Position numbers and translations under genes: made by a program. A stretch of 64,000 nt of DNA, from positions 1,824,001 through 1,888,000 of the forward strand of contig CAWIIP010000002.1 of assembly GCA_963836235.1 (NCBI GenBank). Direction: 5' to 3'. The DNA comes from an uncultured Pseudomonadota bacterium. Its GTDB lineage: Bacteria > Oederibacteriota > Muellerivitia > Muellerivitales > Muellerivitaceae. Positions 1 to 64,000 of this stretch are shown piece after piece. The first letter of the stretch is position 1, and each line of letters opens with the position of its first letter. Under the pieces are notes generated by a model. The model was given only the letters and a program-made list of their open reading frames with translations. It did no database searches and was not told the origin of the DNA.

Positions 1-77
1 AACCTTATTTTTTAATCAGCGGCTGATCATCAAAAATTTAAGGGATATTGGGTGGGGTTTTGCGCGAATCCTTGCAT

Positions 78-134
78 GACCTGAGATGGCTGAAGTCCCG
101 GCATTCATTTTCCTTCGGCGCATATCACGACTAG
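78..134 (+). pseudogene. Duplicated fragment of the pirin 5' end
   Basis: Translates DLRWLKSRHSFSFGAYHD*, versus DLGWLKSRHSFSFGEYFD at 861-914; the DNA is near-identical. Confidence 0.8.
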
Positions 135-154
135 GCTTAACCAAGCCTCGAGAT

Positions 155-183
155 TTGACAATTATATCGTTGGCCGATATAAT
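155..183 (+). promoter_or_regulatory. Sigma70 promoter of higBA with overlapping operator palindrome
   Basis: TTGACA(155-160)-17 nt-TATAAT(178-183); perfect inverted repeat ATTATATCG-N5-CGATATAAT (161-183). Confidence 0.9.
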
Positions 184-191
184 CCTCTTAA

Positions 192-482
192 ATGATTCGT
201 TCCATCGCCGATAAATTAACGCGGGATGTTTTCGATGGAATCAACTCCAAGGCGTCCCGTGGCCTCCCCTTGGAACTGCACCCGAAAGCCAGGCGTTTAA
301 TGGACTTCCTCAACGCCGCTGGAAATATCAATGACCTGCGGGTGCCGCCGGGAAATCATTTGGAAGCGTTAAGGGGTGATTGGCGGAGGTTTTATAGCGT
401 CCGCATCAACGACCAATGGCGAATTGCCTTTCGTTGGGTTGAAAACGCAGCGGAAGAAGTTCAAATTGTGGATTACCATTGA
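192..482 (+). CDS. higB: HigB toxin (RelE/ParE superfamily)
   Basis: PPGNHLEALRGD..YSVRINDQWRIAFRW..IVDYH signature; toxin lies upstream of antitoxin. Confidence 0.93.
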   Translation: MIRSIADKLTRDVFDGINSKASRGLPLELHPKARRLMDFLNAAGNINDLRVPPGNHLEALRGDWRRFYSVRINDQWRIAFRWVENAAEEVQIVDYH

Positions 483-509
483 GGTTCAGTTTTTTAAAAG
501 GAGAAGGCT

Positions 510-803
510 ATGCTACCGAAGTCCCGTCCTGCGACCCATCCCGGGGAAATTTTAAACGAAGAGTTTTTGAAACCCTTGGGAGTTTCACAAAATTCCTTTG
601 CCGCGCACTTGGGATGGTCTCACGCCAAAGTAAATGAAATCATCCATGGGCGGAGGGGAATTACCCCCGAGGCGGCATTGTCTTTAGCGGATGTTTTAAG
701 AACAACTCCTGATTTGTGGCTGAATTTGCAGAGAAATTATGATTTGTCGAAAGCTCAGAAAATCCACCATAAGAAAAAACCGATTTTAGCGAAAGCCGGA
801 TAA
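510..803 (+). CDS. higA: HigA antitoxin (HTH-XRE)
   Basis: HPGEILNEEFLKPLG..ITPEAAL..WLNLQ signature. Confidence 0.93.
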   Translation: MLPKSRPATHPGEILNEEFLKPLGVSQNSFAAHLGWSHAKVNEIIHGRRGITPEAALSLADVLRTTPDLWLNLQRNYDLSKAQKIHHKKKPILAKAG

Positions 804-821
804 AGAAATTAAGCCATCTCC

Positions 822-1523
822 ATGATGACCCTACGAAAGTCTAACGAACGCGGCTTGAGCGACCTGGGTTGGCTGAAGTCCCGGCATTCCTTTTCCTTTG
901 GCGAATACTTTGACGACGCCCAAATGGGGTTCGGCGATCTGCGAGTGATCAATGAGGACCGCATTCAGGGAGGGACCGGCTTTTCGACCCACGGGCACCG
1001 GGATATGGAAATCATCTCCTACGTCCTCAGCGGGGCGCTGGACCATAAGGATTCCATGGGCACGGCGGCGACGATATTGCCGGGAGAAGTTCAACGCATG
1101 AGCGCGGGCACGGGGGTGAGGCATTCGGAGCATAACCACCTGAGGGACCAGGAAACTCATTTCTTCCAAATCTGGATTTTGCCGGAAGAGGACAACCTGA
1201 AACCGGGCTACGCCCAAAAGGATTTCTCGAAGGAACTGGGGCAAGGAAAGCTATTCCTGGCGGCTTCCAAAGACGGCCGGGAAGGGTCCATCACCTTGAA
1301 CCAGGACGCCAACCTCTACCTGGGCCAATTGAAGGCGGGGGAGAAGGTGGAGTTGCCGATGCACTGGGACCGCAAGGGATGGCTGCAATTGGCCACCGGG
1401 GAATTGACGGTGAACGGCCAAAAGCTATCCGAGGGCGACGGACTGGCGATCAGCGAGGAAGGCCATGTCAGTGTCCAGGTACTAAAGGACTCGCACTTTC
1501 TTTACTTCAACCTGCCCGGTTGA
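822..1523 (+). CDS. Pirin family protein (YhhW type)
   Basis: LRVINED, HGHRDMEI, HKDSMG, MSAGTGVRHSE, QIWI motifs. Confidence 0.93.
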   Translation: MMTLRKSNERGLSDLGWLKSRHSFSFGEYFDDAQMGFGDLRVINEDRIQGGTGFSTHGHRDMEIISYVLSGALDHKDSMGTAATILPGEVQRMSAGTGVRHSEHNHLRDQETHFFQIWILPEEDNLKPGYAQKDFSKELGQGKLFLAASKDGREGSITLNQDANLYLGQLKAGEKVELPMHWDRKGWLQLATGELTVNGQKLSEGDGLAISEEGHVSVQVLKDSHFLYFNLPG

Positions 1524-1529
1524 AAGACT

Positions 1530-1952
1530 TTATTTCCAAGTCCGTCCCCGGGTTGAACTGTCGACCGACCACTTGCCCCCGCCCTTGGTGGCGATAAAGA
1601 GGAACAAGAAGCAGTAAAGCACCGCCAGCTCGCCGTGGTTGACGATGGGGAAAAAGTTGTTATCGGTCGCGAACTTCCAATGGAATTGGAAATAGGCCAC
1701 CGCCATTTGGCCGCTGGCCAGGAAGGCGGCCAGGTGGGTGAGAAAGCCCGCCAAAATCATCAGCCCGCAAACCAGCTCAATCATGCCGCCGAACCAAAGT
1801 TCGGACCCGACCGGAGGCCTCATGTTGGGGTCGGTCAATAGCCCTAAAATCTTCTGCGCCCCGTGGAACGAGAATAAAAACCCGGCCATGATCCTCAATA
1901 AGCTATAGGCTTCTTCCGAATACTTCGAAAATGAATTTCCGATTTTCATCAT
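1530..1952 (-). CDS. DoxX family membrane protein
   Basis: LLRIMAGFLFSFHGAQK, GELAVLYCF, GGGKWSVD. Confidence 0.9.
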   Translation of the reverse strand: MMKIGNSFSKYSEEAYSLLRIMAGFLFSFHGAQKILGLLTDPNMRPPVGSELWFGGMIELVCGLMILAGFLTHLAAFLASGQMAVAYFQFHWKFATDNNFFPIVNHGELAVLYCFLFLFIATKGGGKWSVDSSTRGRTWK

Positions 1953-2016
1953 TTGTCCCGCCTCCTTAAGTTTTGATAAGTGCCTTCATTTTGATTCACG
2001 ATCCGCAGCCCGGGAT

Positions 2017-2256
2017 TTAATACCGGTCGTTCACATGGGCCACCCGGATATTGTTGATGACCTGGTGAACCCCGCCGATGCCCTGAACCAGGGTGGTGAT
2101 CGCCCGCTTGTCCTCGTAATCGTTGTTGGTGCCCGACAGGTGAACCACGCCGTCCTTCACTTGGACGTGCATGTGCTCGCCCATTTGCCGGATTCGGCTG
2201 GTGATCAGGGATTCCAGCTCGACATCGTTTGAGTTCGAATGTGTTTCGTGTGCCAT
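2017..2256 (-). CDS. Single BON domain protein
   Basis: VQVKDGVVHLSG..GIGGVHQVINNIRV. Confidence 0.85.
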   Translation of the reverse strand: MAHETHSNSNDVELESLITSRIRQMGEHMHVQVKDGVVHLSGTNNDYEDKRAITTLVQGIGGVHQVINNIRVAHVNDRY

Positions 2257-2316
2257 TTTAAACCTTTCAAATCTTATTTGTGCCGCGACTCAAACAACTA
2301 TCCAATCCATCCGGCG

Positions 2317-3015
2317 TCAAAGTGCGAAAAAGCTGATACCCGCCTGCAAAGGGATAAAAACCGAAGGATTCGGCAAGGGAATGCCCAAGCCTTTGGGGGA
2401 CGTGAAATCGATGTCGACCCTCGACTGCAGGAAAACCGCCATGTCGCCGGAAAAGCGGTAAAGAACTCCCGCGCCCGGCGCCAAATAGAAGTCCATTTCG
2501 GCTTCGTCGATCTTAGCCGTGGGGTCTCCGGGGGCGTTGTTCTGGACGTAGGTGTTCAGGGCGACGCCGGCCCCTCCGAAGACATAGGGGCGAAAGAGGC
2601 CGTCGCCGAAGGTCACCCGGAGAATGGCGACCAGGGGAATATAGGCCAAGAGGGCGTTCGTCGCGCCGGAGGAGGGGGCGATGTTGTATTGGTAATAACC
2701 GGTGCCGATGAAGACGCAAAAAGTCCTGTCGAGGCGATAGCCGATGTTGATGTCGCCCCCCAGACCCAGGGCAGGATTCACCATACTGCTGAAGGAAGGA
2801 ATGGAGAAACTGCCGTCGACTTGTTCCACCCATTTTTGGTCCTGAGTCAAGGCGGGTTGATCGGGATTAGGGCTTGAGACGCTTTGGCTTTGAGGGGAGG
2901 ACGGGGCATTTTGATCTTGAATCGAATAGGTCGGCGTTTGAGTGGGGTTGTTCTGGGCTTGAACGGTTGAAGCGGCCAGAACCGATAGGAAAATCATGGA
3001 TGTTAAAAATTTCAT
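2317..3015 (-). CDS. Outer-membrane beta-barrel protein (8-strand-like)
   Basis: Signal peptide, FRPYVFGGAG strand, alternating aromatic strands, C-terminal GISFF. Confidence 0.7.
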   Translation of the reverse strand: MKFLTSMIFLSVLAASTVQAQNNPTQTPTYSIQDQNAPSSPQSQSVSSPNPDQPALTQDQKWVEQVDGSFSIPSFSSMVNPALGLGGDINIGYRLDRTFCVFIGTGYYQYNIAPSSGATNALLAYIPLVAILRVTFGDGLFRPYVFGGAGVALNTYVQNNAPGDPTAKIDEAEMDFYLAPGAGVLYRFSGDMAVFLQSRVDIDFTSPKGLGIPLPNPSVFIPLQAGISFFAL

Positions 3016-3142
3016 TCTTTACTCCTCTGGGTAAAGCCAGGAAATGGAAGACCGCGATGCCGGAAGAAAGGGGCCGGGTGGCGGAAAAGTATTTCGCCCC
3101 ACCCGATTTGGGCCCCTGCCGCTTCGGCCATCTGTATCACCC

Positions 3143-3352
3143 TTAATTATGACCGCCGACACCGATCCTCATGTCCACTCCACTGCGGGGCTGGTCATGA
3201 TGGTCGTAATAATGACGGTGATGATGGTGGTGATGGTAATAATGCCTTTCGGGCACCACGATAACGGCGCCACCACGAACTTCATCGGCCGCGGTGATTC
3301 CGGTGACCGCTAAAAACAGCAGTCCCAGCGAAACCTTCAATAAACTTTTCAT
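3143..3352 (-). CDS. Small secreted His-rich protein
   Basis: Signal peptide, HYYHHHHHHRH tract, AAGGAG RBS, upstream sigma54 promoter. Confidence 0.7.
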   Translation of the reverse strand: MKSLLKVSLGLLFLAVTGITAADEVRGGAVIVVPERHYYHHHHHHRHYYDHHDQPRSGVDMRIGVGGHN

Positions 3353-3387
3353 ACATTCTCCTTATTCGTAAGTCTGGTTGAGTTAAG

Positions 3388-3403
3388 AGCAAGAAGCGAG
3401 CCG
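3388..3403 (-). promoter_or_regulatory. Sigma54 -24/-12 promoter
   Basis: Minus strand reads cGGctcgcttcttGCt (GG-N10-GC with TTGC). Confidence 0.7.
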
Positions 3404-3465
3404 CCCCCTTGGGCGGCATTCGACCGCCTTTTGAACCTTCCGGGAACTTGACGCCCCCGAAAGGA

Positions 3466-3498
3466 ATCAAAATGAGGGCTCGGTGCGATCATTTTGAT
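3466..3498. promoter_or_regulatory. Palindromic putative enhancer (UAS), copy 1
   Basis: ATCAAAATGA-N13-TCATTTTGAT; identical arms and spacing at 9122-9154. Confidence 0.7.
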
Positions 3499-3604
3499 CG
3501 GGATCGGCGCGGCCTTTGCTTGGGGAGAAAATTCCTCGACGCCTCCGGCGGGCTTTTCCTTTTATCGAGAGGGGTTTGGGCGATTCCGGGCGCTTGAAAG
3601 GGCG

Positions 3605-3620
3605 GGGCACGTTCCTTGCT
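3605..3620 (+). promoter_or_regulatory. Sigma54 -24/-12 promoter
   Basis: gGGCACgttccTTGCT upstream of the DUF3494 gene. Confidence 0.8.
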
Positions 3621-3684
3621 CTAACCCCTGTTCTGGATTTCAGGATTGGTTTTGGGATTCAAATAAATATTTCAGGAAGTCAAA

Positions 3685-4446
3685 GTGAAAAAGATTCTAG
3701 TTGGTTTAATTTTGATGGCATCGCTTCCGATCATTTTCATGGCTGGATGCGGCAGTTCAAACCCTTCAGGCCCGACGAGTTCGGCAACCGCGACTCCGGC
3801 GCCCTATACGACGCCCCAAAAGACGCCTATGGCGATGGTCGTCCTTAATTCGGCCGCGAATTACGTGATCTTGTCCGCGACCGGGATCACCAACAGCGGA
3901 CCCAGCACCACTTGCGGCGGTTACGGGGTCTATCCGGATGGACTGACTTCGGTGACCGGGTCACCGGCTATCGTGGAGAGCTGCGGCGGGGATATCGATG
4001 TCGCCGACGGTGCGGCCAATACCGCTGAAGGGGATTTGGGCACCGCCTATACGGACGCCATGGGACGGACCGGTGGGGCCATCCTGCCGCCCGGAGCCGA
4101 TATCGGAGGCCAAACTCTTTATCCCGGACTTTACACTGAAACGGGCAACCTAAATATCGCCTCGGCCGATCTTCACCTGAGCGGCAATGGCGTCTTTATT
4201 TTCAAGGTCAGCGGCAACCTGGTCGTGGGACCGGGCCGACAGGTCATCCTGGCCAATAGCGCGAGCGCCGCCAATGTTTTTTGGGCGGTGGCCGGTTACG
4301 GAGCCTTGAATACCACGGTTGCTTTCAAAGGAAACATCATGGCCCATACAGCCGTGACCCTCAATACGGGGGCCACGCTGACGGGTAGGGCTTTGGCTGA
4401 GACCGCGAATGTGACTTTGCTGACCAATACCATCACCCATCCCTAA
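3685..4446 (+). CDS. Ice-binding-like (DUF3494) lipoprotein
   Basis: Lipobox MAGC, Pro/Thr linker, GGQTLYPGLY, VFIFKV, ANVFWAVAG, FKGNIMA, LTGRALA. Confidence 0.9.
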   Translation: MKKILVGLILMASLPIIFMAGCGSSNPSGPTSSATATPAPYTTPQKTPMAMVVLNSAANYVILSATGITNSGPSTTCGGYGVYPDGLTSVTGSPAIVESCGGDIDVADGAANTAEGDLGTAYTDAMGRTGGAILPPGADIGGQTLYPGLYTETGNLNIASADLHLSGNGVFIFKVSGNLVVGPGRQVILANSASAANVFWAVAGYGALNTTVAFKGNIMAHTAVTLNTGATLTGRALAETANVTLLTNTITHP

Positions 4447-4541
4447 GGGATGGTTTTTAAAGTAAATATTGCCAAGCGGCCTAGCTGGGAGTTCTCCCCG
4501 CCAGGCTGCCTAAATTTGTTGGGATTTGAAAGGAAAAAGAA

Positions 4542-4988
4542 ATGAAAAAGGGCACAAAAGCAGGGGTTTTTTTAAGCTTCGGGGCGTTTTTAACCTTGGG
4601 AATGATGGCCTTCCTATTCTCCGGTTGCGGGGAGAAGAAGGTCGAGAATACCGAGGTGCCGAAGGCGCCGGAAACCAACGAGGCGGCGAAGGTCGAAACG
4701 GCCGCACCGGCTCCGGTGGAGAAGTACGTGGTCAAGGAAGGGGACACCTTGTGGGCGATCTCCAACCAATCGGGAAATTACTCCGATTCTTTCGAGTGGC
4801 CGCTGATCTTCAAGACGAACCGGGATGAAATCGTCGATCCGGATCAGATCACTCCCGGACAGGTTCTCGTCATCCAAAGGGGACAAACGGCGGAGCAAAC
4901 CGAGCATACCCGCCAGCTAGCCAGCGACACGCCGGCTTTCGTGTCCCACGAAGAGCCGAGGACGACCCTTCCGGTTAATTACTTCTAG
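4542..4988 (+). CDS. LysM domain lipoprotein
   Basis: Lipobox FSGC; YVVKEGDTLWAIS..WPLIFKTNRDEIVDPDQITPGQVL. Confidence 0.9.
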   Translation: MKKGTKAGVFLSFGAFLTLGMMAFLFSGCGEKKVENTEVPKAPETNEAAKVETAAPAPVEKYVVKEGDTLWAISNQSGNYSDSFEWPLIFKTNRDEIVDPDQITPGQVLVIQRGQTAEQTEHTRQLASDTPAFVSHEEPRTTLPVNYF

Positions 4989-5073
4989 AGCTTCACGCCC
5001 ATCAGCGAAAAGCTTCATAACCACGGATGAAACCATCCGTGGTTGATTTTTTTACCCCGAATTGAGGAGTCCC

Positions 5074-6300
5074 ATGAACGCATTACCGAAGACCGAATTG
5101 GAAAATACGGAGAAGGACACGAAGCGGGTCATTCGATTTGAACTGGCGCCCTCGACCATGATCACGCTGGTTCTGGTCCTCGCCGGCTTATGGCTGTTGT
5201 TCAAGCTTTTGCCCGTCATTCTCGTGCTGGTCGCGGCTTTTTTTATCGTGGGAACCCTGAACCCGGCCGTTCATTGGCTGGAAAGCAAACGGGTCAGCCG
5301 GATGCTGGCGATCGGGATTGTTTTCGGGTCGCTCCTGGTCGTCACCCTGACGATGGCGATATTGACGGTTCCGGCGCTTTTGGCACAGGCCTCGTCGATC
5401 CTGGAACAGGAACCGGCTTTGCGAGCCCAATTGGCGGACCGGCTTTCCGGCTTTCCCCTCAGCGAGGCCTTGGGGAAATGGCTGCGTAATTTCAAGTATG
5501 GCGGTCCTATCAGCACGGCGGGCGCCACGGCCTTCGCCTATTCCATGGACGCCCTGGCTTTCGTCACTTACAGCCTCAGCGCCATCTTCCTGGCCCTCTA
5601 TATCATGCTCGACCGCGACCGGCTGCGGGGCGGGCTTTTCGCCGCCGTTCCCCGGTCGCACCACATCCGGCTTTCCCGGGTGATGATGAACCTGGAAACC
5701 ATCGTGGGCGCTTATATCCGGGGCCAGCTGATCACGAGCGCGGCTATCGGCGTTTTCATCCTGATCCTCCTGGTGGCCTGCGGGGTCGAGAACGCCGTGG
5801 CGCTGGCGGTCTTCGGTGCCGTCGCCGACATCCTGCCCTATATCGGCATCTTCCTCCCGATCGCCGCGGCGATCCTATCGGCGGTTCCCCGGGGCCCGGT
5901 GGTCACGATCGTCGTCCTCGCCCTCATGTTCATTTACATGGAATTCGAGAGCCGGGTGCTGGTGCCGAAGGTTTACGGCCAGGCCCTGCGCCTGCCCTCC
6001 ACGGTAATCCTTTTTTCGCTTTTGGCCGGGGGGACTTTGGCGGGAATCACGGGCGCCCTGCTGGCGCTTCCTTTCGCGGCGGCCGCCATGATGCTGATTG
6101 AGGAACTGAGGGTGCAATTGCCCGGTGAACAGGCGCAAGTGGCGGATGAGGCGTTGAAAGAGAAGGATGACCGGGGCGAAGAGGAATATGAACGCCGGAC
6201 CGAGGGGGTTTCGGCCGAGAAATCCGCCGCCATCGCGGTGGAGATATCCGGGGACCGGGTGAAGGAAGAAAGTGAGTCTTTGAAAATGGTGGAGCCGTGA
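5074..6300 (+). CDS. AI-2E family transporter
   Basis: Multiple TM segments; YIRGQL, LPYIG, ESRVLVPKVYG, GITGALLALP. Confidence 0.9.
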   Translation: MNALPKTELENTEKDTKRVIRFELAPSTMITLVLVLAGLWLLFKLLPVILVLVAAFFIVGTLNPAVHWLESKRVSRMLAIGIVFGSLLVVTLTMAILTVPALLAQASSILEQEPALRAQLADRLSGFPLSEALGKWLRNFKYGGPISTAGATAFAYSMDALAFVTYSLSAIFLALYIMLDRDRLRGGLFAAVPRSHHIRLSRVMMNLETIVGAYIRGQLITSAAIGVFILILLVACGVENAVALAVFGAVADILPYIGIFLPIAAAILSAVPRGPVVTIVVLALMFIYMEFESRVLVPKVYGQALRLPSTVILFSLLAGGTLAGITGALLALPFAAAAMMLIEELRVQLPGEQAQVADEALKEKDDRGEEEYERRTEGVSAEKSAAIAVEISGDRVKEESESLKMVEP

Positions 6301-6355
6301 AGGCGTTGGAATGGCGGCCGGGAATGTTTAAAAAAATCATCGGGAAAGAGGAGAG

Positions 6356-7153
6356 ATGATCATGCTTGAGAAAAAACAACAGAAAGCGCTTCAGGACAAA
6401 CTGGTCAGCATGGCCAAAAAGGTTTATCGTGGCCCTTGGGAATTGGGGAAGTTTTCCAAGAACGAAAGAGCCAACGTCATCATCAATAACATCGAGAAGA
6501 TGCCCCATATTTTCGTCATGGCCTGCCTCTTGGGCCGCCAGTTCCACGATGAGAAGGCCTGGGAAACGATGGCTTACCTGGAAGAAAGGACCGGCACGCT
6601 CGACATCCAGAAATTGAGCCGCCTCACCTTGGGCGACTGGGAAGAGGCTTTCACGAAACCCACCCCCTTACACGGCTTTCCACACGAAATGGCCCGCACG
6701 GTTATGGCGGCCGTCCAACGTATCGTCAAGGAATATGGCGGCAATGCGTCGCGTTTATGGAGTGACAAGCCCTCCAGCGCCACGATGATCAAACGGTTCC
6801 TGGAATTTGAGGGAATCGGCCCCAAGGTTTCGACCATGGCCGCTAATATTCTGGCGCGCTATTTTAAAATCAAGATGAGCGATTATTATTCCATTGAAGT
6901 GACGGTGGATGGGCGCATGAAGCGGGTTCTTTCCCGAATGGGCATCGTCGACTCCAAAAAACCAAGATATATCCAATTGACCGTCCGGGAAATGTATCCG
7001 AAGTACCCGGGGATTTTTGACCCGATTTTTTGGGAAATTGGAAAGTTCCATTGTTTTCAGGTTCATCCGGATTGCGCCGGGTGCCCGGCTAATGGATTGT
7101 GCCAGTACAGCCTGGTTCAGGGAAAAAAGGAACGACCGGTGTTGATCCGTTGA
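6356..7153 (+). CDS. HhH-GPD endonuclease III-like protein with 4Fe-4S motif
   Basis: HhH FEGIGPKV, VD motif, C-X6-C-X2-C-X5-C at the C-terminus. Confidence 0.8.
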   Translation: MIMLEKKQQKALQDKLVSMAKKVYRGPWELGKFSKNERANVIINNIEKMPHIFVMACLLGRQFHDEKAWETMAYLEERTGTLDIQKLSRLTLGDWEEAFTKPTPLHGFPHEMARTVMAAVQRIVKEYGGNASRLWSDKPSSATMIKRFLEFEGIGPKVSTMAANILARYFKIKMSDYYSIEVTVDGRMKRVLSRMGIVDSKKPRYIQLTVREMYPKYPGIFDPIFWEIGKFHCFQVHPDCAGCPANGLCQYSLVQGKKERPVLIR

Positions 7154-8265
7154 AGCGCCGACGGTTTTATTTCACATCGAGTCGAAAGACGAGGGGGGTC
7201 GGCTTTTTCCTGGCCCTTGTCTCACTTTGGGTCGGGGGATGCAGCACCCTTCCCGCTCATTACGTGCCGATCTTGCCGGCCCCGGTGACGAGTTTCCCTC
7301 CGGTCAAACCCGGTCTGGTTCGCTTGCCGGTGGATATCGTCTTTCCCAGCGGCGGCGACTTCCTCCAGCATCTTTCCAACCTTTTCAAGGGCGGGCTCCA
7401 GCAACTGGTGCCGGATATCAGCCGGGCGCCGGGGCTAGACGTGAAATCCCACGTGGCCAGCCTCTGGGCGACCATCGAGGCACCGATCTTTTTGGATAAG
7501 GACCTTTGGCTTGTCATCCACCCCCGGACTTTGGCCATCGGGATGATGAGGACCGACCTGAAGCGGATCGCGACCCTCCATAGCGTTTTGGAAATGACCG
7601 CCAACCCCGAAATTATTTTCGGGCCCAAGCCCCTGGCTGGCCCCACGGCCATGCCCCCACTCGGCCGCTTTCGGCCGGGTCCTGGCACCTTCCGGGCGAT
7701 GAGCAATGTCCGCATCAGTTATAAAGAAGCCAATGACTATTTCCGGGACCCCCGGTTGAAGATTATCGGCATGGTTTTGCCCGGGACGGGGGGCCAGAAG
7801 GTGACGCTCGATGGGATCCGGTTGTACGGATCGGGCGGGAAGGTGATCGTCGAAGTGAAGCTTCATTACAACCCGCTGATCGTCAATTTAGGGACCAAAC
7901 CGGCCAAACTGACGATCTACCTCCGGGGGACTCCCCGATTTCTTCCGCAAAAACGCATGTTCGACATGCCGGACCTTGATTACGACATCAAGTCCAGCGA
8001 CCTGATGGTCCAAGTGGCCGACTGGCTCTTCAAGTCGGATTTCAGAAACCAATTGCGCAAAATTGCCGTGCTTCCCATCGGCCCCAAAGTGGATCTGATC
8101 AAGGCAAAAGTAAACAAGGCCCTCAACCGGCCCCTGGACCGATTCGCCAGCCTCCAGACCCAGGTGAATTATTTAAGGATATTGGACGGGTTCGCGGACA
8201 ATGAGGGAATCGAAGTGCGCGTGGCCATCCGGGGGACGGCCACCCTCGAAGTGACCTGGAATTAA
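7150..8265 (+). CDS. DUF4403-like lipoprotein
   Basis: Lipobox VGGC; IYLRGTP..DLDYDIKS..QVADWL pattern; start codon uncertain. Confidence 0.55.
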   Translation: MKRRRFYFTSSRKTRGVGFFLALVSLWVGGCSTLPAHYVPILPAPVTSFPPVKPGLVRLPVDIVFPSGGDFLQHLSNLFKGGLQQLVPDISRAPGLDVKSHVASLWATIEAPIFLDKDLWLVIHPRTLAIGMMRTDLKRIATLHSVLEMTANPEIIFGPKPLAGPTAMPPLGRFRPGPGTFRAMSNVRISYKEANDYFRDPRLKIIGMVLPGTGGQKVTLDGIRLYGSGGKVIVEVKLHYNPLIVNLGTKPAKLTIYLRGTPRFLPQKRMFDMPDLDYDIKSSDLMVQVADWLFKSDFRNQLRKIAVLPIGPKVDLIKAKVNKALNRPLDRFASLQTQVNYLRILDGFADNEGIEVRVAIRGTATLEVTWN

Positions 8266-8316
8266 GAAGGTCCGTTGGGTTCGGGACTTCTCCGGGGAAA
8301 CTTCAGCGCCCAAGCC

Positions 8317-8649
8317 TCAGGGTTTAATGGAAAGAGAACGGGTTCTTTTCTTAAGGACCGGCTTTTTGCCTCTCAGAGAGGACCAAAGGCTTCCCGCGAG
8401 GATTCCGCCGACGGCGGCCCAGGCGACAGATTTTTTCGGGTTTTCCTCGATGAACTGTTCGGCCTTTTTTTTCTGTTTTTTCAAGTTTCCCAACATATCC
8501 CGCATCGTGATTTTTGACAGGCCCAACTCGGCCAGAAACCCCTTGAAATTTTTACCCACGGCTTTTTTTTGCTTCAACGATAAAATTTTATTTTTGCCTT
8601 CGTTTAAATAATCGAAGAGTTTCTTTTTGACCGGTTCACGCGTGGACAT
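8317..8649 (-). CDS. Small basic C-terminally anchored protein (YqjD/ElaB-like)
   Basis: QFIEENPKKSVAWAAVGGILAG resembles the DUF883 C-terminus. Confidence 0.55.
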   Translation of the reverse strand: MSTREPVKKKLFDYLNEGKNKILSLKQKKAVGKNFKGFLAELGLSKITMRDMLGNLKKQKKKAEQFIEENPKKSVAWAAVGGILAGSLWSSLRGKKPVLKKRTRSLSIKP

Positions 8650-8666
8650 CTTTTGTTCCCCTATCT

Positions 8667-8981
8667 TTATTTTGTGGATGGAATCAACAACCTCAAAACC
8701 AACAATCCCAGAAGACCGCCGCCGATAAAAACGACCCCGCGCGGGATGCCGCAATCATCCATCGCTACGAAAAATAAGCCGAGCGTGACGCAGGTCAGGC
8801 TCATGGAAATCGAAAAGACCACGACGGCCAGCTTCACCACCCACCTTTGAAATTCCCCTTTGTGTTTTTCCAAGGACCTTTCGGCTCGATCCTCGATGGA
8901 ACCGATGTTTTTTAAGGCTAAAAAGGCCATTTCCCGGAGGCGGCTGAAAAGTGGAATGACCGCCGTTGTTTTTCGTGACAT
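8667..8981 (-). CDS. Small two-TM membrane protein (YqjE/holin-X-like)
   Basis: Two TM helices, next to the YqjD-like gene, downstream of a sigma54 promoter. Confidence 0.5.
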   Translation of the reverse strand: MSRKTTAVIPLFSRLREMAFLALKNIGSIEDRAERSLEKHKGEFQRWVVKLAVVVFSISMSLTCVTLGLFFVAMDDCGIPRGVVFIGGGLLGLLVLRLLIPSTK

Positions 8982-9043
8982 TTTTGCTTTCTGACGGGCT
9001 CGTCCCCATCTTCAAGGGTCCGACCGATGACGACTTCTAACAA

Positions 9044-9059
9044 AGCAAGAAGCAGGCCG
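9044..9059 (-). promoter_or_regulatory. Sigma54 -24/-12 promoter
   Basis: Minus strand reads cGGcctgcttcttGCt. Confidence 0.7.
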
Positions 9060-9121
9060 CGCGTTGAACCGCTCTTAACGGCCTTCTTTGGAACCCTTCG
9101 CGGTTCATCATTCGGAAAGGA

Positions 9122-9154
9122 ATCAAAATGAGAGTCCGGAATAATCATTTTGAT
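9122..9154. promoter_or_regulatory. Palindromic putative enhancer (UAS), copy 2
   Basis: ATCAAAATGA-N13-TCATTTTGAT. Confidence 0.7.
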
Positions 9155-9258
9155 CGGCTATCGGTGATAGGGCCGCTGAAAATATTTTTCCACGGCAAAG
9201 AATAGTCTTTTTTCGAGGCAGTCATGGGATTTACGGCTGCCTTCGACCCATCGCCACA

Positions 9259-9274
9259 CGGCATTGAACTTGCT
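9259..9274 (+). promoter_or_regulatory. Sigma54 -24/-12 promoter
   Basis: cGGCAttgaacTTGCT. Confidence 0.75.
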
Positions 9275-9308
9275 CTATTCATGTTAGGAAAATTCAAGGA
9301 GGAAGCTC

Positions 9309-9719
9309 ATGAACGGTTCAACTTATTTAGCCCTGTCCATTTTGCTGATGGGGTCCGCCGGTCTGGCTTCGGCCCAAATCATGGTCGCGACGCCATCGGC
9401 GCCGGCATCAATGACAACATCGGCGATACCGATTACGGGAGCCGCCGCCGATGGACCCGCCTCAAAGACCGAAATAAACGCGCGGATCACGGACCAAGAA
9501 ACCCGGATTGACGCGGATTCGAAAGTGGGCAAGCTGACCCTGGAGCAGGCGAAGCCCCTCAAGTGCTCCTTGAAAAAGATCAAGAAGCAGAAGAAGGCCG
9601 ATTACGCTGAAAATGGTAAAAATGAATTGGGCGGCGACCAAAAAACCGATTTAAACAACCAGTTGGACGCGAACGAGAAAAACCTCACCACCACCAATGG
9701 AGTTAAAAATACGAATTGA
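9309..9719 (+). CDS. Secreted helical hypothetical protein
   Basis: AAGGAGG RBS, signal peptide, QETRI..GKLT..E repeat-like helices. Confidence 0.75.
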   Translation: MNGSTYLALSILLMGSAGLASAQIMVATPSAPASMTTSAIPITGAAADGPASKTEINARITDQETRIDADSKVGKLTLEQAKPLKCSLKKIKKQKKADYAENGKNELGGDQKTDLNNQLDANEKNLTTTNGVKNTN

Positions 9720-9782
9720 CCCGGCTGGAATGTCCGGTCCTCACTTGAGGGAATAGGGGTGATGTTTTCGCGGATTGGCGGA

Positions 9783-9798
9783 CGGTACGGAAGTTGCT
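9783..9798 (+). promoter_or_regulatory. Sigma54 -24/-12 promoter
   Basis: cGGtacggaagTTGCT upstream of the GlsB-family gene. Confidence 0.65.
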
Positions 9799-9848
9799 TT
9801 AAGTTGGATGATGTCAGTTGGAAAAATAAAATTTAGGGAGCGGGAAAA

Positions 9849-10124
9849 ATGTATTACTCGATGCAGTTCCACAACTTGGTTTGGTTTTTAATCGTAGGAG
9901 GTTTTGCCGGCTGGCTGGCCAGCGTCGTGGTCACGGGCGGCGGCATGGGAATCTTCGCGGATATCGCCGTGGGTGTGGCGGGGGCCATGGTCGGCGGGGT
10001 TTTGGCTGATTCTCTCAATTGGAATATCTATGGATTTTGGGGCGTACTGGGTGTTTCGATTTTGGGCTCCATGATTTTGATCGTCATATTTCGGGGCCTT
10101 TTTGGTAAGAGGCAGCGGGCTTAA
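9849..10124 (+). CDS. GlsB/YeaQ/YmgE stress membrane protein
   Basis: FLIVGGFAGWLAS..GIFADIAVGVAGAMVGG. Confidence 0.9.
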   Translation: MYYSMQFHNLVWFLIVGGFAGWLASVVVTGGGMGIFADIAVGVAGAMVGGVLADSLNWNIYGFWGVLGVSILGSMILIVIFRGLFGKRQRA

Positions 10125-10227
10125 CCGGATTCGAAAGAGTCCTTCGTCACATCCAGCGAAACAACCAACCCGGTGATGGGCCTCAGGGAAGGTCCATCCC
10201 CTTCCATCAAGAAAAGGAAAAGCAAAA

Positions 10228-10347
10228 ATGGCGAAAAAAACCAGGGGCGCAAGAATGGTAGCCGCGAAAAAAAGAGCCGCGAAAAGGCATGGCGGCAAGG
10301 GGCCGGTGAAAGACAGGCCCGCCGGCAAACACATCATGAAAACCTAA
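10228..10347 (+). CDS. 39-aa Lys/Arg-rich small protein (not in the ORF track)
   Basis: AAGGA RBS; MAKKTRGARMVAAKKRAAKRHGGKGPVKDRPAGKHIMKT. Confidence 0.55.
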   Translation: MAKKTRGARMVAAKKRAAKRHGGKGPVKDRPAGKHIMKT

Positions 10348-10453
10348 AACCACCCGTTAAAAGGGCCGTCCGCATGGGCGAGGTTCATGTCGGGGCGATC
10401 ACCTAGGCGTCACCACGGTCGTTAGAAAATCACAGATTAAACCAGGAGAGATT

Positions 10454-11221
10454 ATGAAACCGATGTTTTTAAGCGTTCTCAAGTACACGGGAGCCTGTTT
10501 GCTCCTCTTCGCCTTTTCTTTCATGGTCGGAACGAAAGTTCTTTCCGCCGAACCCACCCTCCTTCACCTGGATTTCCAGGATGAGCAGGGCCAGCCGGTC
10601 AGTGTGACCCGGGCGACCTTGGTTTTGGTGGCCGGCAGTTACATTGATAAATTGCCGTTGGAAGTCGCGAATCATGGGCTGGATCTTCCGCTGGACGCTT
10701 CCTGGCTGAAAGCGAATTGGCCCGGGGGCACAAGCCGCTTTAAGAATATGGACCGGGCCTATGTGTTCCTGAAAGCCCCGGGATATGCCTCGATCTGCTC
10801 GGACCCGATCCATTGGATCGGAACCGAAACGGACGGTTTGGGGAAGGATGTCGTCATCTCCTTTCCGCGCGGCAAAACATTAGCGGTCTCGAGAGGACAG
10901 GCGGTTTCTTTCCCGGTGAACTTTCGAAAGTCCAATGACCGGTTTTTGAAGCTGTCGGATGGAAAAGGAAATCCTTTAGCGGGAATCCAGGTTAAGTCCT
11001 ACATTTATTGGTCCAAAAGCGACGACGGCGACTTGAACGGGTCGGATTTCCTGAGCGAGGGGACGAGCGACGCGACCGGGCGAGTTCCCGTGATGGACGG
11101 GGATTTTATTTACGCCTTTCAAGTAACTCCCAAGACCGCTGACGGCACTAAAGCCGCTACCGTGCTCATCGTGAGGCGGTTTGATAGCAAGGAATATCCT
11201 GTCACCGTGCCGCTGAATTAG
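10454..11221 (+). CDS. Secreted hypothetical protein (carboxypeptidase regulatory-like beta domains)
   Basis: Signal peptide; two D-x-x-G-x-P-[VL] motifs; AGGAG RBS. Confidence 0.65.
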   Translation: MKPMFLSVLKYTGACLLLFAFSFMVGTKVLSAEPTLLHLDFQDEQGQPVSVTRATLVLVAGSYIDKLPLEVANHGLDLPLDASWLKANWPGGTSRFKNMDRAYVFLKAPGYASICSDPIHWIGTETDGLGKDVVISFPRGKTLAVSRGQAVSFPVNFRKSNDRFLKLSDGKGNPLAGIQVKSYIYWSKSDDGDLNGSDFLSEGTSDATGRVPVMDGDFIYAFQVTPKTADGTKAATVLIVRRFDSKEYPVTVPLN

Positions 11222-11310
11222 GGACGGATTCGGATCCGGAATCAGCCGGATCGAAGGATTTCCAAACCAGTTTTTTTAACCAGTTCATACAAGCAAGAAA
11301 AGAGGAAGTT

Positions 11311-11823
11311 ATGTTTTCGGATTTGAGAAAAGTTTGGTCGGTCGGTTTGATGATGGCGGGAGTTCTTTTGTTGCCGCTCTGTTCCCGGGCGGACTCGGGT
11401 TATAACCCGACGAATTCGGGGGGCAATTTCGGCTTGGGCTTGGAGGTGGGTGATCCGGGCAACTGGGGCATCACGGGCAAAATCTGGATCGACCGGGTGA
11501 ACGCCTTTCAGCCGGCGGTGAAATTCGACTCCGCGGGTGACGCCCTCCTGCAGTTGGATTATTTGTGGCACAACTTCGACATCATCCACATGAAGGATAC
11601 CGACGGCGAAATGCCGGTTTATATTGGACTGGGCGGAGATCTCCTGCTTCAAGACACGGTGCAAATCGCGGGCCGGGTTCCGATCGGTATTTCCTACATT
11701 TTCGACAAGCGGAACGTGCCGGTGGATATTTACCTGCAGGCGGTACCAACCCTTTGGTTTTTTAGCGGCGGCCTGACGACGTTCGATGTCTATGGTGAAT
11801 TGGGCGCGCATTACTACTTCTGA
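11311..11823 (+). CDS. Small outer-membrane beta-barrel protein
   Basis: Signal peptide, FGLGLEVGDP, RVPIGISY, C-terminal HYYF. Confidence 0.75.
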   Translation: MFSDLRKVWSVGLMMAGVLLLPLCSRADSGYNPTNSGGNFGLGLEVGDPGNWGITGKIWIDRVNAFQPAVKFDSAGDALLQLDYLWHNFDIIHMKDTDGEMPVYIGLGGDLLLQDTVQIAGRVPIGISYIFDKRNVPVDIYLQAVPTLWFFSGGLTTFDVYGELGAHYYF

Positions 11824-11848
11824 TCAGTGAAAAGAAAGGATATTCGAA

Positions 11849-11995
11849 ATGTTATTTACGATCGCGGCCGTGCTGGTGGTTCTTTGGCTTTTAGGTTTCG
11901 TGAGTTCCTACACCCTGGGGGGATATATCCACATACTCCTGGTCATAGCCCTCATTGTTTTAGTTGTCGGCTTTTTACAGGGCCGGAAGGCTTAA
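11849..11995 (+). CDS. lmo0937-family small membrane protein, 48 aa (not in the ORF track)
   Basis: MLFTIAAVLVVLWLLGFVSSYTLGGYIHILLVIALIVLVVGFLQGRKA; AAGGA RBS. Confidence 0.9.
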   Translation: MLFTIAAVLVVLWLLGFVSSYTLGGYIHILLVIALIVLVVGFLQGRKA

Positions 11996-12057
11996 CTTCT
12001 GAGAAACCCCACGGCTTGAGGCTTAAGCCACGAGGTTCTTGAAGGGATGAGGTTTTT

Positions 12058-12083
12058 AAAAAGTCCGCGCGAGCGGACTTTTT
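12058..12083 (+). terminator. Intrinsic terminator
   Basis: AAAAAGTCCGC-GCGA-GCGGACTTTTT hairpin. Confidence 0.7.
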
Positions 12084-12106
12084 ATCTTTCCGTTAAAGGT
12101 CGCGTC

Positions 12107-12460
12107 ATGAGAATTTTTTTCATCTTTGGGCTGATCCTGACCCTCACGGGCTGCGCCACTTTCGGCATCAATGATCCCCAACTGAAATTAAAGGTCGAGC
12201 CGGACCCGGCGGTCCGGGGGAAGAGGGCCTTGTTCGTCCTGAATGCGCCGATGGACGCGGAGAAGGTCACGGGAGTGCTGGAAATTTTCACCAGCCCGTT
12301 GTTTAAATTCAAAAAAGATCTCAAAAAGAAATATTGGTTCATTTCAAACAAGATTCCCGAGACGGCTTTGGTGCCGCCCGGGATTTATTGGGTGAGGCTG
12401 TCCTATTCTTTGGGGAATCAGACACCCCATTTCATGAGGATGCAACTGCGGCTGAAGTAA
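12107..12460 (+). CDS. Hypothetical lipoprotein
   Basis: Lipobox LTGC after a hydrophobic segment. Confidence 0.65.
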   Translation: MRIFFIFGLILTLTGCATFGINDPQLKLKVEPDPAVRGKRALFVLNAPMDAEKVTGVLEIFTSPLFKFKKDLKKKYWFISNKIPETALVPPGIYWVRLSYSLGNQTPHFMRMQLRLK

Positions 12461-12501
12461 CAGTCTTGTTTTTTCCCCGGCACTAAAAAAGAAAGAAGGC
12501 G

Positions 12502-12921
12502 ATGATGTCCATTTCAAAAGAAACGGTATTAGAGTCGATAAAACAGGACCATGTGATGGTTTTGAACGTGCTTCCGGAAGCGGAATTCCAAAAGCTTCAT
12601 ATCGAGGGCTCCCGTAACCTGCCTTTAACCACGGACCATGGGGCTTTCGCGGAGGCGGTTGAAAAGCAGTACGGCAAGAAGCGGTTTTTTATCATTTATG
12701 GCTCCAACATCGGCAGCCGGACGGCCATCGACGCGTCCGACGCGCTGTTGAAGAGGGGCTTCAAAGCCGAAGTCTACCTCAGCGGGATGAGGGGATGGAC
12801 CGAGGCCGGCTTTCCGACGGGCCGGAACCGACGCCCCGAAAAAGGCGGCTTCTCTGTGAGTGGGCTGGTGAACGGGCGCGATTCGGAATCTCCCGGTGTC
12901 CGGAAGTACACGTCGGAATAA
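12502..12921 (+). CDS. Rhodanese-like protein
   Basis: LHIEGSRNLP, YLSGMRGWTEAGFP; no Cys in the IIYG loop. Confidence 0.85.
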   Translation: MMSISKETVLESIKQDHVMVLNVLPEAEFQKLHIEGSRNLPLTTDHGAFAEAVEKQYGKKRFFIIYGSNIGSRTAIDASDALLKRGFKAEVYLSGMRGWTEAGFPTGRNRRPEKGGFSVSGLVNGRDSESPGVRKYTSE

Positions 12922-13059
12922 CGAGCCCGGCGCTTTTTTACGGGGAACCCCCGCGCCTTCTTTTGACTTTTTCACCTTCCGGTTAAAATATCCCGAGGAC
13001 TAGGTATGCCGAGGGAAACTGTTTAGCATGGGTTGAAATAAGACTTCGGGGAGATTTGA

Positions 13060-14442
13060 ATGCCGATCTTTTTTTCCTGGTCCCTGGGCCATGTTTTTGC
13101 GATCTTCAATTTTCTTTTGGCCGTCCTTTTCGTTTCCTTCATCTTGCGCTCCAAGAGGCCGCCGGGAAGCACCCTGGCCTGGCTTTTTTTCGTGCTGGCG
13201 GCGCCCTATATCGGAATTCCCTTCTTTATTTTCCTTGCCGACCGGAAGACCAAGAGCCGCTTCCACCAAAAGAAATCTCTCTACGAGCCCAATCCACCTC
13301 AAGAAGGCCAATGGGAGGGGGCGGTGGAAAAGTTGCTGGCCGGGCTGGGAGTGACGCCTTCCCGCGGCGGCCAAAAGGCCGAACTGGTTTCCACCGGGGA
13401 GGAGGCCTACGCCCGGATCGCCGGGATGATTTCCACCGCCCGCAAGCGCATCCATTTGACCACCTTCATTTTCGCCAAGGACCCGGTGGCCGAAAGTCTC
13501 ATCGAACTGCTGGAAAAAAAGGCCGAAGAGGGCGTGGCGGTGCGGGTGCTGCTGGATTCCATGGGATCGCTCATGGCCAAGCGGCCCTCCTTCAAGGGTT
13601 TGGTGGAAAAAGGCGGACAGGTCGTTTTTTTCAATCCCGTGTTCCACCTGCCTTTCCGGGGGAGGGCCAACCTGCGCAACCATCGCAAGCTCCTGATCGC
13701 CGATTCCGAAAGGGCCATCCTGGGGGGGATGAACATCGCTAAGGAATATATGGGCCCCAACCCCGATCCCAATCGCTGGACCGACCTTTGCCTGGAGGTG
13801 GAGGGTTCCTGCGTTCGGGATATGGAAGCGGTCTTCGCCGAGGACTGGAAATTCGCCACGCAGGAGGAGCCGGGCGGGGAACCGCCCGCCCCGGTGGAAG
13901 ACAGGGGGGACTGCCGACTTCAAGTGATCGCCGAGGGGCCGGACGTGAGATTCGACCCCCTTTACGACACCCTCATCTCGTTGATTTACCAGGCCTCGCG
14001 CAGAATCTGGATCGCTACGCCTTACTTCATCCCCGACGAATCCCTCACCCGGGCGCTGGAGCTGGCGGGCCGCCGGGGAATCGAAGTGCGGGTATTGGTT
14101 CCCCGGAACTCCAACCATCTTCTCGCCGACCTGGCTCGGGGGACCTATCTGCGCCAGCTTTTGAAATCCGGGTGCCAGGTCGATCTGGCGGAGAAAATGC
14201 TGCACGCCAAGGCCTTCCTGGTGGACGGGAATTACGCCATTCTTGGATCGGCCAATTTCGATATGAGGAGCCTGCTGCTGAATTACGAGATCGGCGTCTT
14301 GACCCGCGCCGGCGGGCCGCTGGCGGCTTTGGAAAAATGGTTCCAGGCGCAATTCGAGGCGGCGGGAAAGTCCGATTTAAAGGTGAATTATTTCCGGGAT
14401 ATGGCCGAGAGCGTGGGGCGAGTTTTGGGCCCGCTGATTTAG
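13060..14442 (+). CDS. cls: Cardiolipin synthase (PLD family)
   Basis: Two N-terminal TMs; HKD motifs RNHRKLLIAD and LHAKAFLVD. Confidence 0.92.
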   Translation: MPIFFSWSLGHVFAIFNFLLAVLFVSFILRSKRPPGSTLAWLFFVLAAPYIGIPFFIFLADRKTKSRFHQKKSLYEPNPPQEGQWEGAVEKLLAGLGVTPSRGGQKAELVSTGEEAYARIAGMISTARKRIHLTTFIFAKDPVAESLIELLEKKAEEGVAVRVLLDSMGSLMAKRPSFKGLVEKGGQVVFFNPVFHLPFRGRANLRNHRKLLIADSERAILGGMNIAKEYMGPNPDPNRWTDLCLEVEGSCVRDMEAVFAEDWKFATQEEPGGEPPAPVEDRGDCRLQVIAEGPDVRFDPLYDTLISLIYQASRRIWIATPYFIPDESLTRALELAGRRGIEVRVLVPRNSNHLLADLARGTYLRQLLKSGCQVDLAEKMLHAKAFLVDGNYAILGSANFDMRSLLLNYEIGVLTRAGGPLAALEKWFQAQFEAAGKSDLKVNYFRDMAESVGRVLGPLI

Positions 14443-14461
14443 AACTTCCCACAAAAACCGA

Positions 14462-14579
14462 TTGAACCACCAAGACACCAAGGGCACCAAGAAAGTCAAA
14501 AACAAAGGCTGGATTTATAAGGTTTTCCAATGTTTTTTATTTTGCTGTTCTTAGTGTTCTTGGTGTCTTGGTGGTTCAA
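14462..14579. repeat. Palindromic dispersed repeat, family A copy 1
   Basis: AACCACCAAGACACCAAGGGCACCAAG..AT-rich core..CTTGGTGTCTTGGTGGTT. Confidence 0.85.
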
Positions 14580-14672
14580 AGGGGTTTTGTTTTTAATTTT
14601 TGCGTCGGTTGGTAGAATGGGGAAGTTTGAGGGGGCCTTGGCAGCCCTGAAATTTGAACAAGGGGAAGAGAT

Positions 14673-15983
14673 ATGAAACGAAAGACTCTACTGGTTTTGG
14701 CGTTGTTCTTAATACCGGCACTCAGCGTCTTTGGCGAGAATAACAACCATGACGGCGGATCGGGCGGCGGCCGATCCAACGGCGGCCATCCGAGAGGCGG
14801 CAATGGCGGCGGCCACGCCGCGCGGCAGCCGGTGGTCATCAACATGACGCACCCTTCCAGCGGCGGCCATAACACCAACTTCCCGTCCCAGCAGGGGCAT
14901 TCGAGTTTCAGCGGCCAGCCCTCCTACGGGCGGGTCCAATGGAACGCCTCCAGTCACAATGCTCCCAACCACTTTTCCCGGCCCGATGTGAAATCCTACT
15001 CGAGCCCCGGCGTGAGGGCGTCGGTTTCGGTCCACCACCATCCCTACACCCAGGGTTACGTGCGCAAGAAACTGCAGAACATCGGTGTCAAGCACGAGCC
15101 CAGCTATATCACCGACCGCGCGGAAATCATCCACACCGACCGGGCCCATTCCATCATCGGTTATCCCCGCGTGGGGCCGGACCATATGGCCCTTTCGGCC
15201 AATGCCTTCTCCCCCCGGCGTTTCAACGACCCCCTGGTCCGCAACCACATGGCCCTGGTGGACGGGGCGGATTGGCGCCTGCGCATCGGCGGATTTGAGC
15301 GTACCGAATTCGAACCCGGCCGTTATTACTGGCACGCCGGCGACGGTTTCAACTACTGCCATTACATCGACAACTCGGGTTACCATTGGTGGGGCTGGTA
15401 CGTGGGCGGAAGCCAGTTTTTCTGGACCCGCAATTTCGGCGGCCGCTATTGGTGGTACGATTCGGGCTTCGACCGATGGTGCTTCTGGAACGAGGGCTTC
15501 TGGTGGTGGCAGGATCCCTATCACGTGGGCGACCTCTATTGCTACAACAACGACAACTACATCCCCTGCAACTCGGCGGAGGACCAGGTGGTCGTGACGA
15601 GCCCTGAAAATTCCAGCTTCCAAACCTATACCAGCCCCGATGGCAGCCGGATGGTGAAAATCTCAACCGATACCCAGGATGCCTTTCTCTACGACACGGC
15701 TACTCCTCCCAACTTCCAGCCTATCTATATGGCTTCGGGAGTGCAAAGCGTCCAGTTTTCCGACACCAGCAACGGGAGACCGCTGGAGATCATCTTGAAG
15801 CTCAACGACGGCTCCTTCGACATGTTCGATGGGCAGGGGAACTCTTATAATCCCGGCAGTGCCGACGCCGACCAGAGCGGCTATTCCGACGGGTCCCAGC
15901 CCTCGGCGCCTTCCGATGGAGGAACGCCGCCCGCGGGCTCCAACGCCCCGGCGGCGCCCGGTCCCGGACAAGCCGGAACCTGA
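14673..15983 (+). CDS. Secreted hypothetical protein with Gly/His-rich N-terminus and Trp/Tyr-rich domain
   Basis: Long ORF, signal peptide, RBS, downstream terminator. Confidence 0.8.
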   Translation: MKRKTLLVLALFLIPALSVFGENNNHDGGSGGGRSNGGHPRGGNGGGHAARQPVVINMTHPSSGGHNTNFPSQQGHSSFSGQPSYGRVQWNASSHNAPNHFSRPDVKSYSSPGVRASVSVHHHPYTQGYVRKKLQNIGVKHEPSYITDRAEIIHTDRAHSIIGYPRVGPDHMALSANAFSPRRFNDPLVRNHMALVDGADWRLRIGGFERTEFEPGRYYWHAGDGFNYCHYIDNSGYHWWGWYVGGSQFFWTRNFGGRYWWYDSGFDRWCFWNEGFWWWQDPYHVGDLYCYNNDNYIPCNSAEDQVVVTSPENSSFQTYTSPDGSRMVKISTDTQDAFLYDTATPPNFQPIYMASGVQSVQFSDTSNGRPLEIILKLNDGSFDMFDGQGNSYNPGSADADQSGYSDGSQPSAPSDGGTPPAGSNAPAAPGPGQAGT

Positions 15984-16274
15984 TTCCAGCCTAAGTTATC
16001 CGCACCAAGGGTCCGGCCCTCCATCACTTCGGTGGTTTGAGAAGGCCGGGCCCTTTTTTGTTGCGGAGAAAAAATTCGGCCCCGCCATCTTTTTTAAAAG
16101 AGGGTTATATGACCGTCTCTCTATTTTCAAATTCCTCAATTTTCGAAGTAACCGACTTCTTTGTAGGTCCCGGTTTAATTTTTTCACCGGCCCGCTAGGC
16201 TTTTCCCCTCCTCCACCCCAAAATGTCCCACATCAGCCCCATCGGTTTTGGATGGAAACCCAAGGAGACGCGCC

Positions 16275-16943
16275 ATGGACGTGAATGAAGCTTTGAGAAG
16301 CCGTTATACCTGCCGGGATTTCAAACCGACCGCCTTGCCCAAGGGAGTGATATCGGAAATCCTTGAAGCGGCCGGCCGGGCGCCTTCTTGGGCCGATACC
16401 CAGCCTTGGGAAGTCTTCGTGGCGGGAGGCGACGCTTTGGAGAGGCTTCGCCAGGCTTACTTGGCCAACTTCGCCAAGGGGGTCGCTCCCCACCCGGATA
16501 TTCCGGCTCCGACCCAATGGCCGGCGGACCTGAAACAGCGCATGGACGAGCTGTTGGTCCTCCATAAAAAGGAAGCCCAGGCCCTTTCGGGAAATTCCTC
16601 GGACCCCCAGGCTTACCTGACCCGCCAGATGAGGTTCTTCAACGCGCCGGTCGTGGTTTTTATTTGCATGGATAAGGCCCTTACTTCCTGGTCGGTTTTC
16701 GACCTGGGCTTCTTCACCCAAAGCCTCATGCTGGCTGCCACGGAAAAGGGGCTGGATACGGCCCCCGCCTATCGGCTGGTCTCCTATCCCGACCTGGTGA
16801 GGCAAGAGCTGGGAATCCACCCGGAGCTTTCGGTCGTATTCGGGGTCGCCTTGGGCTATGGCATGGACCGTTCCGATGCCGTCGGGTTCCAAAGCCCCCG
16901 GCGGGACAACCGGGATGTGGTCCGTTTCAAGGGTTTTGAGTGA
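16275..16943 (+). CDS. Nitroreductase family protein
   Basis: RSRYTCRDFK, RAPSWADTQPW, FNAPV, LMLAA..GL. Confidence 0.92.
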   Translation: MDVNEALRSRYTCRDFKPTALPKGVISEILEAAGRAPSWADTQPWEVFVAGGDALERLRQAYLANFAKGVAPHPDIPAPTQWPADLKQRMDELLVLHKKEAQALSGNSSDPQAYLTRQMRFFNAPVVVFICMDKALTSWSVFDLGFFTQSLMLAATEKGLDTAPAYRLVSYPDLVRQELGIHPELSVVFGVALGYGMDRSDAVGFQSPRRDNRDVVRFKGFE

Positions 16944-16945
16944 GG
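16925..16945 (+). repeat. 21-bp direct repeat, left copy (nitroreductase 3' end)
   Basis: TTTCAAGGGTTTTGAGTGAGG, identical at 18989-19009. Confidence 0.9.
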
Positions 16946-17059
16946 GGGATGATTGTTTAAAGGCGTTTGTTCAATTTTTTAGGGTCCTGTTTCAGATGGA
17001 ACACAGCAAAAATTTGAATGGTCGAAGTTCCGCAAACATAAAAAATCCCGTATGGAAAC

Positions 17060-17445
17060 CTGGATATAAGGCTTGGCGGGCTCATTGCCACCTGGCCCGG
17101 CGGCCCAAACCCACCCAAAGCGAGAAAGCCGCCCTGGCCCGCGCCGCCAAGGCCATGAACCCCCTCCACCTCGAAAAAACCTTCAACCTCTTCACTCCCG
17201 CCACCCTTTACCGGTGGTATCGGGAATTGGTTCGGGAAAAATGCCGTTACCCCCGCATTCAAAAAAAGCCGGGCAGGCCCAGGATTTCCGCTGAACTCGA
17301 AGCCTTGATCGTCAAACTGGCCCTGGAAAACCCTCAAGACGGCTACGATTCCCTCGTCGGCAAGCTCCAAACCCTTGGGTTTCAAGCCAATTCGGAAACC
17401 GTTCAAAACGTCCTCAAACGCAACGGCTTCCCGCCTTCCCCTTGA
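17060..17445 (+). pseudogene. N-terminal fragment of an integrase/transposase, truncated by IS3
   Basis: FTPATLYRWYRELV..PGRPRIS..LIVKLALENP..GY..; its stop codon is the first TGA of the IS3 end. Confidence 0.75.
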
Positions 17446-17962
17446 CCTGCCCCCAAAAAACTAATCCACCTGTACGGTTATAATAATCCGAAAGGTTGGT
17501 TGAAAAGGGGGCTTTATGCCGAGAAAAAAGCACAATGCAGAACAGATCATTTCCATACTTCGCCAGGTGGAAGTAGAGCAGGCCAAAGGGCGTTCCGTTG
17601 AGGAAGTCTGCCGCGAAGTTCAAATCACGTCTTTCACCTACTACCGTTGGCGCAAAATGTACGGTGGGCTGAAGATGGACCAAGCCAAAAAGCTCAAAGA
17701 CCTCGAAAGAGAAAACGCCCAGCTCAAGAAGGTAGTGGCTGATTTGGTGCTGGATAAAGCGATTCTGAAAGAGTTGGCCCGGGGAAACTTCTAAGCCCGG
17801 AAAAACGTCGCCGTGGAATCCAATTAGCTTGTGAAAAAGTACAGGTTTCCCAAAGACGTGCCTGCCGGGCATTAGGACAATCCAGAAGTACCCAGCGATA
17901 TATTCCGCAGGTTAGATCAGATGAACCTGTTTTGGTGGGACGGATGGTGGAGTTGGCTTGTG
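17443..17962 (+). mobile_element. Truncated IS3-family element (IS407-like left end, orfA, start of orfB)
   Basis: Left end TGACCTGCCCCC; G GGA AAC frameshift site; orfB start LSPEKRR..VSQRRACRALGQSRSTQRY is cut at about 17962. Confidence 0.88.
17516..17794 (+). CDS. IS3 transposase OrfA
   Basis: EQIISILRQ..TYYRWRKMYGG..LKDLERENAQLKKVVADL. Confidence 0.92.
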   Translation: MPRKKHNAEQIISILRQVEVEQAKGRSVEEVCREVQITSFTYYRWRKMYGGLKMDQAKKLKDLERENAQLKKVVADLVLDKAILKELARGNF

Positions 17963-18987
17963 AAAAAGGGGTCAGGCGTCCATTTTCCACTTATTGATCT
18001 TTTCATTTAAGCCTTTGTCCTTCAATAGCCTCTGCTTCATCTTCACCCAACGGTTTCCCACCGCCGTCAGTCCCACTCCCATCCTCAGTCCTATCCCCTT
18101 TAAGCTTAATCCTGATTCCCGTTTCAACAAGTATATCGCCACGTCCAGCGCTTCCGAGCCCCTTTTCCCGGCCCTTAAAAGTTCTTCCGGCTTTTCACCA
18201 TAGGCTTTTGCCACCCGGGCGATCAGCCTTTGCGGATCCTGTTTGACCACGTGTTTTTGATATTTTGGCACGTCCAAATGCTTATGCTTTTGTCCCACCT
18301 CATGAACCCTATCTAGGAACCCTTTTCCTCCCAAGTAAAGCCTTGAATATAAGTCCTCCCAAGGCGATTCTTTTTTTCCAACCCCCTCCGCCACGAAAAC
18401 CCGGTAGGCTTTTTGTGCTTGTTTTAGGCTTTTACCGAAATGTCCCAAAAGCCAGCCGGTTTCCATCCATTTTTCAGATTTCTCCAACCCCGCCGTGGCC
18501 CGGTAGCTGCTCCATTTCCATTCACCCGGACTTTTAACCATCCTGGCCCTCACGGGGTTCAGCACCACATACCGGCATAATTCTTTCAAATAGCTTTCTT
18601 TCTCCACCACGATCGCTTTATATCGGCCCTGGAAAAGATGTCCCACCCGGCGGTGCTTCTTGTTGAATTTCTGGGTGTAGATGCCGTTAAAATGTTTCAT
18701 GGCAAGGGAGAGGTTGGCGGCGGGTGTCTCCAGGAGCAGGTGATAATGATTGTCCATCAAGACCCAGGCGTGGCAGGTGACGTCATGGTGTTCAACCGTT
18801 TCAGCCAAAACACGGATAAACACATTCCGGTCAGCGTCATCGAGGACGATTTTTCTTCGCTCGTTCCCGCGGGAAGTTACGTGGTAAACAGCGCCCTCAT
18901 AATGGATGCGTTTGGGTCTTGGCACAGCCGTATTTTAACGGCTTAACCCGGGTAGTAAAGTGGATTATGGAGGCCTGACCCCTTTTT
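17963..18987 (-). mobile_element. Y1/HUH transposase element with 30-bp inverted repeats
   Basis: Inverted repeats at 17963-17992 and 18958-18987, 27/30 match, core GGGGTCAGG. Confidence 0.8.
17972..18925 (-). CDS. REP-associated/Y1 tyrosine transposase (RAYT-like) with C-terminal DnaA-like HTH
   Basis: YHVTSRGN, LMDNHYHLL (HUH), GHLFQGRYKA, YVVLNPVRA, WSSY. Confidence 0.92.
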   Translation of the reverse strand: MPRPKRIHYEGAVYHVTSRGNERRKIVLDDADRNVFIRVLAETVEHHDVTCHAWVLMDNHYHLLLETPAANLSLAMKHFNGIYTQKFNKKHRRVGHLFQGRYKAIVVEKESYLKELCRYVVLNPVRARMVKSPGEWKWSSYRATAGLEKSEKWMETGWLLGHFGKSLKQAQKAYRVFVAEGVGKKESPWEDLYSRLYLGGKGFLDRVHEVGQKHKHLDVPKYQKHVVKQDPQRLIARVAKAYGEKPEELLRAGKRGSEALDVAIYLLKRESGLSLKGIGLRMGVGLTAVGNRWVKMKQRLLKDKGLNEKINKWKMDA

Positions 18988-18988
18988 T

Positions 18989-19009
18989 TTTCAAGGGTTT
19001 TGAGTGAGG
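18989..19009 (+). repeat. 21-bp direct repeat, right copy
   Basis: TTTCAAGGGTTTTGAGTGAGG. Confidence 0.9.
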
Positions 19010-19062
19010 CGGGTGGTTTCAGTCCCTCTGCGGTAGAAACCAGCAACCATTCTTCGGCATTT

Positions 19063-20337
19063 CTACCGAATGGGAAAGCCGCCCCCGAAGGGGCTGGCGT
19101 CATCGGGCGTGGGTGTGAAGGTGGGAGTGGGAAGGGGAGTATCCGTCGCGACGGGGGAATTTTCCGCCGAGGCTGGAGATGAATTGGGCGCGATCAATTT
19201 CAAGCGGATGACGCAATTGTTCTGGATATCGGTGACATAGAGCCGGTTCTGGGAGTCGCAAGCCAGGCCCCGGAACCGCGGGGAGGAAGCCAACTTCATG
19301 TTCTCGTCCGCGGCCCTCCATTCGCCGATAAAATCAAACCGGGCGTTGAAGATATTCACCCGGCCCGTCAGGCCGTCGGCCACGGCGATCATTTTGGTTT
19401 TGGTGACGACCACCCCGGCGGGTTCCTTGAATTGGTCGGGACCGTCCCCATACCAGCCCTCCATCGTGACGGGGGCGTTGTTGACCGGGGTGGGCTCAAT
19501 GGTGGTGGCGCTCGAATCGGTGGTGACGGGGGATTGGTCGATGCCGGCGGGCGACCGGTCGTTGAAGACCTGGATGCGGTTGTTGCCCGTATCCGCCAGG
19601 ATGCCCTGGTCGATGTTGTTCAAAGCCAAACCCAGGGGAAAGTTGAGGGAGCCGGGCTGGGTGCCAAAGGTCCCCCAGGTGAAGTTGAACTTCCCCATAT
19701 TGCTGAAGTTGGAGACGCGGGAGTTTCCCGAATCCAACACCCAAATATTCCCGAAATGGTCCTTGGCCACCACCCGGGGGGCGGTGAACTGGCGGTTCCG
19801 GGTTCCCAATCTTCCCCAGGAAAGCAGAACGAGACCGTTGGGGTCCAGCAGCACGATGCGGTTGTTGAGGGTATCGGCGACATAGATTTGCCCGTCGGGA
19901 ACGACCAGTACCCCCGCCGGATGGTCGAATTGAGGGTCATTTCGCCAGACGGCGGCGGGGCCGTAAGAGCCGATGGACTTGATGGGCTTTCCGTCGCAGG
20001 TCCATTCCTGAACGCGGTTGTTTTGGGTGTCCGCGATGTAAAGGTTGTCGTCGGGTCCCACGCAAATTCCCTCGGGGCCGTTGAGTTCGTTGGGGCCCGA
20101 TCCCTTGGTTCCCAAGAGGGTGTCGAAGGCGTAAATTTTCTCGCCGACCCAATTTTTAGGCAAGGCATTGGCCGGGGGGGTCTGGTCGGGAGGGATGGCG
20201 GCGGTAGGCGTGGGGAGGAGAGCGGCAATAGGCGTGGAGACCGTGTTATCGCTATCGGCCCAGGTGATGCCGGGCGCGGCGGCCAAGCTTAAGCCAAGGG
20301 CGATAAAAGCCGGGATAAATTTCGAGAGGGAATACAT
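19063..20337 (-). CDS. Secreted NHL-repeat beta-propeller protein
   Basis: Repeated F..P.G...IYVADT.NNR units; signal peptide; Pro/Thr tail. Confidence 0.9.
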   Translation of the reverse strand: MYSLSKFIPAFIALGLSLAAAPGITWADSDNTVSTPIAALLPTPTAAIPPDQTPPANALPKNWVGEKIYAFDTLLGTKGSGPNELNGPEGICVGPDDNLYIADTQNNRVQEWTCDGKPIKSIGSYGPAAVWRNDPQFDHPAGVLVVPDGQIYVADTLNNRIVLLDPNGLVLLSWGRLGTRNRQFTAPRVVAKDHFGNIWVLDSGNSRVSNFSNMGKFNFTWGTFGTQPGSLNFPLGLALNNIDQGILADTGNNRIQVFNDRSPAGIDQSPVTTDSSATTIEPTPVNNAPVTMEGWYGDGPDQFKEPAGVVVTKTKMIAVADGLTGRVNIFNARFDFIGEWRAADENMKLASSPRFRGLACDSQNRLYVTDIQNNCVIRLKLIAPNSSPASAENSPVATDTPLPTPTFTPTPDDASPFGGGFPIR

Positions 20338-20529
20338 GAATGCAATGCTATAGGCCCTCCCAAGCCGAGTCAATGCCCAGGCCTACACCTCACGCCTCGA
20401 AAGGTTACCCCTCTTTTGCGATTCTTGACGACCCCCGGAATCTTGCTATCCTAACCCCCAGTTTCAAGAGGTTGACTCTTCTCTATATACATACGACTTC
20501 CTCATTCTTCGAACTCAAAGAGGTACATC

Positions 20530-21663
20530 ATGCAACGACGGTTTTGGGTAGCGACGGTGTTAGTGGCGTTGGTTTTGAGCGTGGCTTGCGGGCCCAAGTT
20601 GAATCCCAACGAAATCCGCATCGGGGAATATGGTTCCCTCACGGGTGCCCAAGCGACTTTCGGGATTTCCACCCAAAACGGTATCGAACTGGCGGTGGAC
20701 GAGGTGAACGCGGCGGGCGGCATCAACGGGAAGACTCTCAAAGTGATAGCCTTGGACGACCAGGGAAAGCCCGAAGAAGCGGCGGTGGTCGTGACGAAGT
20801 TAATCACACAAGAAAAGGCCCAAGTGATCCTGGGGGAAGTGGCCAGTTCCCTTTCCCTGGCGGCGGCGCCGATTTGCCAGGAGCACAAGACTCCTATGAT
20901 TTCCCCCTCCTCCACCAACCCCAAGGTGACCCAAGTGGGGGATTATATTTTTCGCGTCTGCTTCATCGACCCCTTCCAGGGCCAAGTGATGGCGGATTTC
21001 GCCATGGGCGCTTTGAAGGCCAAGACCGCGGCTATCCTGCGGGACCAGAAAAGCGATTACAGCATGGGCCTGGCGGATTTTTTCATCAAGCGCTTCAAAG
21101 ATAAGGGCGGAACCATCCTGGTCGACCAGAGTTACGTGGCGGGAGACGTGGATTTCAAATCCCAACTGACCAACATCCGGGAACAAAAGCCCGACGTGAT
21201 TTTCGTGCCCGGTTATTATGGCGAAGTGGGGCTCATCGCAAAGCAGGCGCGGGAACTGGGCGTCAAGGTTCCGCTCTTGGGCGGCGACGGGTGGGATTCC
21301 TCCAAACTTTATGAGATCGGCGGGGCGGCGCTGGACGGTTGTTATTTCTCCAGCCACTATTCCCCGGATTCGACCGACCCGAAGGTCCAGGATTTCGTGA
21401 AGAAGTACCAGGCTAAATTCGGCCAAGTGCCGGATGCCCTGGCGACGCTGGGTTATGATTCGGCGGGAGTATTGGTGGCGGGCTTGAAGAGCGCGAAATC
21501 CCTGGAGGGTGCCGATATCCGTGACGCCATCGCGGCCACGAAGAACTACGCGGGAGTGACCGGCTCCATCAGCTTAGACGCGGACCGAAACGCCGTCAAA
21601 CCGGCGGTTGTGTTAAAAATTTCCGGCAACAAATCCTCTTTCGTCACAACCGTAAATCCATAA
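20530..21663 (+). CDS. livK: Branched-chain amino acid ABC transporter substrate-binding lipoprotein
   Basis: GEYGSLTG..EVNAAGGING, FRVCFIDPFQG; lipobox VAC. Confidence 0.9.
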   Translation: MQRRFWVATVLVALVLSVACGPKLNPNEIRIGEYGSLTGAQATFGISTQNGIELAVDEVNAAGGINGKTLKVIALDDQGKPEEAAVVVTKLITQEKAQVILGEVASSLSLAAAPICQEHKTPMISPSSTNPKVTQVGDYIFRVCFIDPFQGQVMADFAMGALKAKTAAILRDQKSDYSMGLADFFIKRFKDKGGTILVDQSYVAGDVDFKSQLTNIREQKPDVIFVPGYYGEVGLIAKQARELGVKVPLLGGDGWDSSKLYEIGGAALDGCYFSSHYSPDSTDPKVQDFVKKYQAKFGQVPDALATLGYDSAGVLVAGLKSAKSLEGADIRDAIAATKNYAGVTGSISLDADRNAVKPAVVLKISGNKSSFVTTVNP

Positions 21664-21665
21664 TC

Positions 21666-21870
21666 GCTGTCATTGCGAGACACGAATTTTGTGTCGAAGC
21701 AACCTCAGTTTGTGGTTGGTTTTAAGTGTCCTCGGCTGATTTTGAATTTTATTTAAACTGAGGTTGTACTTGGGCCTTTGGCCCAAGCATGATTGGCCGA
21801 ATTAAGGCCAATTACTTTAAGCCTGTCGTCACCGTCCCGCTATTCGCGGGACACCCCTCGCAATGACAGC
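21666..21870. repeat. Palindromic dispersed repeat, family B copy 1
   Basis: GCTGTCATTGCGAG..CGAAGCAA..CTCGCAATGACAGC with nested hairpins. Confidence 0.85.
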
Positions 21871-22094
21871 ATATTTTGGTATTTTTGGATCCTGGAAAAG
21901 TAAGACAGTTCCTGGGCCTTTTTTGCGTTGGGGGCCCGGATCGGTCGGTCTTTGTGCGAAAACCCCGGCAGGTTTTTGTGCAGTCTTTCGAATTCTCCTT
22001 GTTGAGCTCCATTTTTCTTGAAAAGAACTCAAGCCCGGCCTTTAATTGAATTCCCCTCGGCTAAAGGGGGGATTTTCTGGAAGGAGACCTCCTC

Positions 22095-23381
22095 ATGGCT
22101 AAAGGAACGCTGACGCGCGATACCCAACCGGGTTTTTTCAATCTCCGCGAGATCATCGAAGGGGAGTGGGTTGAAGCCCATTACCAGCCCATCGTTTCCC
22201 TCAAGCGGCGTACCATCGTGGGGTTGGAAGGATTGACCCGGGGCCTGCAACCGGGAAGCCGCCATTTGATTTCCCCGATGGATCTTTTCCACCAGGCCGC
22301 CATCCAGGGCCTGCAACTGGATTTGGACCGGTTGTGCCGCAAAAAAATCATGGATGGTTTCCGCCGGATTCACGCCTGTTCCCCCGACCTGATTCTTTCC
22401 GTTAATTTGGACGCCTCCATTTTGGATCAAGGCGTGGTGGGTTCGGGCCACCTGCGCCAGCAAGTTTTAGAAATGGGCCTCAAACCCGAAAATATTTGCA
22501 TCGAAATTATCGAATCCGACGTGGAAGACCTGAAAGCATTCCAGCGGTTCGTCCAGCTCCACCGCAGTTACGGCTTCCTCATCGCGTTAGACGACGTGGG
22601 CGCGGGCCATTCCAACCTCAACCGAATCCCTTTGATCAAGCCCGATATCCTTAAAATTGACCGTTTTCTTGTGCAAGATATCCAGGATGATTTTTACAAA
22701 CAAGAAGTGCTGAAATCCCTGGTCCGCATGGCCCGGCACCTGGGAACGCTCATCATCGCCGAGGGGGTGGAAACCCAGGAAGAAGCGGTCTGCCTTTTAG
22801 ACATGGATGTGGACATGATCCAAGGCTATTACTTCTCCCGTCCCCAAAGGCCCGACCAGTTGGAGTACGAGCCGGTTCTGACCCGTATCGACGGATTGGG
22901 AGGCGCCTTCAAGCGTAATTTCCTGAAGCGGCTGGGAACCCGAAAATTCAACATGAACCGCTACTACGCCACGCTTCTCGAGATACAGACGGAACTCAGC
23001 CGGATGAACCCGGTCCATTTTGATTCCATCTTGAAGCGGATGGCGGGCGAATTTCCGCATGTGGAGAGCCTTTATATACTGGATGAATCGGGCCTTCAGG
23101 TTTCGGAAAGTGTTTTCAATGACGAAGGCCGAACCAAACGCAACCCGGTGGTTTTTAGGCCCGCGCCGAAGGGCTCGGATCATACAATGAAGGATTATTA
23201 TTATTTCCTCATGGAGGCGGGGCTGAATAAGACCAGCTACGTGACGGAGCCTTATTTATCAATGGCGTCGGGGAACAGCTGCGTCACGCTTTCTTCGGTC
23301 GTCAAAAATGAAAATCAGAAAAAATATATTCTTTGCCTGGATATCAACACGGATGCCCTGGGGCAGGAACAAACCGAATAA
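22095..23381 (+). CDS. EAL domain protein with C-terminal sensor domain (YkuI-like)
   Basis: YQPIV, EGL, ALDDVGAG, LKIDR, AEGVET, QGYYF. Confidence 0.9.
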   Translation: MAKGTLTRDTQPGFFNLREIIEGEWVEAHYQPIVSLKRRTIVGLEGLTRGLQPGSRHLISPMDLFHQAAIQGLQLDLDRLCRKKIMDGFRRIHACSPDLILSVNLDASILDQGVVGSGHLRQQVLEMGLKPENICIEIIESDVEDLKAFQRFVQLHRSYGFLIALDDVGAGHSNLNRIPLIKPDILKIDRFLVQDIQDDFYKQEVLKSLVRMARHLGTLIIAEGVETQEEAVCLLDMDVDMIQGYYFSRPQRPDQLEYEPVLTRIDGLGGAFKRNFLKRLGTRKFNMNRYYATLLEIQTELSRMNPVHFDSILKRMAGEFPHVESLYILDESGLQVSESVFNDEGRTKRNPVVFRPAPKGSDHTMKDYYYFLMEAGLNKTSYVTEPYLSMASGNSCVTLSSVVKNENQKKYILCLDINTDALGQEQTE

Positions 23382-23388
23382 AAATTCT

Positions 23389-23500
23389 TTACCACCAAGA
23401 CACCAAGGGCACCAAGAAAAATAAAAATTATTCCTGAATTTATATTTTTTGAAACTTTTGTCTTTCGCCATTCTTGGTGTCTTCGTGCCTTGGTGGTTAA
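23389..23500. repeat. Palindromic repeat, family A copy 2
   Basis: ACCACCAAGACACCAAGGGCACCAAG..CTTGGTGTCTTCGTGCCTTGGTGGT. Confidence 0.85.
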
Positions 23501-23506
23501 GAGGTT

Positions 23507-24670
23507 TTAACCGGGTTGGAGTTCGATCAGGCTGACTTCCGGGGTGAGGCCGAACCGGACGGGAAGGGTCCAATAGCCCGTTCCCGGGGTCACGTAAAGC
23601 TGGCTTTCCCCTTCCTTAAAAAGTCCCATGTGGTATTTCATGAAGAGCTTGGCCAAGGACCAATTCAAGGCCTTGAAGCCGACCTGTCCGCCATGGGTGT
23701 GGCCGCTTAAAGTGAGTTCCACTTTCCGTTCTATCGCTTCCTTGAAGCCCTGGGGTTGATGGGCCAGCAAAATCGTGGGCGCCCCCTCGGGTTTTCCTTC
23801 CAAAGCCTTGTCGAAGTCGGGGGCCACCGAACCCCAGTTGCCAAAACGTCGCGCGCCTTGGTCGCCGACTCCCGCGATCCAGATAAAGGACTCCCCACGC
23901 TGGATAGCCATTCCCTCGTTCACCAACATTTGCAGGCGGCTGTCCTCCAGCACTTGAAGGGTTTTTTCCGGGTTGGCGTAAACGTCGTGATTGCCCAGCA
24001 CCCCGATGGCGGGCAGATAGGGGTCCAAGACCTCCAGGCTTTTCAGGAACTTGGGAAGATACTGGGGGTCGTCGTCGGTGATGTCGCCGCAGACGACGAA
24101 GAGATCAGGTTTGGCCTCCTGGGCCACCCGGGCGAATTTTTGAAGCCGGGAGAGCGGCGTGAAAAGGCCCACATGCAGGTCGGAGACCATGGCGATTTTA
24201 TAACCCGAGAACTCGGGCGGAAGGTTCTTGATGCGCACCGAGACTTTTTCCAATTTCACCAGGAACAGCGCTTGAAAGAGACCCACGATCGTCATGAAAC
24301 CGATCAGCCCCAGGAAGATAGTGACCGGCAGATGGGCGAATTGGGCGAAAGGAATCCACCGCCATCCCAAGGAAGCCAGCCAAACCAGCCCCAATAACAA
24401 AAGAAAAACGGAGGAAAGTAAAATCAGGAAGTTCCAAAAGACCCAGAAGGGGCCCAGGATGGCCCGGGATAGGCGGAAAAAGGGGGAGGAGTGGCGCTTT
24501 AGAAGAAGGGGCAAAAGAAGCCAAAGGAGATTGCCCAGGACCGCCCCCAGCATGACGAAATGCGCCCCGGCGGGGTAAATGCTCAGGCCGGCCCAAATGG
24601 CGAGGGCGTTCATCAGGAAAAACACGCTTAAGACCAGGTTGAAGATGAGAACGGTGCGACGGGTGGCCAA
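23507..24670 (-). CDS. Membrane metallophosphoesterase (YkuE/YaeI-like)
   Basis: SDLH, GDITD, GNHD, LAHQP, SGHTHGGQ. Confidence 0.92.
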   Translation of the reverse strand: MATRRTVLIFNLVLSVFFLMNALAIWAGLSIYPAGAHFVMLGAVLGNLLWLLLPLLLKRHSSPFFRLSRAILGPFWVFWNFLILLSSVFLLLLGLVWLASLGWRWIPFAQFAHLPVTIFLGLIGFMTIVGLFQALFLVKLEKVSVRIKNLPPEFSGYKIAMVSDLHVGLFTPLSRLQKFARVAQEAKPDLFVVCGDITDDDPQYLPKFLKSLEVLDPYLPAIGVLGNHDVYANPEKTLQVLEDSRLQMLVNEGMAIQRGESFIWIAGVGDQGARRFGNWGSVAPDFDKALEGKPEGAPTILLAHQPQGFKEAIERKVELTLSGHTHGGQVGFKALNWSLAKLFMKYHMGLFKEGESQLYVTPGTGYWTLPVRFGLTPEVSLIELQPG

Positions 24671-24750
24671 GAGTTCCTCCGGGTTGTAAAAGCCAACGTA
24701 CTATTTAGTTGAGAGGGTGTTTTTGTCAAGGGTGGACAAAAAGAAAAATT

Positions 24751-24874
24751 TTTACCACCAAGGGCACCAAGAAAGGCTTTAGAAAGAACTGGCCAAAATT
24801 AAATGGTTGAATGATTTTTTTTAGACTATAAATGATTAAGTTTTCTTGGTGCCCTTGGTGCCTTGGTGGTTAAA
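24751..24874. repeat. Palindromic repeat, family A copy 3
   Basis: ACCACCAAGGGCACCAAG..CTTGGTGCCCTTGGTGCCTTGGTGGT. Confidence 0.85.
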
Positions 24875-24895
24875 CTCTTTGAGGTGTTTTTGGCT

Positions 24896-25798
24896 ATGGA
24901 AGGGTTTCTTCAACTGCTACTGAACGGTACGGCGCTGGGTTCCATCTACGCCCTGATTGCCTTGGGCTACACGATGGTCTACGGCATTTTGCGCCTGATT
25001 AATTTCGCTCACGGGGATGTGGTCATGGTGGGCGCCTACGCCGGGCTTTTTACCGCCCTGATCCTCCACTCTTCCGACCATCCCAGCATCCTCAGTTTCC
25101 TGATTGTGTTGGTTGTGGCCATGCTAGCCTCGGCTCTTTTGGGCTTTCTCATCGAACGTCTGGCCTACCGGCCCTTAAGAAACGTGCCCCGCTTGAATCT
25201 TTTGATTACCGCTGTTGGAGTATCCCTGCTTTTGGAAAACCTGGGACAAGTGGTGTTTGGGGCGACTCCCCGGGTTTTTCCGGACATCCTGCCCAATATT
25301 ACCCTTATTCAATACGGTCAGGTGGCCGTCACCAACCAACAAGTCACGGTTTTCGGGACCTCGCTTTTCTTGATGGTCGTCCTGGAGTGGATCGTCCAGA
25401 AAACCAAACTGGGGCGGGCCATGAGGGCGGTTTCCCATTCGCATGAGACGGCATCCCTAGTGGGGATACCGACCGACACTATCATCACCATCACCTTCAT
25501 CATCGGGTCGGCACTGGCGGCGGCGGCGGGCATCCTGGTTTGTATTTCCTATCCCCGGGTGGACCCCTTGATGGGCGTCATGATCGGCCTTAAGGCTTTC
25601 GTGGCGGCGGTGTTGGGCGGCATCGGGAGCATCCGGGGCGCGGTCGTGGGCGGGTTTCTGATGGGTATTTCGGAGGCTATGGTAGTGGGTTATGGTTCTT
25701 CCACTTACCGGGATGCGCTGGCCTTCGCCATTCTCATTCTCATTCTTATTTTCAAGCCCGCCGGATTGTTCGGAAAATACCAGCCGGAGAAGGTGTGA
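24896..25798 (+). CDS. livH: Branched-chain amino acid ABC transporter permease
   Basis: GSIYALIALGYTMVYGILRLINFAHG; KAFVAAVLGGIGS. Confidence 0.95.
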   Translation: MEGFLQLLLNGTALGSIYALIALGYTMVYGILRLINFAHGDVVMVGAYAGLFTALILHSSDHPSILSFLIVLVVAMLASALLGFLIERLAYRPLRNVPRLNLLITAVGVSLLLENLGQVVFGATPRVFPDILPNITLIQYGQVAVTNQQVTVFGTSLFLMVVLEWIVQKTKLGRAMRAVSHSHETASLVGIPTDTIITITFIIGSALAAAAGILVCISYPRVDPLMGVMIGLKAFVAAVLGGIGSIRGAVVGGFLMGISEAMVVGYGSSTYRDALAFAILILILIFKPAGLFGKYQPEKV

Positions 25799-25882
25799 CA
25801 AGGGCGGGATTTTGAAACCGCCGAAATATGAAAGTATTGAAAAGGATTGGGGCCAACCGCCCTTTTCCCGGGAAAGGAAACT

Positions 25883-26182
25883 ATGTCTTACGAAAGATGC
25901 ATGGGTTTGGAAATCAAAGATGAGGCCTTGTACCAGCAATACCGGGATGGCATGACCCCGATGCTTGCCCCCTATGGCGGAAGTTTCCGTTACGACTTTA
26001 AAGTGGCGGAGGTTCTTCGGTCCGAAACCCCGGCTCCGATCAACCGTGTTTTTATCATCTCTTTCAAGGACAAGGCTTCCCACGACGCTTTTTTCCAAAA
26101 CCCGGACTATCTCCAGGTCCGGCAGCGTTTTTTTAATCCCTCGGTCGGCAATGTCACTAAACTGGCGGGTTACGAACTTTAA
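25883..26182 (+). CDS. DUF1330 family protein
   Basis: YQQYR..YGG..RVFIISF..FF..PDY..R. Confidence 0.8.
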   Translation: MSYERCMGLEIKDEALYQQYRDGMTPMLAPYGGSFRYDFKVAEVLRSETPAPINRVFIISFKDKASHDAFFQNPDYLQVRQRFFNPSVGNVTKLAGYEL

Positions 26183-26202
26183 AGCGAGGTTGAACCTTTC
26201 CG

Positions 26203-27171
26203 ATGAAATCCAACCTTAAATCCCTTTTCATTCTCGTGGGTATTTCCCTCGCCGCCCAAGGGCTGGCCATGGTGATGCCGGATTATTTCACCGAGCTTTT
26301 CATGTACGGGTGCATCAACGCCATTCTGGCGGTGTCCTTGAACCTGGTGAACGGGCTTTCGGGGCAATTTTCCCTAGGCCACGCGGGGTTTATGGCGGTG
26401 GGGGCCTATACGGCGGCTTCGGTGAATGTTTTTTTTCTTTCGTCCCTACACGGCAGCCCGGTGGGGGACCAGGTTTCGCTCCTCATTTCATTGGCGGCGG
26501 CGGCTTTGATTAGCGCCCTGGCGGGATACCTGGTGGGGCTGCCCTCCCTTCGATTGAAAGGGGACTACCTGGCCATCGCCACCCTGGGATTCGGCGAGAT
26601 CATCCGGGTCATTATCCTCAATATCCAAAAGGTAGGAGGCGCCAGGGGCTTCATCGGTATTCCCACCTCCTCGACGCCTTTCCTGGCAGTTTTCATTTTG
26701 GTTCTCTTTGTGCTTTTGACCCACCGGTTTGTCCTGTCGTCCCATGGACGGGCCCTGCTTTCCATCCGCGAAAACGAGATCGCGGCGGAAGCTATGGGCG
26801 TGGATACGACCTTCTATAAAGTACAGGCTTTCGTCATTTCGGCGGCGGGAGCAGGCGTGGCGGGAGGGCTTTTTGCCCATTACCTTTCCTATATCAACCC
26901 CAGCTCATTCGATTTCATGAAGTCGGTGGAAATCGTGATCATGGTGGTCTTGGGCGGCATGGGGTCGGTTTCGGGTTCCATCATCGCGGCTTTCCTGCTG
27001 ACCTTGTTGCCGGAAGCCCTGCGGCCCCTGCAGGACATCACCCATGTGGACCTGCGCATGGTGATCTACTCACTGGCGCTGATTCTGATGATGCTCTTGA
27101 GGCCCAAGGGCCTTTTCGGGCGCAAGGAGTTGTGGGAAATATTGAGGCCGGGGCGCGCCCCCAAAGGCTGA
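26203..27171 (+). CDS. livM: Branched-chain amino acid ABC transporter permease
   Basis: GQFSLGHAGFMAVGAY; LRLKGDYLAIATLGFGE. Confidence 0.95.
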   Translation: MKSNLKSLFILVGISLAAQGLAMVMPDYFTELFMYGCINAILAVSLNLVNGLSGQFSLGHAGFMAVGAYTAASVNVFFLSSLHGSPVGDQVSLLISLAAAALISALAGYLVGLPSLRLKGDYLAIATLGFGEIIRVIILNIQKVGGARGFIGIPTSSTPFLAVFILVLFVLLTHRFVLSSHGRALLSIRENEIAAEAMGVDTTFYKVQAFVISAAGAGVAGGLFAHYLSYINPSSFDFMKSVEIVIMVVLGGMGSVSGSIIAAFLLTLLPEALRPLQDITHVDLRMVIYSLALILMMLLRPKGLFGRKELWEILRPGRAPKG

Positions 27172-27203
27172 TCCGGGAGAATTTGGCAAAAGAATCGTCC
27201 AAC

Positions 27204-27586
27204 GACCCATCGAAAAATAAGGGGAATAAGAATGTCTCCGAAGGCTTCGGAAACATCAAAAAACCCCTGAAAAAATGCATATCGAAAAATGAGGAAAAAT
27301 GGGTACTTTTAGAGAAAGTCGTATTTCCGCTGACCGGCCTCTGGAATAAGTGGTACATCGAGGGGGTACCGCTTTATTGGTTGGACCGCTATGAGGGCTG
27401 GACCCTTGCTTGGGGTGCTCAACGCTACTTCCCGCCGGTTGATTGGGGAAAGTGTGGCGGAAGACCCATCGAAAAATAAGGGGAATAATGATATTTCGGA
27501 AGACTTCCGAAACATCAATAAATGGGGAAAAACGGGGTCTTTTAGAGGATGTTGCATTTCCGCTGACCCGCCTCTGGAATAAGCGG
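27204..27586 (+). repeat. Two degenerate direct repeats (27204-27353 and 27463-27586)
   Basis: Both start GACCCATCGAAAAATAAGGGGAATAA and end TTTCCGCTGACCSGCCTCTGGAATAAG. Confidence 0.85.
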
Positions 27587-27896
27587 ACCCTCCAGGAAGC
27601 CCAGGCCCTGGTGGGGAAGGTGGCAGACGTCAGCCCCGAGGAAGAAACGGCCCAGGTCGAAAAGGATCATGGCCCGGCCAAGGAAGACCTGTCCCCCGAA
27701 GCTTCAGCGAAGGTGGAGGACCCGCTCAAGGCCGTTGGAGATGGGGTAACATGCCTCCAAAAGATAGAAGCGGCCTGCCCTCCGTAGCTTTATGCGAAGG
27801 AGGGTCAGCACGGCCACCGATGCTAAATCGGCTACGGATAAGGCGAAGAGCTTGATCGGGTTTTAAATTTGAGATGTTTAGGGTCATAAACCAAAA

Positions 27897-28640
27897 ATGG
27901 ATAATGGTGGCCTGGCACCATTGTTCTGGGAATTAAAAAAAGTGTTTAAGCCCGAAACTTGTTATATGTGCGATCAACTTCGAACCTCGAAAGAGCATGT
28001 TCCGCCAAAATGCTTGTTCCCTGAAGTTAGTTATTTGAAAGAAATGGGGCTAATTGATCTTGATTTAAGGAAGAATCTAATAAAGGTGCCTTCGTGTGAT
28101 GCCCACAATACGGAGAAGTCTAAAGATGATGAGTATCTTTTGTACGCTTTAGGTACCGGCCATTCAATAAATAAACTTGGTGAAACTTATTTCCTTTTGA
28201 AGGTAAAACGGGCGATGAAACGAAATCCAAATTTAATGAATCGTCTTTTAACTGGATCTGAGCCAGTAATTTTCAAGGACGAAGTCGGGGAATTTGGAAC
28301 GCTAAAAATACAAGCCGAATTTGAAAGGCTTGTATCAATAATGGATAAGATTGGCAGAGGAATTTACTATAAGATTTTCAAAAACAAATGGTTAGATGGC
28401 GTTTATGTAGATATGGAGTTTTTGGTTGCTGAAAGAACGATCGAAGAAGAAAATTTTTGGAAGAATTTTAGAAACGCAGTCCAAAATGCCTTTATAAGTG
28501 AAATGCCAATGGGCGAAAACAAAGAGGTCTTTAATTATAATTATAAAGAGGTGAAAGAAAACGATATGTTGTTGATGCGATTAGGATTTTATGAAAAAGC
28601 AAAAGTGAATTTGATTTTTGCTAAATCAAGAATTATGTAG
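27897..28640 (+). CDS. AT-rich HNH-like zinc-finger nuclease domain protein
   Basis: CYMC..SKEHVPPK..VPSCDAHN..KS.DDE. Confidence 0.7.
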   Translation: MDNGGLAPLFWELKKVFKPETCYMCDQLRTSKEHVPPKCLFPEVSYLKEMGLIDLDLRKNLIKVPSCDAHNTEKSKDDEYLLYALGTGHSINKLGETYFLLKVKRAMKRNPNLMNRLLTGSEPVIFKDEVGEFGTLKIQAEFERLVSIMDKIGRGIYYKIFKNKWLDGVYVDMEFLVAERTIEEENFWKNFRNAVQNAFISEMPMGENKEVFNYNYKEVKENDMLLMRLGFYEKAKVNLIFAKSRIM

Positions 28641-28648
28641 GTGCTGAC

Positions 28649-29398
28649 TTGGAAAAAAGAACACATCCAATAGAAAAACTGATAGAGCTGTTTGATGAGA
28701 TTGTCGGAAACGAGATGGGGATAAGCGCCAGCGAAATATGTTATGCGATGTCTTTGATACGGCAGGTATTAGAAATAGAAGATATTTATTCTGAATTTCC
28801 ACTTCTTGCTCTTTATTGCAATTGGTGCCTGCATGTAAAGCTTGATAAATCAAGAGCCAAGGTTTTTCTTGAGAACGTATTCAGCTCTTTTGTTAGGGCC
28901 GAATCTGATAGTAAAAGTATGGGAAGTAAGAAAGCCTTTTATATTTCCTTAAAAATGTCAGAACAACTTTCGGCAAATAAGTTGAAAAAAGAATTTATAA
29001 ATCTTTTTAAGAAAATTGATGTTCCCATAGGCGGTTTTGAAGATTTAGAAAATTGGCATGGTTTCTTCTCCGGAATTCTGAAAATCCTTTTAGGCAATGT
29101 AATTGTTATTCAAGATGTTAAGGCAGTTTTTGAGGAAAGGGTCGATTTGTACGAAGAGGCACTAAGAACTTTGGGCATTAGAGATCGAATACAAACTATA
29201 AATTTTTGGATTGAAAAGAATATTGATGGCGATGCAATTTGGTATTTTCAATTAGATGCAACAATAATTTATAAGGGCAATTTATTTAACCCTGAGAAAA
29301 TTCCACAAGACCTTAAAATAATTACTTTGAGTGATAATACTTGCCGAATTCACGGAGTAAGTGCAACACTTCGCCGGAAGACTTCCGCCGGAGTTTGA
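28649..29398 (+). CDS. AT-rich hypothetical protein; 3' end runs into IS30
   Basis: LYCNWCLH motif; the last codons lie inside the IS30 end. Confidence 0.6.
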   Translation: MEKRTHPIEKLIELFDEIVGNEMGISASEICYAMSLIRQVLEIEDIYSEFPLLALYCNWCLHVKLDKSRAKVFLENVFSSFVRAESDSKSMGSKKAFYISLKMSEQLSANKLKKEFINLFKKIDVPIGGFEDLENWHGFFSGILKILLGNVIVIQDVKAVFEERVDLYEEALRTLGIRDRIQTINFWIEKNIDGDAIWYFQLDATIIYKGNLFNPEKIPQDLKIITLSDNTCRIHGVSATLRRKTSAGV

Positions 29399-30396
29399 AA
29401 GCCCAAACATTTTTTGGGCCTGTTATTAAGCCATCTTTCAATGGCTTTGAGCTCTTTGAGAGACACTTTAGCAAGGTCGGTCTTTTTAGGCAAATGGCGG
29501 CGGACAAGACCGATAGTATTTTCCACTGTGCCTTTTTCCCAACTGTGGAAAGGAACGCAGAAAAAGGATTTTGTACCAAGCACATGGTTGGTTTCCAGGT
29601 GGTTGGTGTTTTCGGTTCCGTTGTCGTAGGTCAGGCTCAAACGAGCCTCTTGAGGAAAGCGGCATAAAGAGCGGTTGAGGCTGTGACTCATGTGGGAAGC
29701 GGTTTTTCGTTTCAGCTTTCCCAATTTGGAAAAACGGCTTTGACGCTCGACAAGTGCCCGGAGAGCAACTTTACTTTGACGAGAAACCATCGTGTCCGTT
29801 TCCCAGTGGCCGAACTGCTTGCGTTGGTTGACGACCTTGGGCCTTTTGTCGATGGAAACTCGGCCTGGGATATGGTTTTTGGCGTGCCTGTGGCTGTGAC
29901 CGAAGGTGAGCCGCCGCCGGTGGTGACGGACGAGGCAAGGAATCAGATCAGTGGCCTCAGCGTAAATCCACTGGTAGATGGCTTCGGGGCCAATGGTTTG
30001 CTTAGGCCGCAGGTGGCCTAAACGGCCTGAAATGAGTTCGGGAGACCAGCCTCGTTTCAATTGGCGACGGACGTAGGCACGAATTCGTTTTGTTTTCAGG
30101 CGTAAACGACAAGCCCGTTGTTGGTTGCGGGTCACATACCGTTGATGGGCCCGATGGGACAGATAGTAACCCGAACGGATGGGGGGAGCGTTGCGCTTGA
30201 GTTCCCTGGAGAGGGTGGAAGGAGACCTCTTCAAGGCACGGGAAATGGCCCGAAGGCTGAGGCCCTTTCCCTTCAAGACGGATAAATGATCTCTTTCCTC
30301 AACACTTAAATGCTTGTAGTTCTTTTTCATGGCCGCATATCCTATTGATGCGGCCTTCTTCAGGCACTAAGTGTTGCACTTACTTATGGAACTCGG
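29344..30396 (-). mobile_element. IS30-family insertion sequence
   Basis: Inverted repeats at 29344-29371 and 30369-30396 (23/28 match, core AGTAAGTGCAACACTT). Confidence 0.9.
29350..30330 (-). CDS. IS30 transposase
   Basis: YKHLSVEER, WSPELI, GHWETD, TYDNGTE, WEKGTVEN, LNNRPKKCL. Confidence 0.95.
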   Translation of the reverse strand: MKKNYKHLSVEERDHLSVLKGKGLSLRAISRALKRSPSTLSRELKRNAPPIRSGYYLSHRAHQRYVTRNQQRACRLRLKTKRIRAYVRRQLKRGWSPELISGRLGHLRPKQTIGPEAIYQWIYAEATDLIPCLVRHHRRRLTFGHSHRHAKNHIPGRVSIDKRPKVVNQRKQFGHWETDTMVSRQSKVALRALVERQSRFSKLGKLKRKTASHMSHSLNRSLCRFPQEARLSLTYDNGTENTNHLETNHVLGTKSFFCVPFHSWEKGTVENTIGLVRRHLPKKTDLAKVSLKELKAIERWLNNRPKKCLGFQTPAEVFRRSVALTP

Positions 30397-30415
30397 GCTT
30401 GAGATTAAGAATTAT

Positions 30416-30859
30416 TTAAGTTTTCGGTTTTGCGTGGCTGACATGGTTGGCGAAGTGCATGGAGTGGAAAACCAGCCATTGCCGCTTGTTGAGAAGGCCC
30501 AGGATGGGATGGCCGCTCAAGGGGCCCTCGAACTTCTCGAAAGCCTCCAAGGCCCTCCGGAAAGCCGCCAGGGCCTCGGCCTCGTTTCCCTCGACGCGGT
30601 CGGAAGGCGGGCCCTTGATGCCCCGGGGGATATAACCCCGAAAAGCGAAGAGACGGTAAAGCAGGGGCCCCACGACACGCTTTTTCCACCAGGGCATGTC
30701 CCGCTTCACGCCTTTCATGTTGCCTTCCATCGACTTGGTCAGGTGGGTGAGGATCTGGTAATAAGACCAGCTGCCGGTGGTTTCCACGGGACCCTGGCTT
30801 AAACGGTCGAGTTCGGCTCGGATATCGGCGAAATTCTTGCAGCGCAGGTCGCGGGGCAT
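30416..30859 (-). CDS. DUF1569/DinB-like protein
   Basis: GSWSYYQILTHL..HPILG.L...W..FH..H..H. Confidence 0.8.
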   Translation of the reverse strand: MPRDLRCKNFADIRAELDRLSQGPVETTGSWSYYQILTHLTKSMEGNMKGVKRDMPWWKKRVVGPLLYRLFAFRGYIPRGIKGPPSDRVEGNEAEALAAFRRALEAFEKFEGPLSGHPILGLLNKRQWLVFHSMHFANHVSHAKPKT

Positions 30860-30882
30860 TTTTCTCCTTTAACAGCACCCTG

Positions 30883-31179
30883 TTAGGAAAGATACCGGGT
30901 GATTTCCAAAGCGCCATGGAAAACGCCCAAGATGTCGATATGGGATGGGGATTTCAAAAGATAAGCGATTCGATAATGGCCGTATAAAAGAATCCTGATT
31001 TCTTCACCAGGGTCGGAACGGTATTTGTGGCCCATTTCGGGAAACTGTCGGAGAAGCTGGGCTTTATCGTAGATTTCCTCAACGACCCTGTTCGCGGCGT
31101 CCGGGTTGTCGGCGGCAATGTAATCGTATATGTCCCGGAGCCACCGTAGTGCTTCCTCCGTCCACCTTATTTCCGCCAT
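30883..31179 (-). CDS. ParE/RelE family toxin
   Basis: IRWTEEA..IYDYIAADNP.AA..FPEMG..YRIAY..ILGVFHG. Confidence 0.9.
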   Translation of the reverse strand: MAEIRWTEEALRWLRDIYDYIAADNPDAANRVVEEIYDKAQLLRQFPEMGHKYRSDPGEEIRILLYGHYRIAYLLKSPSHIDILGVFHGALEITRYLS

Positions 31180-31352
31180 GTCTGGACCCGACGTTTCATT
31201 TCATCGTCGGAAACCACACGGCCTTCCTTGGAGTCCAACAAGCCCCGTTCAATCATCCGCTCAAAAGCGAGCTCGCGGAGGATTTCATCGTAGGTCGCGT
31301 CCTCAGGCTGGGACTGGATGACCTCGGTCATTTTATCCTTAATGTTTGACAT
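31167..31352 (-). CDS. Antitoxin partner of the ParE toxin
   Basis: 61 aa, acidic, IERGLLDSKEGRVVS, overlaps the toxin start. Confidence 0.8.
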   Translation of the reverse strand: MSNIKDKMTEVIQSQPEDATYDEILRELAFERMIERGLLDSKEGRVVSDDEMKRRVQTWRK

Positions 31353-31469
31353 GGAGCGCCCCCCTTTAGCCCGAATGGATACTGAAAGTTAGAACCGCCT
31401 TATTGTACCTGAGCGAAGGCGCGCTTCCAACAAGGCCCATTTTCGGGGAGTGACTCGCTTTGATTTCAC

Positions 31470-31643
31470 GCTGTCATTGCGAGGAGGTCGTTTTTTGACC
31501 GAGGAAGAAATCCAAAACAGTCCAAAAATTGCAGTTTGTTGAATGCTTTGGATTGTACTTGGTCTTCGACCAAGCATGGTTGGCCAAAGGCCAACTACCA
31601 CAAGCTTGTCGGCCTAAAACCCAGGCCTCCTCGCAATGACGGC
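31470..31643. repeat. Palindromic repeat, family B copy 2
   Basis: GCTGTCATTGCGAGGAGG..CCTCCTCGCAATGACGGC. Confidence 0.85.
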
Positions 31644-32641
31644 TATTTAATATTCTCTGAGGGTATAAAGGGTTCCGGGGCCTCTACGCTTTTCGTTTTC
31701 GTCAGTCTGGCCACGAAAAAGCCCTCGATATCCGGCGTGGGCAAAACCCGGATGGACTTTACCACTGCCGGATCGAATTTCAAATCTCCCCAGGCGGAAA
31801 GTCCCCGAGTATGGGAAGGAAGGGCTTGAGAAACTTCCTCCATTCGCAGGGCGTCGCCATAAGTTTCCAAGGCCCAGTTGAGGACCATTTCGTTTTCCTC
31901 GGGGGCGAAGGTGCAGGTGGAATAAACCATGGTCCCGCCGGGCTTCAATGAGAGGAAAGCGGATTTGAAGAGCCGCCGCTGGTCCTTGGCCATCTTACGG
32001 TTGGTGTCCTCTTTCCAATAACCATAGGAAGAGGGTGTGTCCAATTGAAAGCGGCCCTCCGAACTGCAAGGCGCGTCTAAAAGCACCCGGTCGAATTTCT
32101 CGAAGTTGTCCTTCCACACCAGTCCTCCATCGCCCGCGGGCAAGGTTTCCACGCTGGAAGCTCCTTGGGTGTCGGCGTTGGCTTTGAGCTTCTCCAGGCG
32201 GATCGGATTGTTGTCATTGGCGAGGATATGCCCTTGGTTTTTCATAAGGGTGGCCAATTGGGTGGTCTTGCTTCCGGGAGCCGCGGTAAGGTCCAAAACC
32301 CTTTCGCCCGGCTGGGGTGAAAGGACTAAAGGGGGAATCATGCTGGAAAGGCCTTGCACATAAATTTCGCCTTTTAAGTAAAGATCGGTCTTCTCCAAGT
32401 CCTTTTGCTTTCCCTTTCGCAATAGGAAAGCTTCTTTATACCAGGGCACGTTTTCAATCTTGAAACCTTGGGGTTCCAAGCGTTCCTTGAGAGAGCTCGG
32501 GAAAGTTTTCAGGCTGTTGACCCGGAAAGTGGCGGGACGTTCCATGGAAAAAGTCTTTAAAACCTTGTCCCATTGGTTGGCTGGAATTAAGCGCCGGAGT
32601 TTTTCGAGGAAAGCTTCGGGGAGGTCGCGGCCTTTTACCAT
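31643..32641 (-). CDS. RsmB/NOP2 family RNA m5C methyltransferase (RsmF-like)
   Basis: AAPGSKT, DAPCS, YSTCT..PEENE, EGFFVA. Confidence 0.92.
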   Translation of the reverse strand: MVKGRDLPEAFLEKLRRLIPANQWDKVLKTFSMERPATFRVNSLKTFPSSLKERLEPQGFKIENVPWYKEAFLLRKGKQKDLEKTDLYLKGEIYVQGLSSMIPPLVLSPQPGERVLDLTAAPGSKTTQLATLMKNQGHILANDNNPIRLEKLKANADTQGASSVETLPAGDGGLVWKDNFEKFDRVLLDAPCSSEGRFQLDTPSSYGYWKEDTNRKMAKDQRRLFKSAFLSLKPGGTMVYSTCTFAPEENEMVLNWALETYGDALRMEEVSQALPSHTRGLSAWGDLKFDPAVVKSIRVLPTPDIEGFFVARLTKTKSVEAPEPFIPSENIK

Positions 32642-33321
32642 TCCAGCATCAAGGCTTTGGAAAGGAATTCCATGAGGGGCGCGCCATCGGAACAGGCTCC
32701 GACGAATCGGTCCATGAAGCCGGGTGAACAGGCTTCTTTTTCGGTGAATTGGGTGAAGAAGGTAAAGTCCTTGTATTTCAGATATTCGATGAGCTCATGG
32801 TTGGGATCGAAACCTTTAGGAGGGCGCTGAAGCTTTTCCCCCTCCAAAGTGCAATGTTTCTTGAAATTTTTATCCGTCAATACCGCTTTCCAGGCCGAAG
32901 GATGATGGGCCAAATAGTCCCGGATTTGGGCCAGCGCCGGAGCTTCCGGATGCCAGATGCCGCCTCCTCCAAAAACCTCCCCCGGCTCTAAATGGATGTA
33001 ATAGCCGGGCGAATGCACATCCTTACTCCGGGAAGTTTGGAAGTGGGCGGAAGCCGCGGTTTTATAAGGGGTCTTGTTCTTGGAGAAGCGAGTGTCCCGA
33101 TAAATACGGAACATGGAACCGCCCATGGGGCTGTTATCCACGATCAGGTGCTTGCTGATTTTTCTTAAAGGCGGGCCAAGTTCCCCGATGAAATCCAACA
33201 GGGGATTACGGACAGTCTTTTCGTACCGTTCCTTATTGGCTTGAAACCAAGGACGGTTGTTGTTTAGCTTAAGTTCCTTGAGGAACTTAAAGAAGGATGG
33301 AGAAAAGTAGGATTTATTCAT
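32635..33321 (-). CDS. DUF2461 family protein
   Basis: NNNRPWF, FRIYRDTRFSKNKTPYK, PKGF. Confidence 0.92.
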   Translation of the reverse strand: MNKSYFSPSFFKFLKELKLNNNRPWFQANKERYEKTVRNPLLDFIGELGPPLRKISKHLIVDNSPMGGSMFRIYRDTRFSKNKTPYKTAASAHFQTSRSKDVHSPGYYIHLEPGEVFGGGGIWHPEAPALAQIRDYLAHHPSAWKAVLTDKNFKKHCTLEGEKLQRPPKGFDPNHELIEYLKYKDFTFFTQFTEKEACSPGFMDRFVGACSDGAPLMEFLSKALMLEW

Positions 33322-33344
33322 AGTTTGAATTTATGGATTGAAAG

Positions 33345-33554
33345 TTAGGTCATCATTTTTTTGGGACGCACCCAAAGGGCAATCTCGTCCACGGCCCAAA
33401 TCTCATCGGGCATATCCGATTTAATGAAAACCCGGACATATTTTTTATGGTTGGAGAGGGAAGAATTAACTTCCTTGACGTTCAGGACGGTACCCACTTT
33501 TCGAGTCAACAGGTTAAATACCTCATCATTGGCCTCAAAATTAATATCGGACAT
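33345..33554 (-). CDS. Small hypothetical protein (SH3/KOW-like)
   Basis: AAGGGGG RBS, 69 aa, fills the intergenic gap. Confidence 0.5.
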   Translation of the reverse strand: MSDINFEANDEVFNLLTRKVGTVLNVKEVNSSLSNHKKYVRVFIKSDMPDEIWAVDEIALWVRPKKMMT

Positions 33555-33628
33555 AAATCCCCCTTGATCTGACCCGAATCTATTTTACCTTTCCCGCTAA
33601 TTTTATAGAAATGAAAAGAGGGGAAAAT

Positions 33629-33663
33629 AAAAAAAGGCCGAAGCTTTCTGGCTTCGGCCTTTT
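33629..33663 (-). terminator. Intrinsic terminator after yceI
   Basis: AAAAGGCCGAAGC..GCTTCGGCCTTTT. Confidence 0.75.
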
Positions 33664-33675
33664 GGGAAAGTTGTT

Positions 33676-34362
33676 TTAATTCTTGGGAGCGTCGGCGGGT
33701 TTGTCCGCCGGTTTTTCCTTCTTCATCTTATCCATCATTTTCTTCATCGCGTCCAAGCTGGCTTTGTCCATGCCAGCCACATCCAACGTGATATCCACGT
33801 CGTTACTCACCATTAGGTTACCGCTGGCCAGGGTCTTATTCCAAACTAGGCCGAAGTCCCTGCGGTCGATGGTCGTAGTGGCCGAAAAGCCAACAATCTT
33901 AGCCACCATTTTGCCGTCCTTGCCCATGGGCATGGTATCCGCGCCCATGTAATCGACATCCAGTGTCACGGACTTGGTCACGCCATGCATGGTCAGGTCG
34001 CCGACCACTTTATATTTATTGTCGCCGTCGCCTTTGCTGACGCCGGTGCTCTTGAAGGTAATGGTAGGATATTTTTCAGCGTCGAAAAAATCCGGCGATT
34101 GCAGGTGGTGGTCGCGCATCTCGTTGTCGGTGCTGATGCTGGCGGCCTGAATCGTGACGTTGATCTTTCCGGATTCGGGATTGGCGGGATTGAAACTAAA
34201 ACTTCCGCCATAATCCTTAAACTCCCCGGGCACCTTGCTGAGGATATGTTTCACCGAAAATCCGATGTGGGAATGGGCTTTATCAAACCCATATTCAGCG
34301 GCGTTAACGGAAGTGACGGCACAAAAAGCAAAGGCGGCGAACAGCAAAAAATATTTCTTCAT
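33676..34362 (-). CDS. YceI family periplasmic protein
   Basis: DKAHSHIGFSVKH, RDHHLQSPDFF, GDLTMHGVTK. Confidence 0.95.
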   Translation of the reverse strand: MKKYFLLFAAFAFCAVTSVNAAEYGFDKAHSHIGFSVKHILSKVPGEFKDYGGSFSFNPANPESGKINVTIQAASISTDNEMRDHHLQSPDFFDAEKYPTITFKSTGVSKGDGDNKYKVVGDLTMHGVTKSVTLDVDYMGADTMPMGKDGKMVAKIVGFSATTTIDRRDFGLVWNKTLASGNLMVSNDVDITLDVAGMDKASLDAMKKMMDKMKKEKPADKPADAPKN

Positions 34363-34419
34363 CTTTCTAATTCCTTTCTTGATTTAAATCCGACTTGGTT
34401 TTATATATACGAATGTGCT

Positions 34420-34434
34420 TACTAAAAGAAAGTA
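34420..34434. promoter_or_regulatory. Putative HxlR/YodB-type operator
   Basis: TACT-N7-AGTA between divergent yceI and the HxlR gene. Confidence 0.55.
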
Positions 34435-34513
34435 GGTACCCGAAGGTAACTACCCATGCGGTTTTACCGCTCCTCAACTGCTTCCTTTGGACGTTTGTAT
34501 TGAAAGGAAAGTT

Positions 34514-34909
34514 ATGATCCGCCATCGCGCCAATAAATCAGGACCCCCGCCCGTGGGATGCCCCTTAGAAGCCAGCCTTAAATTGTTAGCCGGGGCTTGG
34601 ACTCCCCAAATCCTTTGGTATTTACGGACCGAACCCCGTCGTTTCGGCGACCTTAAAAGGGATTTGGGAAATATTTCCGCTAAAGTTTTGACCACTCGGT
34701 TGAAAGAGCTGGAAAAAAGGGGAGTTGTCACCCGGGAAGTCAAACATACCTCCCCCCCGACCGTGGAATATGCCTTGACCGATTTGGGGCATAAGCTGAA
34801 TCCAATCCTAAAGACTATCGCCGATGTGGGAACGGAGATTCACCGCCATGTCGTTTCCAAGGAAGCTGTTTCCAAACCCGCTAAAGCCGAGGCACTTTCC
34901 CTGGGCTGA
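34514..34909 (+). CDS. HxlR (DUF24) family regulator
   Basis: GCPLE..W..IL..RRF..ISAKVL..L..PPTVEYALT. Confidence 0.92.
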   Translation: MIRHRANKSGPPPVGCPLEASLKLLAGAWTPQILWYLRTEPRRFGDLKRDLGNISAKVLTTRLKELEKRGVVTREVKHTSPPTVEYALTDLGHKLNPILKTIADVGTEIHRHVVSKEAVSKPAKAEALSLG

Positions 34910-34964
34910 CTTTAGATTTGGAGTGTAGTTTTTTTAGCCAACGACCTGGTTTTCGAGGTTGGAG

Positions 34965-35318
34965 TTAAACCGCCCGAGCTAGGTAGGTTTTTAAGAATTC
35001 CCTGTCTTCCTCGGGCATGAGCATGAAGTGGAGGCCAACTCCAAGTCCGTTCATCCAAACCACTTCGCCGTAAGCGAACAAACGGCTAAGGGTTTCAGGC
35101 AGGGAAATATCAAGCCGGAATATTTCTCCGATTTTAACATCACTATCCCGGGCGATTTTAATATACATCCCCTCCTGGCTCAGGTCCTTCGCCAAGGCGA
35201 CATTGCTCCGGAACCTTTCCACCGCTTTCGGCCTGTCGAGTAAGCGGTATTGGACAGGAAGCTTCACGGGGATGCGGGTGTGGATTCGTTGTTCCAGATC
35301 GGAATCGTGATTCATCAT
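34965..35318 (-). CDS. PilZ domain protein
   Basis: QRIHTR (RxxxR), DLSQEG, GEVVW, GVGLHF. Confidence 0.88.
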   Translation of the reverse strand: MMNHDSDLEQRIHTRIPVKLPVQYRLLDRPKAVERFRSNVALAKDLSQEGMYIKIARDSDVKIGEIFRLDISLPETLSRLFAYGEVVWMNGLGVGLHFMLMPEEDREFLKTYLARAV

Positions 35319-35519
35319 TAGCGTATCCTTTTCGAAAAGAGGACTCTGTTGGAACCTATTGGGTGGAATGTTATTTCACGAAGAGGGGGAGTGAAAGTAA
35401 AGAAGCGGTAAAAAGAGAATTTAACATTATTTTCTGAGTTTTTGGGATCATGCCCGGTTTTGAAAAAAATCGCGGCGTCATCAACTACCCATCTATTAGC
35501 CGATTAAAGGAACTATCAG

Positions 35520-36560
35520 TTAGTTTATTCGGCGCGATTCTTCGGGTATGACTTTTAAATCGAGCTTGACTGATTTTCGGACAATGGAAAGGGAGGAGAT
35601 GGTTCCCAATTGTTCGTCGCTTAGGAGCCGGTGCAAGTCATCCATGCTTTCCACAGGGTGTCCCTCGAATTCCACAATGACGTCCCTCTCCATGAGACCG
35701 GCTCTTTGGGCAGGGCTTGGTTCCTCCACCGCTACGATTAAAACGCCTTTTTCCGCGGGCAAGTCGAAATGCCGGACGATCTTCCGGGGAATGTCAATGT
35801 TCTGACCTCCGATGCCTATAAAACTGCGGCGGACCTTGCCGTATTTCATGATTTGCATCGCCACTCTTTTGGCGGTATCGATGGCAATGGCAAAGCAAAG
35901 GCCTTGGGCCGATGGAATGGTGGCGGTATTCACCCCCACGACTTCGCCCCGGGAGTTCACCAATGGGCCACCCGAGTTGCCGGGATTCAAGGCCGCGTCG
36001 GTTTGAATGATGTTGTCGATGAGCCGGCCCGATTGGGACCGCAAGGAACGCCCGAGGGCGGAAACCACTCCCGCGGTCACCGTGGTCTGGAAACCTAAGG
36101 GGCTTCCAATGGCCACCACCAGCTGGCCGGGCCTTAAGGGTTGGGAAGAACCCAGGGCGGCAGGCCGGAAGCCGGAGGCGTCGTCCACGCGGATGACCGC
36201 CAGGTCCGAATCCGGGTCTTCCCCAATCAAGCGGCCATGGTGGGATTGGCCGTCCAATAAAGTGACTTCCATGTCCTGGGCGCCGTGTACCACATGGCTG
36301 TTGGTCAGGATAAAACCGTCAGGAGTAAAAAAGAATCCCGAACCACTTCCCGCTTTATGAAGGGTGGTATCCGATGGACGCCACCGGCCGCCCTTTTGGA
36401 ACACGTCGATATTCACAACCGAGGGCGACACCTTTTCCGAGGCATAGATAACCGCGCTGGAGTAGGCGTCCAACAGCCCTTCGTTGTCGTAGGGGGCTAG
36501 TTCGCTTCGCGCGCGCTGAACCGGCAAGTTTTCATCCGAGAGTATTCGGTGAGGTTTCAT
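35520..36560 (-). CDS. HtrA-like trypsin protease with PDZ domain
   Basis: GSGF, TNSHV, DLAV, QTDAALNPGNSGGPL. Confidence 0.95.
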   Translation of the reverse strand: MKPHRILSDENLPVQRARSELAPYDNEGLLDAYSSAVIYASEKVSPSVVNIDVFQKGGRWRPSDTTLHKAGSGSGFFFTPDGFILTNSHVVHGAQDMEVTLLDGQSHHGRLIGEDPDSDLAVIRVDDASGFRPAALGSSQPLRPGQLVVAIGSPLGFQTTVTAGVVSALGRSLRSQSGRLIDNIIQTDAALNPGNSGGPLVNSRGEVVGVNTATIPSAQGLCFAIAIDTAKRVAMQIMKYGKVRRSFIGIGGQNIDIPRKIVRHFDLPAEKGVLIVAVEEPSPAQRAGLMERDVIVEFEGHPVESMDDLHRLLSDEQLGTISSLSIVRKSVKLDLKVIPEESRRIN

Positions 36561-36717
36561 GGAAGGCTCCTTGTCCCCTTAACAATTGGAAACAAGACCC
36601 CTAATTATCAAGGGAGAAACAAAAGTTTTTAAAAAAGGGACGAATTGGTCTTCCGCCGGAAGGGGGAGGGAAAGTTGTGGTTGATTCAACCCGGAAAGAC
36701 GGTTAGCTTGATGTCCT

Positions 36718-37464
36718 ATGAACCCGGCATTCTCCTATATGATATTGAGCGTGGTGGTGGTCAGCCTGCTCTCGTTGATTGGTATTTCACTTTTATCTTT
36801 AAGCCACGAGTCTTTTCATAAGATTGTTTTTGGCCTGGTCGCCCTAGCCGTGGGCGCCCTCTTTGGGGATAGCTTTTTGCACCTTTTGCCGGAAGCTTAT
36901 AAAGACCCATCCCGCGCCAATACCGCGTCACTTTTCGTGATGGCCGGAATTCTGCTTTTTTTCGTCCTGGAAAATTTCTTGCATTGGCGGCACCAGCATT
37001 CGGACGAGCATGAAACCATCGCGCCCTATGGATACCTGAATATTTTGGCCGACATGACCCATAATTTTATCGACGGGCTTATCATCGGCGCCTCCTATTT
37101 GGTTGGGACCAAAATGGGGATCGCCACCACCTTGGCCGTCATGCTTCACGAAATCCCCCATGAGTTCAGTAATTTTGGAATTCTGGTTCAATCCGGGTTT
37201 ACCCGTTGGCGGGCTCTTTTCCTCAATTTTCTTACGGCTTTAACCGCCATGGCCGGGGGGCTCATCGCCTGGTGGGTAGGGGGACAGACCGTGGATTTCA
37301 TCCGGCTTTTGATCCCATTGACCGCCGGTGGATTTATTTATATCGCGGGGTCGGACCTCGTTCCCCAACTCCATAAAGAGGTCAGAACTTTCCGGGCTTT
37401 ATTTCAGATTCTTGCCATTATTTCGGGGGCCGGATTAATGTTTCTGTTAAAGCTGTTGGAATAA
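36718..37464 (+). CDS. ZIP family metal transporter
   Basis: HLLPEA, HNFIDG, HEIPHE, GGFIYIA. Confidence 0.93.
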   Translation: MNPAFSYMILSVVVVSLLSLIGISLLSLSHESFHKIVFGLVALAVGALFGDSFLHLLPEAYKDPSRANTASLFVMAGILLFFVLENFLHWRHQHSDEHETIAPYGYLNILADMTHNFIDGLIIGASYLVGTKMGIATTLAVMLHEIPHEFSNFGILVQSGFTRWRALFLNFLTALTAMAGGLIAWWVGGQTVDFIRLLIPLTAGGFIYIAGSDLVPQLHKEVRTFRALFQILAIISGAGLMFLLKLLE

Positions 37465-37624
37465 TTTTTTAGGACCGGTCTCCGAGAGCTTTTGTTTCAC
37501 GAAAAAAACTTTAAAATATTAGGAATGTATCCAATGGTTTTAACGTTTGGGCGGTGAAATAAACAGGACACCAAAAGGCGAAGGCCAAAAGCAGGGAAAT
37601 CAACATTTTTTGCTATGGTTCTTT

Positions 37625-37640
37625 TGTGATCTATCTCATA
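37625..37640. promoter_or_regulatory. CRP/FNR- or Rex-like site upstream of the cox operon
   Basis: TGTGA-N6-TCATA. Confidence 0.45.
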
Positions 37641-37779
37641 AAATAACCCGGTTTCTTTCCAGGGTCTTTCGCGGTGATGCAACTTCGTGGAGGTCTTGAG
37701 GACCTCGTTTGATTTCAACGCCTACCGCGGTCAGATTGCCGAGACCTGCTTCCGTTTAATTTATTGAAAGGAAAATTTC

Positions 37780-38465
37780 ATGCTCGATACCCTTCCTCAA
37801 GCCATCTCGTCCTTCGCCCCCTCGATCGACCAGATGCTTTACTTGATTTACTACATCACCGGAGCTTTCTTTATTGGGATGGAAGGTTACCTCATTTACT
37901 TGGTGGTTCGTTACCGCCAAAAAAAGGGAACGGTTGCTAAATATGAACCCGGCAACACTTGGGCCCAAATCCAATGGATCATTGTTTTCTCAGTTGTCAT
38001 TCTTGCCCTGGACCTGAGCATCGACATCAAGGGGGGAAAACCTGGGCCCAGGTTAAGGAAGACATGCCCACCACCGATTTGACGGTCAAGGTGCAAGCCA
38101 AACAATTCGACTGGACCTTCTTTTATCCGGACAAGGACGGGAAGTTCGACACGCCGGGGGCCATTTCCTCCTACCGGGAACTTCACGTTCCGGTCGGAAA
38201 GAAAATCCACGTGATCATGACGTCCCTTGACGTCATCCATGATTTCTTCATGCCGGAAGTACGGTTGAAACAGGACGTCATGCCCCAACGGGAAATCAAC
38301 GAGTGGTTCGACACGACGCAAACCGGGACCTTCCATATTGTTTGCGACGAGCTTTGCGGTTTCGGCCATACCCGCATGACGGGGGTCCTTCAAGTGGATG
38401 ACCAGAAAACTTTCGACGATTGGCTGGCCCAGAAAGACAAAGAACAGCATGGAGGTCAACAATGA
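37780..38465 (+). CDS. coxB: Cytochrome c oxidase subunit II, split by a -1 frameshift at about 38031-38040
   Basis: TM part in ORF 37780-38082; CuA part (DVIH, CDELCGFGHTRM) in ORF 37959-38465. Confidence 0.9.
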
Positions 38466-40153
38466 CGCAGGAACATGGCGAACACCACGATAGCCACGAG
38501 CATAAGCGGAGTTTCATCAGTCATTATATTTTCTCCACTGATCACAAAATGATCGGAAAGCAGTTTCTTCTGCTTTCCATCGTCATGGCTTGTTTCGGGG
38601 GATTCATGGCTTACTTGATCCGGTGGGAAGTGGCTTATCCCAACGTCCCGGCACCCTTTTTCGGGCTTGTCACCCCAGACAAATTCAACGCCATCATCAC
38701 CCTCCACGGAACCATCATGATCTTTTTCGTGGGAATGCCCTTCCTGGCGGCTTTTCCTTCGAACTTCCTAATTCCCTTGATGATCGGGGCGAGGGACATG
38801 GCTTTCCCGAAGCTGAACATGGCTTCCTTCTGGCTGACTTTTGCGGGTGCGGCCAGCCTGATTTCCTCCTTGTTCGTTCCCGGAGGCCCGGTTGCGGGCG
38901 GTTGGGTCGGCTATCCGCCCCTTTCCGCCAGCTCGGAATTCACGGGTGTGAAGATTGGCGCAGTGCTTTGGCTCTTGGCCCTTGCGTGCGCCTTTTTTTC
39001 ATCGAGCTTAGGCGGGTTGAATTATCTGGTGACCGCCATCACCTTACGGGCTCCTGGCATGACCTATTCCCGTTTTCCCATGACGGTTTGGTTTCTTCTA
39101 GCCTCCGCCGTGACCTTCTTCTTTTCGGTCGGACCCCTTATCGCGGGCGCTTTCATGCTCATGATGGACAACGTCTTCGGAACGGGTTTTTTCCTTCCGG
39201 CCAAGGGGGGTGAGCCTATGTTGTGGGAACATCTTTTTTGGTTCTTCGGGCATCCAGAAGTCTACGTTCTTTTCTTTCCAGCGCTGGGGATGGGGCTGGA
39301 CATTCTTTCCACCTTTACCCGTAAGCCCATTTTTGGCTACAAGCTCATCCTTTGGAGCACTGTCTCAGCCATCCTCTTGAGCTTCATCGTTTGGGCCCAT
39401 CACATGTTCATGTCCGGTTTGAATCCGGTATTGGCCACGCCTTTCTCCATCACCACCATCCTCATTTCTATTCCCTTCGCCATCATTATTTTCTGCATGC
39501 TGGCCACGCTTCGTCATGGGTCGATCCGCCTGGAACTGCCCATGCTTTGGATGCTGGGTTTCTTGTCGACTTTCCTCATTGGGGGATTGACGGGAATCTT
39601 CCTGGGCTCGGCCACCGCCGATATTTATTTACACGGCACCTATTTCGTGGTGGCCCACTTCCACTACACCTTATTTCCCTCGGTCTTTTTCGGTGGTTTT
39701 TCCGCCGTTTATTATTGGTTCCCGAAAATGTATGGCCGCAAGTTGAACGACAAGTTGGGGCTCCTACACTTAGTTTTGACCTTCATTTTCTTCAATGGAA
39801 CCTTTTGGCCCCTCTTTCGGGTTGGCATGGGCGGAATGATCCGCCGTATCGCCGATCCCTCCTTCTATCCTCAGTACCACCAATTCGCGGGCTGGAATAT
39901 TTTTGCCACCATATCCGCCCTCTGCCTGATCGCCACCCAGACCATTTTCCTTTGGAACTTGATCTTGAGCATGAAACACGGTCCGTTGGCAGGAAAGAAT
40001 CCTTACGAAGCTAATACCTTGGAATGGCTGGCCGATTCGCCTCCCCCCCACGGCAATTGGGGCCCCACCCTGCCAGTGGTCACCAGCGGCCCTTATGAAT
40101 ACAGCAAACCCGGGGAAGCCACTGATTGGCATCCTCAGGCCCAAAACATTTAA
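38462..40153 (+). CDS. coxA: Cytochrome c oxidase subunit I (A1 type)
   Basis: TLHGT, GARDMAFP, FWFFGHPEVY, WAHH, HFHY. Confidence 0.96.
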   Translation: MTQEHGEHHDSHEHKRSFISHYIFSTDHKMIGKQFLLLSIVMACFGGFMAYLIRWEVAYPNVPAPFFGLVTPDKFNAIITLHGTIMIFFVGMPFLAAFPSNFLIPLMIGARDMAFPKLNMASFWLTFAGAASLISSLFVPGGPVAGGWVGYPPLSASSEFTGVKIGAVLWLLALACAFFSSSLGGLNYLVTAITLRAPGMTYSRFPMTVWFLLASAVTFFFSVGPLIAGAFMLMMDNVFGTGFFLPAKGGEPMLWEHLFWFFGHPEVYVLFFPALGMGLDILSTFTRKPIFGYKLILWSTVSAILLSFIVWAHHMFMSGLNPVLATPFSITTILISIPFAIIIFCMLATLRHGSIRLELPMLWMLGFLSTFLIGGLTGIFLGSATADIYLHGTYFVVAHFHYTLFPSVFFGGFSAVYYWFPKMYGRKLNDKLGLLHLVLTFIFFNGTFWPLFRVGMGGMIRRIADPSFYPQYHQFAGWNIFATISALCLIATQTIFLWNLILSMKHGPLAGKNPYEANTLEWLADSPPPHGNWGPTLPVVTSGPYEYSKPGEATDWHPQAQNI

Positions 40154-40171
40154 TTCAATAAGGAGAAGATA

Positions 40172-40798
40172 ATGGATAACAGCGCCGGAATCTCCCTGAC
40201 TCCTGTTCACGCCTTGGATGAAGGTCCTTGCGGTCACAATTCCTCACCCGCGGGGCTAACGGCAGGCCGTTTGGGCGTGTGGGCTTTGATTTCCTCCGAA
40301 ATTGTCCTCTTCGCGGGCCTCTTCGGTTCTTTTATCCTGATGCGGATGATCCATCCCGAATGGGCGGAGGAAGCCCGGCATCTGAACTTGGCCGCCGGTA
40401 CGCTTAATTCTCTGGTTCTTTTGGTGAGCAATTTTTTCATGATGAAGGCTTCGACTTCCGTAAAAGAAGGCCGTGCGGATGACGTGAAGAAATTCCTGTT
40501 TTTGACCATTTTCATGGGGATCGTCTTCCTTGGAGTCAAGGCTTATGAATACACCAATGAATTTGCCCATGGGGAATTTCCCTCCAGTCTGGGCTTCTGG
40601 TCCTTCTACTTCCTGATGACCGGAATTCACGCTACTCATATCATCGGCGGCCTCGTGGCCCTGGGAATCCTTTGGGTCAAGGCCATGAAAGGTACCCTGG
40701 GATCCATGCAGGGCCGGGTGGCCCTAACTGGAATCTATTGGTCTTTCGTTGAAGTGGTCTGGATTTTCCTATTTCCCATGCTTTATCTTTTGGCTTAA
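40172..40798 (+). CDS. coxC: Cytochrome c oxidase subunit III
   Basis: SSEIVLF, FYFLMTGIHATH, YW.FVEVVW. Confidence 0.9.
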   Translation: MDNSAGISLTPVHALDEGPCGHNSSPAGLTAGRLGVWALISSEIVLFAGLFGSFILMRMIHPEWAEEARHLNLAAGTLNSLVLLVSNFFMMKASTSVKEGRADDVKKFLFLTIFMGIVFLGVKAYEYTNEFAHGEFPSSLGFWSFYFLMTGIHATHIIGGLVALGILWVKAMKGTLGSMQGRVALTGIYWSFVEVVWIFLFPMLYLLA

Positions 40799-40814
40799 CT
40801 CAAGGAGGAATCAA

Positions 40815-41117
40815 ATGAACTCAAAAACATCTTCCAACAATCATACGGCCATCTTTTCGGCCCTGGTGGTCATGGCCCTCTGTGCGGTGGGAATCAGCTT
40901 TTTACACCTGCCCATCGTTCCCAATAACCTGGCTATTTTCGCGGTCGCGATCGTGATGGCGGGGTTAGTTTTCTTCCAATATATGGATCTAAAATCGGAA
41001 GGAAAGCTTATCTATTGGATTATGGTCATCCCCTTCGTTTTGTTCGGCATCTTGTTCGTTCTTTTCATTCCCGACGTCTGCCACTATTCCATCGATTTCC
41101 TCAAAAGGTACTTCTAA
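40815..41117 (+). CDS. Cytochrome c oxidase subunit IV
   Basis: Three TMs, YMDLKSE motif, operon position. Confidence 0.8.
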   Translation: MNSKTSSNNHTAIFSALVVMALCAVGISFLHLPIVPNNLAIFAVAIVMAGLVFFQYMDLKSEGKLIYWIMVIPFVLFGILFVLFIPDVCHYSIDFLKRYF

Positions 41118-41118
41118 A

Positions 41119-41721
41119 GTGGCGGGCCCTGTTTCGGGCCCGGTCACCCTTTTGGCCGGGACTCCTTCCAACCGCCGCATGGAACCCGCCAAGCTGGGGA
41201 TTCTCTTGTTTATCGCTGCGGAAATCATGTTTTTCAGCGGATTAATCAGCGCCTTCGTGGTCTTCCGTTTCAGCCCCGTCCAATGGCCGCCCGCGGGCCA
41301 ACCCCGTCTGCCCCTGGAAGTGACCTCCGTGAATACCCTCATTCTGCTCTTAAGCGGTGTTACTTTTTTCCTCACCTTTAGGGCTTTGAAAGCTTCCCAG
41401 GAAGTGCTTTTTAAAAAACTCCTTACCTTGACCGCGGTCCTGGGTCTGGTTTTCCTCCTGGTTCAGGGTTTCGAGTGGATAAGACTGTTGCATTTCGGCC
41501 TGACCCTCCACAACAGCATTTTCGGCGGCTTTTTTTATTGCCTGGTGGGTGTCCATGCCGTCCATGTGGCCGGGGGATTGGCCGCCCTTCTTTTCGTGTT
41601 GGCCCGTGCCTGGCAGGGAGCCTATAGCGCCGGGAAAAGTCTAGGAGTGGAACTCTGCCGGATGTATTGGTTTTTTGTGGTCGGCCTTTGGCCGATTCTT
41701 TTCGCGCTCGTTTATCTGTAA
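41119..41721 (+). CDS. Second subunit III-like protein
   Basis: AEIMFF, NTLILLLS, GVHAVHV, YWFFV. Confidence 0.88.
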   Translation: MAGPVSGPVTLLAGTPSNRRMEPAKLGILLFIAAEIMFFSGLISAFVVFRFSPVQWPPAGQPRLPLEVTSVNTLILLLSGVTFFLTFRALKASQEVLFKKLLTLTAVLGLVFLLVQGFEWIRLLHFGLTLHNSIFGGFFYCLVGVHAVHVAGGLAALLFVLARAWQGAYSAGKSLGVELCRMYWFFVVGLWPILFALVYL

Positions 41722-41742
41722 GCTGTTGATAGAGGATTCAGA

Positions 41743-41973
41743 ATGACTCGAAAAATTCAACTTAAAACCAAGCTCCCAAAGTTCTTTTTATTTCTCGCCT
41801 TCGGACTTCTCCCTGTCTTGTCTGAAGCCTGCCCCCGGTGCGTGGATGCCACACCTTACAAAACGGGAATGCAAATAGCCGTTGCGGTGCTTCTGCCGAT
41901 TCCGTTTCTCCTGGCTTATGGCCTTTATCTTTGGATTCGAAACGAATCTAAAGCTGAGTCTTCCGAGATTTAA
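41743..41973 (+). CDS. Small cox-associated membrane protein with CxxC
   Basis: Signal peptide, ACPRC, one TM helix. Confidence 0.65.
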   Translation: MTRKIQLKTKLPKFFLFLAFGLLPVLSEACPRCVDATPYKTGMQIAVAVLLPIPFLLAYGLYLWIRNESKAESSEI

Positions 41974-42323
41974 CGGTTCCTCCGCAAGTTCAATCGGCCA
42001 AATCTTTTTACCCAAGTTTCCGCCCCCGCCGCTTTAAACCTGTCTTGAATTTTTTCAATTCTTCGGATTAAGGTTTGAAAATATTTACTGTTCATAAGTT
42101 GTTTGACCATGGCATAAAGCGGGCCAAACGGGAAAGTTGCGTTTAACCCAATAAAAAAGGGCTATGTAAATTTTTTTAAAAGCCTAGGCCCGTTTCGAGC
42201 GCCGGGATTAAAATAGACTCATTCCAAAACTTCTTTCATCGCCAACCGGTTTACGCCGGAATTTATTTCGGTGAAAGTTTTTCAACTCCAATCCACGACG
42301 ACTTAGAACTTCTCAACCAGGGG

Positions 42324-42602
42324 GTGCACATGGAAATTACCAAGAAGGTCAAGATTCTCAACCGTCTCGGGCTGCATTTAAGGGCGGCGGCTCAGTTCGT
42401 CAAAACATCCTGCAAATTCAAGTGCCGTATCATTGTGAGAAACCACATGGGCCCGGTTGATGGCAAGAGCCTGCTCAACCTGATGACCTTGGCGGCCAGT
42501 TACGGTTCCGAACTGACCATCGTATTCCAGGGGGAGGACGCCAAGCTCGCCAGCGATGAAATTCAAAACCTTTTTTTGACAAGATTCGGCGAAAAAGAAT
42601 AG
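42324..42602 (+). CDS. ptsH: HPr family phosphocarrier
   Basis: NRLGLHLRAA (His15), VDGKSL (Ser46). Confidence 0.9.
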   Translation: MHMEITKKVKILNRLGLHLRAAAQFVKTSCKFKCRIIVRNHMGPVDGKSLLNLMTLAASYGSELTIVFQGEDAKLASDEIQNLFLTRFGEKE

Positions 42603-42678
42603 TCGATAGCTTTAAAACCGGGGTTCAAGGCCTTCTCCCATCAGGGAGACGGCCTTTTTTATTTGACCCGAAAGAAAG

Positions 42679-44193
42679 TCAAACCCGCATTCCTGTCACC
42701 TCGTAAATCGTCACGGGTTCAACGCGGCCCCGCACGTTCACATTATCCACGAAACGGGTTTCGGCGATTTTTTTCACCGCATTGTAGGTTTCCTCGCTGA
42801 TGAGGGTGGAAGTTTTGTATTCTTTATTTAGGCTCTCCAGGCGAGAGGCCAGGTTGACCGCGTCGCCGATGGCGCTGTATTCCATTCGTTTTTCCGAGCC
42901 GATATTCCCGACGACGATTTCTCCCGTGTGGATGCCGATACCGATCTTGAATTCCGGCAGTCCCTGTTTGGCCCAACGCCAGGACAGGTCGGCAGCGGCC
43001 TTTTGCATGTCGACCGCGGCCCGAACCGCCCGTTCCTCGTCATTACCCAGGCTGAGGGGTGCCCCGAAGAGCGCCATGACCGCGTCCCCGATAAACTTGT
43101 CGAGAGTACCCTCATGTTTGAAAACGATGTCGATCATCAGAGCCAGGTACTCGTTCAAGCGGGCCACGATCACCTCCGGTGGGACTTTTTCGGACATGGA
43201 GGTGAAACCCCGGATATCGGAAAAGAGGATGGTGACCCGCCGCCGTTCGGCATCCCAGAAGGACTTTTCTGGGTTGGCCAGAATTTTATCGGCGATCTGG
43301 CGGCTGACGTAGCGCCCGAATTGCTGGCGATAAAGTTCCCGTTCCCTCAAACCCTTGGCCATCAGGTTGAAGGCCTTGGCAAAGTCGCCCACCTCGTCGT
43401 TTTGGGCAATGGGTACCCGGTAATCGAAATCACCATTGGCCATTGCCTGGGTTCCGGCGATCAAGGTCTTAATCGGCCGGGTTACCTGCCTGGCTAGGGG
43501 AAGGCTCAAAACCAGGCACAGAAACAACCCCACCAAGGCGCATCCCAGGGAGCGCCTCCGGAAGCTTTGCAGGGCGTCGGCGACGGTTTGGGCGCTGGCA
43601 TCCACGCTTAAAACGCCTACGGGGTTTCCCGCCCGATTGAAAATGGGTGCACTGGCCGAGATGAGGCTGCCCCAGCCTTGGTAATCCCGCAATTGGTCCT
43701 CGGCCATGGGCTTTCTCAAGGGCTTGAGCCAGCGCGGGTCATAAGTGAAGTCCTCGGTGGCGCCGAGCGGGGAAAAATCCTTGGAATCCTCGGAAGCCGA
43801 ATCCACCACATAACGCCAGAGGCCGGGCTTGCTCGTGGGAGCCATCGTATAGAGAAAACGGAAACGGATTTGGCCGTTGACGGTTTTTAGCCGGCGCAAA
43901 CGCGATTGGATTTTTCGGTAATCCTTCGAACTCATCTGGGAAGGCCGGGTGAGTTTGGCGAAAGCGTCTCCATCGATGTTTTGGGCGCCGTTCACGACGA
44001 CAGTGACGAGCTTCTGGCCGAATTCCTCAATAATGCTTTGGGCGGCGAGGCGGTAAAGGATGATGGAAGTGGCCGATAAGACAATTAGGAAGCCGAAGCC
44101 CATGACCGCGGCGATTTTGACACGGAAGGGAATCCTCATGTTTTGAAAGAGTGAAAATTTGTCCGCCTGAGTTTTAGGGAGTGTCATTCCCAA
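42679..44193 (-). CDS. Membrane class III adenylate cyclase with sensor and HAMP domains
   Basis: FSDIRGFT, DKFIGD, GDAVNLASRLE; two TMs. Confidence 0.95.
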   Translation of the reverse strand: MGMTLPKTQADKFSLFQNMRIPFRVKIAAVMGFGFLIVLSATSIILYRLAAQSIIEEFGQKLVTVVVNGAQNIDGDAFAKLTRPSQMSSKDYRKIQSRLRRLKTVNGQIRFRFLYTMAPTSKPGLWRYVVDSASEDSKDFSPLGATEDFTYDPRWLKPLRKPMAEDQLRDYQGWGSLISASAPIFNRAGNPVGVLSVDASAQTVADALQSFRRRSLGCALVGLFLCLVLSLPLARQVTRPIKTLIAGTQAMANGDFDYRVPIAQNDEVGDFAKAFNLMAKGLRERELYRQQFGRYVSRQIADKILANPEKSFWDAERRRVTILFSDIRGFTSMSEKVPPEVIVARLNEYLALMIDIVFKHEGTLDKFIGDAVMALFGAPLSLGNDEERAVRAAVDMQKAAADLSWRWAKQGLPEFKIGIGIHTGEIVVGNIGSEKRMEYSAIGDAVNLASRLESLNKEYKTSTLISEETYNAVKKIAETRFVDNVNVRGRVEPVTIYEVTGMRV

Positions 44194-44274
44194 GAATCAT
44201 AACCAGAGAGCCGAAGAAAGGGGAAGCCCTAAACGAAAACCGCTGAAAACTTTAGATGAAGGGCGTCAGGAAGT

Positions 44275-45462
44275 TTAAGCGGCCCGAAGAGAAGCGGATT
44301 TCTTGATGAAAAAGAGAAGAAGGGAAGCCAATAAGGCGAAGGCGGCTCCCAGCTTAAAAGCCATGGGATAGCCCCAATGCCCGCCCACGAAACCGAAAAT
44401 CAGGCTGGCGGGTAGTGCTCCCAACCCCGTCACCAGGTAGTAATAGCCGAAAGCTGTGCCGCGCAGGGCTTGGGGCGCCAAATCCCCGATAAAGGCTTTT
44501 TCGGAGGGTTCGCAGATGCCGTAATAAAGGCCATAGGCCATGAAAAGGAAGATTCCCATCCCCTTTTGGTCCGCCAGCCCGAAAGCTAGATAAATGAGGG
44601 CGTAATAGAGCCATCCCGAGACGATGACCGACTTGCGGCCGAAGCGGTCGGAGAAAGTCCCCCCGTAATAGGACGAGAGCATCCGCACTCCCCCATTCAA
44701 GCCCCAAAGGGCAAAAATGAGGGAAGCGGAGACACCCAATTGGGACAATCGGATAATTAAGAAGGCGTCGGTGGAATTGCCGAGGGTAAAGAGAAACAGG
44801 ACTCCCAAAAGAAACTTAAAATCCGGTCCCAGTTTTTTCCAATCCTTTAAAAGGGTTCTGTTTTTCGTTTTTTGGATTTTTTTGGCCGGGGTTTCCTTTA
44901 CCCAGAAAAGAACCAGCCAGGCGGCGATCCCCGGAACAATAGACCACATAATGATAGCCTGAAAAGAAAACCCCAGGGCGGGCAGCACCAGCAGGGCCGC
45001 CAAGAAGGGGCCCAACAATTGCCCCGCGTTGTCCATCGCGCTGTGAAAGCCGTAGGAAGCGCCCAAGTTGGAAGGATTGGTGACATCCGCGATCAAGGCG
45101 TCTTGTGGCGCCGAACGCAAGCCCTTGCCCATGCGGTCTAGAAACCGGAAGAGAAGGACGGCGGGCCAGGTTTGGACCAGGGCGATCATGGGGCGGAAGA
45201 GTCCCGAAATGCTGTAACCCCAGAGGAGGAAGGGTTTTCTTCGCCCTAACCGGTCGGCGCGGATTCCGGAAAAAACTTTGAGGACGGAGGAGGTGGCCTC
45301 CGCCACGCTTTCCACGAGTCCCAATGCTACTGGGCCAGCGCCCAGAACCAGGGTTAAAAATAGCGGAACGACGGGATAAATCATTTCCTTGGCTAGGTCG
45401 TTGAAAAGGCTCACGAGCCCCAGCTGAAAGACGGTTTTAGGGATTGATTTAAACAATTTCAT
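44275..45462 (-). CDS. MFS transporter
   Basis: DRLGRRKP, DRMGKGLR; true start MKLFK overlaps the VIT1 stop. Confidence 0.9.
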   Translation of the reverse strand: MKLFKSIPKTVFQLGLVSLFNDLAKEMIYPVVPLFLTLVLGAGPVALGLVESVAEATSSVLKVFSGIRADRLGRRKPFLLWGYSISGLFRPMIALVQTWPAVLLFRFLDRMGKGLRSAPQDALIADVTNPSNLGASYGFHSAMDNAGQLLGPFLAALLVLPALGFSFQAIIMWSIVPGIAAWLVLFWVKETPAKKIQKTKNRTLLKDWKKLGPDFKFLLGVLFLFTLGNSTDAFLIIRLSQLGVSASLIFALWGLNGGVRMLSSYYGGTFSDRFGRKSVIVSGWLYYALIYLAFGLADQKGMGIFLFMAYGLYYGICEPSEKAFIGDLAPQALRGTAFGYYYLVTGLGALPASLIFGFVGGHWGYPMAFKLGAAFALLASLLLFFIKKSASLRAA

Positions 45463-46172
45463 CCGTTGATCGCTCGGGCCAGCAGGAAGGCGGCTCCAGC
45501 GGCGGCGATGCCGATCAGGGTAACCATCGCGGCACCTTTCCAGGGGTTCTGGCCCGTGAACTTGGCCTTGAAATAGCCGAAGAGGAGCAGGCAGACGACG
45601 GTGATGACGGAAGAATCCACCAGGCCCTGGCGGGGAGTGGCGCAAAAGAAATATGCCGAAAGGGGCACCAGGCCGCCCAGGGCGTAGGAAATCCCGATGC
45701 GGAAAGCGCTCAAGTAAGCCTGTTTCGGGTCGGGCTTTTCCAGGCCCAACTCGAAGCGCATCATGAAGTCCACCCACTTTTCATGGTCCTTAGCCAGGTC
45801 GTCAGCCACCCGCTGGCGTACTTCAGGTGAAATGCCGTAAGTCTCCAGGATGTTTTTGATCTCCTCTTCTTCTTCCTTGGGGATTTCCTTGACTTCCCTT
45901 TTCTCCCTTTCCTGTTCCCCCTCGTAATGCTCGATCTCGGTCTGACCCGCTAGGAAGCCGCCCAGCCCCATCGAGATGGTTCCGGCGATGATTTCGGCCA
46001 GCCCCGCGATCAGGATGATGGAATTATTCGAAACGGCTCCGCTGAGTCCCGCCGCGAGGGCGAAGGGAACGGTCAGGCCGTCGGAAATGCCTACCACAAT
46101 GTCCCGCAGAGCCAGGGTGGAAAGGGAATGCTTTTCGTGGTGATGGTGGTGGTGGGGAATGGGGGTCGGCAT
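45459..46172 (-). CDS. VIT1/CCC1 Fe/Mn transporter
   Basis: GISDGLTVPFAL, ISMGLG, MMRFELGL; N-terminal His6. Confidence 0.93.
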   Translation of the reverse strand: MPTPIPHHHHHHEKHSLSTLALRDIVVGISDGLTVPFALAAGLSGAVSNNSIILIAGLAEIIAGTISMGLGGFLAGQTEIEHYEGEQEREKREVKEIPKEEEEEIKNILETYGISPEVRQRVADDLAKDHEKWVDFMMRFELGLEKPDPKQAYLSAFRIGISYALGGLVPLSAYFFCATPRQGLVDSSVITVVCLLLFGYFKAKFTGQNPWKGAAMVTLIGIAAAGAAFLLARAING

Positions 46173-46370
46173 GAGTTCCTTCCGGGTGAAATAGAAACAA
46201 AAGCCTTCGGTTCCCCGGAGGCTTTTTGATCTTAAAGCAGGGCGAGTCCCAACTCAAGAGTTCCCTTTGCCCCGACAGATTGGGAAAAATCGATATTGGG
46301 CTATCATCGTCTGTTCCGCTCTTTATAAAATAACATTTTCGTTTTCACGAAATCCGAAAAGGAAACGTTC

Positions 46371-47210
46371 ATTAAAAAAACCGTTCTCATTACAGGCACC
46401 TCGAGCGGCATCGGCCATGAGGCCGCGATTCATTTTGTCGAAAAGGGGTGGAATGTTATCGCCACCATGCGCCAGCTTCCAGGTGACAAGGAAGGAGCGG
46501 TTTCGGACAATTGGCTCAACTTGCGCCTGGATGTTCAGGACCCGGCCAGCATCGGCCTGGTGATCAAGGCGGGCCTGGCCCGGTTCGGGAAGATCGACGC
46601 GCTCCTGAATAACGCGGGTTTCGGCCTGTCCGGCCTCTTTGAGTCCATTTCTCCTGGAAAAGTACAGGAACAATTCGACGTGAATGTCTTCGGGGTGATG
46701 AACGTGACACGGGCTATCCTGCCGCATTTTCGAAAGAACGGTGGGGGCCTGATCCTTAACGTCAGCTCCCGGGGCGGGATGGTGGGACTACCGCTGATGT
46801 CGCTTTATTGCGCCAGCAAGTTTGCTCTGGAAGGCTTTTCGGAGGCGCTGGCTTACGAGCTGTCTTCCCAGAAAATCACGGTCAAGATTATCGCCCCTGC
46901 CGGAGGGGTGGCTACCCGGTTCGGCCCCAGGCTGGTGGCGGAACAGGCCCATCACCTGTCCCTGCCTGATTACGACGCCTTTACCGCCGCCGTCGCCCAA
47001 GCCAACACCCGGTTCATAGGCCTACGCCAGGGCTTTTCCACCAGCGTCGAAGAGGTGGCCAAAACCATTTATGACGCCGCCACCGACGGCACCGATCGCC
47101 TGCGCTATACCGTGGGCCACGATATCCCGCCTTTCCTCAAGGCCAAGAGGGAATTGGCCGACCAGGATTACGTGGATTCGATGAAAAAGGCTTATGGGAT
47201 GGAAGTGTAA
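46371..47210 (+). CDS. SDR oxidoreductase with apparent ATT start
   Basis: In-frame upstream IKKTVLITGTSSGIG (Rossmann motif); NNAG, YCASK. Confidence 0.88.
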   Translation: MKKTVLITGTSSGIGHEAAIHFVEKGWNVIATMRQLPGDKEGAVSDNWLNLRLDVQDPASIGLVIKAGLARFGKIDALLNNAGFGLSGLFESISPGKVQEQFDVNVFGVMNVTRAILPHFRKNGGGLILNVSSRGGMVGLPLMSLYCASKFALEGFSEALAYELSSQKITVKIIAPAGGVATRFGPRLVAEQAHHLSLPDYDAFTAAVAQANTRFIGLRQGFSTSVEEVAKTIYDAATDGTDRLRYTVGHDIPPFLKAKRELADQDYVDSMKKAYGMEV

Positions 47211-47424
47211 TCTTTTGAGATGAATAAAACTTCCCTACTTCGCCTGAATCCAGACTTGGGAAATAACCCATGATATAATCGCCCTCTTCCTTGGCCTGCT
47301 TGTTTTGGAAGGCATTTAATGAAAGGTCTCGAACATTAAATTTGAATATCTTCCTTAAATTTATTGGGTTTTTTATTAAGATACTCCCGATTCTTTACGG
47401 GTGCACTTTACAGAAGGGGCTGTC

Positions 47425-48201
47425 ATGAAAAGAATGCTTTTGTCGCTCTTGATCCTGTTTCTCACCGCCGGGTTGCTGAGGGCCGCGACCGAGGCTATCT
47501 TCACCTCCGTCACCGGCAAGGTCGAATTGAAAGGTCAAAAGGGACACAAATCCCGTCCCGCCCGTCCCGACGCCACGGTGGTAGAAGGGCAGAGGATCAT
47601 GACCGGCTCCGACGGCAAAGCTACCCTGAAAACTTTCGACGGGTCCGAAATCCAAATCAGCCCTAATACGGACTTCCAGCTCACCCAACTTCAAAAACCG
47701 TCGGCGGTGGATAAGGTAATTCAGTTTAAGTTATTCGTGGGCAAACTTTTCGCTTCCGTCCGGAAGCTGGCTTCGTCCAAGTCCTCCTTCGAAATCGAGG
47801 CCGGGGGCGTCGTTTGCGGCGTCCGGGGAACCCAATACTCGGTCTTTTACGATCCCGCCACGGGTAAGGTGGACGTGGTGGTGAAGGATGGGACGGTTTG
47901 GACAACCGCCGATGGCAAGACACAGGAATTCCACGGGGGGCAGGGGGGAACCTACTTTAACGGCAACTGGGACCTTCATCTGCCGCCAGCCGCCGGAAAT
48001 CCGGGGGGCCTGGGGTTCATCACTTCCAATCCCTTTTACGGTTTTAACGGCACGGGCTCTGATGATTTTAACAACCCGCTCACCGACCTTCCCGGTGGGA
48101 TTGGTGGGGTTACAGGAGAAATTGGGAGCCACGGAGTCGCGGGCCTGGGAGCTCACAACGTCCTGAATTTGCAGTTGGGGTTTCCCCAATATCTTCCCTA
48201 G
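47425..48201 (+). CDS. Secreted FecR-domain protein
   Basis: TGSDG.A.L.FDGS, GKL, VCGVRGT.Y; signal peptide. Confidence 0.85.
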   Translation: MKRMLLSLLILFLTAGLLRAATEAIFTSVTGKVELKGQKGHKSRPARPDATVVEGQRIMTGSDGKATLKTFDGSEIQISPNTDFQLTQLQKPSAVDKVIQFKLFVGKLFASVRKLASSKSSFEIEAGGVVCGVRGTQYSVFYDPATGKVDVVVKDGTVWTTADGKTQEFHGGQGGTYFNGNWDLHLPPAAGNPGGLGFITSNPFYGFNGTGSDDFNNPLTDLPGGIGGVTGEIGSHGVAGLGAHNVLNLQLGFPQYLP

Positions 48202-48258
48202 CACTAATGAGGCGCGTTGTCGGGACACATCAAGTAATAATTTAAGGAAAAAGATTTC

Positions 48259-49437
48259 ATGAAATTAGACCTAATCCGAATCTGGGTGGTTTTGGTGGTG
48301 GGACTTTTTTTATTCGGGGGCCCGGCTTGGGCTGACCAGGAAGAACTCCAACTCGGCTATGTCTACGATTCTTGGACCAGCAACTCCCTCTACCACGGAA
48401 CAGAACAGCGAGTGCCCTTGGGCTATTATTTTTCCTCGCCCAATTTCACCCTTTCCCTGACCACCGCCTTCGTCGCGGGGGATTACGTGGAAGATTCCGA
48501 CGCCACCTATGGCATCACGGGGTCGGAATACAAATCCAGCCAATTTTCCGACACCGACTTGGGAGTCAATTGGGCTTTGGACATGGGAAATTCCTGGCGG
48601 TCCAACCTATACGGAACTCTTAATTTTCCAACGGGTGACCAAAGTTGGGAGATCGCGGAACAAAACGGGTCCATTCCCTTTATCTTCGAGCCGAGCTATT
48701 ATCACGGCGGAGGTTGGGGAGGAAACTTTTTTTATACCCTTTCCCAAACGACCGCCGGTTCCTCCTTCGGCCTTGGCGCCGGCTTCATGGCTACCAGCGT
48801 TTATGACACAAACCTTTCCACGGAAAGCACCTTTAGCCCCGGTGACAACTTAGTGGCCCTTGCCACGCTGGGCTTTCGTATGTCAAGTGCGGACACTTGG
48901 GGTTTTCGGCTGGTGCACACTTTTCCTTTCGAATCAACTTATTCGGACCCTTCGGAGGACTTTACCGAAGGAGCTGGGACCATCTTCACGACCCAATGGA
49001 TTAGCCAGATGGGGAAGGACAAGCTGGTCGTGAACGTCTCTTACAGTTTTTACGATGCGGGTTCCACAGCCCAAACCCAGTCCCCCAATTCCCTGGTGCC
49101 AGATCCGGGGGCTTACTTCGGCGACCGCCTGGAAATCCACCCCATCCTCGGCTATACAATAGCCCCGGGAGTGGTCTTGGAGACGGGGTTTCTCTGGGAT
49201 TGGATCCAACCCAACGGTTATCCTCAATCCTCCCTTCAGGGAGGGCTTAACGAATATGAAGGCGGCGGAAACCTTTTCGGAGGCGAGCAAAGCATCACCT
49301 TTCAGCTCTCCCCTGGATTATTCTGGAACCTCGCGGGGCTCTATCACAACATCGCCAATATCAATGCTGGGGAAAACAACCAAACCATCACTTACCAGCG
49401 CTTTACTTTAGGAACGAATGTGGGGTTCAAATGGTGA
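48259..49437 (+). CDS. Outer-membrane beta-barrel protein
   Basis: Signal peptide, amphipathic strands, LNFPTG, C-terminal VGFKW. Confidence 0.7.
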   Translation: MKLDLIRIWVVLVVGLFLFGGPAWADQEELQLGYVYDSWTSNSLYHGTEQRVPLGYYFSSPNFTLSLTTAFVAGDYVEDSDATYGITGSEYKSSQFSDTDLGVNWALDMGNSWRSNLYGTLNFPTGDQSWEIAEQNGSIPFIFEPSYYHGGGWGGNFFYTLSQTTAGSSFGLGAGFMATSVYDTNLSTESTFSPGDNLVALATLGFRMSSADTWGFRLVHTFPFESTYSDPSEDFTEGAGTIFTTQWISQMGKDKLVVNVSYSFYDAGSTAQTQSPNSLVPDPGAYFGDRLEIHPILGYTIAPGVVLETGFLWDWIQPNGYPQSSLQGGLNEYEGGGNLFGGEQSITFQLSPGLFWNLAGLYHNIANINAGENNQTITYQRFTLGTNVGFKW

Positions 49438-50555
49438 AAAAAACTTTTTTCTCGCTGTTCGCCGGGGCTCTCGTTCTGGCGGGATGGATGGCCGGATGCA
49501 ATAAGCCGGGGAATCCAGTGGTTCCCGCCAATTCGGCGGTGTTGAACCTGGTGATTCCCTCGAAAATCCTGAATGCCAAACCCTCGGCCAAAGTGTTGAA
49601 AGCTATCTCGAAGGACGTAGTTCCCGATACCAGCGAGGGGGCTTTTGAATATTACCTGATTGCGGATGGGGAAGCCCCGGTCACAGGTTACGTCCTGTTC
49701 AACAGCGGCTCCGAGGTGGGCAATATCTTCATTAAACTTCCCAAGGCAGGGAACTGGGTTGTTTCGGGCGAATGGTTTTATGTCTATAACCCTTCCGCAA
49801 GTTTTACCCGGCCCACGGCGAAACTGGCCTTGACCGGCGGTCTGGCCGCTATTCCGGAATTCGTGGGCGCCGATATGGTCAATGTCCAAGGGACCACTGC
49901 CTTTACCTTGAACATGGAGGATATTGGCTATCAGGAATATACCTGTTATTCGGGGAATCTCACCGATTCCACGAACTGCGATTACAATCTAGGCGGAGGC
50001 ACCACGTTCTATACCGGAAGCTGGGAGGACCTTTATTCCTTTAATAACGGGACGGCGACATCCTCGATATTTGGGGGGACGGGAGACATACAAGCTTTAT
50101 TTGACAAGACCACCCAGTCTACTTACCTGTCGGGGCCGCCACCCATCGTTACAGCGGGTCCTCCGCCGACTCCGCCCTCCCTTTTCACGTACCTGGGGAA
50201 TGGAGACCTGGTGAATTTCCCCGTAATTCCCGCAGGCACGGTTTATTATCCTAACACCATGTTGGCGAAGACGGCGGTGGTGGGCTCGGCCGCGGCAACC
50301 GTGGCTGGAGACGATATTTTTGTGGTCAAAGTTCCTTCCACCAACGCTATCGCCTGGGTCCAACTGAACCCACCCTCTTACGATTGCGTAGCGGCGCCCA
50401 GTAGTTCCCTGAATAGTTTTGTTTTCGTCTATAACAACGAGGGGTTGAATTACATGAAGTTCGACCAAACGGCCGATGGCGCGGCCAATTGCAATCTAAA
50501 CACGCCCTTGCCCAGCAATTCCCCGGCGAAGCCCGGGGTTTTTCCCACTCCCTGA
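49431..50555 (+). CDS. Hypothetical lipoprotein
   Basis: Lipobox MAGC; overlaps the upstream gene. Confidence 0.8.
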   Translation: MVKKTFFSLFAGALVLAGWMAGCNKPGNPVVPANSAVLNLVIPSKILNAKPSAKVLKAISKDVVPDTSEGAFEYYLIADGEAPVTGYVLFNSGSEVGNIFIKLPKAGNWVVSGEWFYVYNPSASFTRPTAKLALTGGLAAIPEFVGADMVNVQGTTAFTLNMEDIGYQEYTCYSGNLTDSTNCDYNLGGGTTFYTGSWEDLYSFNNGTATSSIFGGTGDIQALFDKTTQSTYLSGPPPIVTAGPPPTPPSLFTYLGNGDLVNFPVIPAGTVYYPNTMLAKTAVVGSAAATVAGDDIFVVKVPSTNAIAWVQLNPPSYDCVAAPSSSLNSFVFVYNNEGLNYMKFDQTADGAANCNLNTPLPSNSPAKPGVFPTP

Positions 50556-50744
50556 TTCGGGGATGAATAAGGTTTAGGGTTAACCGGAACTAAGATTTTC
50601 CCGATCCACCCAAGCTCTTTCCACTAAAACAAAAATAAGTATGAATGTTTTGTCCACGACGGTAATCCGCAATAGACAATGGAAATCAACCTAAAAGATG
50701 CCTTTTGAAGTGGATGATCACAAGCCTTATTTTGGAGTATTACT

Positions 50745-51344
50745 TTGAACGACGAAAAAAAGATTCAATTCCCGCCTAAATACCTTGAGATTTTAAAGGC
50801 AACCGAGGCAATGGATTTTAAGATGAGCTCCGACGTCCCGACGGGCAATTTGTTGCAAACCTTGGCGGCCACAAAACCCAAAGGTCGGTTTTTGGAGATC
50901 GGGACGGGCACGGGATTATCGACCGCATGGATATTGAGCGGGATGGATTCCCAATCAACCTTGTTATCAGTTGATAACAACCCGGATTTAAGTTCCATGG
51001 CGAAACAATTTTTAGGTTTCGACTCGAGGCTGAATCTTCGAGTAGCGGATGGTGGGGAATTCATTAAATCCTTGGTGGGCCAAACATTTGATTTTATTTT
51101 TGCCGATTCCTGGCCCGGAAAATATAACACCTTGGAAGAAACCCTTCGTCTCGTGGCTCTTGGCGGATTTTATGTCGTTGACGACATGCTGCCTCAGCCC
51201 AATTGGCCGGAAGGGCATCCTCAAGCCGTTGACGAATTGCTCCGAAAATTGGACGCGTTAAAAGATTTTCATGTTTGTAAGATGAATTGGTCCACCGGAT
51301 TGGTTCTGTGCGCGCGAAAAATGGAAGTATTGTTGGGTAAATAA
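50745..51344 (+). CDS. Class I SAM-dependent O-methyltransferase
   Basis: LEIGTGTG, FDFIFAD, GGFYVVDD. Confidence 0.9.
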   Translation: MNDEKKIQFPPKYLEILKATEAMDFKMSSDVPTGNLLQTLAATKPKGRFLEIGTGTGLSTAWILSGMDSQSTLLSVDNNPDLSSMAKQFLGFDSRLNLRVADGGEFIKSLVGQTFDFIFADSWPGKYNTLEETLRLVALGGFYVVDDMLPQPNWPEGHPQAVDELLRKLDALKDFHVCKMNWSTGLVLCARKMEVLLGK

Positions 51345-51572
51345 GCTTAACCCTGTTCACGACGGGAGAAGCTGCATCCTCCCCAGGATGAACCCATGAA
51401 ATGGGAAGGTAATAGGTGACAGGAAAAACACGAGGGTTACTGACCAAGGAACCGAAAAAGTGGGGCAAAGGGCCGGTTTTTGACCTCATCAATATCGCCA
51501 GGCTTATCTTGAATAGTTGTTATAATAAGGAAGATCTTTTAGGGAAGTCCATTTCGTTACCGAGGTGAAAGA

Positions 51573-51866
51573 ATGATTAACCCCATCCACTCCCAAAACA
51601 AGGACAGCAAAGTAAATCCCTCTCTGGCCCCCGCTCCCGCTAATTCCACCGAAGCCCCGCCGAAGACGAAAAATTCCGCTTTCGATAATGCCATCGATCA
51701 AACCTTGGCTCAAAACCAAAGCCCAAAACCGAACAATGGAAATATCAGCCAGACTCAACCCAAAGGATCGCAAGAGAAAGCCATTCCGACTCCCCCGCCG
51801 CCGCCCGTGAAACCGCAGTCGACGGGGAATGAAAACAATGGCATGAACCTGAACAAACTCATCTAA
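51573..51866 (+). CDS. Low-complexity hypothetical protein
   Basis: GAGGTG RBS, downstream terminator at about 51911-51937. Confidence 0.55.
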   Translation: MINPIHSQNKDSKVNPSLAPAPANSTEAPPKTKNSAFDNAIDQTLAQNQSPKPNNGNISQTQPKGSQEKAIPTPPPPPVKPQSTGNENNGMNLNKLI

Positions 51867-52016
51867 CCTGCGAGAATGTTTTGAATTTAGATTTCAGTCA
51901 AATCCTTCAAGCTCCGGGCAACTCCGGGGCTTTTTTTGTTCCCGGATGTCGTTGGGTAAGGGGTAGTTTAAAAAACTATGTAAAGGTTTGGGCGGCATGA
52001 AATACCCCAAAAATAA

Positions 52017-52745
52017 ATGAACATCATTTTGTATTCTCTTTCGATTTCCTTGTTCGACAGCCTATCGACGACCCTGCAAATTATTATTTTCATCTTGTTG
52101 CTGACAACGGCCGACCCGGTCCGTAACGCCTTGTATTACCTGGCCGGGTTGAGCGGGGCCTACTTTCTTTGCGGGGTGGCGGGTTACCTGACACTGGACG
52201 AGCTGCGCCTTTTCCTGGGGCGTTTTTTCCCCTCTCCTTCCGCCATTCCCAATTCGATTTATTACCAATCGGAATTTTTGACGGGTCTGGTGATGGTGGG
52301 GCTGGCGATTTGGTTTTATTACCGGAAAAAAAACCAGGGCTGGAGCTGGACGGAAAATAAAATTCTTTCCAAACTGAGTTTCATGAAGGGCTGGATCGCC
52401 TTTTGGGTGGGCTTGTTTATGTCGGTCTCGTCCTTTCCCGTTTCCGTTCCCTACCTGGTGGTGCTGGGCCGCTACGCGACACTTCACCTGGAACTTCCCG
52501 CCGCCGCCGGGTTTATTTTGATTTACAACATCGGCTACGCATTGCCGATGCTCCTGATATTGGGGGCCTACCTGACGGTTCTGCGCAAGACCAAGGGCTA
52601 TCAAGAGGACCTGCATGAAAAAGCCAAAATCCTGAATGTTTATCTCACGACCTGGACCCTGGTGGGTTTCGGGATCTTTTCCATGGCCGACGCGGGATGC
52701 TACTTCATCCTGGGGCAGGCCTTGCTGAAAGAACGGTTTTTTTAA
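52017..52745 (+). CDS. GAP/Sap family (LysE superfamily) membrane protein
   Basis: DSLS..ILLL, PYL, YNIGYALP; about six TMs. Confidence 0.7.
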   Translation: MNIILYSLSISLFDSLSTTLQIIIFILLLTTADPVRNALYYLAGLSGAYFLCGVAGYLTLDELRLFLGRFFPSPSAIPNSIYYQSEFLTGLVMVGLAIWFYYRKKNQGWSWTENKILSKLSFMKGWIAFWVGLFMSVSSFPVSVPYLVVLGRYATLHLELPAAAGFILIYNIGYALPMLLILGAYLTVLRKTKGYQEDLHEKAKILNVYLTTWTLVGFGIFSMADAGCYFILGQALLKERFF

Positions 52746-52937
52746 TTCAACAAAGTGTTGAGAAAATAGGTTCTTTTGGACTTCTTTAACGTCCTCGTAA
52801 TGAGATTCAATACTGTTTAGGCTGGGTGCTCATTTCCCCGAAAACGCAAAAATGGAAAAATAGGTAAAGCCGTACCATAATAACTTCCATCAAAAGGGGA
52901 AGGCCGTTCTCAAACGATTTTTTAGAGAGGAAGGATC

Positions 52938-53186
52938 ATGAAAGATAAAAAAGCGAAGAAGCTTTTTAAAGAAGCGAAAAAGCTGGTGAAAAAGATTAAA
53001 AAGCACGGCAAAGAGGGCGAGGCTCTTTTGAAGGAAATCAAAAAGCTTTTGGAGCCGGGCAAAGCTGATCCTCCCGCCAAGAAAACCGCCAAAAAACTGC
53101 CGGCCAAAGCCGCGGCCCCGAAAAAAAGCGGGACCCCACTCAAGGCGGAGCCATCCTCGGCCCCGGGAAGCGCGCCACTGGCCTGA
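52938..53186 (+). CDS. Small Lys-rich (histone-like) protein
   Basis: RBS; AKKTAKK/AAAPKK low complexity. Confidence 0.6.
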   Translation: MKDKKAKKLFKEAKKLVKKIKKHGKEGEALLKEIKKLLEPGKADPPAKKTAKKLPAKAAAPKKSGTPLKAEPSSAPGSAPLA

Positions 53187-53232
53187 GAAGTCGGTTCGCT
53201 TAGTCCGAAAAGTTAATCATCCCCCTTTCTTT

Positions 53233-53595
53233 TTATTTAGCGGGAGACACCAACACGTAGGACAACTCCACCATCTTGCGGATCAGACTGTCCGGAAGGG
53301 AACCATCCAGGGTGATGGTGTTCCAATGCCTTTTGTTCATGTGATAGCCGGGTTGAATGGCGGGATATTGTTTGCGCAGCGTCTGTGCCCAAAGTGGATC
53401 ACATTTTAAATTGGCGTACCAGACACTCTCTTCCAGGGACAATGTGGCGAACATCTTGCCCTTGGTTTTATAGACCGCGACCTGGGGGCCAAAAGGAAAG
53501 GTTTCCAAAGACCCCGGTTTCGTCAAAAACAGTTTTCGGTATTTGTGACAGATTCTTCCCGTAAAAGGAGAGGAAGGGATTCGGGCGCTTTTCAT
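53233..53595 (-). CDS. MmcQ/YjbR family protein
   Basis: FPFG, KMFA, NLKCDP, PGYHMNKRHW. Confidence 0.93.
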   Translation of the reverse strand: MKSARIPSSPFTGRICHKYRKLFLTKPGSLETFPFGPQVAVYKTKGKMFATLSLEESVWYANLKCDPLWAQTLRKQYPAIQPGYHMNKRHWNTITLDGSLPDSLIRKMVELSYVLVSPAK

Positions 53596-53632
53596 AGGGG
53601 TTATTCTGATGGTTTTCGCGGATTGGGGAAAT

Positions 53633-53662
53633 AAAAAAGGAGGGCGGATACGCCCTCCTTTT
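53633..53662. terminator. Intrinsic terminator
   Basis: AAAAAGGAGGGCG-GATA-CGCCCTCCTTTTT. Confidence 0.8.
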
Positions 53663-53693
53663 TACGAAGGCCTAACGGGGAAGCCCCGCCGGC

Positions 53694-54158
53694 TTAATTT
53701 ATTTTAATCTCCACGTTCTTTTCCTTGGCTTCCTCGGCCTTGGGAACGGTCACCGTGAGGATTCCATCCTTGAAAGCCGCGGCCACCTTGTCCGCCTTGA
53801 TCCCGTTGGGGAGGACAAAGCTGCGCTGGAAGGAGCCGTAATAGCTTTCCACGCGGTGGTACTTCTTGTCCTCGTGCTTGGCCTCGGACTTTTTCTCGCC
53901 GGAAATGGTGAGGACGTTATTGTTGACCGCGATCTTTGTGTCCTCTTTTTTCATCCCCGGTATTTCCGCGCGAATGGTGTATTCCTGCGGCGTTTCCGAG
54001 ATATCCACCGTCGGGAAAAGCTCACCGCCCTTGATCGGAAATTCCCAGTCCTTCGGGAAATCCAGGAAGCCGTCGAACATCTGCCGGATGTTCTTGTCCA
54101 AGCCCCAGGGCCGCCAGAGCGATCTTTCTTCCGCTGGTTCGTATTTAATTATGGCCAT
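53694..54158 (-). CDS. Hsp20 small heat-shock protein
   Basis: PTVDISE, AEIPG, YGSFQRSF.LP, FKDGILTV. Confidence 0.95.
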   Translation of the reverse strand: MAIIKYEPAEERSLWRPWGLDKNIRQMFDGFLDFPKDWEFPIKGGELFPTVDISETPQEYTIRAEIPGMKKEDTKIAVNNNVLTISGEKKSEAKHEDKKYHRVESYYGSFQRSFVLPNGIKADKVAAAFKDGILTVTVPKAEEAKEKNVEIKIN

Positions 54159-54418
54159 AATCCACCTCCTTGTTTTTGGTTCTTGATTCCATTATTAGGA
54201 CTAGCGGAAAAAAATTTCCATGATCCGGATCACAAAAAAATAATTTCACCTTTCAGTCACTTGAAACGATTCGCCGTAAACCCGGGGTTTCCGTTAAGAG
54301 GATGGGGTTTAAACCGATTTCCGGGAAAACCACAAACCTAATCGGGATCATAAACCATTGAATTTTTTTAAATAAGATGGCTAGAATTCAATTAAGCGAT
54401 TTTCAAGGGGGTGAAAAT

Positions 54419-54595
54419 ATGGCAAAGCTAAAAGAAAAAGAATCCGCGGCCAAATTCAAAATGGAAGTGACCGAGGAAAACGTCGAGCTGGCGGCTTATT
54501 ATCATTGGCTGGAAAGGGGATGCCCTTCCGATGATCCCCTGACGGATTGGTTGGAAGTGGAGAAAAAGTTTCCGGCACCCCACCGACACAATTAA
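54419..54595 (+). CDS. DUF2934 family small protein
   Basis: AYYHWLERG....DW.E.E. Confidence 0.85.
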   Translation: MAKLKEKESAAKFKMEVTEENVELAAYYHWLERGCPSDDPLTDWLEVEKKFPAPHRHN

Positions 54596-54614
54596 AACCG
54601 ATAATCGAAATGGA

Positions 54615-54727
54615 TTGAACCACCCTGACGCTAAGGGAACCAAGAAAAACAAAGATCAAATTTAAAATATTTTTAAATATTTTCGGCTTTGATTGACCTT
54701 GGCGCCCTTAGCGTTGGGTGGTTCGAA
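54615..54727. repeat. Palindromic repeat, family A copy 4 (diverged)
   Basis: AACCACCCTGACGCTAAGGG..CCCTTAGCGTTGGGTGGTT. Confidence 0.75.
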
Positions 54728-54764
54728 AGTTCTTTTCCCTTGGAAGTCCAATCATCGTGGAGGC

Positions 54765-55613
54765 TTAAGCGAAATTTCCCGTCTGGTAGTCGCTAAAAGC
54801 CTTCTTCACCTCGCCCACGGTGTTCATGACGAAGGGGCCTCCCCTAGCGACCGGCTCATTTAACTTTTGGGCCGAGGCGAAAAGGAAATGGAGAGGCTTG
54901 TCCCCGTCGGATTGGATTTTCACCCTATCCCCTTCCCCGAAAACTCCCAGGTAACCGGTTTTTACGTAAGAAGGCACCTCCCCGGAGCCCGTTTTAGCCT
55001 TGCCTTCGATGACATAAAGAAAGGCGTTCTGGTTCGCCGGCGCTGGCGCGGCGAAAAGCTTTCCCGGTTCCAACTTGATGTCCAAGTAAGTGAAGGGAAT
55101 GAAAGACCGGCCGGGGCTTTGAACGCCCTCATACTCGCCCGCCAGGACTTTCACCCGCCGCCCGTCTTTCTCGAATACCGGCAGCTTCTCGGAAGGGATG
55201 TCCTGGTATTTAGGCTCGGTCATCTTGAGTTTGGCGGGCAGATTCAGCCATAGCTGGTAACCCCAGGCCAAGCCGTCGGTTTGCTCCGGCATCTCGCTGT
55301 GGATCAGTCCTTTCCCGGCGGTCATCCATTGGACGGAACCGGCGGTCAAATGGCCCTCGTGCCCCTTGGAATCGCGGTGGGTAAAGGCTCCCGCCATCAT
55401 GTAGGTGACGGTCTCAAAACCCCGGTGAGGATGGTCCGGAAAGCCGGCGGCATAATCATCCGGGTTGTCATTTTTGAATTCATCCAGGAGTAAAAACGGA
55501 TCCAACATATTGATCTCGGGGGAGCCGAGGATGCGCTTAAGTTTCACGCCCGCCCCGTCGGAAGTATCCATACCCCGGATGATTTGAGTGATGTTACGGT
55601 CGGTTGTTTCCAT
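54765..55613 (-). CDS. Pirin family protein
   Basis: DPFLLLDE, HPHRGFETVTY, WMTAG.G..HSE, GPFVMN. Confidence 0.95.
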   Translation of the reverse strand: METTDRNITQIIRGMDTSDGAGVKLKRILGSPEINMLDPFLLLDEFKNDNPDDYAAGFPDHPHRGFETVTYMMAGAFTHRDSKGHEGHLTAGSVQWMTAGKGLIHSEMPEQTDGLAWGYQLWLNLPAKLKMTEPKYQDIPSEKLPVFEKDGRRVKVLAGEYEGVQSPGRSFIPFTYLDIKLEPGKLFAAPAPANQNAFLYVIEGKAKTGSGEVPSYVKTGYLGVFGEGDRVKIQSDGDKPLHFLFASAQKLNEPVARGGPFVMNTVGEVKKAFSDYQTGNFA

Positions 55614-55705
55614 GGCGATCTCCTTTTGATCCCAAACCATAGGGAAAAAAGGCCTTTGCGTCCAGGCATGGTTTTCAATAACCGGTAACCGCCGGGAAAG
55701 GGGTC

Positions 55706-56182
55706 CTAGGCCTTGAGCCACAGCCTGATTTCGACCGGAAAACCGTCCACCTCCAGGCTGCAAGCCGAGGCGGGGGCCGCTTGGGGCCAATCCTGTGGGA
55801 TCGAGCGGAAAGGGTGGATGGGACCGATTTCAAAAAGATGGGGGTGCCAGAAATCGTGAAAAAGATATAGGCAGAACAGCGATATCAATTCCTCGTACAC
55901 TTCCTCCTCGGGATAACGGCCCAAAGGGCTGTTGTCCCTCTGGCTTCTCAAGTGCACCGCGAAATCCCGCGTGCTTCGGACCACCAGGAGGCCATTCAAG
56001 GCTCCCGTTAAGGTGACCATTCTTTCCAAGGGGAGTTCGGTGATTTGCCCCTCGGGTGCGCCCAACCGCCGGATCTGCCGGGCGTCCCAGGACCGGATAA
56101 TCCTTTCGAAAGGCCGGACCAAATCGATGGTATGAAGACCTGAAAAGCCCATGTGGATTGTCTCCTTTAGGCCGATCATCAT
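55706..56182 (-). CDS. Divergent CheX-like protein 2
   Basis: V.LTGALNGLLVVR..EEVYEELISLF..C.LEVDG.PVEIRLW; start is 56182 or 56152. Confidence 0.55.
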   Translation of the reverse strand: MMIGLKETIHMGFSGLHTIDLVRPFERIIRSWDARQIRRLGAPEGQITELPLERMVTLTGALNGLLVVRSTRDFAVHLRSQRDNSPLGRYPEEEVYEELISLFCLYLFHDFWHPHLFEIGPIHPFRSIPQDWPQAAPASACSLEVDGFPVEIRLWLKA

Positions 56183-56718
56183 GATCCGAGGTTCCTTACG
56201 GCCAAGATGGGGTTGTGAGCGCCCGCCGGATCGAGCCAAAGGCGGATTTCCACGGGTTCCGAATCCACCGTCACCGCGCAAAAAGCGTGGGACTCGGCCA
56301 TCGGCGGCCGGTCTTTCGGTTCACAAGGCCGGGCCAGAATGGGACCCAGGCTGAAAGCGTCATCCATCCAGATCGATTGAATTAAAAAGAGAGAGAAAAG
56401 GGACGCCATTTCTCCGAAGAGGGCGGCCTTGTTCGGAAAATCCTTATCCCGATCTTGGAAACCTTCCATCAGTTTGTCCAAAAGACGGTTTGAGCAGCGG
56501 ATGGTCAAGGCCCCTTTGACCGAACCATTCCATCGAACGATGAATTCGACCGGCTTCAGCGCGGGGAGAACCGGCACCCTATCCGAGATATCGGTCCCAA
56601 GACGGCTCCAGTAGGCCATAAATTCCCGGAAGAGAACCTTTAATTCGAGTGTTCGTGGAAAGGTGAGGGGAATCCGGTGTGTGAGCGCGTCGGAAAGCAG
56701 GTTGGTTGGCATTTTCAT
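56179..56718 (-). CDS. Divergent CheX-like protein 1
   Basis: V.WNGSVKGALTIR..LFGEMASLF..C.VTVD.EPVEIRLW. Confidence 0.55.
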   Translation of the reverse strand: MKMPTNLLSDALTHRIPLTFPRTLELKVLFREFMAYWSRLGTDISDRVPVLPALKPVEFIVRWNGSVKGALTIRCSNRLLDKLMEGFQDRDKDFPNKAALFGEMASLFSLFLIQSIWMDDAFSLGPILARPCEPKDRPPMAESHAFCAVTVDSEPVEIRLWLDPAGAHNPILAVRNLGS

Positions 56719-56753
56719 TCTCCCTTGGGTTGAAGGACTCATGCCTTATTCAT

Positions 56754-56769
56754 CGCAAGAGTGGTGCCA
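56754..56769 (-). promoter_or_regulatory. Sigma54 -24/-12 promoter
   Basis: Minus strand reads TGGCACcactcTTGCg. Confidence 0.85.
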
Positions 56770-56996
56770 AAAAGAATTCAAGGTTCAATCGATTTACCGG
56801 GGAAGGAGCCGCCTTAAAAAGCGTTTTCTTTTCCCACGCGGGTAAAAAAGACGCAGGAGGTTTTCAAAGGTTTGGGGTGAAACCGAAAACTTATTGTTGG
56901 TGGGGAGATGAGGATGGATTGGAGCTATTCACGAAGAAGAGATCCCGCTTTTCAGGGAGACAAACTTCAAGATTCTTGGAGATAACAGCATTTTGT

Positions 56997-57830
56997 TCAG
57001 GCCAGCATCCAAACCGCGACCGAGGCGGCCAAGCAGTAGAAACCAAACCAGGGCCAGCGGCCCCTTTCCAACCAACTGGAAAGCCACTTCAAAGCCAGGA
57101 GGCCGGCCAGGAAGCTGAAGGCCATGCCCAAAAATCCAGGGGAAAAGAGGCCGATCTTTTCTCCCAAGGAGAGGCCGGAAAAGGCGTGGGCCTTCATCAG
57201 GCGGTGAATTTCCTTCCAATCTGCGGCGGGCGTCAAAACGACCGCCAGGGCGAAACTGAAATCCTCCGCTTTGGCTTTGGCTAGGCCGAGGATCAGCCCG
57301 GTGGAAATGGTGGCGCCGGAGCGGGAAAAACCGCGGAAAGGGAGGCAAAGCCCCTGGACCAGGCCGATCCAGAGGGATTCCTTCGGCCCTAGCCCTTTTT
57401 TCCCACGGGAGGTTTCCTGGAAGCCGGAAGCGAAAAGGATCAGGCAACCGGCGGCCCCCAGGGAAACGGAAATCAGCTTGAGATTGCCGAAGATCGTTTC
57501 CACATCGGCCTGGACCAGCTTTTCAATCAGGACCGTCAAGCCACCGCCCAGCAGGGCGGTGGCCAGGGTCGCCAGGAAGACCTGCTTGCCGAAGGCCAGG
57601 GTATCGGAAACAGATTGGAAATAGCGGGACCGCCAATTTTTCCAAAAATAAAAAAGCACGGCGAACATGGTTCCGGTATGGAGCATGACTAATAGAAGGG
57701 TCATTTCCGGGGAGGTGGGATCCATGCCCATTAACTTTTCCGCGACGATGACGTGGGCGGAACTGGAAATCGGTAGTAGTTCGGCGAATCCCTGAACTAA
57801 AGCCAAGACTAAGATTTGAAGTAAATGCAT
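56997..57830 (-). CDS. uppP: Undecaprenyl-diphosphate phosphatase
   Basis: QGFAELLPISSSAH, GFSRSGATI. Confidence 0.93.
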   Translation of the reverse strand: MHLLQILVLALVQGFAELLPISSSAHVIVAEKLMGMDPTSPEMTLLLVMLHTGTMFAVLFYFWKNWRSRYFQSVSDTLAFGKQVFLATLATALLGGGLTVLIEKLVQADVETIFGNLKLISVSLGAAGCLILFASGFQETSRGKKGLGPKESLWIGLVQGLCLPFRGFSRSGATISTGLILGLAKAKAEDFSFALAVVLTPAADWKEIHRLMKAHAFSGLSLGEKIGLFSPGFLGMAFSFLAGLLALKWLSSWLERGRWPWFGFYCLAASVAVWMLA

Positions 57831-58036
57831 TTTTTTCTTTATCGTTAAGGATTGAGCGACAGGGGCACTATTTCACCCTGAAAGGGTAAAAGCGCAAAGC
57901 GAAATCATTTCAAAATTGACATTGAAAACTTGACAGATATCCGCTTTCTAGGCGTTTTTTTAAGGCCCATGTTAACAAAAGGTGAAATATCGCCTCAAGT
58001 CCTTACGGGGTCCTTTACAGGAGGTTCCTGCTGAAA

Positions 58037-59053
58037 TTAAATAGCTCCCGCCGATTTCCGCCATTGGTCGAGCACCTTCATGTTGCCAAGGGTGTCGGCC
58101 AAGGTCATGGCGGGAGATTCCTTGCGTCCCGCCCGCAGAGCAGCGCCCACGGTATCCGCTTCCACGGCATAGAGCATGCGGTCACAATGCACGGACAATT
58201 TCCGGGGTTTCTTTTCGTTTTTCTTTTGGACCAGGATATACGAAACTCCGCCGCCCCACCGGGCGAACCAGGGGGAGGGCACGGTTATCGTTCCCTTGGA
58301 TCCGTCGATTTTTACCATGGACTGCCCGCGATTGACCCGGATGGCGCAGGAAAGCTCGGCCAGGATGCCGCCGGGAAACTTGAGCGAGGCGAGGGCGATT
58401 TCATCCACGCGGCTTCGGGAGCCCATGACGGCGGTGCCCTTCACTTCCAGCGGTTCGGCGAAGGGTTTCCCCAAGGAGGCGCCCGCGATCAGCCGGGTCA
58501 TGGAAACGGGGTAACAACCGATGTCCAGGATGCCCCCGCCGCCCAGGCGGCGGTTGAAGAGGCGGTGTTTCAAGTCCACCGGGGCGTCAAAACAAAAAGC
58601 GGCCTGGATCAGGCGGACCTCCCCGATGACTTTTTTACGGATGAGCTCCAACAGTTTGGCGGTCTGGGGGTGACAGCGGTACATGAAAGCTTCCATCAGG
58701 AACACCCGGTGGCGGCGGGCCGCCTGGACCACCCGGACCGTGTCCCGGTAATTCATGGTCAGCGGCTTTTCGCAAAGAACATGTTTGCCCGCTTTCGCGG
58801 CTTTGAGGGCCCATTCGGCGTGCATCGGATGGGGCGTGGCGATATAGACGGCTTCCACGGAAGGGTCTTTCAAGAGGTCGCCGTAAGTTCCATAGGCCTT
58901 GGGGATTTTATACCGGCGTGCGAATTTTTGGGCCGGCCGGATCGAGCGGCTGGCCACCGCCGCCAAGCGGCCGGTCCGGGAAGCGGCCACCCCGCGAGCG
59001 AAGATTTTCGCGATATGGCCGGTGGTCAATATTCCCCATTGGATAGGTTTCAT
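58037..59053 (-). CDS. Gfo/Idh/MocA oxidoreductase
   Basis: WGIL.TG.IA, HVLCEKP, GGGILDIGCY. Confidence 0.93.
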   Translation of the reverse strand: MKPIQWGILTTGHIAKIFARGVAASRTGRLAAVASRSIRPAQKFARRYKIPKAYGTYGDLLKDPSVEAVYIATPHPMHAEWALKAAKAGKHVLCEKPLTMNYRDTVRVVQAARRHRVFLMEAFMYRCHPQTAKLLELIRKKVIGEVRLIQAAFCFDAPVDLKHRLFNRRLGGGGILDIGCYPVSMTRLIAGASLGKPFAEPLEVKGTAVMGSRSRVDEIALASLKFPGGILAELSCAIRVNRGQSMVKIDGSKGTITVPSPWFARWGGGVSYILVQKKNEKKPRKLSVHCDRMLYAVEADTVGAALRAGRKESPAMTLADTLGNMKVLDQWRKSAGAI

Positions 59054-59064
59054 TTTTCCCCCTG

Positions 59065-60552
59065 TCAGCGAACGATCGCGAATTTTTCGGGCTTCAACCG
59101 GCGGCTGCCTGAAGCGGAGTCCAACTGGAAGAAATAGTAATAAACCCCGTGGGACCATCCCGAAACCTGCAGGACAAAGTCGTTGGGCCCCTGAGTCGCG
59201 GAAAAGGAGGCCCGGCCTACCTTTTCGCCCGCCGTATTGTAGATAAGAAGGGTGGCCTGGGCCGCTTCGCAAAGGTGCAGGTGTATTTTCAGGGTGTTTC
59301 CAACGATGGGATTGGGATAGGCGTAACTTTCATCGCAAGGAACGTCGGGCGCAGCGGATGTGCTGGTGGACAGGGTCGCGGTTGGCGTAAAAGAGGCGGT
59401 GGGAGTGGCGCTGTTGGTAGGCGTGGGCGTGACGGTTGGGCTGGCGGTGACCGTGAAGGTAGGAGTGAGGGTGGTGGTTGAGGTTGGGGTGAAAGTGGCC
59501 GTCGGTGTAAAAGTTGGGGTTGGAGTAGCGCTGTTGGTGGAGGTGGGCGTGACGGTTGGAGTGTTAGTGACCGTGGGAGTGGCGGTGGCCAGGGAGGAGG
59601 TTCCGCATCCCTGAAGAACGGTTACCGATCCGCCATTAAACATGCTGACGAAGGGTTGTCCCAGATCGTTCACCGCGACGCTCCAAATGCCCAGGGCGGG
59701 GAAGGGACATTGCTTTTCAACGCTGAAATCCGAGCTGAACTCGTCCAAATATTCGGGTCCGCTTCCGTTGTTGTCTTCCACCACGTAGATATTTCCGGCT
59801 GAATCGGTTCGCAAGCCGGAAGGATAGAGGAGATTGGTCAAGACGGTCACGGGTATGGGATTAGGGGGGCTCGTATTGAATTTCACGATTTGAAAATTGT
59901 AATTATCCGCTACATAAAGCCAATTACCAATTTTTGCCATATTGTCGGGGTTGTTCAATGTTCCGGGACTCCCATAGGTGGCCGCCGCTGCGTAGACGGT
60001 CGTACTGCCGTTGTATTGGAGTATTTGCCCGTTTTGGGTCGAAAGATAAACCGAGGAGGTGTCCGCCCAAACTCCGTTAGCGGTCACTCCCGCCGGTCCG
60101 ATGGCCCCTAAAAAAGTGAAATTGGAGCTAAATTTTTTAAGCGGCTGGGGTGCCCCGAGATCCGCGATAAAAAGATTGCCGTTGGCGTCCACCGCGACGT
60201 CGATAGGATTCGTAAAGGTTACCCCCGAATTAGCGCCGTTTAAAATCGTCAGCGGACTTTCGGTATCGCTGTTGAAAACCTGTATCTGTTGGTTGCCGAA
60301 ATCGGCCACGTAGAGGCGTAAGTTGGGGTAGTCAATGGCCATTCCGGCGGAGCCTAAGAAACCCGTGATTTGAGTGAGGCCCTGGCAGCAGGTGACGGTG
60401 GTTGTCGGAGTCGGGGTGAAAGACGGGACCTGGGCAAAGAGGGGGGAAGAGACCAGAAGAAAGGAAAGGAAAAAAAATAATTTAATCAAAGGGACCTCAA
60501 AGATAAGAGACTTCAATAAAAGCCAATTCAAACTCATTCCAAAAAAAGCCAC
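59065..60552 (-). CDS. Secreted NHL-like propeller + Thr/Pro linker + YPNP Ig-like C-terminal domain
   Basis: YVAD repeats; TPT repeats; [20 protein letters not shown]; true start may be downstream. Confidence 0.8.
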
Positions 60553-60613
60553 CCGATTGCGAATAGTTTACCCCGGTTGAGGAGCCGGATGGGATTTTGA
60601 CGGCTATTTTATC

Positions 60614-61111
60614 TTAAAGAACCAGTTCCATATGGTAATCATCCATGACGAAACCGTTCCCAATGTCCGTTACCCGGGGGCCGGTGATCCGAAATCCCAG
60701 CCTTTGGTAGATTCCCACTGAGGGATTTCGCTTGTGCACGGTCAGGGTGATTTTGGAAAGGCCCCGCTCTTGGGAAAAGGATTTAAGCCATTCGAGCAAA
60801 GGGCGGCTAAAGCCCTTCCCCCTCGCATCTTTTAAAAGGTAAAGCTTGCTCAAAAAAAGCTCGGTCCCACGGGGCTGGATGGCCATGTAACCGATATCCC
60901 CGTTTTCTTTATTTTGGATTAAATAGTAAAGAAAGCCTTCTTGCAGTTGGGCCAGGACGGCCTTTTTCGATTGGAATTTTTCCAGCATATAGGCCACTTG
61001 GGCCTCGCCAATAATGGGGGCGTAATATTCTGGCCAGATTTTTCCAGCGAGGGATTCAATGGCGGCCACCAGGGGCTCATGGACGGCAGCAATGAGGTGA
61101 AGGTCTTCCAT
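60614..61111 (-). CDS. GNAT acetyltransferase
   Basis: LSKLYL...RGKG, Y..LGF, MDDY. Confidence 0.9.
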   Translation of the reverse strand: MEDLHLIAAVHEPLVAAIESLAGKIWPEYYAPIIGEAQVAYMLEKFQSKKAVLAQLQEGFLYYLIQNKENGDIGYMAIQPRGTELFLSKLYLLKDARGKGFSRPLLEWLKSFSQERGLSKITLTVHKRNPSVGIYQRLGFRITGPRVTDIGNGFVMDDYHMELVL

Positions 61112-61139
61112 GGGATGAAAGGGAGCGGCTCGAAAAATC

Positions 61140-62198
61140 TTATGAATTTTTCGGGAGAGCCACTTGAGCTACGCGTTTTTGGGATAAATAGGGCTGGTAG
61201 TGTTTTTCGATGAATTCTTCCTTGAAATCCCGGTAGCGGTCTATTCCGCCGATCAGGTGCAGCCCCTTGATGTAAATCCAGGCGTAATCCCATTGGTTCG
61301 AAAGAAACCCCGCCCGGGCGCCATTGGGATAGAGGTGGTGGTTGTTGTGCCACTCGCCGGTGACCAAGCCCGGCCAAGCCTGGTTAATGGAAAGATCGGC
61401 TCGGTTGAAATCGACCCCGTTCCGGCGCTTGTCCTTGCCGCCGCCATGGCCGTCGAAGTTGAAGGTGCGCACGCCGACCGCCCAGAAGGCGGTCCCCCCA
61501 AAAAGGGTCGCGACGAGGGGCATGCCCCCCATCCAGTAAAAAATCGCGAACCAAAAAACCCAATTCGTCACGAAGTCCAGGAAGGTCCAGAAGGGATGGG
61601 TAATGGAGCCCCATTTCTGGTATTGATCATAGCTGTTCACGCGGACGCCCATGTGGGCGATCAGGTTGGCGGTTTTGGCGTATTCTTCCCGGGAAAAGTC
61701 CCTGGAGATGGCCTGGTGGTTGACGTCGGCCAGGAAGCAATAAAGCCACCCGCCGTACACGTTGTAGGGGTCGCCGGGTTTTTCCGAAAGGTAGTGGTGG
61801 ACATGGTGGGAAACCACATAGGCCTCTTCCGAGATGGTCTTGACCACCAGGCTTCTCGTGAAGAAGAGCCAGAACTTGTTGCTGAAGGTGAAGGCGTTAT
61901 GGGAACCGTAGCGGTGCAGGTAAATGGTGCCGTGAGTACCCAGGACCACCATGCTATAGAGGAACCCGATGATGAAAAGCTTCACGGTGATGTAATGGAA
62001 CAAAAACAAGAAGAAGAAAGGGGCGAAAAGAACGATCACTGTCCAGCTGAAAAGAGGAAGCCAGTTTTTTTTGGATTTGAAGATGTTCAAACGGGTGAAG
62101 AATTCCTTGTAAATTTCACCGTGGGTCGGGACATACAACTTTTGCTCCCGGGCCCAACCATAGGAAGGCGGGTCCAAAACATTATCAAGAAAGGCCAT
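61140..62198 (-). CDS. Membrane fatty acid desaturase
   Basis: His boxes HRYGSH, HHVHH, HNNHH. Confidence 0.9.
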   Translation of the reverse strand: MAFLDNVLDPPSYGWAREQKLYVPTHGEIYKEFFTRLNIFKSKKNWLPLFSWTVIVLFAPFFFLFLFHYITVKLFIIGFLYSMVVLGTHGTIYLHRYGSHNAFTFSNKFWLFFTRSLVVKTISEEAYVVSHHVHHYLSEKPGDPYNVYGGWLYCFLADVNHQAISRDFSREEYAKTANLIAHMGVRVNSYDQYQKWGSITHPFWTFLDFVTNWVFWFAIFYWMGGMPLVATLFGGTAFWAVGVRTFNFDGHGGGKDKRRNGVDFNRADLSINQAWPGLVTGEWHNNHHLYPNGARAGFLSNQWDYAWIYIKGLHLIGGIDRYRDFKEEFIEKHYQPYLSQKRVAQVALPKNS

Positions 62199-62382
62199 TT
62201 GTTTTTCCGATCGACGTATAACACCGCAGGGGAGGAGTCACTCGTCATTTCAATTTAATTTAGGGATGTATTATAGCTTTTTTAAGGGCCCGGAGGTTGT
62301 TAAATCGGGGTAATGGAGGAGGAGGGAATAAAGGGTTAATATTGGGTCGTTTGTCTCCAGCCCCGCCCTGTGGGGAGCGGAA

Positions 62383-64000
62383 TCACGAAGCGAAATTTGG
62401 CGGCGGGTCCATCTCGATCTTGACCGAAACCCCCAGGGTCTCCAGGCCGCCACCCTTGAAGAGGGTGCCCGAAGTCGGGGTGGCGTCCAGATAATGGCGG
62501 CCGTTGGCCACCCGCACATGGTCCAAGCCGACGATGCTCCCGTTGGTAGGGTCGAAACCCACCCAGCCGCTTTGGGGCAGGTAGAGTTCCACCCAGGCGT
62601 GGGAAGCCTCGGACCAAATTTTATTTTCATAATTCCCGCCCGTGTAAATGTAGCCCACCCGGTAACGGGCCGGAAGGTTCAAGAGCCGCGCCATGCAGAT
62701 GAAAAGATTGGCGAAGTCCTGGCAGACGCCCTGGCGGCTGGTGTAAACCTCGAAGGGTGTGGTGGTTGTGGTGGTGGAACCGGTCACGTAGGCGTAGTCG
62801 TCGTGGATTGTCTGGTTCATGTCCAACAGGGTATCCAAGAGGTCCATGTCGTTGCGTTGGGCGAAACCCAAGGCGTAGTCGGTCAGTTCCTTCAACTGGG
62901 TTTCGGGAAGCTCAGGCGGCAAAAGAAAGGGCAGCATCATCTGGCGCTGTCCGGGCATCCAAACCAGGGGGAGGATTTCGCGCTTGGGGGCCAGGGCCAG
63001 CCAGCGGGCCGGGCCCTCGGTCAGGCGCACGCGGGAAAAGGACCGGATCACCATCTCGCTGAAGGGCTTGTCCACTTCCAGCTGAAGGGTCGAGTTGCCG
63101 AAGACATCCTGAAACTCCTGGCGCCGTCCCTCCACCGAAATCTCCAAATTGAATTCCAGCAGTTCCTGGAAGCGGTCCTGCACTGGTCTCAAGCGCAGAA
63201 GATGGGAGGACCTTTCCACCGGCATGCGGTAATGGTAGGTGGTCTCATGGCTGACGTTCATCACGCACTTGTCCATCCCCTTGCGGATGGCGGGAGGGGG
63301 CGGCACGAAGAGGGAAGTCTGCTGGGCCTGGCTTCCCACCAGGGTCCAGGTCCCGGCGATTTGGCCGGCGATGGAACTGTCGAAAAGCAGGCGGCTGTTG
63401 CGTACGGCGCGAAGGCCTCCCGGCTCCAGCGGCTGCCAGTTCTCGTTGGACAAGGGAGTACTGGAAAAAAGGTAAACCGTACGATTGGCGTCCATAGCGC
63501 TGCCCAGGTCCATGGTGAGCTTGTCGCTCTCCAGATGGCCCGGGGGATGGGGGGGAATACGGCGAAGGCCGTAAAGGCCGCCCCGGCCCTCCCGGTCGCG
63601 GTAGGCCACGTGGTTCTTGCCGTCGCTCAAAACGCAATTGATCTCGCCCAGGGCGTTGATCTCGGCGAACCAGGCTTGCAAGTCCCTCCAGGGCACGTCG
63701 GAAAGGCGCCGGGCCTGCCTCAGGAAAAGCTGGTGTAAAAACCAGCAAAAGGCGTGTTCCTGGGCCGAGGAGCCCAAGGGCTCGAAACTGGGATCGCCTC
63801 CCAGGGAAAGGGCCTTCTGAAAGTCACCCTTCAAGATGCCGTCAAAGATAAAGACGAACTGGCGGCCGCCATAACTGCGCAGGAAAGGGGGGATATTCTT
63901 GCCGGACTGGCGCTCACCGGAAATGGCAAAAAAAGAGGCGGAACGGAAACGATTCCAATCGGCCAGCACCCGCTTCAGGTCCTCGTCGCCGCTTCCCGAA
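62383..64000 (-). CDS. Class II glutamine amidotransferase-like + transglutaminase fusion (5' end outside window)
   Basis: PFLR.YGGR.F.F..DG, N.VLSDG; then HETTYHY, GVCQDFA, HAW, FDPTN. Confidence 0.85.
   Translation of the reverse strand, partial: SGSGDEDLKRVLADWNRFRSASFFAISGERQSGKNIPPFLRSYGGRQFVFIFDGILKGDFQKALSLGGDPSFEPLGSSAQEHAFCWFLHQLFLRQARRLSDVPWRDLQAWFAEINALGEINCVLSDGKNHVAYRDREGRGGLYGLRRIPPHPPGHLESDKLTMDLGSAMDANRTVYLFSSTPLSNENWQPLEPGGLRAVRNSRLLFDSSIAGQIAGTWTLVGSQAQQTSLFVPPPPAIRKGMDKCVMNVSHETTYHYRMPVERSSHLLRLRPVQDRFQELLEFNLEISVEGRRQEFQDVFGNSTLQLEVDKPFSEMVIRSFSRVRLTEGPARWLALAPKREILPLVWMPGQRQMMLPFLLPPELPETQLKELTDYALGFAQRNDMDLLDTLLDMNQTIHDDYAYVTGSTTTTTTPFEVYTSRQGVCQDFANLFICMARLLNLPARYRVGYIYTGGNYENKIWSEASHAWVELYLPQSGWVGFDPTNGSIVGLDHVRVANGRHYLDATPTSGTLFKGGGLETLGVSVKIEMDPPPNFAS

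Follow-up and report, generated by a model that had tools for sequence, protein, structure and literature searches.

The SigB (Bacillus), RpoS (E. coli) and EcfG (Alphaproteobacteria) regulons depend on sigma-70-family factors that are restrained by partner-switching or proteolysis, and CsbD, BON, GlsB, superoxide dismutase and STAS proteins typify the broad stress regulons that model bacteria have. For sigma-54 activators belonging to the XylR/DmpR subfamily, aromatic-compound sensors whose A domain is V4R-type, upstream dyad sites are expected at 80-150 bp from the sigma-54 promoter. In the available part of the report on ZraR of E. coli and Salmonella, divergent sigma-54 promoters of zraP and zraSR share one intergenic region and serve envelope stress (PMC4987338). 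PexR of Myxococcus xanthus, as far as the accessible text of PMC12754779 goes, is a GAF-domain sigma-54 activator for ahpC and katB, with a one-component, metal-binding sensor, dyad repeats upstream of oxidative-stress genes and phylum-wide conservation. Herein, we analysed a 64,000-nucleotide stretch of DNA (the window) from a host described as an uncultured soil bacterium, in which two intergenic regions carry a palindrome flanked by outward-facing sigma-54 promoters. The palindrome is probably the enhancer (UAS) of a sigma-54 regulon, bound by an XylR/DmpR-type activator with XylR_N, V4R, AAA+ and HTH_8 domains, and most likely this phenol-sensor-like activator, encoded nearby, would switch on the whole stress-gene set.

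The first-pass annotation of the window had placed two palindromes and five GG-N10-GC promoters in this region. When the window sequence was read, all of them were found at those positions, and the offsets on the short and long sides were also as claimed (Table 1). The TCAAAATGA-N13-TCATTTTGA parts take up 3467..3497 and 9123..9153. Palindrome 1 reads GGAATCAAAATGAGGG...CGATCATTTTGATCGG in its extended form, and long-arm promoter 2 aligns with CGGTATGGAACTTGCC at positions 8001-8016 of locus L015. The fifth promoter, ahead of the GlsB gene, could not be confirmed as meaningful: it matches the long-arm class, TTTAA extension included, but lacks an own palindrome, the closest enhancer being 630 bp upstream, and no counterpart before the GlsB gene was found in the two relatives checked by eye (L037 and L054). 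A second orphan promoter of the same long-arm class lies outside the window (L015 10275-10290). A lone half-site at 1986-1995 had also been singled out; this candidate was unsupported, because the genome contains 120 copies of the 9-mer (both orientations) and no GG-N10-GC site was found within 1940-2030.

Table 1. Predicted control elements and genes of the two modules (positions in the window).
Feature	Positions	Strand	Description
Short-arm cargo 3	2017..2256	-	BON-domain protein, 79 aa; BON E 7e-13
Short-arm cargo 2	2317..3015	-	232 aa; probably outer-membrane beta-barrel; sole match weak (NCBIfam OMP_TP0733, E 4.6e-4, far under cut-off)
Short-arm cargo 1	3143..3352	-	secreted His-rich protein, 69 aa; no family match
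Short-arm sigma-54 promoter 1	3388-3403	-	CGGCTCGCTTCTTGCT; 63 bp from palindrome 1; faces His-rich protein gene
Enhancer (UAS) palindrome 1	3466-3498	.	TCAAAATGA-N13-TCATTTTGA; 0 mismatches; 40.0 bits
Long-arm sigma-54 promoter 1	3605-3620	+	GGGCACGTTCCTTGCT; 107 bp past palindrome 1; faces DUF3494 gene
Long-arm cargo 1	3685..4446	+	secreted DUF3494 / Ice_binding-like protein, 253 aa; E 1.8e-45
Long-arm cargo 2	4542..4988	+	LysM lipoprotein, 148 aa
Module 2 short-arm cargo	8317..8652	-	111 aa; weak DUF883_C (YqjD/ElaB-type) C-terminus; E 0.002, 18.1 bits vs curated cut-off 27
Module 2 short-arm cargo	8667..8981	-	membrane protein, 104 aa; weak sub-cut-off matches only
Short-arm sigma-54 promoter 2	9044-9059	-	CGGCCTGCTTCTTGCT; 63 bp from palindrome 2
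Enhancer (UAS) palindrome 2	9122-9154	.	TCAAAATGA-N13-TCATTTTGA; 0 mismatches; 40.1 bits
Long-arm sigma-54 promoter 2	9259-9274	+	CGGCATTGAACTTGCT; 105 bp past palindrome 2
Module 2 long-arm cargo	9309..9719	+	secreted Lys-rich protein, 136 aa; no family match
'Orphan' sigma-54 promoter	9783-9798	+	CGGTACGGAAGTTGCT; long-arm sequence class CGGTACGGAAGTTGCTTTAA
GlsB / transglycosylase-associated-type membrane protein	9849..10124	+	91 aa; Transgly_assoc 24.1 bits vs cut-off 25.3

For several cargo genes in the window the family match stays under the cut-off or is missing altogether, and the 'YqjD/E-like' and 'GlsB' calls of the first-pass annotation are likewise below the Pfam cut-offs. Judged from strand and spacing, the BON gene would belong to the short-arm transcript of module 1. 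Strong terminators at 4437-4453 and at 5018-5045, the latter 3' of the LysM gene, suggest that the long-arm transcript of this module ends after the LysM gene. Several of these genes recur in relatives: in L038, in L054 (with two genes) and in G018 (with four), the DUF3494 family again lies behind this enhancer, the DUF3494-LysM pair was found again in G018 locus L073, an ORF of 104 aa occupies in G018 locus L071 the place that the 104-aa membrane protein has in module 2, and clear Transgly_assoc genes are second in the long-arm operons of L037, L054 and G018 locus L070.

In the host genome as a whole, the six predicted enhancers and about eleven promoters face genes with envelope, oxidative-stress and signalling functions. 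DUF3494, pirin, rhodanese, superoxide dismutase, CsbD, GlsB, BON, LysM, DUF2934 and signalling proteins recur as cargo across genera, which supports a stress-protection regulon. The wider 'general stress' role that had been proposed is one we infer from gene content. A link to catalase-peroxidase in L060 goes through a weak promoter (score 7). With 15 sigma-70-family genes in the host genome as well, stress responses need not run through sigma-54 alone.

The sigma-54 gene rpoN is present in the host genome with all three sigma-54 domains, and strong activator genes number nine. Only two of the host's activators have the XylR_N and V4R architecture, the other classes being receiver-type (five), GAF-type, TPR-type and PAS-type (one each). 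These two paralogs, with XylR_N, V4R, AAA+ and HTH_8 domains, are 77% identical, carry GSFTGA and GAFTGA loops and share an identical VATLYRKLK in the HTH_8 region; the sole full-length NCBIfam match is to the MobR model, at 323 bits against a cut-off of 999. As the first-pass annotation had noted, the window itself encodes no activator; the closest genes are at C2:1806230-1807870 and C2:1783564. The former is a V4R-type paralog 16 kb ahead of the window. The pirin enhancer (C2:1808903) follows it at 1 kb downstream, the next enhancer at 4 kb and the window's two at 20-25 kb; one activator gene has five of the six host enhancers in the 25 kb downstream of it. Between the end of the other V4R-type paralog (L016 7501-9216) and the sixth palindrome, the C1 enhancer, there are about 700 bp.

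It is possible, though we regard it as the less probable course, that the regulon is real but narrow, being a defence against plant or peat phenolics and the oxidative and envelope damage that these do, or a response to freezing or desiccation; this would refine the XylR/DmpR-type explanation and is compatible with its mechanism. CsbD, BON, GlsB, superoxide dismutase and STAS cargo is what broad stress regulons typically hold, and no aromatic-catabolic genes were found among the targets examined. The sensor domain, however, has homologues in PoxR, CapR and MopR, which sense phenol (E 6e-20 to 2e-17), can be aligned to their solved structures (5FRU, 6IY8 and 5KBE, respectively), and retains the zinc ligands Cys139, Cys165 and Cys173 (MopR C155, C181 and C189) as well as Trp118 (MopR W134). 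In the part of the MopR report available, which also covers the zinc-site residues, this Trp anchors the phenol hydroxyl (PMC9556785), but the His106 that pairs with it in MopR is Tyr95 in the host sensor. A pirin / quercetinase-type cupin is the most constant neighbour of the activator (eight relatives' loci and the host), long arms most often carry DUF3494 ice-binding-like proteins as cargo, and FCPU426 has been reported from peat, according to the accessible portion of PMC3660313.

The V4R-type protein is assigned to the palindrome by adjacency and phyletic pattern. Around 27 activator orthologs (flanks up to 10 kb on each side), at least one palindrome was present in 18 loci, mostly 1-3 kb downstream of the activator; the nine loci without one are mostly short contigs. 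None of six outgroup activator loci (39-58% identity) had the palindrome. Among 41 related genomes, the palindrome occurred in all 14 with the sensor domain, giving 129 matches (N12 and N13 spacers, at most two mismatches), a co-occurrence whose significance is overstated because the relatives are not independent. The 27 genomes without the sensor domain gave 12 weak matches, all with two mismatches among the 11 listed, and a reversed-pattern control gave 6 in the 41 genomes. Matches also increased with the number of paralogs (25 with four, 15 and 14 with three, and 1 with one). The postulated single enhancer-binding protein, which would act from a shared palindrome on divergent sigma-54 promoters and co-regulate stress-type genes, is supported by all the comparative tests run, but it is not wholly unknown, since the V4R-type family co-occurs with and adjoins the palindrome.

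That another activator, for example one of the five NtrC-type receiver proteins, binds the enhancer, with the V4R-type genes as mere neighbours or extra cargo, appears unlikely. Candidates are at hand in the classes counted above, and a PAS hybrid histidine kinase, which perhaps feeds such a protein, and single receiver proteins stand directly under a short-arm promoter in the host and in L037, so other regulators could participate. Other activators, all classes together, are nevertheless present in 41 of 41 genomes (1-13 each), whereas strong palindromes are confined to the 14 with the V4R-type sensor, and adjacency to the V4R-type gene in two thirds of the loci points the same way.

The sigma-54 consensus alone was not enriched in the window (21 matches with at most two mismatches vs 24.8 expected), so its significance lies in position, not in motif count. 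Short-arm promoters of the type GGCTYGTTTCTTGCT face outward about 52-66 bp from the palindrome, and both type and gap recur in relatives. On the palindrome's other side, long-arm promoters of the type GGCACGTTCCTTGCT or GGTATGGAACTTGCT face outward at about 93-111 bp, with near-identical (A/G)GGCACGTTCCTTGCT at 93-109 bp in L035, L037, L048 and L054. GG-N10-GC sites scoring at least 8/11 have a genome-wide rate of 3.6e-4 per strand per bp; around 48 non-redundant palindromes, an outward-facing site 20-240 bp from the centre was present in 61 of 96 arms, against 7.4 by chance, and absent at this threshold in 35. In G018, 3 of the 16 palindromes examined, one of them a perfect match, lacked a promoter on both sides. 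Centre-to-GG distances cluster at about 59, 70, 78.5 and 121.5 bp, with a periodicity of 10.5 bp (Rayleigh p ~7e-5, overstated for the same non-independence of genomes). The palindrome is itself asymmetric in step with its arms: the base after TGA is G on the short-arm half in 14 of 18 modules and T, within CCGATCAAAATGATCG, on the long-arm half in 18 of 18.

This geometry bears on a further reading, that the palindrome binds a conventional dimeric modulator (a repressor or a Crp/Fnr-type protein) while the sigma-54 activator binds elsewhere or acts from solution. Crp-family regulators are indeed short-arm cargo in L046, L047 and L055, and the two orphan promoters of the same class, if functional at all, have no enhancer nearby. 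However, the palindrome lies 60-120 bp from the -24 element at fixed, helically phased distances, which is enhancer and not operator geometry, and it does not overlap the promoters. An alignment of 18 modules showed no further conserved dyad in the stretches that separate palindrome and promoters, and the palindrome follows the V4R-type activator phyletically. We therefore consider this reading very unlikely.

The pattern TCAAAATGA-N12/13-TCATTTTGA is shared by the host and its relatives. With up to three mismatches allowed, the window contained two matches, both perfect; shuffled windows gave 0.04 expected matches, and 0 of 100 shuffles reached two. In the 3.97-Mb host genome, nine sites scored 16 bits or more with a weight matrix derived from relatives' sites only, and six of them form a distinct class (28.1-40.1 bits) above the others (23.2, 18.1 and 16.9). 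The window's modules are thus two of six host copies of one control architecture, and the 48 non-redundant copies come from the host and relatives titled candidate division FCPU426 / Firestonebacteria. The 'duplicated module' of the first-pass annotation holds as a shared architecture; a local duplication of the two regions was rejected, given the six host enhancers and up to 25 matches in one relative. Across genera, intergenic regions that are orthologous or paralogous to these keep the palindrome, both promoter types and the spacing. It is barely credible that the 265-bp architecture plays no part in regulation and is a dispersed repeat or the remnant of a mobile element, multi-copy though it is within genomes, because conservation is limited to the palindrome, the two promoter boxes and A/T tracts while the spacers vary, the six host copies all lie between genes and point at gene starts at a distance of 25-140 nt, no transposase or terminal repeats were seen in the ORF lists, and the same gene families lie behind the module across genera.

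The analysis shows the motifs, their spacing and conservation, their co-occurrence with the activator family and the gene content; that the protein binds, what signal activates it and where transcription starts we infer. The protein would bind both half-sites, two helical turns apart. Once its N-terminal sensor is triggered, inhibition of the ATPase would be lifted, and the activator would assemble on the enhancer, loop the DNA and remodel the sigma-54 RNA polymerase that stands ready at the promoters on either side. One enhancer could thereby serve two outward promoters, with the near GG about 70-80 bp and the far one about 120 bp from the palindrome centre, a difference close to whole helical turns.

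Compared with known systems, the candidate activator shares with XylR, DmpR, MopR and PoxR the XylR_N, V4R, AAA+ (GAFTGA-type loop) and HTH_8 domains, but its predicted targets are some eleven envelope, oxidative-stress and signalling promoters, not aromatic-catabolic operons, and the family is enlarged to 2-4 paralogs per genome. As with ZraR in the available text, one activator would serve divergent sigma-54 promoters in a shared intergenic region; ZraR, however, is described there as a receiver-domain response regulator with a single such locus, whereas the present candidate has a V4R-type sensor, and its module, with arms of fixed asymmetry, recurs many times in a genome. PexR, in the accessible part of its report, is alike in being a one-component sigma-54 activator with a metal-binding sensor, dyad repeats, oxidative-stress genes and phylum-wide conservation. 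It differs in its GAF sensor (XylR_N/V4R here), in its tandem CACCG-n6-CGGTG repeats, in its small regulon and in also repressing a sigma-A promoter, of which there is no sign here. With the SigB, RpoS and EcfG regulons, the overlap is in gene families, namely CsbD, BON/OsmY-type, DUF883/ElaB-type, GlsB/YmgE-type, superoxide dismutase, ferritin/Dps-like, PRC-barrel and STAS, whereas the promoters here are of the -24/-12 type and require an ATPase activator.

Every promoter and palindrome that the first-pass annotation had placed in the window was found at its position when the sequence was read (see table). In each module, a palindromic enhancer lies between two outward-facing sigma-54 promoters, and the arms leading to the nearer and the farther promoter are called short and long, respectively. 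The palindrome had two perfect matches in the window against 0.04 expected, a count far beyond chance. The sigma-54 consensus by itself was not enriched, with 21 window matches at up to two mismatches against 24.8 expected, so that the weight lies on how promoter and palindrome are positioned relative to each other. The five window promoters scored 8-10 out of 11. In each, GG and GC were exactly 10 nt apart within TGGCAC-N5-TTGCW-like boxes, and the next ORF, taken as the gene start, began 34-64 nt past the 16-mer. A sigma-70 scan of 1400-10400 returned two sites, neither inside the intergenic region of either module, and the module promoters are of the -24/-12 type, not of the sigma-70-family type. 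The lone half-site at 1986-1995, which had also been noted, was rejected as part of the system, as no promoter adjoins it and the 9-mer is common.

The genome under study (G000; 3.97 Mb in five contigs, 99.4% complete), in which the window spans C2:1824001-1888000, carries one rpoN gene with all three sigma-54 domains, the gene that the first reading presupposed. For the genome-wide enhancer scan, a weight matrix was built from relatives' sites only, and the cut-off was set at 16 bits. Nine hits reached this cut-off; six stand apart, followed by hits of 23.2, 18.1, and 16.9 bits. Outward GG-N10-GC promoters were present at all six enhancers, and the regulon comprises about eleven promoters in total. 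The two window modules are indeed alike, but what had been described as a duplication is part of this regulon of six enhancers. In G018, the palindrome-richest relative genome, up to 25 pattern matches were found, on at least nine contigs among the matches listed. In both genomes, one signature is common to many unlinked protective genes, as in a general stress regulon.

Enhancers, promoters, and candidate activator gene of the regulon in the genome under study (bare numbers are window positions; C1 and C2 are contigs)
Feature	Position	Strand	Sequence	Score (bits)	Distance (bp)	Location or genes served
Short-arm promoter 1	3388-3403	-	CGGCTCGCTTCTTGCT
Palindrome 1	3467-3497		TCAAAATGA-N13-TCATTTTGA
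Long-arm promoter 1	3605-3620	+	GGGCACGTTCCTTGCT
Short-arm promoter 2	9044-9059	-	CGGCCTGCTTCTTGCT
Palindrome 2	9123-9153		TCAAAATGA-N13-TCATTTTGA
Long-arm promoter 2	9259-9274	+	CGGCATTGAACTTGCT
Fifth promoter	9783-9798	+	CGGTACGGAAGTTGCT
Enhancer	C2:1833123			40.1		window 9123
Enhancer	C2:1827467			40.0		window 3467
Enhancer	C2:1811863			40.0		12 kb before window
Promoter of C2:1811863			TGGCTTGCTTCTTGCC		61	PAS hybrid histidine kinase and receiver protein
Promoter of C2:1811863			CGGTATGGAACTTGCC		108	rhodanese, outer-membrane barrel, SOD-like protein
Enhancer	C1:398789			39.7		other contig
Promoter of C1:398789			CGGCTTAGTTCTTGCC		65	DUF2934 protein
Enhancer	C2:1814693			37.8		9 kb before window
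Promoter of C2:1814693			GGGCCCGATTCTTGCT		42	small ORFs, PLDc_N, YceI, others
Enhancer	C2:1808903			28.1		15 kb before window
Promoter of C2:1808903			TGGTTCGTTTCTTGCT		53	pirin / quercetinase-type cupin
Candidate activator gene, C2 paralog	C2:1806230-1807870

At the C1 enhancer, a long-arm promoter toward the phosphorylase gene was sought and not found; it is present in the orthologous module of a relative (locus L042). The glycogen-phosphorylase-like gene lies at 3765-6335 of L016, the further stretch analyzed on C1, next to the DUF2934 module on its long-arm side, and in L042 such a gene (13412-15955) follows LysM and HPr genes behind the long-arm promoter. Across the genome, about 61 candidate sigma-54 promoters scored at least 9, were located outside long ORFs, and pointed at the start of an ORF; some ten of these belong to the regulon. 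The perfect 11/11 sites are all outside it, on C1 and C4, presumably under the control of other activators.

The alignment of 18 modules (A2) revealed that only certain blocks are conserved, and not the rest. The short arm contributes a promoter of the type GGCTYGTTTCTTGCTTT and a T-tract, and the extended palindrome follows. In the long arm, the conserved blocks are GAAAAT(T)T some 30 nt past the palindrome, a T-tract some 60 nt past it, and a promoter reading GGCACGTTCCTTGCTTTAAC or GGTATGGAACTTGCTTTAAC. The GAAAAT(T)T block and T-tract of the long arm may represent an intrinsic bend or the site of a bending protein. Inspection of the window long arms by eye found no IHF consensus, only the conserved A- and T-tracts; the genome encodes five HU/IHF-family proteins. 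The palindrome is asymmetric in a way that follows the arms: its short-arm half is rrAATCAAAATGAGrG, the base after TGA being G in 14 of the 18 modules, and its long-arm half is CCGATCAAAATGATCG, where that base is T in all 18. A centre-to-centre distance of 21-22 bp between the half-sites places both on one helix face. Conservation in orthologous intergenic regions, which the first reading had predicted for the palindrome, was found for the dyad and the promoters alike.

Spacing was analyzed for 48 palindromes (96 arms) from the window, the two further stretches of the same genome, 27 relatives' loci, and 15 G018 stretches; each distinct sequence context entered the count a single time, and copies lying within 260 bp of the end of a locus were left out. 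An outward site (score at least 8, 20-240 bp from the centre) was present on 61 of the 96 arms against 7.4 expected from the genome-wide site density of 3.6e-4 per strand per bp. The other 35 arms had none at this score, and 3 of the 16 G018 palindromes lacked a promoter on both sides. The centre-to-GG distances fell into classes near 59, 70, 78.5, and 121.5 bp, with steps of roughly one, one, and four turns of the helix between them. A 10.5-bp period gave a p of about 7e-5 in the Rayleigh test, a significance that is overstated because the copies are related. Two promoters of one sequence class stand without an enhancer of their own. The fifth window promoter is 630 bp from the nearest one. 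The orphan at 10275-10290 of L015, the further stretch on C2 (C2:1814275, CGGCACGTTCCTTGCTTTAAAC), has no palindrome upstream, and its nearest enhancer is 400 bp downstream, past the small gene that it faces. Both may be served by an enhancer at a distance.

Nine strong AAA+ activator genes were found in the genome, and the XylR_N, V4R, AAA+, and HTH_8 architecture was restricted to two; the other activators were five of the receiver type, one GAF, one TPR, and one PAS protein. In both paralogs, the domains follow the order XylR_N, V4R, Sigma54_activat, HTH_8, all above the Pfam cut-offs, and the domain search found no receiver domain. The paralogs share 77% identity (414 of 535 residues) and the string VATLYRKLK inside the HTH_8 match, which we infer to be the recognition helix; their loops read GSFTGA and GAFTGA. 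The C2 gene heads a 25-kb stretch with five of the six enhancers, and the C1 paralog ends about 700 bp from the sixth. Autoregulation was considered and rejected: upstream of the C2 gene, no GG-N10-GC site reached a score of 6, and the sole same-strand site upstream of the C1 paralog scores 6, which we read as chance.

The palindrome was present in 18 of the 27 loci around activator orthologs; the nine without it were mostly short contigs, with L045 a long one. It was absent from all six outgroup activator loci, and positions 7000-15000 of the outgroup locus L062 (activator 58% identical) contained no comparable dyad, which is uninformative. Copies of one of the genome's activators at 77-89% identity are encoded at loci whose records name candidate division FCPU426 or Candidatus Firestonebacteria in the title; some records carry discordant automatic labels. 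Co-occurrence was counted in 41 related genomes with N12 and N13 spacers and up to two mismatches. The 14 genomes with the sensor domain contained 129 palindrome matches, with at least one in every genome, whereas the 27 genomes without it contained 12, with two mismatches in all 11 among the matches listed; the reversed-pattern control gave six matches in all 41 genomes. Since other activators are present in all 41 genomes (1-13 each), the palindrome tracks the V4R-type class specifically.

Residues 1-230 of the sensor align to the phenol sensors PoxR (5FRU, E 5.7e-20), CapR (6IY8), and MopR (5KBE). Counted against the MopR numbering in the available text of PMC9556785, Cys139, Cys165, and Cys173 correspond to the zinc ligands C155, C181, and C189 and are conserved. 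Of the two residues described there as anchoring the phenol hydroxyl, W134 is conserved as Trp118, and H106 is substituted by Tyr95. The best full-length NCBIfam model was MobR with 323.2 bits, below its cut-off of 999, indicating that the protein has the architecture of the subfamily but is no ortholog of a named member. The targets of the candidate activator are not catabolic, and no aromatic-catabolic oxygenase or pathway gene was found among 16 window ORFs, 27 ORFs of L015 and L016, and 102 and 30 relatives' ORFs. The reported XylR half-site consensus looks similar to the palindrome half-site; no claim here rests on this. The available part of the DmpR-Po paper does not give the enhancer sequence (PMC13682980).

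Among the window cargo, BON (E 7e-13), Ice_binding/DUF3494 (E 1.8e-45), and LysM were clear. DUF883_C (YqjD/E-like) and Transgly_assoc (GlsB) fell below the cut-off. The His-rich, 232-aa, 104-aa, and 136-aa proteins matched no Pfam or NCBIfam family. Given terminators at 4437-4453 and 5018-5045, the long-arm transcript probably ends after LysM. In the relatives, 102 ORFs in the first three positions of each arm included Pirin_C_2 (8 ORFs), rhodanese (4), Ice_binding, superoxide dismutase, and Crp-type regulators (3 each), and Transgly_assoc, STAS, and DUF2934 (2 each). CsbD, ferritin-like, LysM, HPr, glycogen-phosphorylase-like, PAS kinase, GGDEF, HD, YceI, VTT, OmpA, beta-barrel, SPFH, and PRC-barrel proteins occurred singly; there were also receiver proteins, and one catalase-peroxidase behind a weak promoter (score 7). 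The 30 G018 ORFs included Ice_binding (4), CsbD (2), and one each of Transgly_assoc, LysM, SOD, DUF2934, DUF4403, receiver, CheW, CheR, YHS, and DUF748, with no family match for 14. We take these families to overlap the SigB, RpoS, and EcfG general-stress gene sets.

Small secreted His-rich proteins without a family (3143-3352; L015 10369-10569) are recurrent first genes behind regulon promoters and may bind metal. The 136-aa secreted Lys-rich protein (9309-9719) contains the string LTLEQ, similar to the LTXXQ motif that marks periplasmic proteins of the Spy/CpxP/ZraP type. A small ORF in the rhodanese, barrel, and SOD operon (L015 9838-10099) has two CxxC pairs, zinc-ribbon-like by eye, and no NCBIfam match. 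The short-arm operon is flanked by a second pirin-like ORF (822-1523) and a DoxX protein (1530-1952). Scans beside them (1940-2030, 2250-2330, and 3010-3150) found no sigma-54 motif, and the consensus match nearest the pirin-like ORF (1491-1506) lies inside it; another pirin gene, L015 3997-4695, is under an enhancer. The small gene pair at 192-482 and 510-803 has translations that look HigB/HigA-type toxin-antitoxin-like by eye.

The evidence, all of it comparative, confirms the finding and shows it to be wider than first described, and the overall reading of the first-pass annotation, one activator driving stress and ice-binding genes through bidirectional sigma-54 modules, is supported and sharpened. 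In the proposed mechanism, the candidate activator would bind both palindrome half-sites, a signal would free the ATPase from inhibition by the sensor, and the activator would assemble on the enhancer. DNA looping, helped by the A/T tracts or one of the five HU/IHF-family proteins, would then reach the waiting polymerase, and the activator would remodel sigma-54 polymerase at either flanking promoter.

A bolder reading, which we consider possible but, as a whole, rather unlikely, is that a phenol-sensor (XylR/DmpR) branch has been re-purposed as the master switch of a multi-operon stress-protection programme in an uncultured soil and peat phylum. Via the conserved pocket and the zinc-thiolate site, the activator would read either a polyphenol from plants or peat or a redox signal; one asymmetric enhancer would fire two promoters simultaneously, its arms locked to whole helical turns; the two to four paralogs per genome would share one DNA motif while sensing different signals; and the enhancer would be the integration point, in the role of SigB or RpoS elsewhere.

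Sigma-54 systems are usually described with a single activator that has a narrow task at one operon or a few. The family of the likely activator is known almost exclusively for sensing aromatic pollutants, and V4R-type sensors are used as biosensor parts. Here, one enhancer motif fronts gene kinds kept elsewhere under a general-stress sigma factor. If true, this would give an uncultured candidate phylum its first regulatory map, widen the known tasks of V4R-type sensors, and supply a compact, bidirectional sigma-54 control element of natural origin whose geometry is defined and helically phased. Because they have the control element in common, dozens of small proteins of unknown function are predicted to act in stress protection, including the His-rich, 104-aa, and 136-aa proteins and the DUF2934 and DUF3494 paralogs.

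Titles and abstract beginnings of the literature on FCPU426, on sigma-54 with general stress or CsbD, and on sigma-54 with V4R described no such regulon. According to the parts of these papers available, ZraR activates divergent sigma-54 promoters at zraP/zraSR (PMC4987338), PexR is a one-component sigma-54 activator of oxidative-stress genes (PMC12754779), and a broad link of sigma-54 to the cell exterior has been proposed (PMC3162934). As with ZraR, divergent sigma-54 promoters here flank a shared activator site; however, ZraR is a receiver-domain regulator encoded in one of the two divergent operons, whereas the present candidate has no receiver domain. The regulon resembles those of SigB, RpoS, and EcfG in that one signature stands over many unlinked protective genes, but theirs are driven by sigma-70-family factors and the promoters here are of the -24/-12 type. 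The candidate activator has the domain order of the XylR/DmpR subfamily; of the sensor residues compared, the three zinc-site Cys and the Trp are retained and the His is replaced by Tyr95. The aromatic-catabolic operons which that subfamily targets were not found among the targets here. What appears to be new is a V4R-type sensor heading a many-operon, stress-type regulon, together with a stereotyped, asymmetric, and phased module that is reused unusually widely in an uncultured phylum.
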